Virus record (IMG/VR): IMGVR_UViG_3300045993_000425
Coordinates: 32,001 to 96,000 of that record
Strand: one strand, 5' to 3'
DNA: 64,000 bases
Source: a virus
Shown: piece after piece, positions 1 to 64,000 of the stretch
Layout of the letters: every line of letters starts with the position of its first letter
Position numbering within the stretch: position 1 is the first letter of the stretch
Translations under genes and position numbers: made by a program
The notes under the pieces: model-generated
Database searches by the model: none
What the model was told of the DNA's origin: nothing
Seen by the model: the letters and a program-made list of their open reading frames with translations, nothing else

Positions 1-3000
1 AGCTCCCCGGCTCCTTTGCTGCCTCCCATGTAAGCCACTTTTCCGTTGGCTAGAAGGAGTGCCGTTCCGTAGGCTTGAGCAAAGTTCAGCTTGCCTGTAG
101 TCAGCCTAGAGATCTTTGTGGTTGGGTCATAGATCTCTGTTTCGGTCATTGGTACACCAGCAGCGTTGCATCCACCGACCACCAAGATCTTGCCAGACGG
201 TAGCTGGATGCAGCTATGACCCATCCTTGGCTTCTGGAGGCTTCCAGCCGCTGTCCACTTGCGTCCTAGCGAGATCGAGGAGGTAAGTACATCTCCAACG
301 ACACCCGTCGCACCAAAAGAATACCCACCGATTACATACAGTTGGTCTAGACCTACTTGGATTGTCTGATGATCTCTGGTGCCCGGTGTCAACTGCTGTG
401 TAGCCTGACAGTAAGACCAGCTCGAACCCTGGTAGATCTCCCAGTATGTGTAGTCAGCCATAAACAGCGCGATTACGTTGCTGTCATGACCCCCGAGTGC
501 CATGATGTCGCCATTCCACAGCGTTGTCAGGGTGTGCCTAGCCCTCGGCCCTTGCATATCGGGAGCAGAGGCCCATTTTGTACCGATGGCATTCGGGTTG
601 TAGATATAGGTATGGGCGGTTGCGGTGCTACCATTGATACCTCCGCTAACCATCACCCTACCATCCAGCATCAAGGTGGCTGCTGCCCAAGCCACAGTGA
701 TCGGGTAAGCCTCTGTCGCAGTCAGTTGCTTCGTTGCTGGGTCATATATGTCGACATTGCTGTACTGAACCGGGACGGCACCTTCTGGGGCAGCCGAGGT
801 GAACCGTCGAGCCCCTCCGACGATCATCACCTTACCATCCGCCATCCGAACCACTGCGGCACCGAACCTGGCGATAGAGCCAGACACGGCAGTAGCTTGG
901 GTCGTCCACTGCCCATCGCTAGGTAGAACAGTAAGCCAGTCGCCAGTCGGAATAGTTGTCACGTCAGAAGGAGAAGAGAAGCCCAGAGTGGTTCTCTCTA
1001 CATCGGTCAGGCAGGTGAAATTGCCAACCTTCTCAAAGTACAGCTGCATCCCAAAGTCTGGGACATGACTGTTCCTACCACCACTCGCGCTCCATAGTGA
1101 CTGACTAGAGGTGACTTGACCGGCACTAGCGGCAAGAGTCGTGCCACTCGTCCAGCCTGTGCTCTTCGGGAGAGAAATGGTGCTATTGATCGCTACCGGC
1201 ATTCCCTGCGACAGGCCTTCGTCTAGGTCCTGACCAGCAGGGCAGCTAATCAGTGCCTTGTAGTCGATGGGGCCCCACACAATCTGGGCAGAGCCTTTTA
1301 CAGGTAGGTTGAGTTCGTTCGCTGTTCCTCCAGTGACCTGGATAGCACCAGAGGAACCGGCCGCCTCAGACCCGATCTGGAGCTTTCCGGCCTGATTCGC
1401 TGCGGCTACATTGCCCCCAGCCAGAGATAGGCCAGTGACGCTAGGAACAGACAAGAAATCAACAATGTTCTTGGTTGTGGTCGGAACCAAGCGGTACTGT
1501 TCGTTGGCCCAATCCTGAACACTTGAAGATACTGGATATTTCGTCGTTAGCGTGTAGTTGCTTCCATCGTAGGTGCTACTCGAGATATGAAGCACTCCCT
1601 CGAGCAGCTGGCAGGTCTGAGCAAGAGAAACCTCGTCTGACTGCTCCACCTGGAAAGCTTGGTCAGTCCCGACTAGCGTTCCTGAGATTGGTGAACCGGT
1701 AAGCGCATTCACCTGCGACACGAGGGTTGACCTATTGATGGGGTTGGCCTGGACGACAGATAGAGATGAAGCAATGGGAGCGGCCCAAGAACTGCCTCCT
1801 GTGCTGGTGTCTACTAGGTTGTCTCCGGTGTGCCTCGCCAGTGTCATACTCAAGTTGCTCGCTGCTGTGACCCTTCTCGCCCCAGAAACACCCGGCACCA
1901 GCTGGTCGCAGATGGCAAGCCACCGACCAGAAGGGCCCACCGTGCTGCTGTGGGTCAGGTCGAACGAACCAGACGATAGGGTGAGAAATGCGCTAGCATC
2001 GGTTACCGCTGCGATAGCTGTTGTTGAGCTATCGACCCAGGTGACCACATTGCCTGCGACAGAATCAATCACTTGGGCGCCGGCAGTGAAGCCGTATCCT
2101 GATGGAGGAGATAGGTAAATCGTCTGTCCGACGATGAGCCCGTGTCCTGTGATACCCGATGGGTAGCTGTTGAAGGTACAGGTTACGATACCTGTCGTGA
2201 CAGCTCGACTCAAGGTCATGCTGTTCAGGCCGACCATCAGGAGGATCGAGGTCGGTGTCTGATGTACCCGAACCATTGAGCCGATGTTGAGGCTGTAGGT
2301 AACCCCAGTGGTAGGTGTCAGGATTGTTACATCGTAGGGTGCCACGATAGACACGGCTGTCGCCTGTCCCGCTGTCGCCTGTGAGGAATACCTGACTACT
2401 CCAGCCTCGCCATTCCAGAACTTATTGGTGCGCCAGACGACTCCATCTAGCTGACAGCGAGGTCTTGAGAGCAGCATGAAGTTGCTGAAGTCGAAGGTGC
2501 TTCCGAAAGCCATCCCGAGAGACTGCGGATTCCCGATACTGTCCAGGTTGTCCGCATCTAGCATCTTCAGGGTCGAACCGTAGGTGACAGCCGGATCTGG
2601 AACCAATCGCCGGAACATGTTGATCTGGAAGCTTCCCTGCTGGGCGTTCTTGTCCAGTGTGAGGGACAGCCTGCTCTCGGGACCTAGCCGGAATCCGCCA
2701 GCGGGAAAGAGTCTTGAGGTGCTGGTGCTGGTGCTTCCAGGAAGTAGACCCTCGCGAAGGTGCTGAAAGGAGGTAGTTGTCGTTCCAGACAAGGAGCTGA
2801 TGCCGCTCAACTGTGTCTTGTCCTTTACGTTGCTCCCGAGTCTGTCGAAGTACTCCCTGGCCCACACGAGGCCCGCGTGGTCCCCCTGCCGAAGGTAGGG
2901 CCAACCCATGAGCCCAGCGAGGGTTACTCCACCGTCTAGGATGACATCGGTCATCACATTAGGTGTCCCAATGTCGCTGTTGCCTGATGTGACAGAAGGC

Positions 3001-5570
3001 GTATGGATGTGGTCGTTGCTAGCCACTCCGATGCTCAAGCCGAAGGTTTGGCTGCCGACGATAGCCAGAAGGGAAATCGCCCCCTCTGAGGAGTGACTAT
3101 TGGTGCCTACACGATACCTGGACTCGCGATAGGTCGTCGCCCAGCCACCAGAGAGCTGCCCAGAGATGGAATCACAGATGTCCTGGGGTGAGTAGGTGCC
3201 TGCCGGAATGACTACCGTCTGAGGCTGAGAGGTCAGGCGATAGATACTGATGTACCGATAGGCTGTTCCGACGTTGGCCGGGGTGATTGTAGATCCATTG
3301 ATCGGGGTCAGGTCGAACTCAAGCCACTGCCCGAGTGGGTCCACAGCGGAGACTCGCCAGCAACCAGTGCGATGGGAGGTCGTCAGGTCGGTGCTGAAGA
3401 GGTCGGATGTCACGAACATCCAATCACCTACCTGCACCGATCCGAACGGGTACGCTGCTGTCGCACCTAGTGTCATTGTCGCAGTAATGCGCCTGGCATT
3501 GCTTGTTCCTGCGTTCAGAGTCAGGGTGTGAGTCCCATCAAGGGAGGTGGAGATACTCTTCGTTGTCCCGTCCAGAGCGAAATAGAACGTGGTCGAGGAA
3601 CCAGCAACGATGGTGGTGATGTCAGAGCTCTCCAGGTAAGCTCGGGTGTAGGATGAGCCACAGGTTAGCCGGTCCCCTACTGCCAGAGCTGTGGATAGCT
3701 CGATGATCCCCTGCTGCCGATCTAGAACGTAATCAGATCCCATACCCAGAGACACCAGCGAACTCTGACTGAACATCCCCTTGGTCACCAGGCTGCTCGA
3801 GGAGTCGATGCTAATGGCTGCTCGGTCGCTCCTGCCGAGGTTAGAAGAGATAGTCAGGCTCGCCCCCTCGACGCGAGCTGTGCAACCAGCCACCTTGTTG
3901 TTCAGAACCGCTGCCCATACAGAAAGAGGGGCAAAGGTGTTCACGGTTGGGTATGTCGAGGAAACAGCAGCGAAGTCCTTATCCAGAAACTGATACGTCT
4001 TCTGATCGGTTCCATCTACGGAGATCGTCAGTGTGTCGCCAGTGTGGATACCGGCCCACTCAGACTGATGGAGGCTAGTCAACTTGGCAGCGGCTCCATC
4101 CTTGAAGAGTAGCTTGTCGTTTAGGTACAGACGCAGGGTATCGTAGCGCCCCCCAGGAAGCCCCAGGACGCTCGCTGCATCGACCCCTAAGGGTTGGGTC
4201 AACTCTAGGTCGTCATTCGCCTCCTGACGGGCCTGGAGCCCTAATCCGGTGCCTCCACCGATAGTGCGAGCCGAGAAGCCCACAGTCGGATTGGCGTTGA
4301 TGCTGGCCACGACCTCGTAGGCAGTAGCGGCTGTGATGTCCTGGAAGTCCTGAGCTACAAATGTATGTTCGTATCTGACACCACCCACCAGAATCGCCAG
4401 CTGGTTCCCCTCGGCTAGCCGATAGGGAGGCTGGTTGCTGGACTTCAAGGTCGCCTTAGCTGTCGGACGACCGTAGGCCAAATGGAATGTGGTTTCACCC
4501 CCATCGGCTTGGTCGACTAGCACCTCTTGGTCGACCCCAGCATCCTTTGGCTCGTATGCGGACCCGTCGTCAATATACAGTGTCGTTGTACTGCCTGGTC
4601 TTTCGACCAACCGGGCCGAGGCGACGACTGAATCCTCGGAGGATGACTTGACACCGTACAGGTTCGCTAGAAGAGCACCAGGAGTGGCCTTCGACCTGTT
4701 CCCACGAATCGCCTTGATGCGGTCGCGATAGTGGTCGTCGCTCTCGATTGCCGTCCCGTTGTTGACAGGGAGAGGGTTGGTACAGGTCATCCCGATGAAT
4801 GGCGGGCTGACGACATACCGGATGGCCCCTGCGTTCACATTTCCCACGGCTCCCGACACCTGTGCGGTCACGGGAACATTCGACACCTCAACATCACCAT
4901 CGAGGATGACAGCGGGCTGGCTAACGCGGTACAGGGCGGAATCGGTTTTGTTGCCTTGGGGGGTCCCGATGACTTGTCCGGCCAGAATCTGTCTGTCTCC
5001 ACCCTGCGCCAGCACAACAGCATCTCCAACCTGATGCTGCTTGGTCGTCCCTGCGGGGATGGTCAAGGCCCAGCTGCCATCACTTTTTTGCGTTCGGCTC
5101 GTGTAGGCCAGAGGCCCCTCGAGGCGAGTGCTGCCACGTCCCAGATAGACACTACCGGAGTTCGGGAATGCCGATGCGTCCGAAAGATAAATCGTCGTCG
5201 AGCCAGATACAGATGTCCCATTTCCAGAATAGATACGGTTCGATACCTTGGTGTATCGTGAGTCAGAGATGGTGATTCGTCCTGTGGCGTATGTCTCCCC
5301 CAGACGGTTGATCCCCTCCTGGCGGCCGATGCGGTCGAGAAATGCCCCCTTCGCCTTGTCGATATTGGAAGCATCGACCAAGTTCATGATATCCATGCTG
5401 TTCTTGGCTTGGCTCTGGGCTACAGCCTCGAGTAGAGCCAGGACGCTGGAGCCAGGCTTGAGGCTTGTCACCCCTGGAGCCAGCCCGCTGGTGTCCAACC
5501 GGGCAAGGTAGTCGTCCACCATGCCGCCAAGAATGTTAGGAAGTGCGCGTGGTTGCGGGATAGAGGCCAT
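1..5570 (-). CDS. Giant baseplate wedge protein (gpJ/gp6-like N-terminus) with C-terminal Kelch repeats; runs off the left edge
   Basis: Not in ORF track because it has no stop in the window. Manual translation from ATG 5570: MASIPQPRALPNILGGMVDDY..., baseplate-J motifs 'AKGAFLDRIG', 'GAVGNVNAGAI', 'ESDDHYRDRIK'. Same frame near 1-900 gives Kelch repeats such as 'RMGHSCIQLPSGKILVVGG...TEIYDP'. Confidence 0.85.
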   Translation of the reverse strand, partial: MASIPQPRALPNILGGMVDDYLARLDTSGLAPGVTSLKPGSSVLALLEAVAQSQAKNSMDIMNLVDASNIDKAKGAFLDRIGRQEGINRLGETYATGRITISDSRYTKVSNRIYSGNGTSVSGSTTIYLSDASAFPNSGSVYLGRGSTRLEGPLAYTSRTQKSDGSWALTIPAGTTKQHQVGDAVVLAQGGDRQILAGQVIGTPQGNKTDSALYRVSQPAVILDGDVEVSNVPVTAQVSGAVGNVNAGAIRYVVSPPFIGMTCTNPLPVNNGTAIESDDHYRDRIKAIRGNRSKATPGALLANLYGVKSSSEDSVVASARLVERPGSTTTLYIDDGSAYEPKDAGVDQEVLVDQADGGETTFHLAYGRPTAKATLKSSNQPPYRLAEGNQLAILVGGVRYEHTFVAQDFQDITAATAYEVVASINANPTVGFSARTIGGGTGLGLQARQEANDDLELTQPLGVDAASVLGLPGGRYDTLRLYLNDKLLFKDGAAAKLTSLHQSEWAGIHTGDTLTISVDGTDQKTYQFLDKDFAAVSSTYPTVNTFAPLSVWAAVLNNKVAGCTARVEGASLTISSNLGRSDRAAISIDSSSSLVTKGMFSQSSLVSLGMGSDYVLDRQQGIIELSTALAVGDRLTCGSSYTRAYLESSDITTIVAGSSTTFYFALDGTTKSISTSLDGTHTLTLNAGTSNARRITATMTLGATAAYPFGSVQVGDWMFVTSDLFSTDLTTSHRTGCWRVSAVDPLGQWLEFDLTPINGSTITPANVGTAYRYISIYRLTSQPQTVVIPAGTYSPQDICDSISGQLSGGWATTYRESRYRVGTNSHSSEGAISLLAIVGSQTFGLSIGVASNDHIHTPSVTSGNSDIGTPNVMTDVILDGGVTLAGLMGWPYLRQGDHAGLVWAREYFDRLGSNVKDKTQLSGISSLSGTTTTSFQHLREGLLPGSTSTSTSRLFPAGGFRLGPESRLSLTLDKNAQQGSFQINMFRRLVPDPAVTYGSTLKMLDADNLDSIGNPQSLGMAFGSTFDFSNFMLLSRPRCQLDGVVWRTNKFWNGEAGVVRYSSQATAGQATAVSIVAPYDVTILTPTTGVTYSLNIGSMVRVHQTPTSILLMVGLNSMTLSRAVTTGIVTCTFNSYPSGITGHGLIVGQTIYLSPPSGYGFTAGAQVIDSVAGNVVTWVDSSTTAIAAVTDASAFLTLSSGSFDLTHSSTVGPSGRWLAICDQLVPGVSGARRVTAASNLSMTLARHTGDNLVDTSTGGSSWAAPIASSLSVVQANPINRSTLVSQVNALTGSPISGTLVGTDQAFQVEQSDEVSLAQTCQLLEGVLHISSSTYDGSNYTLTTKYPVSSSVQDWANEQYRLVPTTTKNIVDFLSVPSVTGLSLAGGNVAAANQAGKLQIGSEAAGSSGAIQVTGGTANELNLPVKGSAQIVWGPIDYKALISCPAGQDLDEGLSQGMPVAINSTISLPKSTGWTSGTTLAASAGQVTSSQSLWSASGGRNSHVPDFGMQLYFEKVGNFTCLTDVERTTLGFSSPSDVTTIPTGDWLTVLPSDGQWTTQATAVSGSIARFGAAVVRMADGKVMIVGGARRFTSAAPEGAVPVQYSNVDIYDPATKQLTATEAYPITVAWAAATLMLDGRVMVSGGINGSTATAHTYIYNPNAIGTKWASAPDMQGPRARHTLTTLWNGDIMALGGHDSNVIALFMADYTYWEIYQGSSWSYCQATQQLTPGTRDHQTIQVGLDQLYVIGGYSFGATGVVGDVLTSSISLGRKWTAAGSLQKPRMGHSCIQLPSGKILVVGGCNAAGVPMTETEIYDPTTKISRLTTGKLNFAQAYGTALLLANGKVAYMGGSKGAGE

Positions 5571-5631
5571 CTGCCGTCCATTATGTGGCAAGAGAAGGGA
5601 GATCGGGCAGAGCTGACCGATCTTCTCACTT

Positions 5632-5638
5632 AGATTAC
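5632..5638 (-). promoter_or_regulatory. Putative late promoter motif GTAATCT
   Basis: Upstream of baseplate gene start at 5570; recurrent motif; the leader contains a GAGAAGATCGG/CCGATCT..TTCTC hairpin. Confidence 0.55.
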
Positions 5639-5654
5639 GCTCATCTCACACCTG

Positions 5655-5683
5655 TTGACTAAAGACCACAGTGATGGTATCAA
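5655..5683 (+). promoter_or_regulatory. Sigma70-like promoter
   Basis: TTGACT-N17-TATCAA with TG extension. Confidence 0.6.
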
Positions 5684-5702
5684 AGCGTCCACGAGGCAGA
5701 AC

Positions 5703-5996
5703 ATGAAACGACAGACCAGAGTTGCGTGTGTCGGGAAATACCTGGGTGAAGAAATAGTCGTCGATTTGACAGTACGTTTCGGCCAACTGATGTCTCTGTC
5801 GGTCGAACTAGCTGACGACAGAGCCAGAGTCGACGCCACCCTCACCGGCCAAGAAAGCAAGAGCTCACTGGTGACAGATTGTGTCGGTCACTTTGAGATG
5901 CAGTACGAGGAACAACAAGGAGAGCCCCCGACAGAGTTAAGGACTGAAGCCTGGCACCAGTTGTTCCAAGAAGCCTGGTCTAAGGTGCTGCTATAA
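5703..5996 (+). CDS. Hypothetical protein (early gene inserted in the baseplate cluster)
   Basis: ATG with GAGG RBS downstream of the sigma70-like promoter; converges on 5997. Confidence 0.6.
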   Translation: MKRQTRVACVGKYLGEEIVVDLTVRFGQLMSLSVELADDRARVDATLTGQESKSSLVTDCVGHFEMQYEEQQGEPPTELRTEAWHQLFQEAWSKVLL

Positions 5997-8603
5997 CTAC
6001 CGAGACATGTCGAAAGACACCGGAATCAGGACATCTGAGCCTCTGACACCCAGCTCCAGGCCGACCCTAGCAACAGGACCATCTATTTTGACCGAGGCAG
6101 ACCTGATGCCGGTCAAGTTCTTATTCTGGAATGTGCCCCTGAGCCCAGCCATCAGGTCTTTGGCCGACACATCTGCCAAGCTAGAACCAACCGGAAGGTC
6201 GACACCGAAGCCAGGATGCAGCATCATGGCCCCTCTGGGAGTCGAGAGGGCAATCCTAGTCCACTGGATCAGCGACTCTAGGCCGTAGCAGAACGGCCAG
6301 TTACCATCCGGCTGAATTGCGATGTCGCCACGCTCTGTGAGTGCTCCATCGATGTCCCCAGCCTCGAGGATTTTGGCTAGGTCGGACTCATTCGGGCTAT
6401 AGGGCTGGTTGATCTGGCTAGTGTCGTCGCTAGGGATATAGAGAACCTGCCCAGAGTGGACGGTGTGAGGTGCCCACCACCTTGCTTTGGCGTTCTCTGT
6501 GACCTTCCAGAGGTCCAAGTCAGCGTCCCCATCCAGCGTGACCATCCACATCGAGGGTCCATCCTGGCGAACATTTCTGACAGTCCGCACCTCGACACGC
6601 CTGATGTCCGAGAAGATATGGATCGACTGCCCCAGGACGAGGCTGGAAGCGTCAGCTAGAGCGATCTGATTCCCTCTGCCGTTGATCAGGAGCGAGGCTG
6701 TGGTGCCTGTCTCGTCGATGTAGGGCTGGCGAAGGTCGTTCAGAGCGGCGATCTCAAACCACCTCTGGCTATCTCCCAGGTACTGCTGCGCCATTCGCTC
6801 GAGGGAGCCCCCGTAGGTGTAAGGAACCGCGAACTTGGACTTGGGAACCCTCATGGCGATCTGCGCTTGGTTGGCTACGCCTGCAACGTAGTCAATGGTC
6901 AACTTGGGTGGATTCCTGACTGTCTGGGCTAGGGTAGCCATCTGACCCATGACCTGAGCAGCCTCCATGAGAGCCGCAAGAACCTCTAGGTCTTCGTCCA
7001 TCGGCTCCCTTTGCTGGACGACGGTCGTGGTGGTGGTTGTGTTCGTACCGCTGACGATGGTGTCTCCATGCTGACCCTTGTCCTGGCTAGCTGGTTCGGC
7101 ACCAGGCGACCTCATGCAGGTATTGAAGGTGTCGCTACCGAGCCCCACCTTGGCTGCGTACTTCGCCAGTGTGTCTAAGATCTGCTGCTGGAACTTCCTG
7201 AAGTCCGCAGCTGTCAGCTTACGAACCTCCTTGAGCTCCTCCTCGATCATCTTCTTGACTTTGCTGTTCTGGGGAGCGGTCCTGGCATCGATCATGCTAT
7301 TGATGGCATCCCTGGTAGCTGGGTTCATATTCGCCATGATCTCAGCCGCTGTCGCGCTACCGTTGCCCGCATCATTCCTGGCCTGATCGAGGTCTTCGTT
7401 GATGCTCTGGTCGGTTCCGGTGGTTCCACGCAGGACATCTGGAGGTCCCAGCCCTGGCGGATTGGGCCCAAGCTGACCGAAGTTCTGGTTGCTGGGGGCT
7501 GTTGAGTCCTTCCTGAGGATGGCGGCGAGGCTGTTGGCTGAGTCACCGAAGGAATTGATTCCTTTGTACCATTCCTGCTGAATGACGTTCTTGAAGTCAC
7601 TCAGGGTGGTGACGAAGCCGCCGACATCTTTGATCAGCAAGCCAACCTCTCGGATCGGACCCATTACAGTGCTGTCAAAATCCTGCTCGATGCCTGTGAT
7701 GATGCTGCTCAGGCCCTGAAGGGTGTTATGCAGAGCATTCAGCCGTCCCATGATCTGGCTGAAGATGGATGCATCTCGAGGTTTGGCAGAGCGCCAAGCT
7801 AGTTCTTGTGGCTCCACAGCTCCGATCTTTGAGGGATCGATCCTCTTCCATGCTTGGAATTGTAGCGAGTATCGGTACTCGAAAGGGCTCCCAGCGGACC
7901 TGCTCACTCGAAAAGCCTGAGGGGTCACAAGATAGGCTGCTTGTTCCTTCCAGATCAGCAGAGCGAGGCGTAGATCTCGCCCAGAGGTGGTCTTCTTGAC
8001 TTCAGCGTAGGACTCTAGGTATCGCTGAAGGATGCGGAATTGGGCATAGCCTGATTCTCGCGGGTCGATCTCATTGTCTACGTTGACCTTGAACTCTGGT
8101 CCTAAGACAACCTGACGAGCCGATGCAATGGTTCTGGTGACGGCAGAGATTGTTCCACCAAATAGCCCGCCTAGTTCATGCAGAAGCCCGCCTTGAAGTG
8201 ACTCGCCGCTCTTGCGGAGTGGATGCACACCGAATGTTCCCGAGAATGATATTTGCCTGAATGGGGCTCCTCCGTTTTGTTCAACCACTCCGTCTAGAGT
8301 AGCCGCAACAGAGGAGGCGAACGGCATCGCATTGCTTAGTTCCTCGGGGTTGATCGGGAGCGAAAAGATCGAATCGCTGAATACCGAGTATGAGCCGGGT
8401 CCAGCTTGAAGAACCACTAGTTCATAAGGATAGGACGAGGACCAGTTTCTGAACCCGATGTCTGATGAGACATCATAGCGGGCAGTAGCGGGCACCTTGC
8501 TAGCTAGGTCCGCTAGATTTTGCTCAACGTACCGACTGCTCAACAGTTCGGTCTTACCGTCAGCTGGACCACCCAGAATGTTCGCAATGCCGAGGACGTT
8601 CAT
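5997..8603 (-). CDS. Multidomain baseplate protein: tube-initiator-like N-terminus, LysM/gpX-like middle, gp25/gpW-like C-terminus
   Basis: 'FSLPINPEEL..ISFSGTFG' N-terminus; 'SLERMAQQYLGDSQRWFEIAALNDL' LysM-like; 'GLESLIQWTRIALSTPRGAMMLHPGFG' gp25-like; baseplate synteny. Confidence 0.7.
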   Translation of the reverse strand: MNVLGIANILGGPADGKTELLSSRYVEQNLADLASKVPATARYDVSSDIGFRNWSSSYPYELVVLQAGPGSYSVFSDSIFSLPINPEELSNAMPFASSVAATLDGVVEQNGGAPFRQISFSGTFGVHPLRKSGESLQGGLLHELGGLFGGTISAVTRTIASARQVVLGPEFKVNVDNEIDPRESGYAQFRILQRYLESYAEVKKTTSGRDLRLALLIWKEQAAYLVTPQAFRVSRSAGSPFEYRYSLQFQAWKRIDPSKIGAVEPQELAWRSAKPRDASIFSQIMGRLNALHNTLQGLSSIITGIEQDFDSTVMGPIREVGLLIKDVGGFVTTLSDFKNVIQQEWYKGINSFGDSANSLAAILRKDSTAPSNQNFGQLGPNPPGLGPPDVLRGTTGTDQSINEDLDQARNDAGNGSATAAEIMANMNPATRDAINSMIDARTAPQNSKVKKMIEEELKEVRKLTAADFRKFQQQILDTLAKYAAKVGLGSDTFNTCMRSPGAEPASQDKGQHGDTIVSGTNTTTTTTVVQQREPMDEDLEVLAALMEAAQVMGQMATLAQTVRNPPKLTIDYVAGVANQAQIAMRVPKSKFAVPYTYGGSLERMAQQYLGDSQRWFEIAALNDLRQPYIDETGTTASLLINGRGNQIALADASSLVLGQSIHIFSDIRRVEVRTVRNVRQDGPSMWMVTLDGDADLDLWKVTENAKARWWAPHTVHSGQVLYIPSDDTSQINQPYSPNESDLAKILEAGDIDGALTERGDIAIQPDGNWPFCYGLESLIQWTRIALSTPRGAMMLHPGFGVDLPVGSSLADVSAKDLMAGLRGTFQNKNLTGIRSASVKIDGPVARVGLELGVRGSDVLIPVSFDMSR

Positions 8604-8612
8604 ATTTCCTCA

Positions 8613-8828
8613 CTAAGCAATCTTGCCTGGTGCGGTCGTTGCGCCATCTTGGGCAGCTGCGGTTCCAGTGGTTTTGACGGTAATCCCTGGCAGAACCTGG
8701 GCATTCTTGACGATGTGCGCCACGATAGCGTTAGCTAGAGCCTCAAAGGCCTTCCTTCTGTCGTCATTGGGCTGTCCTCCAATGGCTGCCAGCATCTCTT
8801 GGGCTAGCAACTGTGGGTTCATCGGCAT
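8613..8828 (-). CDS. Small baseplate/spike-associated protein
   Basis: 71 aa with GGAG RBS, directly after the spike gene. Confidence 0.55.
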   Translation of the reverse strand: MPMNPQLLAQEMLAAIGGQPNDDRRKAFEALANAIVAHIVKNAQVLPGITVKTTGTAAAQDGATTAPGKIA

Positions 8829-8837
8829 GGTAGGCTC

Positions 8838-9689
8838 CTACTTGTTCGCCATTACGGTCTGGGATGCGTTCCCGAGGGCACCATAAGGCGTCCCTGTGAA
8901 CGTATCGATGCCGGATGCTAGGACTACACCACCCTGCATAGGCTGTAGATTGTCGGCGCCCAGCTGCACCTTGCCTGCCTCGACCAAGACAGAGGTCGCC
9001 TTGACGGTTACATTCTTTGCGGTCACCACGATTGAGTTGCTAGCTGGGCTGATGAGGATACTGTCGCCATTTTGGTCATCGACCTTGATATCCCCGCTGG
9101 CATCCAGGGTGACCGTGCTGCCCTTGTTGGTCGCCTTGCGCTTACTGTCTGGGGAGCCGTCCAGATTGGTGGCACCTGGGACCTTCAGAACCAATGTCCC
9201 GTTGTCATCGATGTCAACATGGACTCCGTTGAACTCAAAGCTCAGGAATCTTTTCTTGGCCGGATCTGCGGTTGTGACAGCAGGGTGACGGACCCCAGAG
9301 ATAATCACACCTCTGTGCGTCTCTCCATTGACGCAGGCGAACAGGACCATTGAGCCGTCGCCAACAACCTCCTGAGTTGTTGGTGGGATTACCTGAGCTC
9401 GGAGGCTATACCTCATGTAGTCTGCCTGACCACCGAACCAATCTGCTAGGACACACCTATACAAAGTCGAACACTCGATCCCGCGCCGATCTCGGTGGGT
9501 GGCTCTAACCAAGTACTCGTTCTGCGTCTTCGATTCGTTGGTGCTGTCTGTCGGATAGTCTATTCGCTCGATCTCACCAAGGCGCAGCGAGTCATCACCA
9601 GACATGGAAGTATATCCGCTAGTCACCCTGGAGGTGTCGCAAACGCCAAACATTGAGGCAAGAACCGTCCCGTTACTTAGTCTTGTCAT
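8838..9689 (-). CDS. Baseplate central spike (gpV/gp5-like)
   Basis: OB-fold-like N-terminus ('VLFACVNGETHRGVIISG') followed by beta-helix-like short strands; follows the hub gene. Confidence 0.7.
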   Translation of the reverse strand: MTRLSNGTVLASMFGVCDTSRVTSGYTSMSGDDSLRLGEIERIDYPTDSTNESKTQNEYLVRATHRDRRGIECSTLYRCVLADWFGGQADYMRYSLRAQVIPPTTQEVVGDGSMVLFACVNGETHRGVIISGVRHPAVTTADPAKKRFLSFEFNGVHVDIDDNGTLVLKVPGATNLDGSPDSKRKATNKGSTVTLDASGDIKVDDQNGDSILISPASNSIVVTAKNVTVKATSVLVEAGKVQLGADNLQPMQGGVVLASGIDTFTGTPYGALGNASQTVMANK

Positions 9690-9692
9690 TTG

Positions 9693-11519
9693 TTAGTCTC
9701 CGGTCACGTCAGGGATGACTACTTTGGTCGGGTCCAGAGCGGCGAATATGTCGGCTCGGTTGGTCGATGATTGAGGTGGAACCGACACACCATGACTTAA
9801 CTGCAAGGTCGTGCGGAATGATCTTCGACCATCGGGGTTGCATACAGCTTGGTGTGTCACTTGCTCGATGTGAAATACGATGTCGTCAAACTCTAGGTTG
9901 TCGCCAGGTGCGACAGGAGCCTGCAACCCAATACATTCTATCGTTCCGTTAAGCCATAGTTGCTGACCCATAACTAGGTCGCACATCAGGTCGCGCCAGA
10001 CGGTAGGCCCTTTCTGCGCCTCTGCCAGAAGACAATTGATGCTTCTGATGTACGGTCGGATACCATGCCTCTTGACATCAAGGGTGTCGATAATAGGAGG
10101 AGCCCTGACGAAGCTGTTGTAGTCATCCCTAGCCCACAGTCCCTGTGCCGAGATGTAGACCATATTGAATCTGGCTGCATCGCTGCGCCCTATATCGAGT
10201 CCATAGACCATGTCGACAGACAGTTTCCATCTCGGAAGTTCAAGGAAACGGGTCGCGTCAGCATTGGTTGCCGACCTGCCAAAATTGATCTGGTTCTGTG
10301 TAGGGCCGTACATGCTGCTGTTTCCGGTGCCTCCGAATTGCTCCATCGTTTTTGCATCCTGCTGCGCCGCTTTCTGACCTTCGTCTTGGTTGATGTCCAG
10401 CAAGCTCTGAACCATGTCTGAGCTGTATGGTGTCTGTCGCACGACAAAGCTGGGCAGCAACCGACCTGTCTTAGGCTCAGACCGGATGGCTACATACATC
10501 TCATTGATCGGAGGGTTGCAGTACGTTGACAGAGTGTTCCAGACAGTCTGATTGGGCGCCGGAGCGGCCAGCTTAAATTGCCCAATCATATCGGTCAACT
10601 CTGGCTCAAACAGCACCTCGGGGGTGCCCTTAGTCGATTGTTCGTCGCCTCCTGCTTGATTCTGATAGTGCTGGAGCCCGACCTTAACCGACAGCATATC
10701 GGCCCATGTGGGACTCACATTAGTCGGCGTCACACCTAGCCACTTAGCAACATCCTCATGAATCAGGTATCTGGTGTTTGCCGTAGCGGTTACGGTTACG
10801 GACGGCAGCTTGGTCGGCTGTGCCTTCGCCCAAGCCCCATCTCCGAAGATGCATCCAATCAAGGCAGGCAGCACCTTGTTGATGTCGATCCCCGACCCAT
10901 TGGTACTACTCGACCCATTGGTGATTTTCTCGATCTCCAGCCCGAAGTCCTTCAGGTTGGCTAGTTCTACCATCCCTTTCTGCAACTGCGGGTGGTAGTA
11001 CAACAGCGAATCAAACTCTCCAAAGCCGACCGCCTGCATCGAAAACGATGTCGATCTGGTCCCATCTGCCTGCACATGAATGCTCTTACGGAACGAAGAT
11101 ACCTTGCCGATGAACTTTAGGCCTCGGTTGAACTGATTGATCGGTCGCCAGTTCAGCATATCGTCCTCAAGTTGCTTGCCTTCCTGCTCATTGTTGACAA
11201 TACAAGCGACAACCCAATCACCAGGCATGATGAGAGGCAGGTAGTCGATATATGGCACGAGAACAGCCTGAAGATTGGTGACGTGACTATCCTTGGCTGC
11301 CGCTACGGTCAACTGTACGATCTGCTGGCTCAGGATTAGCATGTTTCTGGACTTCATCGCATCCGCATCGTTTGTTGATACTGAGTTGATTTCATCCTTG
11401 GTCTTCGGATCGAATGTCACCTGATTGTCAAAGCGGGCAATTCCGACCACCCAGTAAGGTGACTGATCGATTAGGTCATCGGAAGGGAAGTCGGTTCTGA
11501 GGTTGTAGGTCGGGGCCAT
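9693..11519 (-). CDS. Baseplate hub (gpD/gp27-like)
   Basis: Directly downstream of the tape measure; C-terminal 'NGTIECIG..PGDNLEF..FHIEQVTH..RTTLQLSHG' typical of hub proteins. Confidence 0.65.
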   Translation of the reverse strand: MAPTYNLRTDFPSDDLIDQSPYWVVGIARFDNQVTFDPKTKDEINSVSTNDADAMKSRNMLILSQQIVQLTVAAAKDSHVTNLQAVLVPYIDYLPLIMPGDWVVACIVNNEQEGKQLEDDMLNWRPINQFNRGLKFIGKVSSFRKSIHVQADGTRSTSFSMQAVGFGEFDSLLYYHPQLQKGMVELANLKDFGLEIEKITNGSSSTNGSGIDINKVLPALIGCIFGDGAWAKAQPTKLPSVTVTATANTRYLIHEDVAKWLGVTPTNVSPTWADMLSVKVGLQHYQNQAGGDEQSTKGTPEVLFEPELTDMIGQFKLAAPAPNQTVWNTLSTYCNPPINEMYVAIRSEPKTGRLLPSFVVRQTPYSSDMVQSLLDINQDEGQKAAQQDAKTMEQFGGTGNSSMYGPTQNQINFGRSATNADATRFLELPRWKLSVDMVYGLDIGRSDAARFNMVYISAQGLWARDDYNSFVRAPPIIDTLDVKRHGIRPYIRSINCLLAEAQKGPTVWRDLMCDLVMGQQLWLNGTIECIGLQAPVAPGDNLEFDDIVFHIEQVTHQAVCNPDGRRSFRTTLQLSHGVSVPPQSSTNRADIFAALDPTKVVIPDVTGD

Positions 11520-11522
11520 GAT

Positions 11523-14270
11523 TTAGTGTGCCAGGTCTTCTTTAGGCAGACCGGCCTGTTCGTTGGTTGGTGACTTGTGCGCGTCTCTGTCGAGTGGCAT
11601 TGATGGACCCTTTTCATCAGGTGTAAGGTCCGGCTTCTTGAGCCCCATCATGATGAGGAACATTTCATTGACCTTGGATCCACTTGTGGTCAGCTGTTCC
11701 ATCAACTCCCTGAACTTCTCCCCTTGCTTAAACATAGCCTTGGAGAACACATCTTTCTGGTCGCCACCTCCCCCACCTGTGGCCTTCCGACTCGCCTCTC
11801 CAGAGCCGTCTCCCATTGACCTGACTTGTCCGGTTGCTGCTTCTGCGCTTCCGAATGTTTCTGGATCGATCTGGTATTCTAGGTTTGCCAGCACCCTGAA
11901 GTTGTCTTCGCTTGCCCCAAGTCCGTCCTTCCTGGACTTGTCGTTTCTCCACTTCAAGACATCGCCCTTATACTCATCACCCAGAATCAGGTTGGCGAGC
12001 TTTGTCGCCTGCGTACCGGCTCCGGATGTTCCCCCGATGTAAGTGCCTAGAGCCCTGGTCGCACTGAACCTGACTTTATCTTCGATGTTCTTTCGTGTGA
12101 TACCCATAGAACTGAACTCAATTGGGATATCTTTGGTTAGGTAGTTGCCATTCTTGTCTTTCCTCAATAGACTCATGGCTGTGGCATAATCGAGGTTCGC
12201 CAACATGTTCTGACCTAGCAAGTTGTTGCCAGGCATGACCTTCACCGCATCTGCTAGGTTGACAGAGCGCCGCCAGTCGGTAGCTCCTTTCAATAGGTTG
12301 TCCCCTACCTGCAATCCCATTTGGTTCTGCTGCAACATCCGAAGCTGCTCTGGGCTCTTCATCTTGTTGGGGTCAATGCCGCTCGAGAGCATGCCGACTA
12401 GGCCATCCATAGACCCAATGGTGCGGTTAGGACCCATCAATGCAGCCACGGCACTGCCGAGAGTCTCCTGTACCACCGTTTGGTCAAGACCCGTGTGGCG
12501 CAGTGTTTTCAGTAAGTCCCCGCCACCAAGTGCTCCAATGGCTGCGATAGTCGCCGCTGCCCCACCAGACATGCCTCCAGACACTGATGTTATTGCAGAA
12601 CCATACAACCCTTTGGTCTTTAGTACCCCTCTCCCGCCAGCACCGACTAATGCCTCTAGCAAACCTTGTTGCTGCTCTGGTGTCATCCCAGACTTGTAGG
12701 CATTTCGCGTTGCTAGCTCGATGGACGATGCTGACAACCCGATGCGATTCGATGTAGCGACCAATCCTTGTGCTCGACTTAGAGCTGTGCTAATGGCTGC
12801 GTTCTCTCTCGTCTGCGAGGCTTTCTTTCTGGCGACTGAATCCGCCTCTTGTTCGTTCAGCATAGCGTTGACGTTTGCGTCTGCGTTGGCTAGCTCAGCT
12901 TGCCGAATATTTGGATGTAGGATGTTTCGTGCTGTATTATCCAGATATCCCCAGATTGTCTTCTGTCTCTCTCCTAGATCGTAGGCAGCGGCTCGAGACT
13001 TCCCGAAGCTTGCGGCTGAACCGTCGTCATCGCTAACGGTGCCGATTCTTCTGCTATCAATGATCTGCTGACGGGCATATTCCGTAATCAAGTCACCGTG
13101 CTGGATACTTGCCTGCATCTGCCCTACGCTCTGTCCTGACCTCGCTGCGATGCCCATCTGCATATCAGCAGCTTGCTGTCGTAGTTCAAGCGTATCTCTC
13201 TGGTATCCATGCACAAACTGCCCAGCCTTAACGCCGGCGTAGATTCCAGCGAGTCCTAGCCCGAGAGCCCCTGCTCCACCAGCAATAAACGCTAGCCTGC
13301 CTCCAGCTAGTGTGTTAGCCAATCCTCCAGCACCGGGAATTGAGCCAAGAGCCCCCGCCAGCATTCCAAAGCGATCACTTCCCTCCTCGCCATATCCTGC
13401 CTGCTGATCTAGAAGGGACTTGTGATTGGCCGAAACACTAGCAAGTCGTCTACCGGCTGTCGCCATGCGCTCGTTCGCTGCGATTCGCTCTTTAGAAGAG
13501 GCCGCGCTCTCTGCCTTATCCTTCCACTTGGCGTAGCTATCCGACAGCCCGTTGATGATTCGCTTGGACTTCTCCAGCTTCTTGTCTAGGTCTTCTACCG
13601 ACCTCCCGAGCACCTCCTTCAGGACCCGTCCCGTCTTGCCGGCCTCCCCACCGAGTTCCTTGATGAGAGCCTTGTCCTTCAGGATGGCATTGGACAAACC
13701 GCCACGCTGCTCTGGTGACATCAGCTGCTTTTCATGCAGACGCTTGGGCTTCTCATCTGGAGCAACCAACGTCCTCTCGCTACCCAGCTCCCCCTGCTTG
13801 ACATACAGCTTCGATACAATGCGATTCACTTGTTCGTTTTTCTTTACAAGCTTGGGCACTTGACTAGGGTTGACCTCCCTCGCAAGGTCTAGAGCTGCTT
13901 GGGTGCCCTCCTTCAACGCCAAAGCCTTCTGGAGCCTAGAGGTTGTCTTAGAGATTCGACTGTCCACTTGCGCCAGTGACTGACTCAGCACCTGCTTGAG
14001 AACACGGTCGAGGGTCTTCGCTTGGTCCCCTAGTTCCGCGAACCCCCTCTTACGCTCTAGGAGGAACTTCGCGAAAGCTCCCTGCGCCAGATTCTGCTGC
14101 TGGGCAGACATAGGTCTGCTACCGGCACCACCAGCCCCACCCTGCCCAATTGCGCTGAAGACCTTGCTAGCCTGACCACCCTGGCTGATGATCTGCTGGA
14201 GTACCTGAAGGATCTGCCTACCACCGCTGGCATCACCTTTGATCGCAATACGCAAGTTGGTATCGGCCAC
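11523..14270 (-). CDS. Tail tape measure protein
   Basis: 915 aa, helical and Ala/Gly-rich with a hydrophobic segment; lies between chaperones and hub. Confidence 0.75.
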   Translation of the reverse strand: MADTNLRIAIKGDASGGRQILQVLQQIISQGGQASKVFSAIGQGGAGGAGSRPMSAQQQNLAQGAFAKFLLERKRGFAELGDQAKTLDRVLKQVLSQSLAQVDSRISKTTSRLQKALALKEGTQAALDLAREVNPSQVPKLVKKNEQVNRIVSKLYVKQGELGSERTLVAPDEKPKRLHEKQLMSPEQRGGLSNAILKDKALIKELGGEAGKTGRVLKEVLGRSVEDLDKKLEKSKRIINGLSDSYAKWKDKAESAASSKERIAANERMATAGRRLASVSANHKSLLDQQAGYGEEGSDRFGMLAGALGSIPGAGGLANTLAGGRLAFIAGGAGALGLGLAGIYAGVKAGQFVHGYQRDTLELRQQAADMQMGIAARSGQSVGQMQASIQHGDLITEYARQQIIDSRRIGTVSDDDGSAASFGKSRAAAYDLGERQKTIWGYLDNTARNILHPNIRQAELANADANVNAMLNEQEADSVARKKASQTRENAAISTALSRAQGLVATSNRIGLSASSIELATRNAYKSGMTPEQQQGLLEALVGAGGRGVLKTKGLYGSAITSVSGGMSGGAAATIAAIGALGGGDLLKTLRHTGLDQTVVQETLGSAVAALMGPNRTIGSMDGLVGMLSSGIDPNKMKSPEQLRMLQQNQMGLQVGDNLLKGATDWRRSVNLADAVKVMPGNNLLGQNMLANLDYATAMSLLRKDKNGNYLTKDIPIEFSSMGITRKNIEDKVRFSATRALGTYIGGTSGAGTQATKLANLILGDEYKGDVLKWRNDKSRKDGLGASEDNFRVLANLEYQIDPETFGSAEAATGQVRSMGDGSGEASRKATGGGGGDQKDVFSKAMFKQGEKFRELMEQLTTSGSKVNEMFLIMMGLKKPDLTPDEKGPSMPLDRDAHKSPTNEQAGLPKEDLAH

Positions 14271-14272
14271 GA

Positions 14273-14767
14273 CTATGCCTTTCGGATCATGGGTCCGAGC
14301 GGGTCTGAGCTCAGGAACCTGTCATCTTTTAGATTGCGACCGAACTGCATATCGATTAGGTTTTCTTCATTCTCGGGCAGGACCAATTTGGGCTTCTTCG
14401 ATTTGTCGGCACCTGCCTTCAGCTTTGCCGACTTCTCTTTGTCTGCCTTCACGTCTTTGTTCAGCTGCTCGAGGAAGCGGTCGTCGGCTTCTTCTGCTGC
14501 CTTCTCTGCTGCCAGACGCTTCTCTCGCTCTTCTTCGCTCTCTGAGAGCACCTCTGCGTACTCAGACCTCTGCTGCTCAGGCATCTCATCGAAGATGTGC
14601 TCAAACCAGGCTTGCAGAACCTGCTCGACAGGAAGTTCGGAGACTACATGTAGGGGTGTGTGAAACGTGACACTGTACTGCCTGCAAACGTGACGCAGCC
14701 ATGCTTGACGGTCGGGATTAAGGACCGCCAGCATGGCTCGACACTCGATCGCCCGATCGAGGTCCAA
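14273..14767 (-). CDS. Tail assembly chaperone, second part (gpT-like)
   Basis: Immediately before the tape measure; in frame with the upstream chaperone. Confidence 0.55.
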   Translation of the reverse strand: MDLDRAIECRAMLAVLNPDRQAWLRHVCRQYSVTFHTPLHVVSELPVEQVLQAWFEHIFDEMPEQQRSEYAEVLSESEEEREKRLAAEKAAEEADDRFLEQLNKDVKADKEKSAKLKAGADKSKKPKLVLPENEENLIDMQFGRNLKDDRFLSSDPLGPMIRKA

Positions 14768-14770
14768 GGC

Positions 14771-15166
14771 TTACTTCGACTCAAGCTCTCGGAGCTTCTT
14801 TTGGGCCTCTTCACCCTGCTTCTTGACTTCATCTGCGTGCTGGTCGCGAACCTTGCGTACCTGCTCATAGACTGCCATCAGGAGGTTGGTGTCAGAGTGC
14901 CCTACACCACCAGCCCACCACTCTGGCGACTCGGTCAGGCGCACCTGTAGTTCGGCTAGGATGCTCGCTGCTGCCAGGGCCTCAGGGTCGACAGAGTCGT
15001 AGGGGCCTGGACCCAGGAGATCTCGCCGGATACGGTCGATCCGAAGCTGGTCGCCAAAGCTGAGAACTTCCTTCGACCGGAAATCTCCGTCCCAGGTTTT
15101 CCCTGTGACATCACCTCGGTCGACGTGGACGTTGAACTTGACACCTTCGTATTGCTTGATTGCCAT
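14771..15166 (-). CDS. Tail assembly chaperone (gpG-like)
   Basis: 131-aa acidic protein ('LQVRLTESPEWW') in the canonical chaperone position. Confidence 0.65.
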   Translation of the reverse strand: MAIKQYEGVKFNVHVDRGDVTGKTWDGDFRSKEVLSFGDQLRIDRIRRDLLGPGPYDSVDPEALAAASILAELQVRLTESPEWWAGGVGHSDTNLLMAVYEQVRKVRDQHADEVKKQGEEAQKKLRELESK

Positions 15167-15241
15167 TTTTGTCCCTTCAGTTAGTTCCTATGAGGGAAGT
15201 AACAGAAAGCAGTGATCTGCGGGGCTGGGTGGTTGACTTGT

Positions 15242-15248
15242 AGATTGC
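15242..15248 (-). promoter_or_regulatory. Putative late promoter motif GCAATCT
   Basis: Heads the chaperone-tape measure-baseplate unit; overlaps a divergent TTGACT..TGCTAGAGG element. Confidence 0.55.
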
Positions 15249-15399
15249 CACCGTGCTAGAGGGTTCCAATGATGATGTAGTGTCTTTCCATGAGTTAGGC
15301 TCAGAATAGGGAGGGGTCGTGCCACAAGCTGTGGGTTCGGTCGATGGTTCGCAGTTGGTGGAAGTCTTCTGGTTGCTAGACTTCTGCTACTGAGCCACC

Positions 15400-15924
15400 A
15401 TGCCTACCATCATCAATCGCACCTCTGTCTCCGACGACAAGCTGGCTCGCATCGTTCGCTTTCTTGGACGACGCCTCCCTGCGGTCACAGAGACAGCTAT
15501 CGTCTTTGAGACAACAGACCCCAAGGCTCCAGGGGCTGCTTGGATGACCGGTGAGGCCCATCCCGGTGGCGGCTGGTTCGCAGGACACCGCCAGAGGCAC
15601 TCCAGCGTGATCTACATCCCTACGCTAGAGCGCCCCTACCCTGTCACGATCCAGAATCCTGCGGCGGATGGTAGGTGCCCTTGGGAGACCCTGACCGATT
15701 GGGAGGAGGAGCTCCTGCTCGTCCTCGCCCATGAGTTGACTCATGTCGCCCAGTACGAAATGGCTGGAGCCAATCTCCTTGATGTCGTTCACGACGTTGA
15801 CGATGAGTACGAGCTGGAGGCCGCACAAGTCGCCAGCAAGATGCTCAGTGAGTGGCGCACCCGCGAGAGTGGGCAGCACAAGAAGATCAGGAAGGCAGAT
15901 AACGTCTATGAAACTGTGGCTTGA
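15400..15924 (+). CDS. Putative zinc metallopeptidase (HExxH)
   Basis: 'VLAHELTHVAQ' plus downstream 'YELEA'. Confidence 0.65.
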   Translation: MPTIINRTSVSDDKLARIVRFLGRRLPAVTETAIVFETTDPKAPGAAWMTGEAHPGGGWFAGHRQRHSSVIYIPTLERPYPVTIQNPAADGRCPWETLTDWEEELLLVLAHELTHVAQYEMAGANLLDVVHDVDDEYELEAAQVASKMLSEWRTRESGQHKKIRKADNVYETVA

Positions 15925-16321
15925 TGACAACAGACCTGCGCCTCATGGCTGGACCCCAGCTAGGACCGGCGAACAGGCCTCTCTACACCTCTTGACGCAT
16001 CCGGTCGATGAGATGAGCCTAGACTATGACCTCGACGAGCCAGATTGCTCTACATGTAGACAGCAGTGTGGTCTGCGTGAGCCTGGCGGCTGTCGAGTGA
16101 AGTGCGGCTGCCATTCCGGCTCAACCAACGGAATGGAGCTCTTGAAATGGATGCGATCACGAAACATCTGGCCAAGGACTCAGCCAGAGGTCCACTCAGC
16201 AAACAAGCACTGGGCTCCCAAGATGGTCGAGTTCATCCGAAGCAATTACCCAGGCGCACTCTCAAGGTCATCACCCAACCACCAACCTCAGGAACCTGCG
16301 GACCAGCCTCCATCGCCATGA
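15908..16321 (+). CDS. Cyclic-phosphate-processing receiver domain protein with Cys-rich insert
   Basis: 'MKLWLDDNRPAP..GW..SLDYDL..NGMELLKW..VHSAN' signature. Confidence 0.75.
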   Translation: MKLWLDDNRPAPHGWTPARTGEQASLHLLTHPVDEMSLDYDLDEPDCSTCRQQCGLREPGGCRVKCGCHSGSTNGMELLKWMRSRNIWPRTQPEVHSANKHWAPKMVEFIRSNYPGALSRSSPNHQPQEPADQPPSP

Positions 16322-16701
16322 TCTCAGGGTGTTCCCTAGATCAGGCGATAGCTGCGATGGGAACCTCGTCCTCGAGTACTGCTGGGGCCTCAGATAGGGA
16401 CATGAGGACGGCTCTGGTCCGGTTGGGAATCAAGGTGGCACCTTGGCTCAAGGCTGCTCGACGGGTCCACATCCCTGACTTCTGCCTAGCGACCATCGAG
16501 GATAGTCGGGTAAGAAGCTTCGGTCATGCAGTGGCTATCCTCGATGGGCTCGTCTATGACCCCGGTGTCGGATGGCCTATGCCTCTGCGGGTCTATGAGG
16601 ACCACCTGATGCCTACCTATGGGCACAAATCTCACGTTTCATGGGATCGCTTCCTGCCGATCCTCTCAGAGCCGCCTTCAGCAGACCGCTGGCCATTTTA
16701 G
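16147..16701 (+). CDS. Peptidase C39-like (papain-fold) protein
   Basis: 'Q....TCGPASIAMI', 'GHAVAI', 'VYDP' Cys-His-Asp pattern; start uncertain. Confidence 0.6.
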   Translation: MDAITKHLAKDSARGPLSKQALGSQDGRVHPKQLPRRTLKVITQPPTSGTCGPASIAMISGCSLDQAIAAMGTSSSSTAGASDRDMRTALVRLGIKVAPWLKAARRVHIPDFCLATIEDSRVRSFGHAVAILDGLVYDPGVGWPMPLRVYEDHLMPTYGHKSHVSWDRFLPILSEPPSADRWPF

Positions 16702-16703
16702 GC

Positions 16704-16732
16704 TTGCCATCTGATAGTCTCTCTGATACCTT
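16704..16732 (+). promoter_or_regulatory. Sigma70-like promoter, leaderless
   Basis: TTGCCA-N17-TACCTT; ATG 6 nt downstream. Confidence 0.55.
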
Positions 16733-16738
16733 CGCCGC

Positions 16739-16960
16739 ATGGCAAAGTGGATCGTGGAGGTCAAGAGAGGCGAGGTGATGATGTCCTACTATCGTGGGTG
16801 TCACGTCACCGACTGGTCTGGAGAGGACTGCGGGAAGGGGAGGCTTGACCAATTGCCTGACTTGGTCAGCTTTGTCACTCAGAAGGCTGAACCCTGCGAC
16901 CGACTGTCTCTCCCATCAGGCGAGTACTACATCCAGTCGGCACCCTTCGCGAGGGCATAA
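16739..16960 (+). CDS. Hypothetical protein
   Basis: ORF directly after the promoter. Confidence 0.6.
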   Translation: MAKWIVEVKRGEVMMSYYRGCHVTDWSGEDCGKGRLDQLPDLVSFVTQKAEPCDRLSLPSGEYYIQSAPFARA

Positions 16961-17070
16961 TGAACATTTTCGGGGTACACATCTGCGCCGATGAGGTCAA
17001 CCAAGTCCTCTCACTCTGGGGCAACTTCGGGTGGTTCATCAGCTATCTGTTTCGTCGGTTCAAACCATGA
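16960..17070 (+). CDS. Small hypothetical protein (36 aa, MNIFGVHICADEV...)
   Basis: TAATG coupling to the previous gene; fills the gap; below the ORF-track cutoff. Confidence 0.45.
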   Translation: MNIFGVHICADEVNQVLSLWGNFGWFISYLFRRFKP

Positions 17071-17081
17071 CAGGAGGCAAC

Positions 17082-17339
17082 ATGTACGAGATGGACATGT
17101 CGTCAAGGGAGCGGCTCGATGTTCTGGAGGTCGAGTTGGACTGGCTCCGCAGAATCGAAACGGTCGGAGCCAGCTATGTCGACCGGGAGCGAGCCGTAGA
17201 GGACCGCAGGCGACTGATGCCTGAGGTAGCCATCCTGCGTAAGAAGGTCGAGTGGGAGAACGCAAAGGCAGGAAAGGCGGTAGCGGCGATCTTCGCCTCT
17301 CTCGCCTTCGTTGCCTGGTTCGCTTGGCTAGTTCGCTGA
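17082..17339 (+). CDS. Small coiled-coil protein with C-terminal TM helix
   Basis: GGAGG RBS; hydrophobic C-terminus. Confidence 0.6.
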   Translation: MYEMDMSSRERLDVLEVELDWLRRIETVGASYVDRERAVEDRRRLMPEVAILRKKVEWENAKAGKAVAAIFASLAFVAWFAWLVR

Positions 17340-17341
17340 TG

Positions 17342-17701
17342 CTACCAGAAGGTGGGTAGCTTCGGAACCACCCCACCCTGCGGGAGGTCGAAGATCATCT
17401 GCGTGGGGACGTTGATTGCCGCACCTAGAGCAACGGTGTAGGCACTCAGGTCTGCTGGCTGACCAGCCACATTCTTGGTCGTCCGACCATCTGCTGAGAC
17501 ACCCTCAGAGGGGGCTAGACCGACCTGAATGTGAGTAGTATCGGTCAGTTTGAGCACAATAACTGCGACTCCAGGGAGCCCTGTGCCCTCAACGTAGGCC
17601 TTGGCTCCAGGCCAAAAGGCGCGGGAGGCGGCGACCTGGATGACTCCACCCTTGGTGCCGGTTGCTGCGAACGCTTCTTTGTAGGCATCAATCTGAATCA
17701 T
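17342..17701 (-). CDS. Putative virion protein (stand-alone late gene)
   Basis: MIQIDAYK..., GAGGG RBS, preceded by the GCAATCT motif. Confidence 0.6.
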   Translation of the reverse strand: MIQIDAYKEAFAATGTKGGVIQVAASRAFWPGAKAYVEGTGLPGVAVIVLKLTDTTHIQVGLAPSEGVSADGRTTKNVAGQPADLSAYTVALGAAINVPTQMIFDLPQGGVVPKLPTFW

Positions 17702-17726
17702 TTCGCCCTCATGGGTATCATCTGGT

Positions 17727-17733
17727 AGATTGC
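17727..17733 (-). promoter_or_regulatory. Putative late promoter motif GCAATCT
   Basis: Upstream of start 17701. Confidence 0.55.
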
Positions 17734-17756
17734 TGCCCGCGTTCTGATAGTTTTGC

Positions 17757-17785
17757 TTGACGTTCTGAGAGTGCAGTGGTAGAAC
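17757..17785 (+). promoter_or_regulatory. Sigma70-like promoter, leaderless
   Basis: TTGACG-N17-TAGAAC; ATG 7 nt downstream. Confidence 0.65.
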
Positions 17786-17792
17786 CTGATTC

Positions 17793-19193
17793 ATGGACAA
17801 CGCAAACACCGCCGCCGCCGAAGTCGAGAAGGTCTACACCGTCGCCGCCGCCGGTCTGTCTCGGCTCGCGGCTGTCATCGAGAAGCTCAACAAGCGGGCA
17901 GTCAAGCTGGGCTGCGCCCCCATCGCCTTCGAGCAGGTGGGCGAGGTCTACTCCAAGACCATTCGCGACCCGCTCACCCACATCGAGATGGTCGTGCGGC
18001 TGGTCGATGTCCTCCTCTGCGGCAAGCAGCCCGGTGTCAACGGATGGCAGCTGGTCGCGACCATCGCCCCGGTCAAGGCGGATGACGGGTCGGTCGCCAA
18101 CATCGTCAACGTCGTCCCCGGCTTTCAGGGCATCCCGGTCGAGTACCGGACGGTCAAGATGACCTGCCAGCACTGCAACACCCTCCGCTACCGCAACGAC
18201 GTTGCCCTCCTTCAGGAGATCTCGACCGGCACCTACAAGCAGATCGGTCGGAACTGCCTCGCTGACTTCCTCCGGTCGGGTGACGCAGACGCTCTCCTCG
18301 GCTACGCCGACATCATCGAGTCCGCTCGCAATGCTTTCGATGAGGAATCGGGCGGCTTGGGCTCCGCTTCCGCCGATGCAGTCAAGCTGGTCGAACTGCT
18401 GACCTGGACCTGCTCCATCGTCGCCAAGGTTGGAGCCTACGTCTCCAAGAAGAAGGCCGACATCGAGGGGATCATGCCGACCAGCTTCATCGCTCGCGAG
18501 GTCATCATCGGTCGCGGCAAGGAGGCTGACAAGGCTCGCGTGGAGTTCCAGCCCACCGAGGCCAACGTCGAGAAGGCGAAGCTGGTCATCGACTGGTGCC
18601 GCAATGTCCTGCCGGGGCTGGTCGAGCAGGATGAGGCGAACGACTACCTCTACAACCTCAAGATCTCGACCGCCAACTCTGAGTGCCTCATCAAGCTGAT
18701 CGGGGTCGCCGCCTCTGCCGTTTCCGCCTATGACCGGCACATCTCCCAGAAGGCGGAAGCCGCCAACAAGGTCATCAGCAAGCACTTCGGGGTGGTTGGG
18801 GAGCGCATCAACTTCCTGAAGGTGACCGTCCTCCGCATCACCTCCTTCGACGGCTTCTACGGCACCTCCTACGCCTCCACCCTCCTCACCGAGGACGGCA
18901 ACGTCGCTGTCTGGCTGGGCTCCTCCCCCATCCAGAGCCACGTCGAGTCTGTCAAGGCTGACGGCACCGTGACCTACACCGCCGGAACCGCCAACGTGGG
19001 CGACAAGGTGGTCATCTCTGCCACCGTCAAGGCTCACGACAACTACAAGGGTGCCTGCCAGACGAAGCTGTCTCGCTGCCAGACCTGGACCCCTGCGGGC
19101 ATCGAGGCTGAACTCGCCAAGCAGGCGAAGAAGGTGGCTCGCGAGGCGAAGAAGGCCTCCAAGGCGACCAAGGCTGCGGCTCAGGCGGCCTAG
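17793..19193 (+). CDS. Phage early protein with Zn-binding motif and C-terminal OB-fold-like region
   Basis: 'CQHCNTLRYR..QIGRNCLADF'; C-terminal 'ISATVKAHDNYKGACQTKLSR'; strong C/G-ending codon bias. Confidence 0.7.
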   Translation: MDNANTAAAEVEKVYTVAAAGLSRLAAVIEKLNKRAVKLGCAPIAFEQVGEVYSKTIRDPLTHIEMVVRLVDVLLCGKQPGVNGWQLVATIAPVKADDGSVANIVNVVPGFQGIPVEYRTVKMTCQHCNTLRYRNDVALLQEISTGTYKQIGRNCLADFLRSGDADALLGYADIIESARNAFDEESGGLGSASADAVKLVELLTWTCSIVAKVGAYVSKKKADIEGIMPTSFIAREVIIGRGKEADKARVEFQPTEANVEKAKLVIDWCRNVLPGLVEQDEANDYLYNLKISTANSECLIKLIGVAASAVSAYDRHISQKAEAANKVISKHFGVVGERINFLKVTVLRITSFDGFYGTSYASTLLTEDGNVAVWLGSSPIQSHVESVKADGTVTYTAGTANVGDKVVISATVKAHDNYKGACQTKLSRCQTWTPAGIEAELAKQAKKVAREAKKASKATKAAAQAA

Positions 19194-19222
19194 TCGTCTG
19201 CTTGGTAGTGCTATAGGATGGC

Positions 19223-19705
19223 ATGACCAAAACACCCCCCAAGAAGACAGAGAAGCCGCAATCCCAGATCTGCCTTTCCGAGGTACTCAAGGAGCGATCA
19301 GAGAAGACATGTGGAGGTGAGTGTGAGAACTGCACCTGCGATGCCGACGAAAATCTGCTCGTTCTAGCCGATAAGCAGCGAGAGGCACTAGAGCTGATGC
19401 AGCATCTCGTGACGCTGGTGAGTGACGACAAGCCGCTGGTCGATGCCGTCGTTGCGGCTCGCGCCAGGACCGTCGTTCACTACATCATCTTGTCCATGTA
19501 CGACGGTCTCCCGTACAACCTGGATGACTATGAGGTTGCGGTAGGATCTTTCATCGACACTCTCAAGTACCTTGCAGAAGAATCAGACGACAAGGTTGTC
19601 CGCTATATCGCAACCTACGGAAAGTGGGACGTGATCGTCGATGACGAGGAAGCCGTCTCAGTAGACTACAAGGGTGTCTCTGAGAAAGCCCCCAAGGACA
19701 TCTAG
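19223..19705 (+). CDS. Hypothetical protein
   Basis: Follows a TGCTATAGG extended -10; abuts the RNA ligase gene. Confidence 0.6.
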   Translation: MTKTPPKKTEKPQSQICLSEVLKERSEKTCGGECENCTCDADENLLVLADKQREALELMQHLVTLVSDDKPLVDAVVAARARTVVHYIILSMYDGLPYNLDDYEVAVGSFIDTLKYLAEESDDKVVRYIATYGKWDVIVDDEEAVSVDYKGVSEKAPKDI

Positions 19706-20779
19706 ATGGGCAAGTTCCAGGTGCTGGTAGTCGAGGTCGGAGCCATCAAGCCGCATGCTCAAGCAGATCGCCTTAGCTGGGTAACCATCCAAGAGGCAGG
19801 GAATGTTCCTGTCGTATTTCGGACGGGTGACCTAGTAGAGGGGCAGCTAGCTGTCTACTTCCCAATCGACTCTGTCATCCCTGAGAGTGTGCCTGGCACT
19901 AGCTTCCTTGGTTCGCACAGGCGAATCAGGGCAATGCGACTCAGGGGAATGTACAGTGAGGGGCTCATCCTGCCAGCCCAGAACGTCCTCGACAAGCCGG
20001 TGAAGGGGCAGGATGTATCCTCCTTCCTTGGGGTCAAGAAGCACGAAGATCCGATCCCGGTCAAGATGGGAGGCGAGCAGGTAGCCAATCCAGGCTTGCC
20101 CACCTACGAGGTCGAGTCTCTAGGTGGGTTCCCATGCATCCTTTCTGAGGATGAAGATGTAGTCATCACAGAGAAATTGCATGGAACCAACGCTCGCTTC
20201 GCTCTCGTCGATGGACGGTTCTACGCTGGTAGTCATCACTGCTTCTGGCGAGACATGAGGAGCGGCTGGCGGGAGTGGAAGCGTTGGGGCGAGAACCTGC
20301 TTCGACGCCTGAAGAAGGAGACACCTCGCCCTCCCCCACTCGACAATGTCTACTGGCAGATCGCCAGGAAGCACGACCTCGAGGAGAAGATGTATCGGGA
20401 GGGGTACTATGACTTTTCTATCTATGGCGAAATCTTCGGGGATATCCAAGACCTGAAGTACGGCCACGGCAAAGGCGAGATCAGCTTCTATGTCTTCGAT
20501 GTATGGGACAGTCAGAAGAAGGGCTGGCTGGGCTGGGACGACACTGTCGAGGTGGCTCGCAGGATGGGTCTAGCTGTCGTTCCTGTCCTCTACCGGGGTG
20601 CCTACCATGACGGCCTCCTCAAGAAGCTGGTCGACGGAGATAGCATCCTGGCGAGCCACATCCGAGAGGGCATCGTCCTCAAGACCACAGCAGAGAGCGA
20701 GCCGGGAGTGGGGCGTTTCATCATCAAGATGGTCAGCCAGCAGTACAAACTACGCAACAATCCGAGCGAACTGAAATGA
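19706..20779 (+). CDS. RNA ligase (Rnl2/DRB0094-like) with N-terminal OB/tRNA-binding domain
   Basis: 'IKPHAQADRL', motif I 'TEKLHGTN', 'IYGEIFG', 'FYVFDV', 'REGIVLK'. Confidence 0.9.
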   Translation: MGKFQVLVVEVGAIKPHAQADRLSWVTIQEAGNVPVVFRTGDLVEGQLAVYFPIDSVIPESVPGTSFLGSHRRIRAMRLRGMYSEGLILPAQNVLDKPVKGQDVSSFLGVKKHEDPIPVKMGGEQVANPGLPTYEVESLGGFPCILSEDEDVVITEKLHGTNARFALVDGRFYAGSHHCFWRDMRSGWREWKRWGENLLRRLKKETPRPPPLDNVYWQIARKHDLEEKMYREGYYDFSIYGEIFGDIQDLKYGHGKGEISFYVFDVWDSQKKGWLGWDDTVEVARRMGLAVVPVLYRGAYHDGLLKKLVDGDSILASHIREGIVLKTTAESEPGVGRFIIKMVSQQYKLRNNPSELK

Positions 20780-20982
20780 GCGACCTCTCATGGAAGGTAG
20801 GTGGGTACACCTCGGTCGCCTACCTGCCTCCTCTGACTCTCATCACCTGGAGGTCGCAAGACAACCAGTGGCTCTGGATGATCGTGGGGGCTTTCAACCA
20901 AATCCTCAGGCATGGGCACTCACCAGACGAGGAAACGGCTCGCCAGACGGCCCAGGAGCACGCAGGAGCAACGAAGCCATGA
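20776..20982 (+). CDS. Hypothetical protein
   Basis: ATGA overlap with the RNA ligase gene. Confidence 0.55.
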   Translation: MSDLSWKVGGYTSVAYLPPLTLITWRSQDNQWLWMIVGAFNQILRHGHSPDEETARQTAQEHAGATKP

Positions 20983-21470
20983 CCCGCCGACGAATACTCA
21001 TCCTGATACCAGACTCACGTCCTGACAGCTCTGGAGAGGTTTGGGAGGGTGCCGACATCCAGCTCCCAACTGGTCTAGTGCCAGTGGCCATCGACAGTCG
21101 GCTCGATGACCCCCTAGCACAGGTCGGAAACGCTACCGTAGTCAAGTCTCCAGATGGTCTGATTTATGCAGATGTCGCCTTCAGCGGGAACGCCGGTAGA
21201 CCCTGCTTCCACTATGTCCTAAAGCAGATGCGAGCCTACATCATCGGAGACATCAATGGGCTCGAGCAGAGAGGGCACCATCGCCTGATTAGGAAGGCCG
21301 TCGTAAAGGCTATCGGGTTCACGATGGGGCTCAACGCAGACCGCAGAATCCCGACACTCTCTGCCCAGGGATTCTGGCCAGATATCCCCAACCCTCCTGC
21401 GGTCAAGAGAGGGCTACGCCTAGTCAGGGATGAGCCAGCCAGCGACCCAGATGCACCTCGCTCTGCCTAG
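20979..21470 (+). CDS. Hypothetical protein, weak resemblance to the HK97-type prohead-protease fold
   Basis: ATGA overlap; 'PDSSGEVW..VPV..VGNA..DGLIYAD'. Confidence 0.45.
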   Translation: MTRRRILILIPDSRPDSSGEVWEGADIQLPTGLVPVAIDSRLDDPLAQVGNATVVKSPDGLIYADVAFSGNAGRPCFHYVLKQMRAYIIGDINGLEQRGHHRLIRKAVVKAIGFTMGLNADRRIPTLSAQGFWPDIPNPPAVKRGLRLVRDEPASDPDAPRSA

Positions 21471-21499
21471 AAAGCAAAAGGGCCGGTTTCCCAGCCCTT
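21471..21499 (-). terminator. Rho-independent terminator after the tail tube gene
   Basis: Minus strand AAGGGCTGG-GAAA-CCGGCCCTT followed by TTGCTTT. Confidence 0.75.
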
Positions 21500-21527
21500 A
21501 GTGCGTTCAGACTGTGGAAACAGTCAG

Positions 21528-22028
21528 CTAGCCACCGGATGCATGAACCGCAAGGTCCATCGAGTCGGTTGGTTCTTCGTTCGTATCCGCCGTCTCGTCG
21601 GTGTAGACAAGACCCTGGAACGTCACGGTGAACTCCTGAAGCGACCGAGGAGACACCTGGCTCGAGAAGCCGGTCGCCTTGCAGTTGCTGACCTTCATGA
21701 TAGTAGCCTTTGCAGGATCAGCAGCGGAACGGTCTGTCAGCTCGATGGAAATGTCCTCGTAGGTGAGCATCTCAGTCAGCTTCGGAATCAGCTGCACGCC
21801 GGAAGTGCTGCCAAACGCTCCCTGGTCCATGATGCGGAAGCCGGCTGCTGTAACGCTGACTACCTCGGCTCCGGTATAGACGAGTTCGGCAGCCGAAAGA
21901 CGACCGATGATGTAGACTGGGGCGACATCGAGGTTCACGTTCCAGCTGCAATTGGCGAAGAAGCCGACCTTCTTGCCGGAAACCGACAGGATGGCTCGTG
22001 CGCCATGAATGACTTTAGAAGCTGCCAT
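21528..22028 (-). CDS. Tail tube protein
   Basis: 166 aa directly after the sheath; 'HGARAIL..GKKVG..PVYIIGR..ELVY'. Confidence 0.85.
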   Translation of the reverse strand: MAASKVIHGARAILSVSGKKVGFFANCSWNVNLDVAPVYIIGRLSAAELVYTGAEVVSVTAAGFRIMDQGAFGSTSGVQLIPKLTEMLTYEDISIELTDRSAADPAKATIMKVSNCKATGFSSQVSPRSLQEFTVTFQGLVYTDETADTNEEPTDSMDLAVHASGG

Positions 22029-22047
22029 CTATCTATCCTCTTCTTTC

Positions 22048-23841
22048 TTACGCGGACTGAGTCGGCTGCGTGAGCAGGAACCGAATCGGGATGAAGTAAA
22101 CGCCGGTCCCAGGCTTGATTTCAGCCGACACCAGCATCGCTGGGGGGCTGATCTGCACGCTGGCGTTCTTGTAGCCACCAGGCGCGTCGTCGCTAGAAAC
22201 CATCAGCTTGAGCCGGTAGAGCTCGCTCAGAATGCTCTTGAGGTAGCTCAGAGCGATTGCGGCAGACACATCTGCGAAGTTCTGGCCGATGAAGGCCTTC
22301 TCCATCTTGTCCGAAACCGTCATGGCGATGGTGTCAGCGGTGTAGACGGCCTGGATGCTGTTGTAGACGAAGTTGTTGTCATATCCGTAGGTTGTCTGGT
22401 CAGAGACGAATGACATGACACCATCAGACATCCGAGGAGCCAGGATGAGGAGGCCATTTCGGATGGCATCCTCGAGTGCATCCTGGTTCTCGACTACGAA
22501 GTCGCTCTTGGGGGCGCGGCTGCCGTAGACGTTGAGAGCCTTGTTGAAGATCGGGCGGTAGCCTGCGCTGGCCTGCATCGCTGCCGCGACGACTGCACAA
22601 GCCCACGGCTGGAACCAAGTCAAGGTGCCGCTAGCGTTCGGCTGTAGAGTATCGAGGTAGCTGAGAGCCATCCGAGCCGAGCCCATCTGCTGCGCCTTTG
22701 CCTTTGCGTTGGCGTAGGTGTCGCTGACACTCGGGAAGCCCTGACGCGGCTTGCGCTGCTTGAACTGCGAGCAGTAGCTCAGGTGCGTCGAGAGGGCCGC
22801 ATTGACACCAGCGATGGTGTAGGTCGAGGAGGAGTCGGTAGCTCCGATAGCAATGTCACCGGTTGTCGCAGTGGTCGCATCCTGGCTGAAGAGAGTAACG
22901 ATAAAGTTCGCCCGGAGACGAGCCGCCTGGTCAAGAGCGGCGATGACGTTGGAATCGTAGGTGTGGCCGAGGGCCCCACCATTCAGGAAGGTGATGGTTT
23001 GTGAAGCCGGAAGACCGGTGTTCGGGAAGATCGTCGAATCGACCGAAACCAGACGGCTGGTAGCAATCGCCTGCATGAAGTCGAAGGCATCCTTCTTGAC
23101 ACTGAAGCCACCACCAGAGACATCGGCTCCGCTGACCTCATCTAGAACGAACGGAGAAAGCTGCGAGTAGACAGGAGTAACAGTCGCAGACCAGCCCTTG
23201 GAGGTGATGAAGGCAGCTAGGTCGCCTAGAGTCTTGAAGTCGGAAAGACCAGCCGTCCAAGCAGAAACTCCGTTGCTGTAACCAGTGATGGATGTCGCAC
23301 CGATAGTCATAGTAGGTACGGTTGCACCGCTAGATACCAGCATAGCAACCGACCCACCAACAACGAACTGCTCAGAAATGTTGTCATTCTTGCGAGCGAT
23401 TGTGATGGTCGATGAGCCGCTTGAGGTAGCTACAGTGACAGAGATGAGGTTGCCATTCTTTCCGGCTGACTTTGCATCCAGCTTGGCGTAGCCGCCGGTA
23501 AGGGTTGTCGACGCCTTGGTGCCCTGGTTCGTCTTGATGAGGACGATCTGGGTAGGGCTGCCCTTGACCTGTGGGTCCTTGGAAGGAGCGCAGGCGAGGA
23601 GGTACGCATCGACTAGGCGACCCGACCCGAACTTGGCAACTACATCAGCCTTCTGGGAGGGACCATAGACGCTAGTCGAGGTTACATCCTCATCGAGATA
23701 GCTGGGACCATCAGAGGCCTCACCGACGAGGACAACGACACCGGTAGTCGAGGTGCCAGACGTGCTGGGAGCCACGTCCCACTTAGCTGGTGCGCTCGGA
23801 ATGTAGAGCGTGCCGTCTGTAGTAGTGTACGAAAGAGCCAT
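22048..23841 (-). CDS. Contractile tail sheath protein
   Basis: 597 aa; 'VVLVGEASDGP', 'KFGSGRLVDA', C-terminal 'DQTTY..NSIQAVY..FIG..YFIPI'. Confidence 0.9.
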   Translation of the reverse strand: MALSYTTTDGTLYIPSAPAKWDVAPSTSGTSTTGVVVLVGEASDGPSYLDEDVTSTSVYGPSQKADVVAKFGSGRLVDAYLLACAPSKDPQVKGSPTQIVLIKTNQGTKASTTLTGGYAKLDAKSAGKNGNLISVTVATSSGSSTITIARKNDNISEQFVVGGSVAMLVSSGATVPTMTIGATSITGYSNGVSAWTAGLSDFKTLGDLAAFITSKGWSATVTPVYSQLSPFVLDEVSGADVSGGGFSVKKDAFDFMQAIATSRLVSVDSTIFPNTGLPASQTITFLNGGALGHTYDSNVIAALDQAARLRANFIVTLFSQDATTATTGDIAIGATDSSSTYTIAGVNAALSTHLSYCSQFKQRKPRQGFPSVSDTYANAKAKAQQMGSARMALSYLDTLQPNASGTLTWFQPWACAVVAAAMQASAGYRPIFNKALNVYGSRAPKSDFVVENQDALEDAIRNGLLILAPRMSDGVMSFVSDQTTYGYDNNFVYNSIQAVYTADTIAMTVSDKMEKAFIGQNFADVSAAIALSYLKSILSELYRLKLMVSSDDAPGGYKNASVQISPPAMLVSAEIKPGTGVYFIPIRFLLTQPTQSA

Positions 23842-23862
23842 CTGAGTCTCCTATCGACAGTT

Positions 23863-23869
23863 AGATTAC
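23863..23869 (-). promoter_or_regulatory. Putative late promoter motif GTAATCT
   Basis: 21 nt upstream of the sheath ATG, with an AGGAGA RBS in between. Confidence 0.6.
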
Positions 23870-23881
23870 TGTCAAGACTGC

Positions 23882-25507
23882 TTACAGCCCAGCGGCGCCA
23901 GGCGCCTTGGGTGGCTTGGGAGCCGGTGGTGTAGGGGTTGGGGGCTTCGGGGATGCAGAGGGCGGCTTGCTGGTGTTTGGTCCCTTGGGAAGGGCGGCTG
24001 GAGGCTTAGGAGCCATGCCTGGGGCTTTTGGAGCCATACCTGGGGCCTTGGGCTTGGAGCCAGGAAGCTCAAGCTTGGCAAGGAGCTTACCCTTGGCGAT
24101 TTGCCCGCCAGAGCCAGGAGCCTTGTGAGTCTTGATCTCACTGGCCTTCTCAGGTACTCCCTTACCTTCGCACTTGCAGTCTTCACAGCCACAGGTCTTG
24201 CAGCAGGAGGACTTCTTCAGGGTCGAGATGATCTGCTTCTCAGCCTTGCCGAGCCGACGCAGTGAGCCGCCATTGTTCTTGGTCGCGCTCCACCTCTTGG
24301 CAGCCTTCTCATTCGGCTCCATAGCCGATTTCTCGGTAGGGGCGATGGCTGACTTCTCCATCGAGAACTTGCTGCACTTCTCATTGTGCTTCCCATTGCC
24401 GCTGCACTCAGCGCACTTCTCTTCCTTGTGGATCTTGGAGTCGAGCCCGTGCTCCTTCACTGGTGCTGGCTTTACATTGCCATGCTGACCTGGGAGCTTG
24501 CCGTAGCTACCATGTTTGACCGGCTTTTCCTTGATAGGCTCGATCCCCTGGTGGGCTGGCTTCTCGGACTGCATCAACGGCTGCGTTCCACGCTTCCCAG
24601 CACAGTGGCGACAGGAGGGGGTCTGACAAGTCCAGCTAGCACTGCCAGAGCATCCCTGCTGGTGCTGGCCACGAAGCCCACAGCTCACACACTCTCGGTC
24701 AGCTAGAGGAACCTTACCGAGGATCTCATGCGGATGGAATGGATACGGACTGCCTACTGGAGCAGCCTCTACCTGCTGCTTGATCAACTTGAACATCTGT
24801 CCGCTACCCATGTTCTTCTCCAGACGGCCTGATTTAGCCAGTTCACGCTGTCGGAGTCCCAACAGCAGCTGGTGATATGTTTCCACGACTGACTTGAGAA
24901 CCTGCTGCGCCGCCCCAGCTGGGCTGACATCAGTCAAATGCTTGCCTAGTTCCTCTAGAGGGATGGCTGGGTTCTCAAAGTCGATATTGTACTTGAAGAA
25001 ACCATTGACACCAGCACTAGGTGGCATGACCGTGTAGTAGTCTTGAGGCTCGGTGTCGAACTTCTCGATGCCTTCAATGGGTGGAGTGCAGTGATTCTTC
25101 GCTGGGCCGTTCGTAAACACTAGGAAGTTCTTGCCATTCATGCGAACAGCAACCGACTCCTGGCCGAAACGCTCCCCAATTCTAGCGAGCTGCTCAATGC
25201 TAGCCCCATGCACGATCCAAGACTGCTCCGGTTTACCGTACTTGCCCCGAGTTGGCTCAATTTCAGTCAAACCCTCCTGAAGGAGAGCTCGACCCATAGC
25301 CTCATGGCCTGACTCAATCGGAGCCTGGGAACTAATAGGGTTCTCACCACTCAGAATCCCAACAGGACCAGGACCAAATACCCGAAAAGGATGATCCGAC
25401 TGACTAAATGGCTTGGCTACCGCTCCAGGCTCCTGGGGCGTCCCCTGCTCCTGACTAGGAGGAGGGAGAGTGTTCGGATGAAACGACTGAGTAGCGGAGT
25501 CGGCCAT
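23882..25507 (-). CDS. Putative internal head protein with N-terminal SAM-lyase/DUF3293-like domain and low-complexity Lys/Pro-rich tail
   Basis: 'GILSGENP..GKYGKPEQSWIV..IGERFGQESV'; many LxK(S/A) motifs; ATG 7 nt after GTAATCT. Confidence 0.55.
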   Translation of the reverse strand: MADSATQSFHPNTLPPPSQEQGTPQEPGAVAKPFSQSDHPFRVFGPGPVGILSGENPISSQAPIESGHEAMGRALLQEGLTEIEPTRGKYGKPEQSWIVHGASIEQLARIGERFGQESVAVRMNGKNFLVFTNGPAKNHCTPPIEGIEKFDTEPQDYYTVMPPSAGVNGFFKYNIDFENPAIPLEELGKHLTDVSPAGAAQQVLKSVVETYHQLLLGLRQRELAKSGRLEKNMGSGQMFKLIKQQVEAAPVGSPYPFHPHEILGKVPLADRECVSCGLRGQHQQGCSGSASWTCQTPSCRHCAGKRGTQPLMQSEKPAHQGIEPIKEKPVKHGSYGKLPGQHGNVKPAPVKEHGLDSKIHKEEKCAECSGNGKHNEKCSKFSMEKSAIAPTEKSAMEPNEKAAKRWSATKNNGGSLRRLGKAEKQIISTLKKSSCCKTCGCEDCKCEGKGVPEKASEIKTHKAPGSGGQIAKGKLLAKLELPGSKPKAPGMAPKAPGMAPKPPAALPKGPNTSKPPSASPKPPTPTPPAPKPPKAPGAAGL

Positions 25508-25514
25508 GTTTGGT

Positions 25515-25521
25515 AGATTAC
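25515..25521 (-). promoter_or_regulatory. Putative late promoter motif GTAATCT (leaderless)
   Basis: 7 nt upstream of ATG 25507. Confidence 0.6.
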
Positions 25522-25526
25522 CGGCG

Positions 25527-26270
25527 TTAGAGGACGCCACTGAGGATGTCTTTGTTCATTAGCGTAGCGATGTCAGAGATCTGCGAGATGACTTGTTTGT
25601 TGGGTGCTGTCATAACAACCGCAGAAGGAGGCATATTGGCAATGATCTCGCTTGCTGTGCCCGATTTATCCAGAGCGTCATACCAAGTATGCCGCACCTT
25701 CCCTGTCAGGTTGAGAGAGCGAGTGTAAACCTGCTCCATCTCTACCCCTTCTACCTGAGTCAGGGGTCCCACTTGGAACGAACTCACCATGAATCCTCTC
25801 TGGTCCAAGTAGCGGAACTTCACTTGCATTAGGGAGTACATCATGATGCTGTACAGGAAGAGGCAGTACTCTACCTCGGAGTGGACAAAGCAGGCGATGG
25901 TGTACTGCTCGTTAGCTGTTACGCCGAACTTAGGCCTGAAACTGTTTGGGTCTACGATATCTGCCTGACTGATGCTGTCCCAATCGATGTCGCTTAGGGT
26001 TGACTCGCCTTCTGGAGCGGACCCGAGAGCGATGGCAATGCATGGCAGGTCTGCCTGTCCTACCTGTAGGCCTAGCCTGACCGAGATCTTGGTCTTGGTG
26101 AACCAATCCTTGCACTGCTTTAGGGTCTTGTCCCCATACTTGTCCTGCGTCAGAGGGTCGGATAGCAGCTCCTCGAGCATATTGTCGATCAAGTCTGGGT
26201 TTGACCTGACCTCGAGGAGCCCAGCTCGCACAGCTTCTCGAATAAGTAGGTCACTCTGGACGATTCCCAC
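25527..26270 (-). CDS. Putative tail terminator/completion protein
   Basis: 'DLPCIAIALG..E', 'VYTRSLNL' pattern; upstream of the sheath. Confidence 0.55.
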   Translation of the reverse strand: MGIVQSDLLIREAVRAGLLEVRSNPDLIDNMLEELLSDPLTQDKYGDKTLKQCKDWFTKTKISVRLGLQVGQADLPCIAIALGSAPEGESTLSDIDWDSISQADIVDPNSFRPKFGVTANEQYTIACFVHSEVEYCLFLYSIMMYSLMQVKFRYLDQRGFMVSSFQVGPLTQVEGVEMEQVYTRSLNLTGKVRHTWYDALDKSGTASEIIANMPPSAVVMTAPNKQVISQISDIATLMNKDILSGVL

Positions 26271-26278
26271 AATGTCTC

Positions 26279-26593
26279 CTAAGCGTGGTCGACAACTTGA
26301 AGGTTGAAGATGTAGGTGTAAGCATCCTGAGTCGCAACATTCGCGACTCTCATGGCACCAAACAACAGCCCAGCAGAGGCGATGGTGTTCGATGGCAGAT
26401 GGACGACCGCATAGGTGGTGTCAGGCTGGGCGACTTGACCTGTAAGCTCAAGAACCGGTGTGACATCCGATACCTGCTGCCGTAGGGTGAGGGTCACGGT
26501 GAAGCCAGTTAGGGACAAGAAGGTTCCCCCGAGTACTCTGACTCGCATCCTGAATGTTCTACTGTCGTTTTTTGGCAGCTTTACTGTTGTCAT
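26279..26593 (-). CDS. Small BppU-N-like Ig-fold virion protein
   Basis: 'NDSRTF..SLTGFTVTLTLR' pattern. Confidence 0.5.
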   Translation of the reverse strand: MTTVKLPKNDSRTFRMRVRVLGGTFLSLTGFTVTLTLRQQVSDVTPVLELTGQVAQPDTTYAVVHLPSNTIASAGLLFGAMRVANVATQDAYTYIFNLQVVDHA

Positions 26594-26601
26594 AGGTTCC
26601 T

Positions 26602-26608
26602 AGATTGC
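26602..26608 (-). promoter_or_regulatory. Putative late promoter motif GCAATCT (leaderless)
   Basis: 8 nt upstream of ATG 26593. Confidence 0.6.
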
Positions 26609-26610
26609 CT

Positions 26611-29600
26611 TTAGCAGCCCTGGTTTGGGTCTTGCTTTACCTGCCAGACATCGTCATCCAGCTGCCTAATGAACGACTCATCTAGTAGGTCGAAGAGAAG
26701 CTCCTCGGTCCATCCAGAAGCAATGAAGAGAACATCCGTAGGCCTCCAAGGCTGCTGGTAGACCTGTAGGTCGGTGCGGCTAGCCCTCCCCATCGTCCCG
26801 ACAAACTGGACAAGTGCGCTGCCGCTACCGGATCGTCCAGAGAATCCGAATCCTCGGGGCTCAATAATGCCCGAGCGACCAGCAAAACTGCCCTGGAGGA
26901 TCGGCAAGCTGGGTAGAGTGGTCGAAGACCTAGCCGCCAGGGCATTCCCTACCAGACCCGATGCGGTAGTAGAGCGCACCTGCGTGCTGTAAGCCTCGAG
27001 TACAGTGGAGCCTGACCGACCCTGCTTGCCTGCAACCTGGGGCACGGCAATGGTGGACCTACCAGATGTCCTACTCAGGTTGACAGTCGTCGAGCTAGAC
27101 CTGAAGGAAGCGGTCGAGGCTCCAGGGAGCACTCGACCAGACCTGGCGGCTGTCCCTAGTAGTTGATCAATTGTGTGAGGTAACGTCACACCAGAGCGAC
27201 CAGAAATGGTTGGTTTGTCGACGTTCGCGATTCGCGAACTGCGAACGGCACCCTCAACGGCCTGGAGAACCGTTCCAGACCGACCAGCTAGCCGGATCGC
27301 ATCAGGAAGGACTGTTCCAGAGCGTGGATAGACCCCAGTGGCTTGTGGCTGGGTCGTGGAAGCTCGACGCAGGCTGGCTAGGTTCAGGAGAGAGGCTAGA
27401 CCAGAGCGGCCAGCCATCTTGACTGCCGTGGCCAGAGCGGAGGAGCTACGGCCAGCCATCTGGGTTGCGATCAGATTCGCTGTCCCAGACCTGCCTGGGG
27501 CACCTGATAGGTCTGGCAGAGCTCCACCAGACCGGCCCGACATCAAAACCTTCTGGAGCGATGAGGTAGCCGAGCGTGCGGTGGTCTGGGAGTGCCAAGG
27601 CAAGGCAGAGGCGAACCCGGCTCGACCGGAGATCTTTGTGGCCTCAGGAGTGACAGCCGCAGACCTGAGGGAGCTAGCTAACCTCTCTGGCGGGATGCCA
27701 GCCTCGACCTTACCAGACCGTGCATTCTGCCTCTGGGTGGCGATATTGATCCACTCAGACGTGGTCACCCCTCCAGCCTCGGCCTGGATCAGCATTCGAG
27801 AGGTGGTCTGAGCTGAAGCGGACCTCCTCGAGCCATAGCTAGTCGTCAGGTAGAGCTGAATGGTTGCGCTACCGAGCTGGGTCGTTGGGCCTTCACTGGT
27901 TGCCAGCAGGATGAAGCCTTGACGCAGAGCGGCAGAACCAGAGCGACCACCTAGAGTGATAGCCAGACCAGAGTCTAGGCCTACTACTGTGGCTACCGCT
28001 GGTACTGCACCGACCTCCTGCCGAAGAACCGTATCACTGGAAGAGATGGTTGCGGTGGCTGCAACGACACCCTGCTCTGGCTTGGTGATGGTGTCGGAGG
28101 CGATTGCAGTAGCGGTTGCGGGGGTCGAACCGAACTCCCCCAGCACCAGACCATCGCTACCTGCGACCTGGGGAACCCCTACAGCAGAGACGAGGTCAAC
28201 GAAGTGTCCTACATCGGTGCTGTTGACTACTGCCTGAGCTGCTACGGTCAGGGTGTCGCCAACGATCTTGTCGTCTACTCCGACGATAGTCGCAGTAGAT
28301 GAAGCACTCTCTGCACCAGCTAGGATAGCTAGGTCGACCCCAGTGGCCAGAGCGTCTACCGCGATGTAGTTTCGTTCGTTCCTGGTGACCTGCTCGACGA
28401 CCGAGATGTTCGCTGCTGCTCCGACCGTCTCAGAGCCTGAAAGGGTTGCGACCTCGGCGTTGCTGACACCTACCGTCGCTGCGTTGGTCGCTGTCTCTGC
28501 TTCAGAAAGAGCGTCGAGCGAAGCGGTGGCAGCCTGGGCACCAACCGCTCCAGCCTCGCCTAGAATCCGACTGTCGACCCCAGCGACCGAAACAGACGCG
28601 GCTTCTGTTCCAGAGTCTACAAAGTTGCCTACATCTAAGGCGACAGCGGTGAAGGTAGGAGCGGCTGAAGCGTGCTCGCCATAGCCGACGCTGCTGAAGT
28701 CATCAGCTACGGCCAGGAACGAGGCAGCATTGGTCCCGAACTCGTGCTCATCTAGCCTGTCGGGACCAGAAACTGAGGCCTGACCAGAGACAGTGCCCGA
28801 CTCAGCCCCAGAAATGGCCTCCAGGCCCACCAGACTGAACGTAGCGGCTGTGGTGCCTGTCTCGGTCAGGGCCGTCTGATCGATGCCGCTAGAGGCTCCT
28901 GAAGCCCCTACAGACCCAACATCGACTCCGACTAGGATATCTGACCCGGTCGGAGAGGTTGACGCAGCTACAGATGCCGTCTCGCCTCGCTGGCTGGCAT
29001 CGCTGGCTGCCTGGGATGAGACGGCAGAAACAGTTCCCGTCTCGATGAATCCCTTGATGTCCGTCGCAGAGACAGCAAAGGTAGCTGCGTCGGTGCCTGT
29101 TTCAGCCAGAGTCGTGGCATCTACAGCCGTCTGGTTCGAGGAGGCTGCTACCGATGCCGGCTCGGAGGAAACCTGCGCGTCCGTAGCTGCTGCTGTAGCT
29201 ACAGCCGAAACCGTTCCCGACTCAGGCAGGACCCTGTTATCGGTCGCTGCAATGGTGGCGGTCGCTGCGTCAGTTCCCGACTCGACCAGAGCTAGAGCGT
29301 CGGCAGCTGAAGTGGCCCCAGAGGCCGGTCCAGTTCCTGATTCTCCACCCACACCAGCGTCGGTCGCTGCCGTTGAGCCAGAAGCTGCTACCGTTCCCGA
29401 CTCACCCAGTACTCTAGAGTCAACTCCCGCTACCGAGACGGTTGCGGCATTAGTGCCGGTTTCGTTCTCGAGGTAGCTGTCAGAGGCGACCACAGCGACA
29501 GAGGCGGCATTGGTTCCAACTTCCACCTGAACAACTGCATCGACTCCAGTGACTACACCACCAGAGGCGAGAACCGTGCCGGTTTCGTTGAAGACCCCAG

Positions 29601-31569
29601 AGGTCGACTTGACATCAGTGCCTAGAGCCGTGACATCAGCAGCCTCTGTCCCGGCCTCGACCAGGGTCAGGCTGTCGGCCCCCGCGATAGACCCAGTGGC
29701 CCCATTTGTCCCAGTCTCTGGGAAGGTTCCCTGCTCACTCGTGGTGCTAGAGGCGACGGCTGCAACAGTTCCTGCCTCGGTCAGGACAAGCTGGTCGGAC
29801 GAGGAGGTCGCTGAAGTCCCAGATACTATCCCCGACTCAACAGAGACGAGAGCATCGGCTGTCGCCTGGCTGCTTGTCGCTGCTGTCGACCCTGACTCAG
29901 CAGCCACCAGGGCATCGGACCCTGAGATAGCCCCAGAGGCAGAGACCGTTCCAGCCTCGACAGCTACCAGGACATCTGTTCCAGAGACTACGCCACCAGA
30001 AGCAAGTACCGTACCTACTTCGTTGAATGCCCCAGCGGTAGATTTGGTGTCGGTCCCGAGAGCCGTGACATCAGCAGCCTCGGTCCCGGTTTCAGTCAGA
30101 ACCTCTGCATCGCTCGAGGAGATAGCTCCAGATGCCGAAATCGTCCCAGACTCAGAGAGCAGGAGAGTGTCGGATGAAGTGGTAGCTCCAGTAGCTGAAA
30201 CCGTCCCAGATTCAGGTAGAAGGAGGCTGTCAGCGGCTGATACAGTTCCAGAAGCAGCCGTGGTTCCTGTTTCGCCCTCGAGGACCGAGTCTAGGGTCGC
30301 TTGAGTAGAACTGGCTCCTGTGGATCCTGACTCTGCTGCCTGACCGGCATCGCTACCGGCTGTAGTCCAGGCAGCCGACACAGTGCCAGAATCAGCCCAA
30401 GCCAGAGCTTCAGCACCAGCTACGGCACCAGAGGCTGCTACTGTGCCTGTTTCGTTCTCGGTTAGGCTCTCAGATGACGCTACCGCAACTGTCGCGGCTG
30501 TAGTCCCTGACTCGGCACCCTGAAGGGCATCCGAGCCTACACCTGTCCCATCAGCTAGGACAGTGCCGGTTTCGTTGAAGACACCTCCCGCAGTCTTGGT
30601 GTCAGTTGCTCCAGGTGTCCCTACGCTTGCTGCTACGGTTCCTGTTTCCGCGTATGCAGAGGCATCGGTGCCAGCCGAGGAGGCAGAGCCACCTACAGTA
30701 GAGGTTTCTGCTCCGACCTGGGCATCGCTAGCTGCCGTCGCCCCAGAAGCGGCAACCGTCTCAGTTCCAGCATTGGCTGCTGCGTCAGTTGCGGCAGAGC
30801 TCGAGGAACCACCAACCGTTCCGCTTTCACCTTGCTGGCCTGCGTCCGAACTGGTTCCCGTATTGCTCGCAGCAACTGTCCCTGACTCGCCCCAGTTTGT
30901 TGAGTCAGAAGAAGCGGTTGCTGCTGTAGCTGAATCGGTTCCTGACTCAACGACAAGGAACGAGTCGCTACCGGCTACCGCACCAGTGGCGGCTGTTGTT
31001 CCTGACTCAGCCCACTGCAAGGCTTCAGAGCCGACAATGGTCGCAGAAGCCCCTACAGTTCCTGATTCTACCCGTAATGTGGCATCGTTGGCTGCTACCG
31101 TCGCGGCTGCTGCGACAGTCCCCGTCTCGACCTCTACGAAGATGTCTGTGGCCGCCACCGTAGCTGCGCCAGGGACTGTTCCTGACTCAGCGTCTAGGAT
31201 GGCATCGAGAGCACTAGCCGCAAAAGCTGCGCCAGTACTACCTGAATCTGACCCAACTAAGGCACCTGAGTCGGTGATCCCTGCTGTTGCGGCTACGGTC
31301 CCAGACTCGCCCCTTACAGAGGCATCGGTTCCAGCCGATGAGGCGGAACCAGCTACAGTCCCAGACTCAGCAATGATGAATTGGTCGCTACCTGCTACGG
31401 AAGCCGCTGCTGATGCGCTACCTGATTCGCCATAGACAACGGCATCAGACGCTGCAACAGAAGCTGTCGCCGCTACTGAGCCTGGCTCTGAGTAGTTAAC
31501 GCCACCGCCAGCTGTACCAGCTAGGATGACAGCGGTAAATATGCCGCTTCTTTTAGGAAAGAAAGCCAA
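26611..31569 (-). CDS. 1652-aa Ala/Ser/Thr/Gly-rich repetitive fibre-like protein
   Basis: TTG start with AGGAGG RBS; about 22-aa E-(S/T)-G-T repeats, then R-S-G repeats. Confidence 0.8.
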   Translation of the reverse strand: MAFFPKRSGIFTAVILAGTAGGGVNYSEPGSVAATASVAASDAVVYGESGSASAAASVAGSDQFIIAESGTVAGSASSAGTDASVRGESGTVAATAGITDSGALVGSDSGSTGAAFAASALDAILDAESGTVPGAATVAATDIFVEVETGTVAAAATVAANDATLRVESGTVGASATIVGSEALQWAESGTTAATGAVAGSDSFLVVESGTDSATAATASSDSTNWGESGTVAASNTGTSSDAGQQGESGTVGGSSSSAATDAAANAGTETVAASGATAASDAQVGAETSTVGGSASSAGTDASAYAETGTVAASVGTPGATDTKTAGGVFNETGTVLADGTGVGSDALQGAESGTTAATVAVASSESLTENETGTVAASGAVAGAEALAWADSGTVSAAWTTAGSDAGQAAESGSTGASSTQATLDSVLEGETGTTAASGTVSAADSLLLPESGTVSATGATTSSDTLLLSESGTISASGAISSSDAEVLTETGTEAADVTALGTDTKSTAGAFNEVGTVLASGGVVSGTDVLVAVEAGTVSASGAISGSDALVAAESGSTAATSSQATADALVSVESGIVSGTSATSSSDQLVLTEAGTVAAVASSTTSEQGTFPETGTNGATGSIAGADSLTLVEAGTEAADVTALGTDVKSTSGVFNETGTVLASGGVVTGVDAVVQVEVGTNAASVAVVASDSYLENETGTNAATVSVAGVDSRVLGESGTVAASGSTAATDAGVGGESGTGPASGATSAADALALVESGTDAATATIAATDNRVLPESGTVSAVATAAATDAQVSSEPASVAASSNQTAVDATTLAETGTDAATFAVSATDIKGFIETGTVSAVSSQAASDASQRGETASVAASTSPTGSDILVGVDVGSVGASGASSGIDQTALTETGTTAATFSLVGLEAISGAESGTVSGQASVSGPDRLDEHEFGTNAASFLAVADDFSSVGYGEHASAAPTFTAVALDVGNFVDSGTEAASVSVAGVDSRILGEAGAVGAQAATASLDALSEAETATNAATVGVSNAEVATLSGSETVGAAANISVVEQVTRNERNYIAVDALATGVDLAILAGAESASSTATIVGVDDKIVGDTLTVAAQAVVNSTDVGHFVDLVSAVGVPQVAGSDGLVLGEFGSTPATATAIASDTITKPEQGVVAATATISSSDTVLRQEVGAVPAVATVVGLDSGLAITLGGRSGSAALRQGFILLATSEGPTTQLGSATIQLYLTTSYGSRRSASAQTTSRMLIQAEAGGVTTSEWINIATQRQNARSGKVEAGIPPERLASSLRSAAVTPEATKISGRAGFASALPWHSQTTARSATSSLQKVLMSGRSGGALPDLSGAPGRSGTANLIATQMAGRSSSALATAVKMAGRSGLASLLNLASLRRASTTQPQATGVYPRSGTVLPDAIRLAGRSGTVLQAVEGAVRSSRIANVDKPTISGRSGVTLPHTIDQLLGTAARSGRVLPGASTASFRSSSTTVNLSRTSGRSTIAVPQVAGKQGRSGSTVLEAYSTQVRSTTASGLVGNALAARSSTTLPSLPILQGSFAGRSGIIEPRGFGFSGRSGSGSALVQFVGTMGRASRTDLQVYQQPWRPTDVLFIASGWTEELLFDLLDESFIRQLDDDVWQVKQDPNQGC

Positions 31570-31587
31570 CCGTGCCTCCTCTCCGAA

Positions 31588-31594
31588 AGATTAG
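31588..31594 (-). promoter_or_regulatory. Putative late promoter variant CTAATCT
   Basis: Upstream of the RBS of start 31569. Confidence 0.45.
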
Positions 31595-31599
31595 GCTGC

Positions 31600-33111
31600 T
31601 TACGGACCTGCTTTAATCTCAATGGCTACCGTAGCCCACGGGTTCGTCGTGGGTGCTGACAATCCGCCGACGACCGTACCTGCGCTGGTAGCGGGGGTTG
31701 TGACTGTTTCGCAGGCATACGTCCACTGACCCGTGTCTTGGTCGGTCACCAGCAGGGTATTGCTCGATTCCGCAGTAGGAGGAGCACCTGCGTTGTGGTA
31801 TTTTGTGACCGTCAAAACGACAGATCCCGCCGCACTGACCGGCGTAGATAGCGACATGGTTCCCGTGGTGCCATTCGCGGAGTTATAGTTACCAAGAGAT
31901 GTGCTTGCGTTGTCGAAGATGTAGACTGATCCTTCACCCTTGAATGAGCTTCCGAATGTGACAACTTCTGCCGTTAGCGGCGAGCCGCCTACTAGCGCGG
32001 ACCAAAGATACGATTCCTCGAAGGTTCCACTGCCGACCGCTGTCGAGGTAACTGCCACCCAGGTCAGGTTTGCACTAGTTGGAACCATCGTGGTTGAGGA
32101 GACAGCTCCTGTGTTTGAGTATGTATACGTTAGATAAACCCTATCACCGGCAAGTGCGTTGAATGTCGTCTTATGGAATCCGGCAGTTTGACCTAAGTTA
32201 AGGCTGTGGTTGTTGGCGAGAGGAAAGCCTGTACGGACGGTTACGGACGCGCCCCCGCCGGAGCTTGCCTTTGCGATATTGAAGCCGCGACGACGGTAGC
32301 CGTTAGTTGGCGGGCCACCTAGAGCGAAGGTGCTATTGCCGCTCCCCACGCCACCACCACTCGAGTTGCCCGCCAGAACAATTTCAACCGCAGCCGCACC
32401 CATCGACGTGTTACCAGTCAGAAACGCGGCTAGGTCCGATGATCCGAACGTTACAGGCCCGGGCCCTGACGTGTTTGCGGTAAGCATGCCGGTAAAGCCG
32501 TAATGATCCGATGCGTTGTGACTAAACAAATAGGTTGTGTTTGCCAGCGGGTTGAGCGTGCCGCCACCTGTTGACGACGCGGCGGGGGCGGCCCACGCTC
32601 CCAGGAGCCAGTTATTGGCTGCGGTTGCGGTGATGGTCACATCCGCGTTGATCCTAGTGGTGCCGTTGCCCGTATTGGTCGAGGTTGCGCCAATCGGCGT
32701 TGATGTATTGTGCCCGGTGATCGCACCCACGGTGAAGTTTATTGCGTGACCTGCTGATGCGGCCAGGGTCAGCGTTATCACTTGACTAGTAATCGCGGTT
32801 GGGGCTGGCGCGGTCCAGATTTCAGCGGTGTTCCAGACGACCCCGCCGGTAGATCCAGGGGATGACACCCTCTTGGTCCACGTCAGGCCGCCACCAGAGA
32901 CGCTTGTGATACCGCTATTGCCTACCGCACTACCAAGACCTACTAGAGCGACTATGAGACGGTCAGTACCAGAGGTGGTAATAGTGACGAAACGACTAGA
33001 AGTGGCAACGCCAGCGTTCATACCTCCATCTAGCCACGAGCCGTCGAGAGCCAGAGCGGCGCGTGCCTCGTTGGCGAGCAGGAGTAGGAGGAGCGGGAGG
33101 ATGCGGCGCAT
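31600..33111 (-). CDS. Signal-peptide-bearing protein with two beta-rich fibre/adhesin-like domains
   Basis: MRRILPLLLLLLANEARA; two similar modules ending 'AAVEIV' and 'VAIEIK'. Confidence 0.7.
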   Translation of the reverse strand: MRRILPLLLLLLANEARAALALDGSWLDGGMNAGVATSSRFVTITTSGTDRLIVALVGLGSAVGNSGITSVSGGGLTWTKRVSSPGSTGGVVWNTAEIWTAPAPTAITSQVITLTLAASAGHAINFTVGAITGHNTSTPIGATSTNTGNGTTRINADVTITATAANNWLLGAWAAPAASSTGGGTLNPLANTTYLFSHNASDHYGFTGMLTANTSGPGPVTFGSSDLAAFLTGNTSMGAAAVEIVLAGNSSGGGVGSGNSTFALGGPPTNGYRRRGFNIAKASSGGGASVTVRTGFPLANNHSLNLGQTAGFHKTTFNALAGDRVYLTYTYSNTGAVSSTTMVPTSANLTWVAVTSTAVGSGTFEESYLWSALVGGSPLTAEVVTFGSSFKGEGSVYIFDNASTSLGNYNSANGTTGTMSLSTPVSAAGSVVLTVTKYHNAGAPPTAESSNTLLVTDQDTGQWTYACETVTTPATSAGTVVGGLSAPTTNPWATVAIEIKAGP

Positions 33112-33122
33112 TGGCGTGCTTC

Positions 33123-34400
33123 CTAGTTATCGCTCTCGCAGTACATCAAGATGAAGCTCATGCCGAAGTTTGCCGCAGAGCCATTCGCGCCGATGATGCG
33201 CGGGGCCAGGAAAGCCGTGCTGCTGGGTAGGTCAGTAACTGCGCTGATCGTCGTCGTGCAGGAGGCGATGTTCGCGTCGAGTCGCTTCAGCTCCAGTGAT
33301 GCGCTCGTGCTCGACTGTGCAGCGTAGATGGAGAGAGCGAACGTGCTGGTTGGGCTGTTCTTTGCGTAGTTCGCGCCGCAATCCACGCAGGTAGCGGGGC
33401 CGGTCGCGTCGTTGCCACAGAGTGAGATCGTAGTCGATGCGCTCGACCAGCTCGCGAACAGAGAAGAAGTTGCGTTGACGACAGCCTGCGTTCCAGACGG
33501 CGCGGCGATGTTGGTGGACAAGCCGATAAATGCCTGCGACGTGGATAGCGGGACGTGATTGATCCATCGAAACTGGCAGAAGAAGCCGCCCAGACCAGCC
33601 TGATCTCCTCGCCAGTTGGTTGCTGGAGACGAAACGTAAAGGCCGACAGGCGTGCCGTTGGTAGCGCCCGTGCTGTATGGAGCGCGCTTCGTTGACGATG
33701 CCATATTGCCGCCAGCGAACACAGGTGTCGCTGCCGTGCCCGTGAACGTAGAGGCCCAGCCGCTATCGCTTTTACCTGCCGATGCGCCCGTGGCGAGCGT
33801 GTAGCCGGAACCGTTAGACCAGATGGCTGGCTGCGCAAACTGATCGACGCCCGAGGGGGCCATCCATGCCATAAGTGCTCGGTTAGCTCGCGTCCTGGCG
33901 AACAACGTGACCCCGTTGCTGGGCGGGTTGGGGATGGGCGACGAAGGGATCGTCAGGTATCCTGCACCGTCGCTGGCTGCGTAGACGAGGCCGCCCAGAG
34001 AGCCGCCGCCCGCGTTGAACTGGACAGCGTTAGTAGAGCCGCCAGGAGCGGTGGCAATCGTGGCTCCTACTGTGCAGTCGGTCCTGGTAGACCCCGAGTT
34101 ATCAACGCAAGTGATACCAGCCCCGGTGAAGTTGAGGTTGGTTCTAGCCGTCAGCGAAACGGCCTCGTCCTGAATCGTGAGCCCGCCGCCGCTGCCGCCC
34201 GAAGACGAAGACGGGCTGGAGATCGTGAGGATGCCGCCCGTCAGCGAGCAGGTCGAGCTACCGGAGCAGTTGAGAACCGTCGCCGCACCGAGAGGAGTAC
34301 CCGCGTTCTGAGCCTGGAGCGGCATTTGCGAGACTCCCGCTCCGATCAAGATGACGGCTACTAGGGCTGTTAGTCCACCCGCTAGGAATGGTCGATTCAT
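33123..34400 (-). CDS. Signal-peptide-bearing tail-fibre-like protein
   Basis: Hydrophobic N-terminus; fibre motifs 'IQDEAVSLTARTNLNFTGAG' and 'PGGSTNAVQFN'; 10 Cys. Confidence 0.7.
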   Translation of the reverse strand: MNRPFLAGGLTALVAVILIGAGVSQMPLQAQNAGTPLGAATVLNCSGSSTCSLTGGILTISSPSSSSGGSGGGLTIQDEAVSLTARTNLNFTGAGITCVDNSGSTRTDCTVGATIATAPGGSTNAVQFNAGGGSLGGLVYAASDGAGYLTIPSSPIPNPPSNGVTLFARTRANRALMAWMAPSGVDQFAQPAIWSNGSGYTLATGASAGKSDSGWASTFTGTAATPVFAGGNMASSTKRAPYSTGATNGTPVGLYVSSPATNWRGDQAGLGGFFCQFRWINHVPLSTSQAFIGLSTNIAAPSGTQAVVNATSSLFASWSSASTTISLCGNDATGPATCVDCGANYAKNSPTSTFALSIYAAQSSTSASLELKRLDANIASCTTTISAVTDLPSSTAFLAPRIIGANGSAANFGMSFILMYCESDN

Positions 34401-34675
34401 TAGTAGGCTCCCAGGTAGTGGACGAGGATCGTCGGATTGGCCGGTGCCCCTTCATTGGCCTCAAATACTATCGACACTGTATCCTCGCGAAGGACTACCA
34501 GAGGGGGTGTAAAGCGAGTCATGCCGGTACACTGAAACGCGACACTGTCGACACCAGTCGCGACCTTCAGAGAACCATCTGCATCACCGCAGTCGATTGA
34601 GACAATGAGACGATCTGCTGATGGCAGGTTGTCAAATGGCTGCGCTGCACCTGGAATCCACTGTGCGATGCTCAT
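34400..34675 (-). CDS. Hypothetical protein
   Basis: Coupled in the operon. Confidence 0.6.
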   Translation of the reverse strand: MSIAQWIPGAAQPFDNLPSADRLIVSIDCGDADGSLKVATGVDSVAFQCTGMTRFTPPLVVLREDTVSIVFEANEGAPANPTILVHYLGAY

Positions 34676-34678
34676 GGC

Positions 34679-35752
34679 TTACCACTCCGTAATGCAGACG
34701 GTGACAGAAGTTCCCGTCTCAGAAATAAAGCTGACGGCACCCTTGTAGGTCGGATCAAGTGTGAACGACTGACCGGGCTCTAGTGGCATTTGCGTAGCTG
34801 TTGCTGTAGCGGCGAACGAGTAGCGAACGCGCACTGTGTTTGTGGAGAGCGAGGTCACGATTGCTCCCGCTCTAGTTCCGTTCACAGCCATCAGGTTGTT
34901 GCTGGTGGTTACCGCAGTGCATGTTCCTGTTTTGGTAGCGGCTACGGAGAAGGTCTGGTACATCAGCGTCCCGCTTGCGGAGCTTCCTCGCTGACGATCC
35001 CAAGTCGTTCCGTTGAAAACCATCCCATGTGACTCGACATCAACAGCCCCCGCAGTAGTAACCGCTTCAGCATCTGTATTGGTGCCACCACTATTGGTAC
35101 GCTCCCAGGTGGCCCCATTCCACGTCAGCAGGTAGGCACCGGCCTTTACTGCATCGGTTGGGTTGCCTAGAGCGTCACTCAACGTAGTCGCGCCGCCTGT
35201 TGTCCCAGTAACCGACACAGTGCCTGTGATCCCTACCGAGCCTGACACCACAGCGGTGCCGGTGGTCGCAATCGCCTGTCCACCCAAAATCCCCTGGATT
35301 GCGTTGCCAATAATAGTAATTGTAGTTGCGCTGATTGTCGAGGTGGCAGTTCCGCTCGTCACGGCTCCAGCTCTTACCCGACAGAACCTGGCTCCACCAC
35401 CAAGAGCAGCAGAAAGGTTGTATCCGGTTCCGCTAGCTGTTGCAGTGCTGGTAACTGCGTTTCCTGCGTAGTCAACCCATACTGTATTTGTCCAGACGTT
35501 TCCATCCATTGAGTAGTCTGTCTGAAGGACGCCAACTAGAGTAGAGCTGGTCGGTACTACCACTCCGCAGCCGTTCTCTCCAGCCAGGGCTACCTTGACG
35601 GTTGAGTTAGCAGCGCAGGCATTGATGGAGGCATCGGCGCAAGCCACAGATAAAGTCCCAGACACGATGACATCTGGTGTCTGAGTCGGGAGCGTAGCTG
35701 CCCAGGAGGGAGCCGCAAGCAAGGCAAGAAGGATGAGAAGTCTCAGTCGCAT
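34679..35752 (-). CDS. Signal-peptide-bearing virion-appendage-like protein
   Basis: MRLRLLILLALLAAPSWA; repeated 'WNGATWER'/'FNGTTWDR'; C-terminal small beta-sandwich domain; 6 Cys. Confidence 0.7.
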   Translation of the reverse strand: MRLRLLILLALLAAPSWAATLPTQTPDVIVSGTLSVACADASINACAANSTVKVALAGENGCGVVVPTSSTLVGVLQTDYSMDGNVWTNTVWVDYAGNAVTSTATASGTGYNLSAALGGGARFCRVRAGAVTSGTATSTISATTITIIGNAIQGILGGQAIATTGTAVVSGSVGITGTVSVTGTTGGATTLSDALGNPTDAVKAGAYLLTWNGATWERTNSGGTNTDAEAVTTAGAVDVESHGMVFNGTTWDRQRGSSASGTLMYQTFSVAATKTGTCTAVTTSNNLMAVNGTRAGAIVTSLSTNTVRVRYSFAATATATQMPLEPGQSFTLDPTYKGAVSFISETGTSVTVCITEW

Positions 35753-35758
35753 ATGTCC

Positions 35759-36001
35759 TCAATCGTTCAGAAATGCCCTAACCATCGTAGCCAGCGCAGC
35801 CCCACAAAGTGCCCCAACTAGATCGGCAAGGAAGTCAAGCGCACCTGGATCACCTTTGTGAAGCAGGCCATCCCAGAACACTTCCTTAAGTGCCCCTACT
35901 GTCAGTACCAACACAAAAGCAGGGATGGTGCCAATCTGAAGGGACAGCAACGCTACCAGACCGGCAGAGGCAGTGATATGCAATAGTTTGTCACTGGTCA
36001 T
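35759..36001 (-). CDS. Small VanZ/YfiM-like membrane protein
   Basis: 'DKLLH..LKE..D..DFLADLVG'; ATGA overlap with the upstream gene. Confidence 0.6.
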   Translation of the reverse strand: MTSDKLLHITASAGLVALLSLQIGTIPAFVLVLTVGALKEVFWDGLLHKGDPGALDFLADLVGALCGAALATMVRAFLND

Positions 36002-36546
36002 GGCAGCTTCTCCTTGATGTACTTGCCAATACCTGCCAGCAAAGCGAAGCCTAGAAGAATACCTACAAGCCAAGCCCACCAAGGGGGTCCAACCTTCAGT
36101 TCTTTGTGTAGTTCTTCGTGGTTGGTGCTTGTGGTGGCGAGCTCTACTCTGACCGAGCTAGTAGCTGATGCCTCGGTATGCTCTACCCGTCTCTCGACCT
36201 TTGCAGTCTCGAGGGGGCGTTCGATGCGCCTGATCTTGAGCTTCCCCATGACTGAGGAACCAGGAGTGCTAGTGGGAACCACAGAGACAGGCTGCGTAGA
36301 AGACTGGTTCCGCTCCCTAGCCTCTGCCTCGAGGATGGCAGCGATGACCTCTGGAGGCAATTCCGCCTCAGTTTCGGTGATCACCTCGACCGCAGGGGTC
36401 CTACGCTCCTCAGTGACCGTGCTGCTGGTAGATGTCTGAGCAACCGAGACGACTTCTGTTTGGGTCGACTTTTCATCTTGTTTGATTGTATCTTTGACGG
36501 TCGAACATGCCGCCAAGAGAACCAAACCGGCGACTAGGAGCCTCAT
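35998..36546 (-). CDS. Lipoprotein with C-terminal TM helix (unimolecular-spanin architecture)
   Basis: Lipobox MRLLVAGLVLLAA-C; C-terminal 'PPWWAWLVGILLGFALLAGIGKYIK'. Confidence 0.6.
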   Translation of the reverse strand: MRLLVAGLVLLAACSTVKDTIKQDEKSTQTEVVSVAQTSTSSTVTEERRTPAVEVITETEAELPPEVIAAILEAEARERNQSSTQPVSVVPTSTPGSSVMGKLKIRRIERPLETAKVERRVEHTEASATSSVRVELATTSTNHEELHKELKVGPPWWAWLVGILLGFALLAGIGKYIKEKLP

Positions 36547-36548
36547 AG

Positions 36549-36845
36549 CTACGACTCTTCCTCGACATACAGCACAGTTGCCGCAGCTGAGATGGCATAC
36601 AGGTCTACAGCTGGTCCCAGGGCTCGTTCCTCTGGGATACCAGCCTGCATCGGGTAGCCTGTAGAGGTAGTGACACCAAGAGGACCCAGATACACCTGGG
36701 TGTTTGTATCGTTTGACACTCCCCGCCACAGGAGTCGGCTAGCTAGGGGAACCCCAGAAGCTCCACTCCCGACCTTGGTAGCCGTGTTCGCTGCGAGGGA
36801 GATCTGGTTTGTTGCGACAGCCGTATTGGCGTATGGAGTCGTCAT
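36549..36845 (-). CDS. Small decoration-like beta-sandwich protein
   Basis: Paralogous pattern to 38072-38383 and to the C-termini of 34679-35752 and 41216-41653. Confidence 0.55.
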   Translation of the reverse strand: MTTPYANTAVATNQISLAANTATKVGSGASGVPLASRLLWRGVSNDTNTQVYLGPLGVTTSTGYPMQAGIPEERALGPAVDLYAISAAATVLYVEEES

Positions 36846-36848
36846 GGG

Positions 36849-37223
36849 CTAGCCGCCCGGTTTTGCCGATGTCAGAACAGCCGCCTTGACACCAGCCCAC
36901 CCACCACCCTGCGCCAGAGCCTCGAAGGTCGACTTACCGGCCTGACCTACTGCAATGACGCTGGTGTAGAAGCAGAGGCTGTCGAAGCTGCGAAGGTTGA
37001 ACTCGTTCCAACCCTTGTTTGTGCTGAACAAGTAGGAGGCGAGCAACATGGCGATGGAAGCCAGAGCAGTTACAACCGTCCGATACGCAGGAATGGCTGA
37101 CTGTTCAGGTGTCTCGATGACAACCTTGCTAGTTGGCGCAGTTGCCTGGGGGGCAGTTGCCTGGGGGGCAGTTGCCTGGGGGGCAGTTGCCTGCACCCCC
37201 GTATCGGTCGTCGTATCCGCCAT
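36849..37223 (-). CDS. Holin-like membrane protein with QATAP repeats
   Basis: Two hydrophobic segments; near the spanin-like gene. Confidence 0.45.
   Translation of the reverse strand: MADTTTDTGVQATAPQATAPQATAPQATAPTSKVVIETPEQSAIPAYRTVVTALASIAMLLASYLFSTNKGWNEFNLRSFDSLCFYTSVIAVGQAGKSTFEALAQGGGWAGVKAAVLTSAKPGG
37138..37193 (+). repeat. 15-bp tandem repeat GCAGTTGCCTGGGGG, about 3.7 copies (QATAP x4)
   Basis: Directly visible perfect copies. Confidence 0.95.
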
Positions 37224-37227
37224 ATTA

Positions 37228-37644
37228 CTAGCTGATGGAGATCGAGGTGATGTTCTCAGTCAGCGAGTCCGCAGTCGTTAGGCTGCGAGTCGCGGACAGA
37301 GCGCCCCAGCAGAAGATCTTGCCGGTGGTCCCAGAGGCAGTAGTGCAAACGAACCAGTGGGTGGCGTTCGTTAGCGTGATGCCGGTGCCCCACTGAACCG
37401 CCGCGCCCATGCTGAGAACACCAGCGCCGCTGATGGTAGCGTTGGCCGAGGTCCAGTTCTTTCGCGCATAGCCGCCAACCGTGGTGTGTTCGGTAATGGT
37501 GGCAAGCGTCGAGGTAGCAGTCGGGGCTACTGTAGCGAGTCCGACATATAGAGCGTCAGCAACGATGGTGCCGCCACCGGCAGTCGTCCCCTTCGCCAGC
37601 TGGTTGAGAAGAAATGCGCTGCCTTCTTGCGTAAAGTTAGCCAT
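37228..37644 (-). CDS. Small conserved phage fibre-associated structural protein
   Basis: 'LYVGLAT..P..EH..GGYARKNW..ATHWF..G..FCWGAL' family pattern. Confidence 0.7.
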   Translation of the reverse strand: MANFTQEGSAFLLNQLAKGTTAGGGTIVADALYVGLATVAPTATSTLATITEHTTVGGYARKNWTSANATISGAGVLSMGAAVQWGTGITLTNATHWFVCTTASGTTGKIFCWGALSATRSLTTADSLTENITSISIS

Positions 37645-37654
37645 CGGATCCTCG

Positions 37655-38059
37655 TTACAGGCTGGTCACTAGCATTGACCAGTTGCCGGTTGTCAAGTCA
37701 GAGATTACTGTTCCCAATAGTGAACCCGTAGATTGGTTGGTCAGTTTGACTAGCTGCCCAGGTGGAGTGCAGGTTCCGGTCACAGTAAAGGGTAGGAGAA
37801 CCTCCCCATTCGGAGGAGGACTTGTGATAGTGATTACTGTCGGAGTGGGCTGATCAACCGGCCAGCTAGCGGTTGGGCTGCTTTTCCAGTCAAGTTCAGA
37901 TGTTGCCGCTGCCCCACCAGCGAACCCGAACTCGCGAAAGACAACCCCATCAGAAGACGCAGCAGAAGCCGCAGCAGCAACGGTGTCATACTCAGCAAAA
38001 GTGGGAGTCGGATCGAGCAGTAGGAGTCTTGCTGCTCTCTCCTGGGAGGCACCAGCCAT
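37655..38059 (-). CDS. Small protein with E-x-x-T repeats and an Ig-like C-terminus
   Basis: Shares the repeat type of 26611-31569; 'ITITSPPPNG..TVTGTC..GNWS'. Confidence 0.55.
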   Translation of the reverse strand: MAGASQERAARLLLLDPTPTFAEYDTVAAAASAASSDGVVFREFGFAGGAAATSELDWKSSPTASWPVDQPTPTVITITSPPPNGEVLLPFTVTGTCTPPGQLVKLTNQSTGSLLGTVISDLTTGNWSMLVTSL

Positions 38060-38071
38060 CTAAGTCTCCGG

Positions 38072-38383
38072 CTATGACCACTCGCAGAGGATGAGGGCAG
38101 CCCCAGCAGACATGGGTCCGCTTTCGGTTCGAGCGTATACCGCACATTGCTGACCAGCTGGAACGATAGGTAGGGAGTCGCCCTTCATGACCTGGCGACC
38201 CTGATTCCAGGCCAGACCTGATGTCGGTGCGGTGCCGCTGGTGATCACGATCCCAACAGATTGAGTGGTATCGTTGTTCAGAACCTCAACATAACTGCGA
38301 GGATTCAGGGGTGTAATGTCAAGCTGCGTCCAGCCGGTACTGACAGCGGTCACCACTTCTGTTTGTTTGGATGCTGAACTCAT
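38072..38383 (-). CDS. Small decoration-like beta-sandwich protein
   Basis: 'PLNPRSYVEVLNN..G..GDSL..VYAR..CEWS'. Confidence 0.55.
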   Translation of the reverse strand: MSSASKQTEVVTAVSTGWTQLDITPLNPRSYVEVLNNDTTQSVGIVITSGTAPTSGLAWNQGRQVMKGDSLPIVPAGQQCAVYARTESGPMSAGAALILCEWS

Positions 38384-38392
38384 TCGACACCT

Positions 38393-41215
38393 CTAGCGAT
38401 AGATTAGAACTACACGACCCGGTTGCCCCGCGCCGCCGGACGCCGCCCCACCATTTCCGATGGTGCCCCGGAACGGATGCTTCGATTGCCCCGGCACGCT
38501 TGAGATCGCCGCTTCTAGGTAGCCGCTGGTGATGAAACTAGATCCGCCGCCGCCGCCGCCCGAGCCGCTGCTGCCGTTATTACTAGCGCCGCCGCCGCCG
38601 CCGCCGTAGTAGCCACCGCCACCGCCACCGCCAGAGGTCCTGATGCCCGCCCCTGCCCCGCCCTGACCAAATGCTCCCGCCGCGCCCGAGGTAACCGCGC
38701 AACCGCCAGCGCCGCCAGCGCCGCCCGTAGACGAGGTAGCGCCGTAGCCGAACCCTCCGAGGCAGCCTCCGATGGCGGGAAATCCGTTCTGCCCAATGCC
38801 TGCGCCGCCGCCGCCGCCGCCGTTGTATGTCGAGAATCCTAATAGAGCGCCGCCGCCACCTCCGGCCGCGACCGCCAGGAAGCCGGTCGTCGATACCGAG
38901 GTGGCGCCGCCTCCACCGGCCCCTCCGTAAGTACCGCTACCGCCCGCGCCGCCGCCGCCGAATCCTCCCCCTCCACCCGTCCCCGAAGTGGAGATGCCGC
39001 CGCCGCCGCCGCCGACCGTAACGACGATCATCTGTCCAGCAGTCACGCTGATCGTCGAAGATGCGAACGCGCCGCCGCCGCCAGTGACGTTGCAGACACC
39101 GCCACAGGCAGTGTCGGTGTCGCCACCGCCACCCGCACCCCACAGGTAGACATCTGCGGTTGTCGCGCCGGCCGGGACGACGACGCTTGTGGTCGTGCCG
39201 GTGTAGTCGATCACATTTGCCTTGTTGCTGGCAAGAGTAGGTGACACAGACACCTTGTAAAAGCGCAGCAAAGCATACCCGTCGCCCGGTGTGGGACGGT
39301 TCACGTCACCCCCGTATCCAACCGCCGTCGGGCGAAGCGGGTTTGATACCTGCGCCGGAGTCGATGTCACGGCTGCTTCGGCGTACTGTCCTGTTCCAGA
39401 CCCGCCGCCGCCAGGGCCAGCTCCCGCAGAGTTGGTCGTATCCGCGCCCCCGCCCCCCCCGCCGTAGTAGCCACCGCCACCGCCACCGCCGGAACGGCCG
39501 CCACCACCAATACCGCCTGCGCCACCGAGCCGGTAAGAGCCGCTAGAGCCCGAGACCGTACCGTTGACGACGGACGGGCCGCCCGATCCTCCGCTCATCT
39601 GCGATCCGCTGCCGCCAGCGCGGGCCGTCCAAGGATAGATCGACCACTCCATTTCACTCAGCACGCCGCCGGTCCAGCCGCCGCCTGGGCCGCCCCAATC
39701 GAACATAAACGGAGCAACCGAGCCGTTGAGCGCAGCTCCGCCGCCGCCGCCAGCCACGATAGACTCGCCAGTAGACACGCGAGTGACCCAGGTGCCGCCG
39801 CCGCCAGAGCCGGCACCGTAGCCGCCGGCAGTCGTGGATCCGCCACCGTTGAAGCCTCCAGCGTGCGCCGCGCCGCCACAGTCAAAACACCCGCTGCCGC
39901 CGCCACCGACGGACACAGACAACCGCTCGCCCGGTGTTACGGACCAAACACCGTACGAGAAGCCGCCGCCGCCGCCGCCTTGGCTACAGTAATTAAGGCC
40001 CACGCCGCACGCACTGGCATAAAAGCCGCCGCCGCCAGCGCCCCAGGTGAGCACTTCTACTGCGTTCATGCCGGCAGGCACTGCGATGGTGGATGACACT
40101 CCAGCGACGATGGCTACGGGAAACACCCCTGTTCCGGCAGTCCGGTTGAAAACGATCACCGCACGACCATTGTATCCATTTTGCACACTGTTAGTAGTTG
40201 TTGACATCCCACCCATACCGGCGTTCCCACCGTAGTATGGACTGCTAGTCATCGCTGCTACTGTGTAAACATCAGATCTTCGCGTATCCCCCCCGCCTCC
40301 GGCATATCCTGACCCACCACCTCCGCTGCCTCCACCCGCCCAGACCGGACCTGATGGTGAGTAGCCACCACCAGCTCCTCCACCAAAGTAACCACCGCCC
40401 CCTCCTCCAGCCAGACCCCCAACGGCTAGTCCGCTGCCGCCCAGAAAGTAGCTTCCCGCCGCCGAGGCTCCGTTGATGGCTTGGTTTCCCTGATCTCCTC
40501 CGGATGTCTGTCCTCCTGGCATGCCTCCACCACTGAAAAATAGTCCCGCACTTCCTTCAAGTGAGCAACAAGCACCTCCAGGAGACGGATAGCCTTCGAG
40601 GCCATATCCGCCGCCGCCCATGCCCCCATACGCATTCGTTCGTCCACCAGCCCCAGAAACGCCCCCACCACCACCAGCTACCAGAAGATCATATGTCGAG
40701 GTAACAACGGTGCCACCCCCTCCACCTCCACCTCCCTTGTTAGTGCTGGCGCAGGTGCTAGCATAGTCTCCGGGCCCACCTGGCGCGATGCCGCTACCTC
40801 CTAGTGCGTATGTGACCACTGAGGACGTTGGGGTACAGATTCCACCACCACCACCACCACCAACTGTTACTGATATTTGACCGTCTAGCGGCACGATTAT
40901 GGTACTGGATGTGAAACCTCCACCCCCACCACCACTTGTCGCGTATTGATGTACGCTGAGTCCACCACCACCGCCACCCCACAAGTAGACATCTACCGCA
41001 GGAACATCCGCCGGAACCGTGCAGGTAATGGTGCTGGTCGAGGTGAATACCTGACCATCGGTACACCAGCCACCGGCAGTCAATACTCTGGTCGATTCAT
41101 CGCTCTGAAAGGATAGCGTTCGACCCTTGCGACCGAGCCCACCTGTGGTCGAAAGCGTCTGGGCTAGTCCAGCGAAAGCTACCAGCAATGTAAGCGCACT
41201 TAGCAGTCTACGCAT
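38393..41215 (-). CDS. Signal-peptide-bearing protein with three tandem glycine-rich (polyglycine-II-type) domains
   Basis: MRRLLSALTLLVAFAGLA; three modules starting 'VPA..(V/A)(D/E)V..WG(G/A)GGGG' and containing 'GGGGGGY(F/Y)GGG.GG'; 14 Cys. Confidence 0.8.
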   Translation of the reverse strand: MRRLLSALTLLVAFAGLAQTLSTTGGLGRKGRTLSFQSDESTRVLTAGGWCTDGQVFTSTSTITCTVPADVPAVDVYLWGGGGGGLSVHQYATSGGGGGGFTSSTIIVPLDGQISVTVGGGGGGGICTPTSSVVTYALGGSGIAPGGPGDYASTCASTNKGGGGGGGGTVVTSTYDLLVAGGGGGVSGAGGRTNAYGGMGGGGYGLEGYPSPGGACCSLEGSAGLFFSGGGMPGGQTSGGDQGNQAINGASAAGSYFLGGSGLAVGGLAGGGGGGYFGGGAGGGYSPSGPVWAGGGSGGGGSGYAGGGGDTRRSDVYTVAAMTSSPYYGGNAGMGGMSTTTNSVQNGYNGRAVIVFNRTAGTGVFPVAIVAGVSSTIAVPAGMNAVEVLTWGAGGGGFYASACGVGLNYCSQGGGGGGFSYGVWSVTPGERLSVSVGGGGSGCFDCGGAAHAGGFNGGGSTTAGGYGAGSGGGGTWVTRVSTGESIVAGGGGGAALNGSVAPFMFDWGGPGGGWTGGVLSEMEWSIYPWTARAGGSGSQMSGGSGGPSVVNGTVSGSSGSYRLGGAGGIGGGGRSGGGGGGGYYGGGGGGADTTNSAGAGPGGGGSGTGQYAEAAVTSTPAQVSNPLRPTAVGYGGDVNRPTPGDGYALLRFYKVSVSPTLASNKANVIDYTGTTTSVVVPAGATTADVYLWGAGGGGDTDTACGGVCNVTGGGGAFASSTISVTAGQMIVVTVGGGGGGISTSGTGGGGGFGGGGAGGSGTYGGAGGGGATSVSTTGFLAVAAGGGGGALLGFSTYNGGGGGGAGIGQNGFPAIGGCLGGFGYGATSSTGGAGGAGGCAVTSGAAGAFGQGGAGAGIRTSGGGGGGGYYGGGGGGASNNGSSGSGGGGGGSSFITSGYLEAAISSVPGQSKHPFRGTIGNGGAASGGAGQPGRVVLIYR

Positions 41216-41653
41216 TTAGAACCCGATAGCTGAGACATCGATAGAGCTGTTGGTGGATGTCGCGAAGCTCAAGCATGAGATCGCGCCAAGATAGGTGCCG
41301 GGACCCTGGTTGCAGGTATAGGACAGACCGTCGCCTGTGCTGGTGGCAGTACTAGCCTTCAAGATGAAGTGTCGAGTCGTGGTGGGTGTCGAGTGGGCGC
41401 AGAACAGAGGAGTAGTTCCCGTGTTCTGAAGCAAGCACTGGAATCTCTTGGCGTTTGCGCTCAGGACGAGTGTCGATGTTGTATTTAGGTTTAGACAAGG
41501 GCTCGTGCCACAAGCTGGCTGCTCATTGACAGTGCCACCGCTGGGAGAAATACCGACAGGGGTTCCATTGGATAGCCCCTGAACCCTGGTTGTCTGAGCT
41601 ACAGCAACGCTGGCAAGAAGCAAAATCGCAAGAAATGCAAGTAGACGGCTCAT
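41216..41653 (-). CDS. Signal-peptide-bearing small decoration-like protein
   Basis: GGAGG RBS before MSRLLAFLAILLLASVAVA; 6 Cys. Confidence 0.7.
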   Translation of the reverse strand: MSRLLAFLAILLLASVAVAQTTRVQGLSNGTPVGISPSGGTVNEQPACGTSPCLNLNTTSTLVLSANAKRFQCLLQNTGTTPLFCAHSTPTTTRHFILKASTATSTGDGLSYTCNQGPGTYLGAISCLSFATSTNSSIDVSAIGF

Positions 41654-41680
41654 CAAGGCCTCCAAGCCTGTTCAGAGCAA

Positions 41681-41687
41681 AGATTGC
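41681..41687 (-). promoter_or_regulatory. Putative late promoter motif GCAATCT
   Basis: Heads the signal-peptide gene cluster. Confidence 0.55.
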
Positions 41688-41694
41688 CGCCAGA

Positions 41695-42120
41695 TTAAAC
41701 TAGAACCTGACCAACGGAATCGATTGCCTTGACATAGAGGCCAATCCTGCTACCCAGCCAACCATCTGTTCTCTTTAGGACGAATCGGAAACCACTAGAG
41801 ATGGGGGTCTTGTTGCAGCCTAAGAAGTCTGACGTGAATGTCAGGCTGTCATAGATCGTCTCAAACTGCTGTGTCCCGATATAGTTAACGTAAATGATGA
41901 TCGTCGCGAACATACCGCTACCGGTCGTCAAGTCGAACTGGACCGGGTCGTGTGGCAGCAGGTGCGTAGCCAGGTTGGGCAGGATGTTAGTGATGCTAGG
42001 GCCAAGTGGCAGGTAGGAACCTGGGCGTGGGGCTCTAGGAATAGGAGACGGATTTCTGACGATGCCAGATACCCGAATCATCGCTCTAGAGCTGCTAGAG
42101 TCTATAGTCTGGTATCTCAC
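41695..42120 (-). CDS. Hypothetical virion-associated protein
   Basis: In the late operon; GTG start. Confidence 0.55.
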   Translation of the reverse strand: MRYQTIDSSSSRAMIRVSGIVRNPSPIPRAPRPGSYLPLGPSITNILPNLATHLLPHDPVQFDLTTGSGMFATIIIYVNYIGTQQFETIYDSLTFTSDFLGCNKTPISSGFRFVLKRTDGWLGSRIGLYVKAIDSVGQVLV

Positions 42121-42130
42121 CTAAGCCACC

Positions 42131-43321
42131 TTACATCGCTGGCACGACGGTCTGGGTTCCTAGAGGCAGCCAAACATGCCCAGCGACCATCGAGGCGTAG
42201 GGAGGAGTTCCAGGCTCGCAGGTTCCACCTGCCACCCCAAGCTGAAACGAAATATCTACCAATCTGCCGCGTCTGGTCATCGGGCTTGTATTCAGCAGGA
42301 ACACTGCGCTATCGACCCATGCCGTAAACACGCTGTCGATACCTGAAATGAAGGCGGGCCAAGTGTCATACCCGCCAGAAAAAGCATCGATGTTCGTAGT
42401 TGATCTCGAGTACGAGACAAAGCCAGCCTTTAGAACGCAGGTGGAGCCACTCTGCCGACTCTTGAAATATGGCGACCAGCTATTGACCAGAGTACCGACG
42501 ACAAGTGAGATACCGTAGGTGAGAGAGCAGTCACGGTAGATAACAGCCGGCCAAGGGTCGGAGAGGTATGGGTCACCCATCTCCTGCACGATCAATGCAG
42601 AGTCAAACTTACCTACTGCGGTTCTACCGCTTACGATCCAGAATGCTCCGTCAGATGCAAGACCAGCATGGTATCGAACGGTTCCTGCTGTATTGCTGGC
42701 TCCATGCCGGTTGCTGAACGCATCCCACATGTTGCCGTATCTAGCTACCTCAGACACAACAGACCCAGCTCCAATAGAGCCAGCATTACCGAACGCATCA
42801 AACCCAGTATCGTCTGTGCTCCAGGGTCTACGGATGACGCTACCACCTGTCGGCATGGTCTTGCACAGGTATACAGAACTTGCACCGTCATCAGCCCCGA
42901 TGCAGTCCAAGATCAAGTAGTAGGATGCTCCTGATGTCATCACTGGAGACTTCAGGACGCACCAACTATGGCAGGTTACGTTTGCTGTTCCAGCGAACTG
43001 CGGGGAGGTGCGGTTGGTGGTGTCCCAGTACAGCTTGGCTTCTGCCGTTCCATTCCAGACGCTTCCCCAGGTGCCGCCGGTCCCATTATCTACGATTGCA
43101 GCAGAACCATCTCCAGTGACTGCGAAGTCGCTGTTATTCGTCGTGGAATATCCAGTTCGACCACAAGACTGAACCAACGTCCACAGTCCCTGCGTCAATC
43201 CACCGATCTGCCCAGTCAGAAACGCTTTGATGAACCATACTCCATACTTACCACTGCTCGTACCAGCAGTCGCTAGGTTGTTCGTGCTGCTCTGCCAGAC
43301 TTTTTCAAACGAGGTCGCCAT
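42131..43321 (-). CDS. Putative virion/fibre-associated protein
   Basis: Ser/Thr/Gly/Trp-rich beta protein with GGAG RBS. Confidence 0.55.
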   Translation of the reverse strand: MATSFEKVWQSSTNNLATAGTSSGKYGVWFIKAFLTGQIGGLTQGLWTLVQSCGRTGYSTTNNSDFAVTGDGSAAIVDNGTGGTWGSVWNGTAEAKLYWDTTNRTSPQFAGTANVTCHSWCVLKSPVMTSGASYYLILDCIGADDGASSVYLCKTMPTGGSVIRRPWSTDDTGFDAFGNAGSIGAGSVVSEVARYGNMWDAFSNRHGASNTAGTVRYHAGLASDGAFWIVSGRTAVGKFDSALIVQEMGDPYLSDPWPAVIYRDCSLTYGISLVVGTLVNSWSPYFKSRQSGSTCVLKAGFVSYSRSTTNIDAFSGGYDTWPAFISGIDSVFTAWVDSAVFLLNTSPMTRRGRLVDISFQLGVAGGTCEPGTPPYASMVAGHVWLPLGTQTVVPAM

Positions 43322-43329
43322 CTGGTCTC

Positions 43330-43698
43330 CTAGCTACTGTTTCTCATCGACAGTTCTGAGGCTTCCAACTGCGACACAGGGAGGTCGCGAGTCGAAACAT
43401 TCGTCTTGCCGTCAGGCTGGATAGTCAGCCGGTGCTCAACGAACGACACCTCACCCACGATGCCGATGATCTTGGCAACTAGGCGGCCAGGGCCACCTAC
43501 CCAGGAGAGAACCTCATTCGCGAAGTAAAATCGAAGACCTGGGTGACCAGTGAAAGAAGCCAGCTCCTCTCGGCCCTTGTCACCGTAGTGAACCAGGGAG
43601 AGCTTAGAGATGCCATCTTTGACATCATCCCAGTAGCAGCCACCCTCGGCCATCTCCTGACCGTCAGGGTAGCTGGCGACGAATCCAACGAATGCCAT
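43330..43698 (-). CDS. Hypothetical protein
   Basis: AGGAG RBS; in the operon. Confidence 0.6.
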   Translation of the reverse strand: MAFVGFVASYPDGQEMAEGGCYWDDVKDGISKLSLVHYGDKGREELASFTGHPGLRFYFANEVLSWVGGPGRLVAKIIGIVGEVSFVEHRLTIQPDGKTNVSTRDLPVSQLEASELSMRNSS

Positions 43699-43709
43699 CT
43701 TAGCTCCTA

Positions 43710-44426
43710 TTAGGTGGTGATCCAGCCCTCTTGCGAGTCAACCGTACCTGTCGGAGGGATGTCGAGCTTGTAGAGGGGAGCGACGGTGCCCGAGTTGCAG
43801 TGCCGTAGACCGTTGATACCGGGAGTGAGCTTGGTCCAGACCGGCGAAAGCTCAGTTCCACCGTCATTGTAATACCAGGAGACGGTCGGAGCGGGACCAG
43901 TGTACTGATACCGGATCATGAGGTCATAAGTCATGTTGTCGCTGGTCTGAACGTCGCTCGACATCTCGAGCATTTCGTTCCAGCGCATGCAGCCAGTCGG
44001 GTTGTCTGGGTTGCCTACGGCTCCCGACCCGTTGCCAAGGGCTCCAGTAGCCGCTGAGAAGCCGGTTCCGTAGCAGCCCACCCCAAAGGCCCCACCAGCA
44101 GTCATGCCGCTCTGAACGTAGCTGCTGCGTCCAGAGAGCCGGTTCGGGTTAGCAGCTCCTGCCGTGGCATTCGTAGGCTTCCAACCACTCGCTGGAGCCG
44201 TCGCCGAGGTGTCCACGACGCTGACCATTGGTCGGTTGCCGTTACCTGTCGTCCCAACCAGCACCTTGCCGACGTTGGTGGTTCCAGAGCCGACTAGAGG
44301 AAAGATTGAGCCATCGTAGGCCTCTAGCGTGGGAGCCGCACTCAGTGGCTGCGAGAATGTGGCGGCAAACACGTTTCGAGCGGGACTGTTGTTGCCGTAA
44401 CCGATTGCTTTTGATGGGATTGACAT
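43710..44426 (-). CDS. Putative virion structural protein
   Basis: Gly/Thr-rich; first gene after the GTAATCT motif. Confidence 0.6.
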   Translation of the reverse strand: MSIPSKAIGYGNNSPARNVFAATFSQPLSAAPTLEAYDGSIFPLVGSGTTNVGKVLVGTTGNGNRPMVSVVDTSATAPASGWKPTNATAGAANPNRLSGRSSYVQSGMTAGGAFGVGCYGTGFSAATGALGNGSGAVGNPDNPTGCMRWNEMLEMSSDVQTSDNMTYDLMIRYQYTGPAPTVSWYYNDGGTELSPVWTKLTPGINGLRHCNSGTVAPLYKLDIPPTGTVDSQEGWITT

Positions 44427-44457
44427 TCTTTGCCCTCTGTTGCGGGTCGTGCCTTAG

Positions 44458-44464
44458 AGATTAC
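44458..44464 (-). promoter_or_regulatory. Putative late promoter motif GTAATCT
   Basis: Back-to-back with TGCTATGGG of the divergent gene at 44488. Confidence 0.55.
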
Positions 44465-44487
44465 CACCAATGTGCTATGGGTAGGGT

Positions 44488-44871
44488 ATGCGCCAAGACA
44501 TCGACCTGATCGTGGACGTGCTGGGCTCTGCCGCTGCTAGAGTCAACGACGAGTCCCTCCGACTCAAGAGAGCTGTCGAGCAGAGGAACCTCATTCACAA
44601 GCTAGCTGCTCGAGGTGAGCCTCCAGTAGACCACCCACGCTACCGCTGGGTCATGGAGCACACAAACCTGATGGCCCTGCAATTCAAGGAGTGGGCAGAC
44701 CAGTACGAGCTCGAGAACCCAGGAGAAGCCATAGGTCCGCTAGACATGTACGACCTAGCCGACAATGTCCACAGCGTGCTACTGGATGGCCTCAGGGAGT
44801 GCGGCATCGACCCAACCAAGCCGATAGAGGTCATCGATGAAGAGGCTGATAAGACAGAAGGGGATGCCTAG
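44488..44871 (+). CDS. Hypothetical protein
   Basis: Leaderless after an extended -10. Confidence 0.6.
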   Translation: MRQDIDLIVDVLGSAAARVNDESLRLKRAVEQRNLIHKLAARGEPPVDHPRYRWVMEHTNLMALQFKEWADQYELENPGEAIGPLDMYDLADNVHSVLLDGLRECGIDPTKPIEVIDEEADKTEGDA

Positions 44872-46916
44872 TCGACCCCTAGTGCTGACTTGATATCTGG
44901 GAGAAACTTGGTTTCCCATTCCCTCTGGGCCCAGATGAGACCCTGGTCAAAGAACCTCATCCCCTCCATACCAGGGTGCTCCCACTTGACACCCTCGTGT
45001 TTGCTGGAGACGATTCGGAAGGTCAGAATGGATCTATTGACCATCTGCTGCCCCTTCTTGTCCGTCTTGGGGATAGTGCGACCATCGCCTGCCTTCTCAA
45101 AGATGGGGTTCTGGTAGATCCTGACACCCTGGAGAAGAGGTGTACCTGTCGGCCCCACCATCGGAGCCCCGATGGCACCTCTCCCGAAGCCGTGATCGTT
45201 TGGTGGCTTTCCGGCGACATTCCCGAGGTTTGGAGTAGCTACTCCGAAATCAGGCCTGTTCGGGGTAGGCATGTACCCCCTATTATTCTTTCCACCCATC
45301 CCGAACGAGTGCAGCATCCCGGTCTTAGCCGAACCGTCATCATTGCGCTCGATTTTGGCGTATGGAATGCCTCTGGTTTTCAGTTCCTTCTTGATGGTGG
45401 CAGTCAGAGTCTGCTCTGCCATCGTCTGGCTGGCGGGTCCCTTGTTCTTGACGAATGGGATCACTCGGTATGTGCTGTTGTGGATGAATACTGTCTCACA
45501 ACAAAACGAGTGTTCGTCTGCGTCTAGTACGATGTCGTACTTCTTGGCATAGACATGATCTGCTCGGTTCACGACACCCTTCTTGATGCTTCCAACCCTA
45601 ACCCAAGCCAGTCCGATTTCGCTTGAATGGTTTTTGATCCAAAGGGCCAAGTGTCGCGCCATTTCTTGGCCTATCTTATAAATCTTGTGCGACGGGACTC
45701 TGAGTATCCTCACGTCAGCTTCCCTGCACGCCTCATCCTTGGCTCGATCACGCTCTATTTGTTCAGGTCGCGAATGCCACTTCGTTCCATCGAGTTCTAT
45801 CAACAGTCTCAGTCTCGGAATGTAAAAGTCACCGTATAGAATGGACTTTCTGGTCATTCCCCTTCCTGCGTTGACGATCCTGTCTGTTTCAATTGGGATT
45901 TCACGTTCATACGAAACCATAGCCTCGTTGAGACATTTCTCAAAATAGGCCTCGGGCCTCCAACTGCCACCGTGCGACAAAGCGGCTCTCATAGACTTTG
46001 AACTAGCGTCTCTCATCTTCTTCAGATGCGACGGATTTCTGGCCCCCCAATCAGGACGATCAAAGCACCCACTGTCTCTAGCTGCCTTATTCGCCTTGAT
46101 CCCATTTCGGCGGCGATCTTCTTTATTGATCGGCAACGCACGCCCCTCAAGTACCGAGGCTCTTCTGGCGCATTTGTTGTTCAGGCAATACTGAGTCAAC
46201 TTGGCGTTGATCGGCAGCGGAGCATGACACGATCTGCAACGTCTTAGCAGGTCTGCCGGGGTTGCGATCAAGTCATCCTTCTTCAATTCTCCGGCCGGTT
46301 TCCATCCTTCTGGAGTTAGTACTGGGTGATCGATTGTCAATGACAGAGCAGGCAGAGTCAGGTCAGAGTTAACTTTGGATGCGTTACCGGGGCCTGCCGT
46401 TTTCGGTCTGATGCGAACATACTCGGTGCCGATTCCTGCTGGACGCACCAGCAACTCCTTTACCTCCCTGAACTTGCCAGAGTGACTCAACACCATATCT
46501 CCAGCAACGATATCTTTGATCTTTTTCCACCCAAGGTTGGTCAGAACTTTGTTTCGTGGATTTAGAACACATCCATCTTTCGCACGCTTAGGCCCAGACT
46601 TGCTGTTCCCTCGAGATGACTGCCGTAGTAGGTCTTTCACCATGCTGTGCTGCGGCATCCCCATCTCAATCCACCCAGCTGGGGCTAGTAGGGTGATCAT
46701 CCAGACACCTGGAGCTATCTCGACAGGTTCTTTCAGGTTTTCTAGGTACGATGCTCGCCTGGTGTGTAGCTTGACCTGGGCTTGCTCCGCGATTTTGGCG
46801 TGTGTTTGCCCTGCTAGTCGCTTGGCTGTCAGATGTAGCAGCTTGTCTAGCTGGCCCAGCTTCTCGGCCGCCACCTCGAGGTCACCTACATCTAGAGTGA
46901 GTGATAGGTCTGCCAT
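44868..46916 (-). CDS. Putative neck/morphogenesis protein interrupted by an intein
   Basis: Exteins join as 'KRAKDG|STYRVIPF'; C-terminal 'TFRIVSS..WEHPG'; late motif 8 nt upstream. Confidence 0.7.
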   Translation of the reverse strand: MADLSLTLDVGDLEVAAEKLGQLDKLLHLTAKRLAGQTHAKIAEQAQVKLHTRRASYLENLKEPVEIAPGVWMITLLAPAGWIEMGMPQHSMVKDLLRQSSRGNSKSGPKRAKDGCVLNPRNKVLTNLGWKKIKDIVAGDMVLSHSGKFREVKELLVRPAGIGTEYVRIRPKTAGPGNASKVNSDLTLPALSLTIDHPVLTPEGWKPAGELKKDDLIATPADLLRRCRSCHAPLPINAKLTQYCLNNKCARRASVLEGRALPINKEDRRRNGIKANKAARDSGCFDRPDWGARNPSHLKKMRDASSKSMRAALSHGGSWRPEAYFEKCLNEAMVSYEREIPIETDRIVNAGRGMTRKSILYGDFYIPRLRLLIELDGTKWHSRPEQIERDRAKDEACREADVRILRVPSHKIYKIGQEMARHLALWIKNHSSEIGLAWVRVGSIKKGVVNRADHVYAKKYDIVLDADEHSFCCETVFIHNSTYRVIPFVKNKGPASQTMAEQTLTATIKKELKTRGIPYAKIERNDDGSAKTGMLHSFGMGGKNNRGYMPTPNRPDFGVATPNLGNVAGKPPNDHGFGRGAIGAPMVGPTGTPLLQGVRIYQNPIFEKAGDGRTIPKTDKKGQQMVNRSILTFRIVSSKHEGVKWEHPGMEGMRFFDQGLIWAQREWETKFLPDIKSALGVD
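45477..46571 (-). mobile_element. Intein (365 aa) with DUF559/Vsr-like endonuclease
   Basis: Starts C-VLNPRNKVLT, block B 'TIDHP', ends 'FIHN' before Ser; internal 'DFYIP..IELDGTKWH..RDRAKD..ILRV'. Confidence 0.9.
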
Positions 46917-46924
46917 CGACTGCT

Positions 46925-46931
46925 AGATTGC
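46925..46931 (-). promoter_or_regulatory. Putative late promoter motif GCAATCT (leaderless)
   Basis: 8 nt upstream of ATG 46916; adjacent to the divergent TGCTACTAT. Confidence 0.6.
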
Positions 46932-46951
46932 AGCTGTGCTACTATCATTCC

Positions 46952-47236
46952 ATGACCAAGCCAGCGTTCAGCGTTCGGAAGGAACAGCGTCATCACTTCG
47001 ATGTCGAGCAGAGGGATGATGCGATTCAGGAACTAGCCAAAATCATGACTGACGACCCCACCCTGCCTCAGGCCTTCTTGAGCAGTGGTGACTTCCTGGT
47101 CCTCGCCTCCAGGGATGCCGAGTCGACTGATTTTGAGATCTACGACTGCACCATCGAGCGCACCGGCTCCAGCTACGATCAGAAGGAAGAAACCCATCTG
47201 TGTCGGGCGTGTCGACAGTGCTCCTGCCGTGCTTAG
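46952..47236 (+). CDS. Hypothetical protein with C-terminal Cys cluster
   Basis: ATG 6 nt after TGCTACTAT. Confidence 0.6.
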   Translation: MTKPAFSVRKEQRHHFDVEQRDDAIQELAKIMTDDPTLPQAFLSSGDFLVLASRDAESTDFEIYDCTIERTGSSYDQKEETHLCRACRQCSCRA

Positions 47237-47275
47237 GCAGAGGCAATCATTTATCCTGAACTTCCGAGGACATAA

Positions 47276-47530
47276 ATGAGATCAGAAGAGTCGAACCCCG
47301 ATTGGTTCCAGGACTTTATCGTTCCGCAAGACACAGACAGCGTGGTCTGCCAGAAGTGCAAGGAGGCCTCCCCCTTGCCTGATTGGCAGCTGAGTTTCGC
47401 TGGGTGCGACAGTTGCGGAGAGCACGCTGTCCTCCAGTGCCCTAGCTGTTTGGATTGGGTTGACATGGTCGATGAACTAGAGGACCCCCTAGAGATTCTA
47501 CCAGGAGGAAAAGATGTGCCAGTCGTGTGA
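47276..47530 (+). CDS. Small zinc-ribbon protein
   Basis: Three CxxC motifs; GAGGA RBS. Confidence 0.6.
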   Translation: MRSEESNPDWFQDFIVPQDTDSVVCQKCKEASPLPDWQLSFAGCDSCGEHAVLQCPSCLDWVDMVDELEDPLEILPGGKDVPVV

Positions 47531-47702
47531 TTGGGAGGATGCGGCTTACAGGGCGAGGCGAGTCTCGGAAGACCAGCCAGCCTGGAAGAACCGGTCGAGC
47601 GAGTTCTTCCTGAGCCTGTCCGACTCGATTGAGTCAAGTCACCATGTGACGACCCGGCAGATCGAGGTCATCGAGCAGGGCGAGGCAGAACTGGAAGACT
47701 AG
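47514..47702 (+). CDS. Hypothetical protein
   Basis: AGGAGG RBS. Confidence 0.6.
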   Translation: MCQSCDWEDAAYRARRVSEDQPAWKNRSSEFFLSLSDSIESSHHVTTRQIEVIEQGEAELED

Positions 47703-49004
47703 CTAGCCAGCCTGCCCTGACTGTCCATCGACACCTACCGGCTGACCGGCTTGGTTGAGGACAGTCTGGGTCTTGTGGGAGCATCCCTGCTGCCTAGATG
47801 AGGTAGTGTGACCATCTGGGCTAGTGACGGTTCCCGCCCTCTCCTGCACCCAGCCAGCCTTGCCGTCACCGTGCATGACCTTTGACCGGCCATCTCGGAC
47901 ACTTCCTACGGGTAGGTGCAGTTCGTGGCGACCTGTCTTGGTTGGCTTCAGAGGCTTGGAGGCTGACGGCTCATCCTTATGGATCTCCTGGGTAGGGGGA
48001 ACCAGCTTCAGGCCACTGTAATGCTTGGGGTTCCTGAGGATGTTGTGTAGCACCTTGAGGGTAGCCTCATGGTCGTCCACCTTCCCCTTCCCTTGAGCCT
48101 GCTCGTGCCGGAATCCGTTGGCGAACTCGTCCCAGTCGATGGGTGGTTCTGCCTTGAATAGGCGACCGAATACATTAGCCACCTTGTCACCATAGGTCCT
48201 CCTCACCCGGCCGTTCCAAGCTGACTTCTGTACCGGCTGACCCTGCTGCCCGCCACCTAGCTGCTGGGCGAGGGCGACGACTGCCTGCGTCATAGCCATG
48301 ACTGCCTGGTAGGCTCCCGGGTTCTGCTTCTTCATCTCCTCGAGCCCAGGAAGCTGCTTCTTGACATCGGCCAGGACCTGACCCACCGCCTGGAGGAGCT
48401 GCTGATTGCTAGGCTTGCCACCCTGAGCTGGAGCTCCCTGCTGACCAGGAGGGGCAGCATCGCTGGGGCTGGGAGGACTCGGAGGGCTAGGTTCGGCTGC
48501 TGTCGCTGAGAGCTGTCCTTGCTGGATCTTGGTCGCCTCGCCACCCGAAGGCTGACCATCCGCCTTCGTCAACCCATCCTTGCTCTTCTCGTCAAAGATC
48601 GACTCGTGGCTCACCTCCTGGTTCTTTCGGTCCTCATCAGCTACGGAAGGCGTAAAGAGGACAACGGCTGGGTCCCCGCCACGATTTCTGGCCACCCTGA
48701 GAGCAATTGCGGCTTCCCTTAGGTCTGCTCCCACTCCACAGGCTAGGCTGTCGCCTGTAGTCTCTCCCGCTTGAGTCAAGACAACTAGAAGCTCATCGAG
48801 ACGCTCTGCCGGGACGGAAGCCTGAATGTCGCAGCCGTCAGAGCGGATCATCTGCCCGCGACTGGTCAGAACCCAGCTTTCGAGAGTCCGCACTGCTCTC
48901 TCGATTCCCTGGCCCAATCGGCGCACTTGTTCAGTTTCGCTCGCAATCGTGGCATGTTCGAGCTTTCGGTCTACATTTAGATGGCAAGCAATGACGAGGT
49001 CCAT
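47703..49004 (-). CDS. Putative internal head protein with degenerate mCpol-like N-terminal domain
   Basis: 'G.MIRSDGCD..SLACGVGADLREAAIALRVARNRGG' resembles mCpol; LxK(A/S) motifs; Gln/Pro-rich linker. Confidence 0.55.
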   Translation of the reverse strand: MDLVIACHLNVDRKLEHATIASETEQVRRLGQGIERAVRTLESWVLTSRGQMIRSDGCDIQASVPAERLDELLVVLTQAGETTGDSLACGVGADLREAAIALRVARNRGGDPAVVLFTPSVADEDRKNQEVSHESIFDEKSKDGLTKADGQPSGGEATKIQQGQLSATAAEPSPPSPPSPSDAAPPGQQGAPAQGGKPSNQQLLQAVGQVLADVKKQLPGLEEMKKQNPGAYQAVMAMTQAVVALAQQLGGGQQGQPVQKSAWNGRVRRTYGDKVANVFGRLFKAEPPIDWDEFANGFRHEQAQGKGKVDDHEATLKVLHNILRNPKHYSGLKLVPPTQEIHKDEPSASKPLKPTKTGRHELHLPVGSVRDGRSKVMHGDGKAGWVQERAGTVTSPDGHTTSSRQQGCSHKTQTVLNQAGQPVGVDGQSGQAG

Positions 49005-49011
49005 GAGAGCA

Positions 49012-49018
49012 AGATTGC
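49012..49018 (-). promoter_or_regulatory. Putative late promoter motif GCAATCT (leaderless)
   Basis: 7 nt upstream of ATG 49004. Confidence 0.6.
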
Positions 49019-49068
49019 TGCCACGGTGACTCTATGCTAGAATCACCCAAACAGCTGAAAGGGGCACC

Positions 49069-49539
49069 ATGAAGCTTTCAAAGCCAGAAACCGAGAGACG
49101 ACACAAGGCAGTCTTCGACTACTTCACCCAGAACCCATCGGCCACGGGAGAATCTCTCAACAGAGCTTTAACAGACGGGATTCTGACAGGTGCAAAGGAG
49201 CCAGCCCTCAACATCGCCAAGATCTACCAGATACGACGAGAGGCGAGAGCCAAACTGGCCGATGCCATGCGTCCCCCAGGCATGCCCCAGGAGCAGTTCA
49301 TGAATGCCATGCGATTCGACCAGAGCGTTCCACCTGCTCCCATCATCCCTCAGAGTCACTCTGTCGCCCCACCAGCCAGGTCACCGCAGCTGACCGACCA
49401 GGTACGCAAGGGGATCTCCGAGGTGGTGTCAGGGTTTCCGTTCTGCTCGCCAGACATCACCTGGGTCACGATCCGCAGAGACGGAGGTGTCAGCCTTGGT
49501 CGCGTGATCCAGCAGGAGGAGCAGGTGTCTCTGAGTTAG
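49069..49539 (+). CDS. Hypothetical protein
   Basis: After TGCTAGAAT; AAGGGG RBS. Confidence 0.6.
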   Translation: MKLSKPETERRHKAVFDYFTQNPSATGESLNRALTDGILTGAKEPALNIAKIYQIRREARAKLADAMRPPGMPQEQFMNAMRFDQSVPPAPIIPQSHSVAPPARSPQLTDQVRKGISEVVSGFPFCSPDITWVTIRRDGGVSLGRVIQQEEQVSLS

Positions 49540-49922
49540 GACACCAGGAAGTCGTCTGATGGGTGTGCCTTGTAGCGGTATGCCTTCTCAGCACCTTCCC
49601 CCTCTGCGTAGCGACGAACTTCTGTTGGCACTGGGTCATTTGGTTGGTGACCTAGTGCTTTGATGTGAAGCCTGTACATCTCATAGTGCCTCTTGGCATC
49701 GTCTGTGGCTCCACTAGCTGACGCTGCCTTGAGGGACTGAAGGTGATGGGCTGCTCCTCGAGCATGGTGCTCTCGCCGGTACTCATCCAGAGCCATCTTT
49801 TCGGCTGTCTTTCGGTCATGCCCAGCGTGAAACTCATGCACTGCCGCAGCTAGTTCAAGACGCTCTGAGTGCTTGGGGTCGATGAGCTTGTGCCCTCCCC
49901 AGCTAGCTTTAGCTGTCGGCAT
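49536..49922 (-). CDS. His-rich hypothetical protein (late operon)
   Basis: GGAG RBS before MPTAKAS. Confidence 0.6.
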   Translation of the reverse strand: MPTAKASWGGHKLIDPKHSERLELAAAVHEFHAGHDRKTAEKMALDEYRREHHARGAAHHLQSLKAASASGATDDAKRHYEMYRLHIKALGHQPNDPVPTEVRRYAEGEGAEKAYRYKAHPSDDFLVS

Positions 49923-50682
49923 GGCTTGCTCCACCCAGGATGTCGATGAGGACTCGACGGCTCCCTACTGTCCAATCCGGCCCAAATGTCAGGTCAAATC
50001 CGCTCTCCACCTGACGACAGTCTACTGACTTGGCTAGGGCCCTCAGGCAGTAGCAGCCTGTGAAGTCGCCCTTCTTGAAGCTCTTCGACTCACAGACAGT
50101 GCAGATGCTCTCAGCTTGAGCCTTGGTGACGTGAAGGCTGCTCTGCCCAGTACTCTGCTTGGTACTCTGAGGAGTCTGACCAGGCTGGGCCGCTTTGGTT
50201 CGACGGCTCTGGATTTCTGGCCCCTTTGGTTCGATGGGCCCATGAGGAGCAGCTACAGCTCCAGACTCCTGGGCAGCCTTTAGCATCTGAACCAATCGAG
50301 ACTTGCATAGTAAATCCACAGACTTCCCTAAGCCGACTAGGTCACCGTCTCGGAGCTTGCCGGTTGGGGTAGATCCGCCCAGGACGACCGTCATCGTGGC
50401 TGCTAGCTGGGTCAGGTCAGCGTCAGCGAAGTCGAAGATGTCGTCGTCTAGACCGATGCTCCCCTCGAGCCCACCTTCAGCCTTCCGAAACGCGAGGACA
50501 GACCCCTCGACTCCTGGGATCTGGCCACTGTACTCATGACCACCCACCAGCTCTAGCCAGCCGAGGACTACTCGAGGTCCCAGCCATCCAGCCAAAGCCT
50601 CCGACCGGTCGGTAGCCTTAGAAAGAGCACTAGCAGCATCTGCTCCTAGAACATCAGAAATGAAATCACCAAAGTGGCTCAT
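49909..50682 (-). CDS. Putative head protein with LxK(A/S) motifs and a C-terminal Zn-finger
   Basis: MSHFGDF start; 'CTVC..GCYC'. Confidence 0.55.
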   Translation of the reverse strand: MSHFGDFISDVLGADAASALSKATDRSEALAGWLGPRVVLGWLELVGGHEYSGQIPGVEGSVLAFRKAEGGLEGSIGLDDDIFDFADADLTQLAATMTVVLGGSTPTGKLRDGDLVGLGKSVDLLCKSRLVQMLKAAQESGAVAAPHGPIEPKGPEIQSRRTKAAQPGQTPQSTKQSTGQSSLHVTKAQAESICTVCESKSFKKGDFTGCYCLRALAKSVDCRQVESGFDLTFGPDWTVGSRRVLIDILGGASHADS

Positions 50683-50683
50683 G

Positions 50684-51520
50684 CTATACCTGCTCGTCGA
50701 TGTCGGGGAGTTGCTTCTGCTGCTTCTGCTTGTCTGGTGCCTGGTCATCCGGCGTTTGGGTACGATGGACGTATTCCCGCTGGAGGACAGCCCCGAAACC
50801 AAGCCTTTCCATCCGAACCTCTTCTGGGCTCAGATAGTCTGCGGTCGGATAGAGGCGAAGTTCATGGATTAGTCGCTCGACATAGTAGTAAGGGCGATAC
50901 TGATACCATGCCGTATAGACACTCCCGACATTGGGCCCCTTGCCGTCCCGCCAAGAGAGGTCGCCACTAGCTAGGATGTCGAAGTCGATGTGCTGGAAAT
51001 ACTCTTTCTGGCAGCTATCTATGAGGTGCTCGACCTGCACGATAGCGAACTCAAACTTGTCTGGAGCTCCATCGAGTCGCCTCTTGGTGAGCTCCCAGGT
51101 TCCAGTCAGAAGGTCCTGCTGCTCAAGGTAGAATCGGTCATACGGCTTGATGAGCACCCTCTTGTCGCCATCCGAGTCATAGTAGCGTGGGAAGGTGGCC
51201 ATCACAGTAGAGCCATCAAACCAGCCAAACTCCTGGCGTTTAATCTCAGCGGCGTTGCTCGTCAGGGTGGTCGTCACCCTACCGATTGCCTTGTAGAGGA
51301 ATCCATTCGAGCAGCCAGAGTGGTCCTCGTGGATGCGCCGAACATCAGTCGGGTCGATTAGGCCTACTGGGCAACGCATCGCTCGGTGATGGATGAGAGG
51401 GACACCCTTCCCTCGCACTACGTTGTCGAACGACTCCAGATCCATGCCCATCTGCTCAGATGGCAGCATGATGCCACCATCGAGGACGCCTAGTCTGGGC
51501 TGTTTAGTCGCTGGAGCCAT
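50684..51520 (-). CDS. Putative head-tail adaptor/neck protein
   Basis: 'RAMRCPVG..HSGCSNGFLY', 'KPYDRFYL', 'YQYRPYYYV'. Confidence 0.55.
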   Translation of the reverse strand: MAPATKQPRLGVLDGGIMLPSEQMGMDLESFDNVVRGKGVPLIHHRAMRCPVGLIDPTDVRRIHEDHSGCSNGFLYKAIGRVTTTLTSNAAEIKRQEFGWFDGSTVMATFPRYYDSDGDKRVLIKPYDRFYLEQQDLLTGTWELTKRRLDGAPDKFEFAIVQVEHLIDSCQKEYFQHIDFDILASGDLSWRDGKGPNVGSVYTAWYQYRPYYYVERLIHELRLYPTADYLSPEEVRMERLGFGAVLQREYVHRTQTPDDQAPDKQKQQKQLPDIDEQV

Positions 51521-51525
51521 CTGTA

Positions 51526-51834
51526 TTACTCGCCAGCGATGATCTGATTCATTCGCTCAGTCAGAGCCAGATAGCGGTCGGACACAGAGAGGATGCTCGC
51601 CTCATCTAGCCAGTCACTCTTGCTTAGTTCAGTGATGACGAGGTCTGGCTCCTTCTTCATAGCGAGCCAGCGGCTGACACCACGGTGAGGTCCAGAGCCG
51701 AGGATGGTCGTCTTGCCGTTCGTTTCGGTCACTACCAGATTGAGCCCGCCATGTGTCGTCAGCTCCACGACAGGCTTGCCCTTCAGGGTTCCGATTCGCT
51801 TTTTGGTAGCAATATGCTTGGCTTGGATGTCCAC
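51526..51834 (-). CDS. Hypothetical late protein
   Basis: GTG start with GGAGG RBS. Confidence 0.65.
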   Translation of the reverse strand: MDIQAKHIATKKRIGTLKGKPVVELTTHGGLNLVVTETNGKTTILGSGPHRGVSRWLAMKKEPDLVITELSKSDWLDEASILSVSDRYLALTERMNQIIAGE

Positions 51835-51853
51835 TATGTGCCTCCAGCCTAGA

Positions 51854-51860
51854 AGATTGC
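51854..51860 (-). promoter_or_regulatory. Putative late promoter motif GCAATCT
   Basis: Heads the neck/head unit; back-to-back with TGCTATTGG. Confidence 0.6.
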
Positions 51861-51895
51861 TACGCTGTGCTATTGGACAATGAAAGGAGCATCAA

Positions 51896-52498
51896 GTGAC
51901 CACACAGGCAAAACAACTGACCATCCTCCTCGACATGGACTCAATCGTCGTCGATTTCATGCCGGGGCTTCTGGATGCCTACAACAAGCGGTACGGTCGG
52001 GATGTCACCATCGAGCAGATCATCACCTGGGATGTAGGCAAGTGCGTACCAGATGGGGACCTGATCTACGATGTCATGAGGGAGCCAGGTCTTTTCCTGA
52101 ACCTGAAGCCGGTTCCTGGGGCCCTAGCTGCCATCCAGCGACTCAGCGATGAGGGGCACCGCATCTGCTTGGTCACCTCTGCCTCAGGGACAGCTATGGC
52201 TGAGAAGGAAGCGTGGGTTCGGCAATACATCCCTCTCCTCTTCCACCGGATGATCATCGCTAGGGGGCTGACACCTAAGAGCTTCGTCCAGGGGGATGTC
52301 TTCATCGATGACGCTCCGCACAATATCATCAACTACCGCCACAGCCATCCTACCGCCCTCATCATGGGCATCTGCTACCCGTACACGGTGTCTGCTCTGA
52401 ACTACGCCAACGTCCTCTTCGACTACCGCGACCCCAAAGAGGCCTGGAAGCAGATGGTTGAGCGGATCGAGTGTTTCGCCCGCCAGGAGACTGTCTAG
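51896..52498 (+). CDS. 5'(3')-deoxyribonucleotidase (NT5C, HAD family)
   Basis: 'LDMDSIVVDF', 'LKPVPGA', 'EKEAWV', 'DVFIDD'. Confidence 0.9.
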   Translation: MTTQAKQLTILLDMDSIVVDFMPGLLDAYNKRYGRDVTIEQIITWDVGKCVPDGDLIYDVMREPGLFLNLKPVPGALAAIQRLSDEGHRICLVTSASGTAMAEKEAWVRQYIPLLFHRMIIARGLTPKSFVQGDVFIDDAPHNIINYRHSHPTALIMGICYPYTVSALNYANVLFDYRDPKEAWKQMVERIECFARQETV

Positions 52499-52668
52499 TG
52501 GACTTCACATTTCTGGCACTGGTGAGGCTCGTCCTCTGCTGCCTCTGGGTGGGATTCTGGTACGGTGAGAACCGCTCTGTTCGCCGGGACTCAGAGAGGC
52601 ACCTGATTCTATGGGGCTTTGTCGTCCTTACTGTGTCTGCTGCCACCTTCATCCTAGATAGCCGGTAG
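52498..52668 (+). CDS. Small membrane protein
   Basis: GTG overlapping the previous stop; two hydrophobic segments. Confidence 0.45.
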   Translation: MDFTFLALVRLVLCCLWVGFWYGENRSVRRDSERHLILWGFVVLTVSAATFILDSR

Positions 52669-52676
52669 TATCGGAC

Positions 52677-52705
52677 TTGACTGCCTGACGGGCTTCTGCT
52701 AGTAT
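52677..52705 (+). promoter_or_regulatory. Sigma70-like promoter
   Basis: TTGACT-N17-TAGTAT with TG extension. Confidence 0.7.
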
Positions 52706-52711
52706 CGGTTC

Positions 52712-53857
52712 ATGGAGGAAACACCGATGACAAGCCTTCCGACGCTCTACAAGCTGACCAAGACGGGCGCGGTCCAGCAATGGACCGTCTCCTACGAGGA
52801 CAACAAGGTGATCACCCGCTGGGGTCAGCAGGGTGGAGCCATCCAGACCACATCCGAGGTGGTGACCGGCAAGAACACCGGGAAGTCGAACGAGACGACC
52901 GACACCCAGCAGGCAGCCATCGAGGCTCTTGCTCAGTGGGTCAAGCAGACCAAGAAAGGGTATGTCGAGACGGTCGAGAAGGCGAAGGCTGGCGAGGTCG
53001 GGGATGTGATCAAGGGAGGGATCAACCCGATGCTGGCCGAAAAGTTCAGCGACTTCGGCAACGAGGTGGTGTGGCCAGCTTACGCCCAACCCAAACTGGA
53101 TGGGCACCGCTGCATCGCTGTCATCACCAACAGCAGCGTGACCCTCTGGAGCCGCACTCGCAAGGAGATCCTCTCTGTGCCGCACATCGCAGAGGCTCTT
53201 CGCAGCCACATCGACATACCTGAGGCAGGGAAGCGGATCATCCTCGATGGGGAGTTGTACAACCATTCCTTGAAGAGCGACTTCGAGGAACTGACATCCG
53301 CCATCCGCAAGCAGAAGCCCAGCGAGGCGTCCAAGAAGGTCGTGTACCACATCTATGACTTCCCTACCGCCTTCGGAGGCTTCGGGGAGCGTCATCAGCA
53401 GCTGCTCGACTTGCTTCTCAAGAACGGAATGCCTCCTCGTTGCCTGGTGTCGGTCGCCACCCACAAGGTGCAGAGCGAGGAGACGATGAGAGATTTGTTC
53501 AGTGTCTTCCTCGATGAGGGCTATGAGGGTCTCATGGTCAGGTCTGCCGCCGGTCACTACGAGGAGCGGCGCAGTCGCAACCTGCTCAAGGTCAAGGAGT
53601 TCCAGGACGCTGAGTTCCCTATCATCGGGGTCGAGGAGGGGAAGGGGAAGTTGGCTGGTCATGCCATCTTCGTCTGCAAGACCGACTCTGGTCAGGAGTT
53701 CCGCTGCAAGCTCAAGGGTGAGCAGTCACACCTCAAGAGCTACTTCCTGTGTCCAGAGTTGGTCATCGGTCGGTTGTTGACGGTCAAGTTTCAGGAGCTC
53801 ACCAAGGACGGGATCCCCCGCTTCCCGGTTGGGGAGCGAATCAGAGAGGATGTGTGA
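52712..53857 (+). CDS. lig: ATP-dependent DNA ligase with WGR-like N-terminus
   Basis: 'QPKLDGHRC', 'LDGELY', 'GYEGLMVR', 'LLKVKEFQDAEF', 'PRFPV'. Confidence 0.93.
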   Translation: MEETPMTSLPTLYKLTKTGAVQQWTVSYEDNKVITRWGQQGGAIQTTSEVVTGKNTGKSNETTDTQQAAIEALAQWVKQTKKGYVETVEKAKAGEVGDVIKGGINPMLAEKFSDFGNEVVWPAYAQPKLDGHRCIAVITNSSVTLWSRTRKEILSVPHIAEALRSHIDIPEAGKRIILDGELYNHSLKSDFEELTSAIRKQKPSEASKKVVYHIYDFPTAFGGFGERHQQLLDLLLKNGMPPRCLVSVATHKVQSEETMRDLFSVFLDEGYEGLMVRSAAGHYEERRSRNLLKVKEFQDAEFPIIGVEEGKGKLAGHAIFVCKTDSGQEFRCKLKGEQSHLKSYFLCPELVIGRLLTVKFQELTKDGIPRFPVGERIREDV

Positions 53858-53863
53858 CAATCT
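53857..53863 (+). promoter_or_regulatory. Late-motif variant ACAATCT upstream of the tmRNA
   Basis: 7 nt before tmRNA G1, the same spacing as for the leaderless late genes. Confidence 0.45.
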
Positions 53864-53870
53864 AGAATAC

Positions 53871-54210
53871 GGGCATGTAACGGTATCGATTTCGGGACGA
53901 GAGGATAGAACGCGAGCAGGGCAAGCCTATGGCCCTTCAAACCCAAGGCAACGCAACAACTGCCAACGACAACGTTGAGCAGGCCGCTTACGCTCTCGCA
54001 GCGTAGCGACCCGGAGAACGGTGAGATACCTCTGGTAACCGTCAACTCCGTCAGCACAAGAGGCGCCTAGACTCGGGTCACCGGGGTCCAAGGTAGACAA
54101 ACAGGTGCTGCAAGGTAGCCGAAGACCACGCCTGGAGCCGCCAGGACACGCTCGTAGGGTTCTACCAAACAACCTGAAAGACATGGGTTCGACTCCCATC
54201 ATGTCCACCA
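53871..54210 (+). ncRNA. ssrA: tmRNA
   Basis: Acceptor GGGCATG/CATGTCC-ACCA with G3:U; T-arm ATGGG-TTCGACT-CCCAT; tag ORF 53962-54006 ANDNVEQAAYALAA*. Confidence 0.95.
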
Positions 54211-54373
54211 ACTACCTGATCTCACTCAGGGTTGCGGTAAGTGAGATGGTGGAGGCGGCGAAAGTCGCCCTCCTGGTCAGTATAGAGCCCCTGGCCAGGG
54301 ATGTCTGCGAAGTGGTTCTTATACAGTAGTTTCCACATGCAGCCGGTAGCGCAGTACCGGTTGTGCTTCACCA
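54211..54373 (+). ncRNA. Candidate structured RNA with a pseudoknot
   Basis: Several long stems, a GAAA tetraloop and loop-tail complementarity in a non-coding spacer. Confidence 0.45.
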
Positions 54374-54379
54374 AGATAC

Positions 54380-54464
54380 GGACTGGATGGGCAACTGGTA
54401 GCCCAGCGGGCTGTAAACCCGTCCCCTAACGGGGCAGGAGGTTCGAGTCCTCCCCGGTCCACCA
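54380..54464 (+). tRNA. tRNA-Tyr(GTA)
   Basis: Acceptor GGACTGG/CCGGTCC-ACCA; anticodon arm GCGGG-CTGTAAA-CCCGT; long variable arm; GGAGG-TTCGAGT-CCTCC. Confidence 0.92.
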
Positions 54465-54477
54465 CTGCGAGGGCGAG

Positions 54478-56049
54478 ATGCGACTGATCGAGCAGACGGT
54501 AGAGCTAGAGTGGATCACCCCTGATGCCCTCAAGGTCATCGAGACGGCAGGTCGGGTATCCTACAAGTCGGAAGACCTCATCACCGACACCTCCGCTGCT
54601 GTCTTCGTAAATAAATTGAACCGGCTCGGTCACCACAGCGTCCTGGAGCATGCCTGTGCCTCTGTCAGGGTTGTGACAGATAGAGGTATCTCTCACGAAC
54701 TGGTTCGGCACAGGATTGCCAGTTTCACCCAAGAATGCGTATCTGGAGATACGAAGATCGACAAGAACCTTACGATCAAGGAAGCGTTTGATCGTCGGAA
54801 GCAAGGTCTACGCATCAAGAGCGAGATGGCCGGTCGAATCGTTCCAAATTGGATCGATGAGGTTCTTTACAATGGGAAAGCCCCTGTATACAGGGTTACC
54901 ACCAGGCTTGGCTATTGCATCAAGACGACATTGGCTCATGAGTTCAAGAAATCAGATGGAGAGTTCGTCAGACTCGAGTCACTAACGGTCGGTGACAAGG
55001 TAATGGTCAACGGAAGACCATGCTTGTTAACTATATCTGACGATGCACTAGAGTATGAGTACTTTGGGCTCCACCTGGCTCCGACAGAGATAGCTGAGAA
55101 GTACATGGTTTCTGCTCAGGTGGTTCGGCGGCGGCTCCATAAGCTTGGCATCTTTGAGAAACACATCAACGACAAGAACCCCGACAAGTACAGCAAGAAC
55201 GTCACGCAGTACAGCATTGAGAAGATGAGAGAGGCTATTCTCGATCAGTACTCCAATGGACGAAAGCCTTGGAATCTTGGGCTCACAGAACATGACCACC
55301 CAGGTGTCGCGACACAAGCAGATACACTCCGCACTCATCACTGGGATAATTCCCAACGACCAAACCACGGTCCCGGTATCGTCGATACTGTAGGTCACAT
55401 GAGAGCTCGCGAATTGAAGATCGATGTAACGTCGTGCGAGTTATGCTCTTGCGACACCGACCTACACGTTCATCACATCAACTCACTTCCACATGACAAC
55501 AGAATGGAGAATCTGATCAAGGTATGTGTCAAGTGCCATGCTAGACTTCACTGTGGGTGGTGGTTGGCGGTTGTTGCCCATCCAGATGAAATCGTCTCTA
55601 TCGAACTAGTCGGTGAAGAGGATGTCTACGACCTAAGAATGCGCCCTCCGCTGCACAACTACATAGCAAATGGCTTTGTTGTGCATAATTCCACGAGATA
55701 CGTCTCCTATGCCAAGGAGAAGCATGGGGGAGGCGACATCCGCTTCATCCTCCCTGTCGGCCTGGATGAGTACCAGCAGAGGCTATTTGAGCAGGCCTAT
55801 CGGGACTCTGAGAGGCACTACCTCGAGGCTATCCGGCTTGGCTGCTCTCCCCAGCAGGCGAGAGACATCCTCCCCTGCGGTGTCAAGACAGAACTAGTGA
55901 TAACCGCTAACTTCCGCGAATGGATCCATATCCTTACCCTCAGGACGGACAAAGCTGCCCATCCCAAGATGCGAGTCCTGGCTGGGATGATCAGAGATGT
56001 ACTATCAGAGCAGTGTCCTGTCGTTTTCAAGACTGAGGAGAAGCCGTGA
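54478..56049 (+). CDS. thyX: Flavin-dependent thymidylate synthase with intein
   Basis: 'GHHSVLEH', 'SHELVRHRIASFTQE|STRYV', 'QQARDILP', 'NFREWIH..LR'. Confidence 0.95.
   Translation: MRLIEQTVELEWITPDALKVIETAGRVSYKSEDLITDTSAAVFVNKLNRLGHHSVLEHACASVRVVTDRGISHELVRHRIASFTQECVSGDTKIDKNLTIKEAFDRRKQGLRIKSEMAGRIVPNWIDEVLYNGKAPVYRVTTRLGYCIKTTLAHEFKKSDGEFVRLESLTVGDKVMVNGRPCLLTISDDALEYEYFGLHLAPTEIAEKYMVSAQVVRRRLHKLGIFEKHINDKNPDKYSKNVTQYSIEKMREAILDQYSNGRKPWNLGLTEHDHPGVATQADTLRTHHWDNSQRPNHGPGIVDTVGHMRARELKIDVTSCELCSCDTDLHVHHINSLPHDNRMENLIKVCVKCHARLHCGWWLAVVAHPDEIVSIELVGEEDVYDLRMRPPLHNYIANGFVVHNSTRYVSYAKEKHGGGDIRFILPVGLDEYQQRLFEQAYRDSERHYLEAIRLGCSPQQARDILPCGVKTELVITANFREWIHILTLRTDKAAHPKMRVLAGMIRDVLSEQCPVVFKTEEKP
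54736..55689 (+). mobile_element. Intein (318 aa) with HNH endonuclease
   Basis: C-VSGDTKI...'VYDL..HNYIANGFVVHN'|S; 'CELC..LHVHHI..DNRMENL..CVKCH'. Confidence 0.92.
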
Positions 56050-56402
56050 GCGAAACACCCAAGGTCTGCCAGATCTGCGAGAGCGACCTTTTTGAGGGAG
56101 TGTGTAGGAGCAGAGTCAGTCTCGGGGTTTCTGCCTGCTTTGAGTCTGGATACCATATGCTTCGCTCCCGCCTGGATGCGGTCAGTGAGGACCAAGCCAA
56201 GACAGCTACTAGGCTTTTCGCCTCTGAACTCGCCCGTGAAGAACTCGACAAGGCACTGACTCAACTCATCTACGCATCCGAAACCATCGCTCTAGCCATC
56301 GACACCCCCACTCCGGTGGGTCCCACCCACAGTGACGCTCAAGACCTATGGGCTGTCATCCGCAGTGCAGAGAAGGCTCTTCTTACAAAAGGAATGAAAT
56401 AA
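56046..56402 (+). CDS. Hypothetical protein
   Basis: GTGA overlap; GAGGAG RBS. Confidence 0.6.
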   Translation: MSETPKVCQICESDLFEGVCRSRVSLGVSACFESGYHMLRSRLDAVSEDQAKTATRLFASELAREELDKALTQLIYASETIALAIDTPTPVGPTHSDAQDLWAVIRSAEKALLTKGMK

Positions 56403-56710
56403 TGGGCACCATCGTCATCGACACGATCACAGGCAAGACCATCGACACAGAGTCGGAGATCACCTCCCTGCGTCGGCAGCTACATGCAGCAGAGCATGAA
56501 ATTGCCTGGTCGCAGCGAGAGACATCTGAAAAGCTCAAGCAGCTTCAGGCAGAGAACAAGCTGCTCCATGACCGGCTGGCGGATGCCGAGAAGACCCTCG
56601 AGAAGAAGGAAGAGCTGATGCGGGCTCAGAGGCAGGTCATCGACCAGTTCCTCTACGGCTCAAAGGTGTTACAAGAGAAAGGTGGAGGCGCACATGGAAA
56701 AGTCCCTTGA
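56402..56710 (+). CDS. Coiled-coil hypothetical protein
   Basis: TAATG coupling. Confidence 0.6.
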   Translation: MGTIVIDTITGKTIDTESEITSLRRQLHAAEHEIAWSQRETSEKLKQLQAENKLLHDRLADAEKTLEKKEELMRAQRQVIDQFLYGSKVLQEKGGGAHGKVP

Positions 56711-56879
56711 GGCCCAGGAAGTCGAGCGTCTGACCAAAGAGAACAAGATGAAGCAGGAGATGATCGACCTTCTCAACCGGCGACGGCAGCAGATCATGCT
56801 CCAGCTAGAGCGAGGCGACTTCAAGAAGGCTCTCCGCTTCAGCCATATGCCTCTCGGGGCAGACTTTGAGGAGCCTTAG
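56694..56879 (+). CDS. Hypothetical protein
   Basis: GGAGG RBS. Confidence 0.55.
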   Translation: MEKSLEAQEVERLTKENKMKQEMIDLLNRRRQQIMLQLERGDFKKALRFSHMPLGADFEEP

Positions 56880-56886
56880 TACTGCA

Positions 56887-56930
56887 TTGACCGGCATCCT
56901 GCCTGCTGCTATCATTGCGGGATGCCGGTC
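56887..56930 (+). promoter_or_regulatory. xis/int promoter overlapped by an 11-bp perfect inverted repeat (putative operator)
   Basis: TTGACC-N17-TATCAT; GACCGGCATCC (56889-56899) and GGATGCCGGTC (56920-56930). Confidence 0.65.
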
Positions 56931-56959
56931 GAGAGCCCTGGTTGTGCTTCTAGAGTACT

Positions 56960-57277
56960 ATGTCAGAACACTGCCAAGGCCTCCTGCTCTGTCGTAGTTG
57001 CTGCGCCTCCTACCTGGGCGTTAGCCTCAAGACATTCCAGCGACATATCAGACCCAGCCTCAAGGGTGTGCGTGTCGGAGATGTCCGATGGACCAAGGCC
57101 GGCCTCGATGAGTGGGTCAAGTCCCACCAGGAGGCTCCATGTCAGGCTACGAAGTATTCCAGAAAAAGAACGGATCAGGCAAGGTTAGCCCCTTCTACAG
57201 GGTCCGCTTCACCCTCGACGGCAAGCAGGTTAGTTTCCCAACGGGTGAGAGAGATGGAGCGGCTGCTGACCGGGTAG
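56960..57277 (+). CDS. Excisionase-like HTH protein
   Basis: 'ASYLGVSLKTFQRHIR..RWTKAGLDEWV'; overlaps the integrase start. Confidence 0.7.
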   Translation: MSEHCQGLLLCRSCCASYLGVSLKTFQRHIRPSLKGVRVGDVRWTKAGLDEWVKSHQEAPCQATKYSRKRTDQARLAPSTGSASPSTASRLVSQRVREMERLLTG

Positions 57278-58392
57278 GTGCTCAGATCTACCTGACTCAC
57301 CACCAGCAGGCTGGGAAGCCGGTTCCTGAGGGTACAGTCGACGCAGAAGACATCACCCTGGTCAGGGTCGGAGCCATCCTTCTGGTAGCCCTAGAGGATG
57401 AACTCGCCAGGGGAGACATCAAAAGGGGCCCCAGGTTTGTGAAGGATGTCCGCTTTGATATCCGAGGCATCCAGACCAAGTTCCAGACGATCACCCAGCT
57501 AACCGGGCCAGAGTGGACCAAAGCCGTCAAAGAGTGGCACGCTGGCTATCCTGACAGGAAGGAAGCCCTTAGCTGGCGCTACCTCCAGCGATGGACCATC
57601 ACAGCTAGAGCTCTGACCAGGCACGCGAAGCTGCTAGGGCTGATCGATGTCGTCCCGACCCTTGTCGCTCCCAGCAATGAGCAGGTCAAGAACGAAGAGG
57701 CTCATCGCAGAGCCTACTCGCTGGACGAGAGGGACCTCTTCCTGGCCACTGTAGCCGAGATGGCTAAGGACTCCCCCAGAGGCAAGAGGAAGGGGAGGAG
57801 AGCCTACAGGGCCTTCCTGGTGCTCTTCACGACAGGTCTAAGGAAGTCGGCCCTCGAGCGGATGAGAGTCAGGCAGATCAACTGGGATACCGGCTTCGTC
57901 GTTCTACCGGCTGGAACGATGAAGAAGAGGAACAGGGATCGCGAGATCTGGCTGCGCCCAGAAACCAAGCAGGCCATTCTGGAGGAGCTGGAGGAGGTCA
58001 GGGCAGACCTGGGACGCGACCTCCTGCCTTCCGACTTCGTCTTTGGCGAGATGGACCTCCGCTATTGGTTCAGGTCTGCCATCAGAAAGGCGGGCATCGA
58101 CCCTCGAGGTCTGACAGCTCACCATGCGACCAGGCACACCCTAGCCACCCAGCTAGGTGACGCTGATGCCACCCTGGCCCAGATGCTAAACACCTTCCAC
58201 TGGGAAACACCTACGATGCCAGCTCGGTACATGCACGACAACGCCCAGCTCGCTAAGGCTGCATTAGAGCGACTCCCACCGCCGGTACTACCTCTGCCTC
58301 AATCAAAAGCTAGCGTTGCAGGAGAGCCCGTTTCCGTTCGCCTGGATGCCGCTCCTGAATCCGGTCGCAATCTGCCTAACCAGACCACTTAG
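57139..58392 (+). CDS. int: Tyrosine integrase
   Basis: AGGAGG RBS; arm-binding-like N-terminus; 'TGLRKSAL', 'HHATRHT', 'ARYMH'. Confidence 0.9.
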   Translation: MSGYEVFQKKNGSGKVSPFYRVRFTLDGKQVSFPTGERDGAAADRVGAQIYLTHHQQAGKPVPEGTVDAEDITLVRVGAILLVALEDELARGDIKRGPRFVKDVRFDIRGIQTKFQTITQLTGPEWTKAVKEWHAGYPDRKEALSWRYLQRWTITARALTRHAKLLGLIDVVPTLVAPSNEQVKNEEAHRRAYSLDERDLFLATVAEMAKDSPRGKRKGRRAYRAFLVLFTTGLRKSALERMRVRQINWDTGFVVLPAGTMKKRNRDREIWLRPETKQAILEELEEVRADLGRDLLPSDFVFGEMDLRYWFRSAIRKAGIDPRGLTAHHATRHTLATQLGDADATLAQMLNTFHWETPTMPARYMHDNAQLAKAALERLPPPVLPLPQSKASVAGEPVSVRLDAAPESGRNLPNQTT

Positions 58393-58400
58393 GAGATCCC

Positions 58401-58646
58401 GTGACACCCATCAGCGCAACCCAGACCATCGGCAGCAAGAGGTACTCGACCGACAACTCGACATTGCTGGGCGACGACAGCATCACCATGCTCTTCCGCA
58501 CCCCCAACGGCCATTACTTCGGACAGAAGTCGGATGGAATCCTCTTCAAGCTAGATCTGGACGATGCCATCGACCTCTTTTTGACCCTAGTCCCCACGAT
58601 GTCATTCTGGGAAGCCTTCCCTGGAATCACCATCCAGGATGCCTAA
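58401..58646 (+). CDS. Hypothetical protein
   Basis: AGGAG RBS; GTG start. Confidence 0.6.
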   Translation: MTPISATQTIGSKRYSTDNSTLLGDDSITMLFRTPNGHYFGQKSDGILFKLDLDDAIDLFLTLVPTMSFWEAFPGITIQDA

Positions 58647-58648
58647 AT

Positions 58649-58819
58649 TAGGGACCAGCTAGGGACCGATAGCGGCTAAGTGCCTGTATTTCGGTGCTGA
58701 GTCATGGATTTTGAGTCCTTAACCCAGCCTAGCATGAGAGTAAAATCATAGGCTTGAATGGGTCCTAGCGGGTCCTAGACTCCCCTCTCGGGCCCTAATT
58801 TAGGGACCGGCTAGGGACC
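58649..58819. other. attP: arm-type repeats flanking a tRNA-Leu(CAA) anticodon-arm core
   Basis: TAGGGACC pairs at 58649/58660 and 58801/58812; inverted GGGTCCTAG x2 at 58760-58778; core GGATTTTGAGTCC at 58706-58718. Confidence 0.8.
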
Positions 58820-59107
58820 GGAAATACACTGAAAGGGCTTGACTCCCAGGAGGCTGCTGATCACGGTCCCGAGGACAGCCCCAGCAACCGTGAAGACAGA
58901 GCCGGTGGCGACGACCCCGAGGAGCATCCCGAAGCCAACCAGAGCCCTGGCGGCCAGGAGAGCTGGAACCGGGTTGCCGAAGATGCCGCCAGCCAGAAGG
59001 AGGCCTGCATAGCCTCCGTAGACGAGGGCGGGGACTAGCGCGAAGACGATGAAGAGGGAGGCGCCAGCGAATGCGCCGAGGACAGCCGCTGTCTTGTTCT
59101 GAGTCAT
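58811..59107 (-). CDS. Small hydrophobic membrane protein (host-like moron)
   Basis: AAGGAG RBS; 'LVPALVYGGYAGLLLAGGIFG'; stop falls inside the att arm repeats. Confidence 0.7.
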   Translation of the reverse strand: MTQNKTAAVLGAFAGASLFIVFALVPALVYGGYAGLLLAGGIFGNPVPALLAARALVGFGMLLGVVATGSVFTVAGAVLGTVISSLLGVKPFQCISGP

Positions 59108-59132
59108 GTGAATCTCCTTGACCCAGGATATT

Positions 59133-59149
59133 AGCAAGCTGCGTGCCAA
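59133..59149 (-). promoter_or_regulatory. Sigma54 (-24/-12) promoter
   Basis: TTGGCACG-CAGC-TTGCT consensus match upstream of 59107. Confidence 0.75.
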
Positions 59150-59254
59150 CAAAAATCACTGATAATACAGGAACTGGCAGAATAGTCAAGTCCTATTCTG
59201 GCGAAAGATGTCTGGAAAAGCAGACAGTCAGAGATGTAGGGAAAAGGTGACTAG

Positions 59255-59340
59255 TGGTGCCCCGAGTCGGACTCGAACCGACAAGCCCCTGAGGGCAGCT
59301 ACTTTTGAGGCAGCCGTGTAAACCGTTCCACCATCGGGGC
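59255..59340 (-). tRNA. tRNA-Leu(CAA)
   Basis: GCCCCGA/TCGGGGC-ACCA; anticodon arm GCTGC-CTCAAAA-GTAGC; long variable arm; GTCGG-TTCGAGT-CCGAC. Confidence 0.95.
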
Positions 59341-59356
59341 TATGCCTGACACTAGC

Positions 59357-59686
59357 CTACAACGATCTGCAAGGGAAGGGGTCGATGCGATACTGCACCT
59401 CCGACCCAAGAGTCTGAGCAATCGCCAGCCTGCCCTTGACGCTGGTCGAGTGGATGATGACCTCGCCAGGTCGAAACTCCTTGGGCGTGCTGAACCTGAT
59501 GAAATGGGCCAAGTCGGACCCATTCCTGTCTGGCTGGAAGTCGAAGTCGAGAAAGAGACGACCGACCCTCCACCCCTGGAGGATGACCACTGCCTCCTCG
59601 TAAGTCGACACCATGTGGGCCTTGGGCAGCCGCTCCCTGAACCAAGCGAGCCTGCCGGGGTCATCATCTACAACGAGGTCGATCAC
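59357..59686 (-). CDS. Second cyclic-phosphate-processing receiver domain protein
   Basis: 'VVDDDPGR..LFLDFDF..NGSDLA..IIHSTS'. Confidence 0.7.
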   Translation of the reverse strand: MIDLVVDDDPGRLAWFRERLPKAHMVSTYEEAVVILQGWRVGRLFLDFDFQPDRNGSDLAHFIRFSTPKEFRPGEVIIHSTSVKGRLAIAQTLGSEVQYRIDPFPCRSL

Positions 59687-60075
59687 AGCGAGGCTCTGTC
59701 CAGCTTTAGGGGTCTGTCCGGAAACCCTGGACGATGAGCCATCACCGCACAAGAGCAGAAGGCGCAGTGAGTCAACTTGCCTTCTTCCAGGTGGCACTCG
59801 ATGTCATGTCCGCACCGGCAGAAGATAGGCGGATCGACCTCCTCTTTCCGCTTGGATGACATGACGAACAAGCTGGGGATCTCCTCCAGGCCCACTGTCA
59901 CGCTACGCACCTCCATCTTGCCCTCCTGCCTGACAAGCCAATCATCGCAGAAACGCCGCATCCGAATGTAGGTGTCGCTGGCTACCATGACAACAGCAGC
60001 TTCTGCACTGTCGGCCTCTACGAAAACTCCGTTCGTCTCTTCGTAGTCTCTGCACCACACCCAGTATCTGCTCAT
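59683..60075 (-). CDS. Hypothetical protein with C-terminal Zn-finger
   Basis: GGAGG RBS; 'CRCGH..H..CAFCSC'. Confidence 0.6.
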   Translation of the reverse strand: MSRYWVWCRDYEETNGVFVEADSAEAAVVMVASDTYIRMRRFCDDWLVRQEGKMEVRSVTVGLEEIPSLFVMSSKRKEEVDPPIFCRCGHDIECHLEEGKLTHCAFCSCAVMAHRPGFPDRPLKLDRASL

Positions 60076-60087
60076 TTTAGGCCTCCC

Positions 60088-60258
60088 CTACGGTTGTCCA
60101 CGAGACAGCGCAGCCTTGTGGAGGATCGCTTGCTCGTCTTCCTCTTCTTCAGCACCATCAGCCTGCTTGCTGTCCTTGCTGTAGCACTCATCGATGGCTT
60201 TGACCTCTGCCATAAAGAGGTCGATCTCCTCCTCGGTCATGTTGTCTCGGTACTTCAC
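60088..60258 (-). CDS. Small acidic hypothetical protein
   Basis: GTGA coupling; fills the operon gap. Confidence 0.45.
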   Translation of the reverse strand: MKYRDNMTEEEIDLFMAEVKAIDECYSKDSKQADGAEEEEDEQAILHKAALSRGQP

Positions 60259-60365
60259 TTGATCGCCCCGATTCGCCTGAGAGCTTTGAAGAAGAACAAA
60301 GGAACGGATGCGAACAGAAGCATCGAAAAGACGAGCCAGAAGTCTGGATTTCTATCTGATTTCAT
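60255..60365 (-). CDS. Small membrane peptide
   Basis: ATGA coupling; GGAGG RBS; hydrophobic. Confidence 0.45.
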   Translation of the reverse strand: MKSDRNPDFWLVFSMLLFASVPLFFFKALRRIGAIK

Positions 60366-60688
60366 GACTTCCCTCCTGAGATGACTACAGCAGCACCAGC
60401 CAGCAACATCCCAACAACCTGCCTACCGCCTGGTGCCTGCCTAGTCAGGTAGTACACAATCAGCGGCTCTGCGATCACCACCGATGATACGGATGCCACA
60501 GACACGACCCAGATGTCCCCGATGTGCTTGAGGCCTTGGTTGTAGAGCACCAGCAGGGCTAGGGCAGAGGACATCTGGACCACCAGGACAGGAGGAGCCC
60601 ACCAATTGCTCTGAGCGGCTAGCACCTCGGCGTAGATCATGGCTCCTTCAGCAGCAGCCATTCCGAGGCAGAACAGGACGATACTCAC
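60362..60688 (-). CDS. SMR/DMT-like small membrane protein
   Basis: About 108 aa with four hydrophobic segments. Confidence 0.5.
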   Translation of the reverse strand: MSIVLFCLGMAAAEGAMIYAEVLAAQSNWWAPPVLVVQMSSALALLVLYNQGLKHIGDIWVVSVASVSSVVIAEPLIVYYLTRQAPGGRQVVGMLLAGAAVVISGGKS

Positions 60689-60969
60689 TGATTCTCCACC
60701 TTGAGGGCGGCGCGGGCCAGTTCGTTCACGGCACGATCCGCCATGTCTCCTGCGGGGCGCGTCCGATCCTCGATCTCCCGCAGCGCCGCCTCCAGCTTCC
60801 CTGCGTAGATCTCCCAGCACTCTGCCAGGGCTGTATCCTCAGGCGAGTGTCCAGAGATGTCGAGGTGCGCCCCACAGAGCTCGCCGGGACGACTCATGGC
60901 AAATCCGCTAGAGTGAACAGCCTGCTCCTTCTTGCAGCGAGGGCAGAACTCAGGTGTATATTCGCTCAC
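60685..60969 (-). CDS. Hypothetical protein
   Basis: Coupled; ends 'ARAALK'. Confidence 0.6.
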   Translation of the reverse strand: MSEYTPEFCPRCKKEQAVHSSGFAMSRPGELCGAHLDISGHSPEDTALAECWEIYAGKLEAALREIEDRTRPAGDMADRAVNELARAALKVENQ

Positions 60970-61358
60970 GGCTTCTCCTTGAGGGCGGCGCGGGCCTTGT
61001 CCAGAACCCTTTGGATGCTCTCATCCACTTCGCCGTCCACCCTGACTAGCTTCTCCCAGGCAGCGACAGCGAGGACATCTTGCAACGCCGCCTCCAGGCG
61101 ATTGATGCGGTCGGTCGCCACCTTGTTCGCCACATAGAGCTGTGCATTCTGGATAATGCCCTGAACAGACAGCACCTTCTCCAGCTTGCTCTCCAGCGTC
61201 ATGCTGTAGGCCACCTGCCTCTCGTAGCCCAGCTTGTAGCAATCGCCGGTAGCCCGATCTGGCAGCCCAACTGCACAATGAGCGGCGTAGCACCCATCCC
61301 CATCGGGGGTGTTTCGGTGACGACCGCAGACCTCACAGATGTCCATCACGGCTGCCAC
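60966..61358 (-). CDS. Hypothetical protein
   Basis: Coupled; ends 'ARAALK' like its neighbour; start uncertain. Confidence 0.55.
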   Translation of the reverse strand: MAAVMDICEVCGRHRNTPDGDGCYAAHCAVGLPDRATGDCYKLGYERQVAYSMTLESKLEKVLSVQGIIQNAQLYVANKVATDRINRLEAALQDVLAVAAWEKLVRVDGEVDESIQRVLDKARAALKEKP

Positions 61359-61813
61359 CCGATGGCCAGGATGGACTCAAATCCCTCCTCCAGCTTGGGC
61401 TCGTCCAGCTTGCCAGCCACCCGCTCGAAGTCCCGGTCAGGAACCCGCCGATCAGGGGGGCGAGCCTGGTTACGCTTCCGGCAGACCTCGATGGGGGTAT
61501 TCATGAAGACGGCCTCGACGCGGAGTGCCGCCCCAGCGCAGATGTTGATGATGGCAGCACGGTCGATCTCCCGGCTGAACTTAGCGTCGAAGATCACGGG
61601 ACGACGGTCGTCCAGGTCGATGATCCATCCCCCAAGCCGGTTATAGGAGGCTCGCCATGCCCTCGCCGCCCGCTGGGGGCTCCAGTTGTAGCGACCATCG
61701 ACACCCACCAGCTGGGCATCGGGAGAGATGACGAGAGCGTCCCCCTTGTGCTGTTCCAGCCAGGTCGTCTTGCCAGAGCCGGGAAGTCCCACCATCAGCG
61801 TCAGCATCTTCAT
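61346..61813 (-). CDS. AAA_33 / polynucleotide-kinase-like P-loop kinase
   Basis: 'MVGLPGSGKTT', 'ISPD', 'VIFDA', 'VCRKRNQAR..RVP', 'EEGF'. Confidence 0.85.
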   Translation of the reverse strand: MKMLTLMVGLPGSGKTTWLEQHKGDALVISPDAQLVGVDGRYNWSPQRAARAWRASYNRLGGWIIDLDDRRPVIFDAKFSREIDRAAIINICAGAALRVEAVFMNTPIEVCRKRNQARPPDRRVPDRDFERVAGKLDEPKLEEGFESILAIGWQP

Positions 61814-61827
61814 CGCATCCTCCTAGT

Positions 61828-62157
61828 TTAGCTTCTGTTCATTTCCAGAATAGCACCATCGCTCGTACTGTACTGCACCCTCCTGACACCCGCCTTCCGA
61901 AGGGCCTCCTGACACTCAGGGCAGGGCTTGGCGAGCCCCCACTCCCCTCTGATGCGAACCCTGATCGAGAGGACATCTGCTCCCTTGGCAGCCTCTCCTG
62001 CCTGCTCCAGAGCGTGGATCTCAGCATGTTTCGTAGCTGAGTTCCAGCCGGTAGCGATGACCCTGCGACCGACGAAGATGAGAACGGCATGCTTGTGCTG
62101 CCGATGCCTCGCCTTCCTGACCGCGAGCCTCTCTGCGACTCTGATAGGAGCGTTCAT
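61828..62157 (-). CDS. Cytidine/deoxycytidylate deaminase-like protein
   Basis: 'HAEIHAL' and 'AKPCPECQ'. Confidence 0.85.
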   Translation of the reverse strand: MNAPIRVAERLAVRKARHRQHKHAVLIFVGRRVIATGWNSATKHAEIHALEQAGEAAKGADVLSIRVRIRGEWGLAKPCPECQEALRKAGVRRVQYSTSDGAILEMNRS

Positions 62158-62588
62158 GCCGCCCCACTGATGAGTCGCTCCAAGTCGAACCGCTCTCCGA
62201 TCACTTCAGAAGCGAAGACCTCCAGCCCAGAGGCGAAGACCACCCTCCCCTCCTGCTCGAGGACGTATTCTGGAACCCTCTGCTCACCCAGAATGAACCC
62301 AACCCCAAGAGGGGTGGGCCTCCAGGCTCCGTAGCTGGGGTCCTTGCTGTCTTCTGCCTGATACTTCTCGATCAGCCCCCAGAGGGCCAATCGGGAGTAG
62401 TCATCCCCCTGAGGGGGAGCGTCCGTCCTCTTCCCAGCCTTGGGAACCCAAGGGAGCAGCCCTTGCTTGACCTGCTTCCGGCTCTCCTGAACCAACCAGG
62501 CGAGCCACTTGACTTGGGACTTCCTGAGGGTCCGCTTATACTCTCGGACCTCATGCCCGCAAGCCCGACATTTGTGGGCGACCCTCAT
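62154..62588 (-). CDS. Hypothetical protein (winged-helix-like)
   Basis: 'DYSRLALWGLIE..WRPTPLG'. Confidence 0.55.
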   Translation of the reverse strand: MRVAHKCRACGHEVREYKRTLRKSQVKWLAWLVQESRKQVKQGLLPWVPKAGKRTDAPPQGDDYSRLALWGLIEKYQAEDSKDPSYGAWRPTPLGVGFILGEQRVPEYVLEQEGRVVFASGLEVFASEVIGERFDLERLISGAA

Positions 62589-62675
62589 CAGTTCTCCCCC
62601 AGGTCCTTGAGGGTGATGAGGCAGAAGAGGACGATTGCCATCAGCGGGAGCAGGACGATTTCCATTTTTGTCTCC

Positions 62676-63020
62676 TTAGTCAGCGTAGATGGCCGAGTAC
62701 CAGCCGGTGCAGGCCTCTGCCCACAGGTCCTTCGCGTCGAGAGCCTTCTGCATCCCGTCGATCAGGCTCCACCCGTACTCGAGGGCGGTATCGGAGTTGA
62801 AAAAGTACCGGATGTCGCCACCGTCGTAGACGACGATGAGAGCTGCACCCTTGCCGTACTCCTCGCCCCGCGCCGACCACTCCTGAGGCGAGTAGAAGGT
62901 CTTGCAGCCACCCGAGTCGGTCAGGCCGTTCTTCTCCAGCTGCTTGATGATTGCCCGGTAGGCCTTCTTGCCTGCGCCGGAGAGTCCTTCGGGCTGCTCG
63001 AGGTTCTTGATGTCGGCCAT
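62676..63020 (-). CDS. Hypothetical protein
   Basis: AAGGAG RBS; own promoter. Confidence 0.65.
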   Translation of the reverse strand: MADIKNLEQPEGLSGAGKKAYRAIIKQLEKNGLTDSGGCKTFYSPQEWSARGEEYGKGAALIVVYDGGDIRYFFNSDTALEYGWSLIDGMQKALDAKDLWAEACTGWYSAIYAD

Positions 63021-63058
63021 TTTGAGCTCCTTGGTTCGGGGTGAACTGCGATGAAGAG

Positions 63059-63087
63059 ATACTATCAAAACACCGAGCAGAGGTCAA
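63059..63087 (-). promoter_or_regulatory. Sigma70-like promoter
   Basis: TTGACC-N17-TAGTAT with TG extension. Confidence 0.7.
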
Positions 63088-63117
63088 CGTCTTTCGACAT
63101 CACCAGCCTGCTGCCTA

Positions 63118-64000
63118 CTACGGCAGCCCCGAGACGCGGACCAGAACCCGCTTGGTACGGGTCACGGCAACGTACTCGATGTTCGTCTCCTCCTGCCGGT
63201 CAGCGTTCTTGATGTAGAAGGTGTCGTCGAGGACATAGACAGTGTCCCGCTCCAACCCCTTCGCCTTGTGAACCGAGGAGCAGACGATGTAGCACTCAGG
63301 GGTCGCGTTGTCCGCGAACAGCCCATCCACGCGAGCCTCGATCTCCTGAATGGAGGTGGCAGCGGTGGCGATTGCATACAGACACGCCGCCTGGTCGCAG
63401 ACCTGATCGAGTTTGGCAGCCAGCTTCTTGTTGCCCGACAGCTTGGCGGTTTCCTTCTCTTCCCAAGCCTCGACCTTTGCGATGAACTCGCGAACGTCCT
63501 TCGCCTTCGCCTTCAGGTTCTTGATGACAGCCTTGAGCCCTGCCCCTATGTCGCGACCCTCCACCTTCGCAGGCTTGTTGAGGGCGAGCAGCTTGAGAGC
63601 GGTGCGAACCAGAGGTGCATTCTTGCGGGAGAGGACGAAGCTGCCGACGTTGGCATCCGCGAGCATCCCCTCGTAGTTGGTCTTGCGGACCTCGCCCTGA
63701 GGAGCCTCAGGAGCCGCCTGGTAGTCGGGAACCAGCTTGGCGGCGATCTCGACCACCAACTTGGGGCAACGGTAGGTCGTCGTCAGAGGGAGCTCCTTCG
63801 CCTTCAGTTCGACCTTGAGGCGGTCGAGGCTGCCAGAGTCGGCACCCCGAAAGCCGTAGATCGCCTGCCGGTCGTCACCGATGACCACCACCCTCCCGCC
63901 CTTCTTGACCACCTTCTGAGCGAGCAGGATCTGCGCCTCATTCATGTCCTGGCACTCATCGATGACCACCAGATCGTACCGACCATTCGCCCATCCCGGC
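63118..64000 (-). CDS. UvrD/Rep-family SF1 helicase (N-terminus outside the window)
   Basis: 'DECQD', 'GDDRQAIYGFRGAD', 'TYRCP', 'HKAKGLE', 'YVAVTR'. Confidence 0.92.
   Translation of the reverse strand, partial: PGWANGRYDLVVIDECQDMNEAQILLAQKVVKKGGRVVVIGDDRQAIYGFRGADSGSLDRLKVELKAKELPLTTTYRCPKLVVEIAAKLVPDYQAAPEAPQGEVRKTNYEGMLADANVGSFVLSRKNAPLVRTALKLLALNKPAKVEGRDIGAGLKAVIKNLKAKAKDVREFIAKVEAWEEKETAKLSGNKKLAAKLDQVCDQAACLYAIATAATSIQEIEARVDGLFADNATPECYIVCSSVHKAKGLERDTVYVLDDTFYIKNADRQEETNIEYVAVTRTKRVLVRVSGLP

What the first reader, a model, noticed from the sequence alone, without database searches (positions are those of the whole stretch)
56960..59340. Integration module predicted to destroy host tRNA-Leu(CAA) while supplying an integration-proof replacement
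Seen: xis-int is followed by an intact attP with paired TAGGGACC arm repeats on both sides of GGATTTTGAGTCC (reverse GGA-CTCAAAA-TCC, a Leu-CAA anticodon arm). No tRNA 3' half (variable arm, T arm, CCA) adjoins the core, so integration would not rebuild the host gene. About 540 bp away is a full tRNA-Leu(CAA) with the same loop but a different stem (TGC-CTCAAAA-GTA), so it should not be a target. Known: tRNA-dependent lysogeny has been described in actinobacteriophages. Inference: the same logic in a large myovirus of a Gram-negative host, making the prophage indispensable for UUG decoding.
Basis: partly seen in the sequence, partly recalled or inferred. Interest (0 to 1): 0.8.

Follow-up and report, generated by a model that had tools for sequence, protein, structure and literature searches.

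The report
Phage attP aimed at tRNA-Leu, spare tRNA

Summary
A conserved xis-like gene and a tyrosine integrase are followed by a 164-bp intergenic attP. Six arm-type repeats flank the sequence GGATTTTGAGTCC. A complete tRNA-Leu(CAA) lies 537 bp away.

- The 13-mer is the anticodon arm of tRNA-Leu(CAA), and it occurs nearly always once, in 91 of 151 Myxococcota genomes.
- The phage's tail sheath is closest to Myxococcus phage Mx1.
- Of 12 integrase relatives examined, 11 carry a tRNA half in their attP, starting or ending exactly at the anticodon loop. Six of those are tRNA-Leu(CAA).
- This phage alone keeps only the 13-14 bases.
- Simulated junctions with eight host genes give no tRNA.

This matches the sequence-level features of tRNA-dependent lysogeny (Hatfull lab 2024; phage Gaia also uses Leu-CAA).

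Several points are not shown. No lysogen or junction was found, no repressor was recognised, and expression of the phage tRNA in a prophage is untested. "Indispensable" is doubtful, because Myxococcota also have tRNA-Leu(UAA). A Gram-negative precedent exists in Sinorhizobium prophages, and this scan has confirmed the same design on other DNA several times.

Verdict: a new member of a known kind, of moderate interest.

The parts
56887..56915 (+). Sigma-70-like promoter (TTGACC-17-TATCAT, with a TG extension) upstream of xis-int
   Evidence: Consensus scan, 10 of 12 matches. It is a consensus match only.
56960..57277 (+). Xis-like helix-turn-helix ORF. The conserved part is 56960-57150, and the frame stays open to 57277, overlapping the int start.
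   Evidence: Weak HTH_17 match (E 1.3e-3, below cut-off). tblastn finds homologues at 31-52% identity directly upstream of int in all 12 relatives (E down to 8e-17). An excisionase role is inferred from position and fold class.
57139..58392 (+). Tyrosine integrase, 417 aa
   Evidence: PF00589 at E 1.6e-12. Catalytic R235, K262, H329, R332, W355 and Y364 are present and invariant in the family alignment. It is sister to P0002, a tRNA-Leu(CAA) integrase, in the tree.
58401..58646 (+). 81-aa ORF of unknown function between int and attP. Relatives lack it; their P arm overlaps the int stop codon.
   Evidence: ORF list. No Pfam or NCBIfam match.
58649..58667 (.). P-arm: two direct TAGGGACC arm-type repeats
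58706..58718 (-). attP core GGACTCAAAATCC, read on the minus strand. It equals the tRNA-Leu(CAA) anticodon arm, and the 7-nt loop CTCAAAA is the presumed overlap region. It extends to 14 nt (58705) for hosts with a ..TGGA/TCCA.. stem.
   Evidence: Unique in the phage genome. Identical to the anticodon arm in 28 of 30 sampled Myxococcota loci. The identity blocks of relatives' att sites start at GGAC or end after CTCAAAA.
58760..58778 (.). Two inverted arm-like repeats, GGGTCCTAG x2
58801..58819 (.). P'-arm: two direct TAGGGACC repeats. They form a 27-nt direct repeat with the P arm at 152-nt spacing.
   Evidence: (family D1).
58811..59107 (-). 98-aa hydrophobic ORF between the tRNA and attP, in a moron-like position. 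Its stop lies within the P' repeats.
   Evidence: ORF list. No family match.
59134..59148 (-). Sigma-54-like -24/-12 element, TGGCACGCAGCTTGC, upstream of the 98-aa ORF. A sigma-70-like site lies at 59189-59162.
   Evidence: Read directly from the sequence.
59255..59340 (-). Complete phage tRNA-Leu(CAA). It is class II with a long variable arm, an encoded CCA and discriminator A, and its anticodon arm is GCUGC-CUCAAAA-GUAGC.
   Evidence: ARAGORN. Infernal RF00005 at 53 bits. It is 61-75% identical to Myxococcota tRNA-Leu(CAA) genes, which are its best matches in 301 genomes.

Best explanation
This is a lambda-type integration module (xis-like gene, tyrosine integrase, attP with arm-type repeats). 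[quoted passage not shown] Unlike almost all its relatives, this attP carries neither half of the tRNA, so strand exchange in the anticodon loop would split the host gene and rebuild it at neither junction. The phage's own tRNA-Leu(CAA) would then sit about 0.54 kb inside the attR end, in the same orientation as the broken host gene, and would supply the lost decoding function. Its anticodon stem differs from the integrase's core sequence, so it should not itself be a target. This is the 'tRNA-dependent lysogeny' design.

Shown: the anatomy, the identity of the 13-mer with the host tRNA arm, the family-wide habit of targeting anticodon loops, and the lack of a tRNA half.

Inferred: that integration happens at all, that the phage tRNA is expressed in the prophage and compensates, and that its altered stem protects it.
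For: (1) Likely host phylum. The tail sheath's only match in the phage collection is Myxococcus phage Mx1, at 42% identity. The one genomic relative of Int lies in a Myxococcales MAG.

(2) GGACTCAAAATCC is present in 91 of 151 Myxococcota genomes, nearly always once, while the reversed control pattern matched only a few. 28 of 30 sampled loci are tRNA-Leu(caa) genes with the 13-mer as the anticodon arm.

(3) 11 of 12 Int relatives at 28-41% identity have a tRNA half between paired arm repeats right after int.
- Leu-CAA 3' half: P0002, P0005, P0011, P0012, P0015.
- Leu-CAA 5' half: P0010.
- Leu-TAA: P0004, P0006.
- Gln-TTG: P0003.
- Arg-ACG: P0008.
- Arg-CCT: P0009.
 Anchored alignments show identity to host tRNA starting at GGAC or ending right after CTCAAAA. 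This phage matches over the 13-mer only.

(4) In the Myxococcales MAG, the 3' half of tRNA-Gln is repeated three times beside an int relative. This is an integrated state at the same sublocation.

(5) In the tree, this Int is sister to P0002 (Leu-CAA) inside a clade with 100/99 support whose other five members all carry 3' halves. Loss of the half therefore looks derived.

(6) Simulated attL and attR with 8 different host genes contain no tRNA, whereas each attB does.

(7) No longer match of the 191-nt attP was found in 401 Myxococcota genomes. The best E-value, 0.003 per genome, is at chance level.

(8) The phage tRNA has the same anticodon and is host-like class II, unlike Mx1's 75-nt version.

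(9) The phage has only three tRNAs, and the one for Leu is not for its commonest rare-type codon. CUA makes up 19.7% of its Leu codons and UUG 11.4%.

(10) The published definition and the Gaia/Omega pair (Leu-CAA, 8-bp versus 44-bp core, phage tRNA downstream of int) match this layout (PMC10865867).
Against: No attL or attR, lysogen or close relative of this phage exists in any collection searched. The integrase cluster has one member on one contig.

No HTH_3 or S24 repressor-type domain is present in the whole genome. The closest known phage, Mx1, has no integrase homologue. Temperate growth is therefore not established.

No promoter-like site precedes the tRNA in the region scanned. It starts 17 nt after the stop of an upstream gene, so expression in a prophage is unknown.

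Myxococcota commonly carry tRNA-Leu(UAA), which may read UUG, so loss of the host gene may be tolerable.

tRNA genes are common in this phage lineage: about 29 in Mx1, including a Leu(CAA). With three tRNAs, a chance match of anticodon is roughly 7% (my estimate).

The host is assigned only to phylum level, and indirectly.
Confidence: 0.6

Rival explanations
1. The module does integrate into tRNA-Leu(CAA) and breaks it, but the phage tRNA-Leu(CAA) is an ordinary phage tRNA for codon supply or for escape from tRNA-targeting defences. Its match to the target is a coincidence. The host tolerates the loss through tRNA-Leu(UAA) wobble.
For: Mx1 carries about 29 tRNAs, including Leu(CAA) and Leu(TAA). 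All three tRNAs and the tmRNA of this phage lie within 10 kb of each other, so nearness to attP is partly a by-product. UUG is 11.4% of phage Leu codons. tRNA-Leu(TAA) is common in Myxococcota.
Against: Only 3 tRNAs are kept, and one is exactly the isoacceptor whose gene the attP core matches. It is a host-like class II tRNA, not the Mx1 type. The commoner CUA codon has no phage tRNA. Relatives that rebuild the tRNA show no separate complete tRNA gene in the flanks read. ARAGORN's single call in L002 is the attP 3' half itself. This parallels the Omega/Gaia contrast.
Confidence: 0.2
2. The module is a decaying relic in an essentially lytic Mx1-like phage. The tRNA half was lost by deletion and the site no longer serves integration.
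For: No recognisable repressor. No lysogen or relative found. Mx1 lacks an integrase. An extra 81-aa ORF separates int from attP, unlike in relatives.
Against: The Int ORF is intact with all catalytic residues. The conserved xis-like gene is intact. Six arm-type repeats and a perfect 13-nt core survive in a 164-bp intergenic gap. A promoter-like site precedes xis-int.
Confidence: 0.12
3. The attB is not a tRNA gene. The 13-mer is only the integrase family's preferred dyad-symmetric core sequence, and the real target is another site with the same short motif.
For: With a core this short, attB cannot be predicted with certainty. The 13-mer also occurs by chance outside tRNA genes, for example inside a purD-like ORF in G114 and in 2 of 30 sampled loci. 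One relative, P0014, has an attP without any recognisable tRNA half.
Against: In Myxococcota genomes the tRNA-Leu(CAA) gene is by far the most regular carrier of the exact 13-mer. Six relatives target this very gene.
Confidence: 0.06

Closest known systems
tRNA-dependent lysogeny of actinobacteriophages (Guerrero-Bustamante and Hatfull, mBio 2024, PMC10865867), especially Mycobacterium phage Gaia (Cluster X) versus Omega (Cluster J)
   Same: A tyrosine integrase, an attB in a tRNA gene, and a common core too short to rebuild the tRNA. The core is 8-17 bp there and 13-14 bp here. [quoted passage not shown] Gaia uses tRNA-Leu(CAA) too. In both cases, related integrases with long cores (Omega; here P0002 and others) rebuild the tRNA and carry no separate complete tRNA gene in the flanks read.
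   Different: The host phylum here is probably Myxococcota, not Actinobacteria. The phage is a 167-kb contractile-tailed, Mx1-like phage. This case is in silico only: there are no junctions, no genetics and no recognised repressor. The integrase was not compared directly with the actinophage integrases, and no such match appeared in the searches run.
[quoted passage not shown]
   Same: A Gram-negative host. Integration in the central part of a tRNA-Leu gene inactivates it, and the prophage carries a tRNA-Leu of the same anticodon.
   Different: There the target is tRNA-Leu(UAG) and integrated prophages were observed in genomes. Here the target is Leu(CAA), and only the free phage genome is known.
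Classical tRNA-restoring integrases that cross over in the anticodon loop, namely this integrase's own relatives (P0002-P0012, P0015, and the Myxococcales MAG element at tRNA-Gln)
   Same: The same xis-int cassette, paired arm repeats, and a core at the GGAYT-NNN-AATCC anticodon arm.
   Different: They carry 40-55 nt of the tRNA 3' half, or in P0010 the 5' half, in attP. This phage carries none.
Myxococcus phage Mx1 (OR576727.2)
   Same: Closest tail sheath (42% identity), similar genome size (169.6 kb) and presence of tRNA genes.
   Different: Mx1 has about 29 tRNAs and no homologue of this integrase. Its Leu(CAA) is a 75-nt gene unrelated in type.

Membership tests
tRNA-dependent lysogeny (PMC10865867) | Phage-encoded tyrosine integrase with an attP site | tested here: met
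   PF00589 match, all catalytic residues, and arm-type repeats on both sides of a core.
tRNA-dependent lysogeny (PMC10865867) | attB overlaps a host tRNA gene | tested here: inconclusive
   The core equals the tRNA-Leu(CAA) anticodon arm of Myxococcota, and 6 relatives use that gene. No junction or lysogen of this phage was found, and the host is assigned only to phylum level.
tRNA-dependent lysogeny (PMC10865867) | Short common core (about 10 bp), so that no functional tRNA is rebuilt at attL or attR | tested here: met
   13-14 nt of identity only. No tRNA half in attP, and no tRNA in simulated attL or attR with 8 host genes. This is in silico.
tRNA-dependent lysogeny (PMC10865867) | [quoted passage not shown] | tested here: met
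   tRNA-Leu(CAA) at 59255-59340, 53 bits.
tRNA-dependent lysogeny (PMC10865867) | The host tRNA is essential, and the phage tRNA is required for survival of lysogens | not testable with these tools
   The 13-mer is single-copy in most genomes, but tRNA-Leu(TAA) genes are common and might read UUG. This needs genetics.
tRNA-dependent lysogeny (PMC10865867) | The phage is temperate (repressor present, stable lysogens) | tested here: inconclusive
   No HTH_3 or Peptidase_S24 anywhere in the genome, and no lysogen in the databases. Unrecognised repressor types cannot be excluded.
Anticodon-loop-integrating tyrosine integrase clade (relatives P0002-P0015) | Sequence and tree membership, and a conserved xis-like partner gene upstream | tested here: met
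   phmmer E 4e-71 to 1e-33. Nested in a clade with 100/99 support. A xis-like homologue sits upstream of int in all 12.
Anticodon-loop-integrating tyrosine integrase clade (relatives P0002-P0015) | attP carries a tRNA half that restores the gene | tested here: not met
   Present in 11 of 12 relatives and absent here.

The most novel reading that the evidence does not exclude
A large (167-kb) Mx1-like contractile-tailed phage of Myxococcota is temperate and uses tRNA-dependent lysogeny. On this reading the design arose inside an integrase clade that otherwise restores its tRNA targets. It arose by loss of the tRNA half from attP and capture of a host-type tRNA-Leu(CAA). That tRNA's anticodon stem was then re-coded so that the phage's own integrase cannot attack it. 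The lysogen comes to depend on the prophage for efficient UUG decoding. This would be an independent origin of the strategy, outside Actinobacteria and outside small siphoviruses.
Probability: 0.35. Interest if true: 0.55.

Novelty: new member of a known kind. Interest (0 to 1): 0.45.

Why it matters
If confirmed, tRNA-dependent lysogeny would extend to a new bacterial phylum (Myxococcota) and to a large myovirus lineage so far known only from the lytic phage Mx1. It would also come with a natural comparison set. Sister integrases restore the same tRNA through a 3' half or a 5' half, and this one restores nothing and brings a spare gene. That set shows how the strategy can evolve, and it defines the crossover to the anticodon loop. 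An int-attP-tRNA cassette could also serve as an integration vector for myxobacteria. The principle itself is published, and this scan has seen it repeatedly on other DNA, so the gain is breadth, not a new mechanism.

Tried and rejected
- A megablast of the module against phage records found nothing.
- The search for related loci with Int alone found nothing in genome contigs or viral contigs. The word-indexed protein search found only the protein itself.
- A P-arm-plus-loop pattern found nothing in viral contigs.
- The tail sheath found no relatives in viral contigs.
- The alternative plus-strand reading, as a tRNA-Gln(UUG) arm with loop UUUUGAG, was rejected. Myxococcota and family-member Gln sites read GGACTTTGAATCC, which differs in the loop. 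No 3' half follows on that strand either.
- A 19/20 match in genome G114 lies inside a purD-like coding region and is chance.
- The phage tmRNA matches Myxococcota tmRNAs only over the tag-coding stretch (78-94% over 34-65 nt), so it does not pin down a host.
- My first alignment of 'upstream ORFs' used wrongly called ORFs and showed no homology. tblastn corrected this.
- One of the 401 genomes in the negative tally (G197) is unpublished. No positive claim rests on it.
Full report
**What the DNA is.** The window is bases 32001-96000 of a 166,843-bp IMG/VR virus record that CheckV rates complete. Its two ends repeat 137 bp, so the assembly closes on itself. It encodes a contractile tail sheath (PHROG 279). 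The only match of that protein in the phage collection is Myxococcus phage Mx1, a 169.6-kb genome, at 42% identity. The genome has a tmRNA and three tRNAs (Tyr-GTA, Leu-CAA, Ala-TGC), all within about 10 kb.

**The observation.**
- A promoter-like site at 56887-56915 precedes a small helix-turn-helix ORF starting at 56960. Its Pfam match to HTH_17 is weak.
- tblastn finds a homologue of this ORF (31-52% identity) directly upstream of the integrase gene in all 12 relatives examined. xis-int is therefore a conserved cassette.
- The integrase (57139-58392) matches PF00589 and keeps R235, K262, H329, R332, W355 and Y364.
- After an 81-aa ORF of unknown function comes a 164-bp intergenic gap that is all attP.
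- Four of the eight TAGGGACC copies in the genome lie in these 172 bp, and the 13-mer is unique in the genome.
- The tRNA-Leu(CAA) at 59255-59340 (minus strand, 53 bits) has the arm GCUGC-CUCAAAA-GUAGC.

**Is the core really a tRNA-Leu(CAA) arm?** A 3-bp stem with a 7-nt loop is weak evidence by itself, so I looked for independent support.

First, an exhaustive HMMER search found 212 relatives of the integrase, the best at 39-41% identity. I read the DNA around 12 of them. In 11 of the 12, paired arm-type repeats just after int flank half of a tRNA gene that begins or ends at the anticodon loop:
- tRNA-Leu(CAA) 3' half: P0002, P0005, P0011, P0012, P0015.
- tRNA-Leu(CAA) 5' half: P0010.
- tRNA-Leu(TAA): P0004, P0006.
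- tRNA-Gln(TTG): P0003.
- tRNA-Arg(ACG): P0008.
- tRNA-Arg(CCT): P0009.
- No recognisable half: P0014, a more distant relative.

The closest relative, P0002, has the very same 13-mer, GGACTCAAAATCC, at the start of its 3' half.

Second, the only genomic relative found by a profile scan of 185,579 species genomes lies in a Myxococcales MAG. There the 3' half of tRNA-Gln(TTG) is repeated three times beside the int relative. That is an integrated, tandem state at the same sublocation.

Third, the 13-mer occurs in 91 of 151 Myxococcota genomes, almost always once, while the reversed control pattern matched only a few. 28 of 30 sampled loci are tRNA-Leu(caa) genes with the 13-mer as the anticodon arm.

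Fourth, alignments anchored on the loop show where identity to host tRNA begins and ends:
- In 3'-half attPs it starts at GGAC.
- In the 5'-half attP of P0010 (locus L081) it stops right after CTCAAAA.
- A second contig (L082) encodes a protein-identical int gene and continues into the host-type 3' side, as a junction would.
- In this phage it covers the 13-mer only, or 14 nt for hosts with a TGGA/TCCA stem.

The crossover in this family therefore lies in the anticodon loop, and this core fits it exactly.

In a maximum-likelihood tree, this integrase is sister to P0002 (support 86/92). Both sit inside a six-member clade with 100/99 support whose other five members all carry 3' halves. Lack of a half is thus most simply a derived loss.

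**Would integration destroy the gene?** attP contains no tRNA by ARAGORN, and no local similarity to either tRNA half beyond 6-12 nt. I simulated recombination at the core with eight different Myxococcota tRNA-Leu(CAA) loci. Every attB gave a tRNA-Leu call, and none of the 16 junctions did. A BLAST of the 191-nt attP against 401 Myxococcota genomes found no longer match. The best E-value, 0.003 per genome, is what 401 searches give by chance. A 19/20 hit in G114 lies inside a purD-like ORF.

**The replacement tRNA.** The phage tRNA is a class II leucine tRNA with discriminator A and an encoded CCA. Its best matches in 301 Myxococcota genomes are the hosts' own tRNA-Leu(CAA) genes, at only 71-75% identity. 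Mx1 has about 29 tRNAs and no homologue of this integrase. Its Leu(CAA) is a 75-nt gene of another type.

Read on the minus strand, the order is tRNA-Leu, then the 98-aa membrane ORF, then the P' repeats, the core, the P repeats, and int. After integration the phage tRNA would therefore lie about 0.54 kb inside attR, in the same orientation as the broken host gene (inference).

Its arm shares the 7-nt loop with the core but differs at 5 of the 6 stem positions. Family cores share roughly GGAYT-NNN-AATCC. The 'integration-proof' idea is therefore reasonable, but it is untested.

**What speaks against the full story.**
- No HTH_3 or S24 domain occurs in the genome, so no standard repressor is recognisable.
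- The tRNA has no promoter-like site of its own in the region scanned, and it follows an upstream gene by 17 nt.
- Myxococcota commonly have tRNA-Leu(TAA). By established wobble rules it may read UUG, so 'indispensable' is not supported.
- With three phage tRNAs, a chance anticodon match is about 7% (my estimate).
- UUG makes up 11.4% of phage leucine codons, so a role in lytic translation is also possible. The commoner CUA (19.7%) has no phage tRNA.

**Comparison with what is known.** The design is the one defined by Guerrero-Bustamante and Hatfull: a tyrosine integrase, an attB in a tRNA gene, a core of about 10 bp that does not rebuild the tRNA, and a phage tRNA of the same isotype (PMC10865867). 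Their Gaia/Omega pair even uses tRNA-Leu(CAA), with 8-bp and 44-bp cores and a phage tRNA downstream of int only in Gaia. A Gram-negative case, Sinorhizobium meliloti prophages that split tRNA-Leu(UAG) and carry a replacement, is published (PMC11476347, PMC12429752). This scan's own records hold several follow-up-confirmed cases of the same design on other DNA across phyla. I did not test those.

I therefore file this as a new member of a known kind. The sequence-level features are met. The functional ones (integration, essentiality, temperate growth) are untested or inconclusive.

**Verdict.** My estimates:
- About 0.85 that the core is a tRNA-Leu(CAA)-directed attP core.
- About 0.6 for the whole tRNA-dependent-lysogeny reading.
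- About 0.25 that the prophage would be truly indispensable.

Noticed in passing
window 53871-54210 (+): Phage-encoded tmRNA (Rfam RF00023, 87.9 bits). Read from the cmscan alignment, the tag is ANDNVEQAAYALAA, whereas ARAGORN reports a different tag, VNSVSTRGA. Myxococcota tmRNAs match only the tag-coding stretch (78-94% over 34-65 nt).
   Followed up: partly
window 54478-56049 (+): A ThyX (Thy1) gene interrupted by an intein splicing domain. The 523-aa ORF has the Thy1 match in two stretches with the intein at about residues 98-404.
   Followed up: no
window 59134-59148 (-), upstream of ORF 58811-59107: TGGCACGCAGCTTGC fits a sigma-54 -24/-12 element about 27 nt upstream of the start of a 98-aa very hydrophobic ORF. 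That ORF lies between the phage tRNA and attP, a moron-like position at the future prophage end. A sigma-70-like site (TTGACT-16-TATTAT) lies just upstream.
   Followed up: partly
window 59357-59797 (-): A 146-aa protein with a cREC_REC (cyclic-phosphate processing receiver) domain (PF20274, E 4e-9) ends 17 nt upstream of the tRNA-Leu gene.
   Followed up: no
window 59206-59251: A 20-nt direct repeat, AGATGTCTGGAAAAGCAGAC / AGATGTAGGGAAAAGGTGAC, lies between the 3' end of tRNA-Leu and the promoter region of the membrane ORF. Function unknown.
   Followed up: no
L081:2590-2760 and L082:1640-1754: Relative P0010 has an attP carrying the 5' half of tRNA-Leu(CAA) up to CTCAAAA, an unusual 5'-half type. 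A second contig encoding a protein-identical int gene continues into the tRNA 3' side, as an integrated junction would.
   Followed up: partly
L005:133-207, 1601-1675, 10983-11084: The Myxococcales MAG (DATBZA010000137.1) has three copies of the tRNA-Gln(TTG) 3' half, meaning two tandem elements. The int relative is split into two ORFs (5256-5738 and 5803-6423), so it is probably decayed.
   Followed up: partly
L099:3655-3790: Relative P0014 has GTAGATCC arm repeats around a terminator-like hairpin and no recognisable tRNA half. It may be a non-tRNA attB within the wider family.
   Followed up: no
L058:10951-11024 and 11852-11926 (Mx1): Mx1's tRNA-Leu(TAA) and tRNA-Leu(CAA), as called by ARAGORN, are only 74-75 nt and lack the long variable arm expected of bacterial leucine tRNAs.
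   Followed up: no
G000 ends (genome 1-137 and 166707-166843): The record is classed 'linear' by IMG/VR, but its last 137 bases repeat its first 137. This is consistent with a circular or terminally redundant genome.
   Followed up: partly
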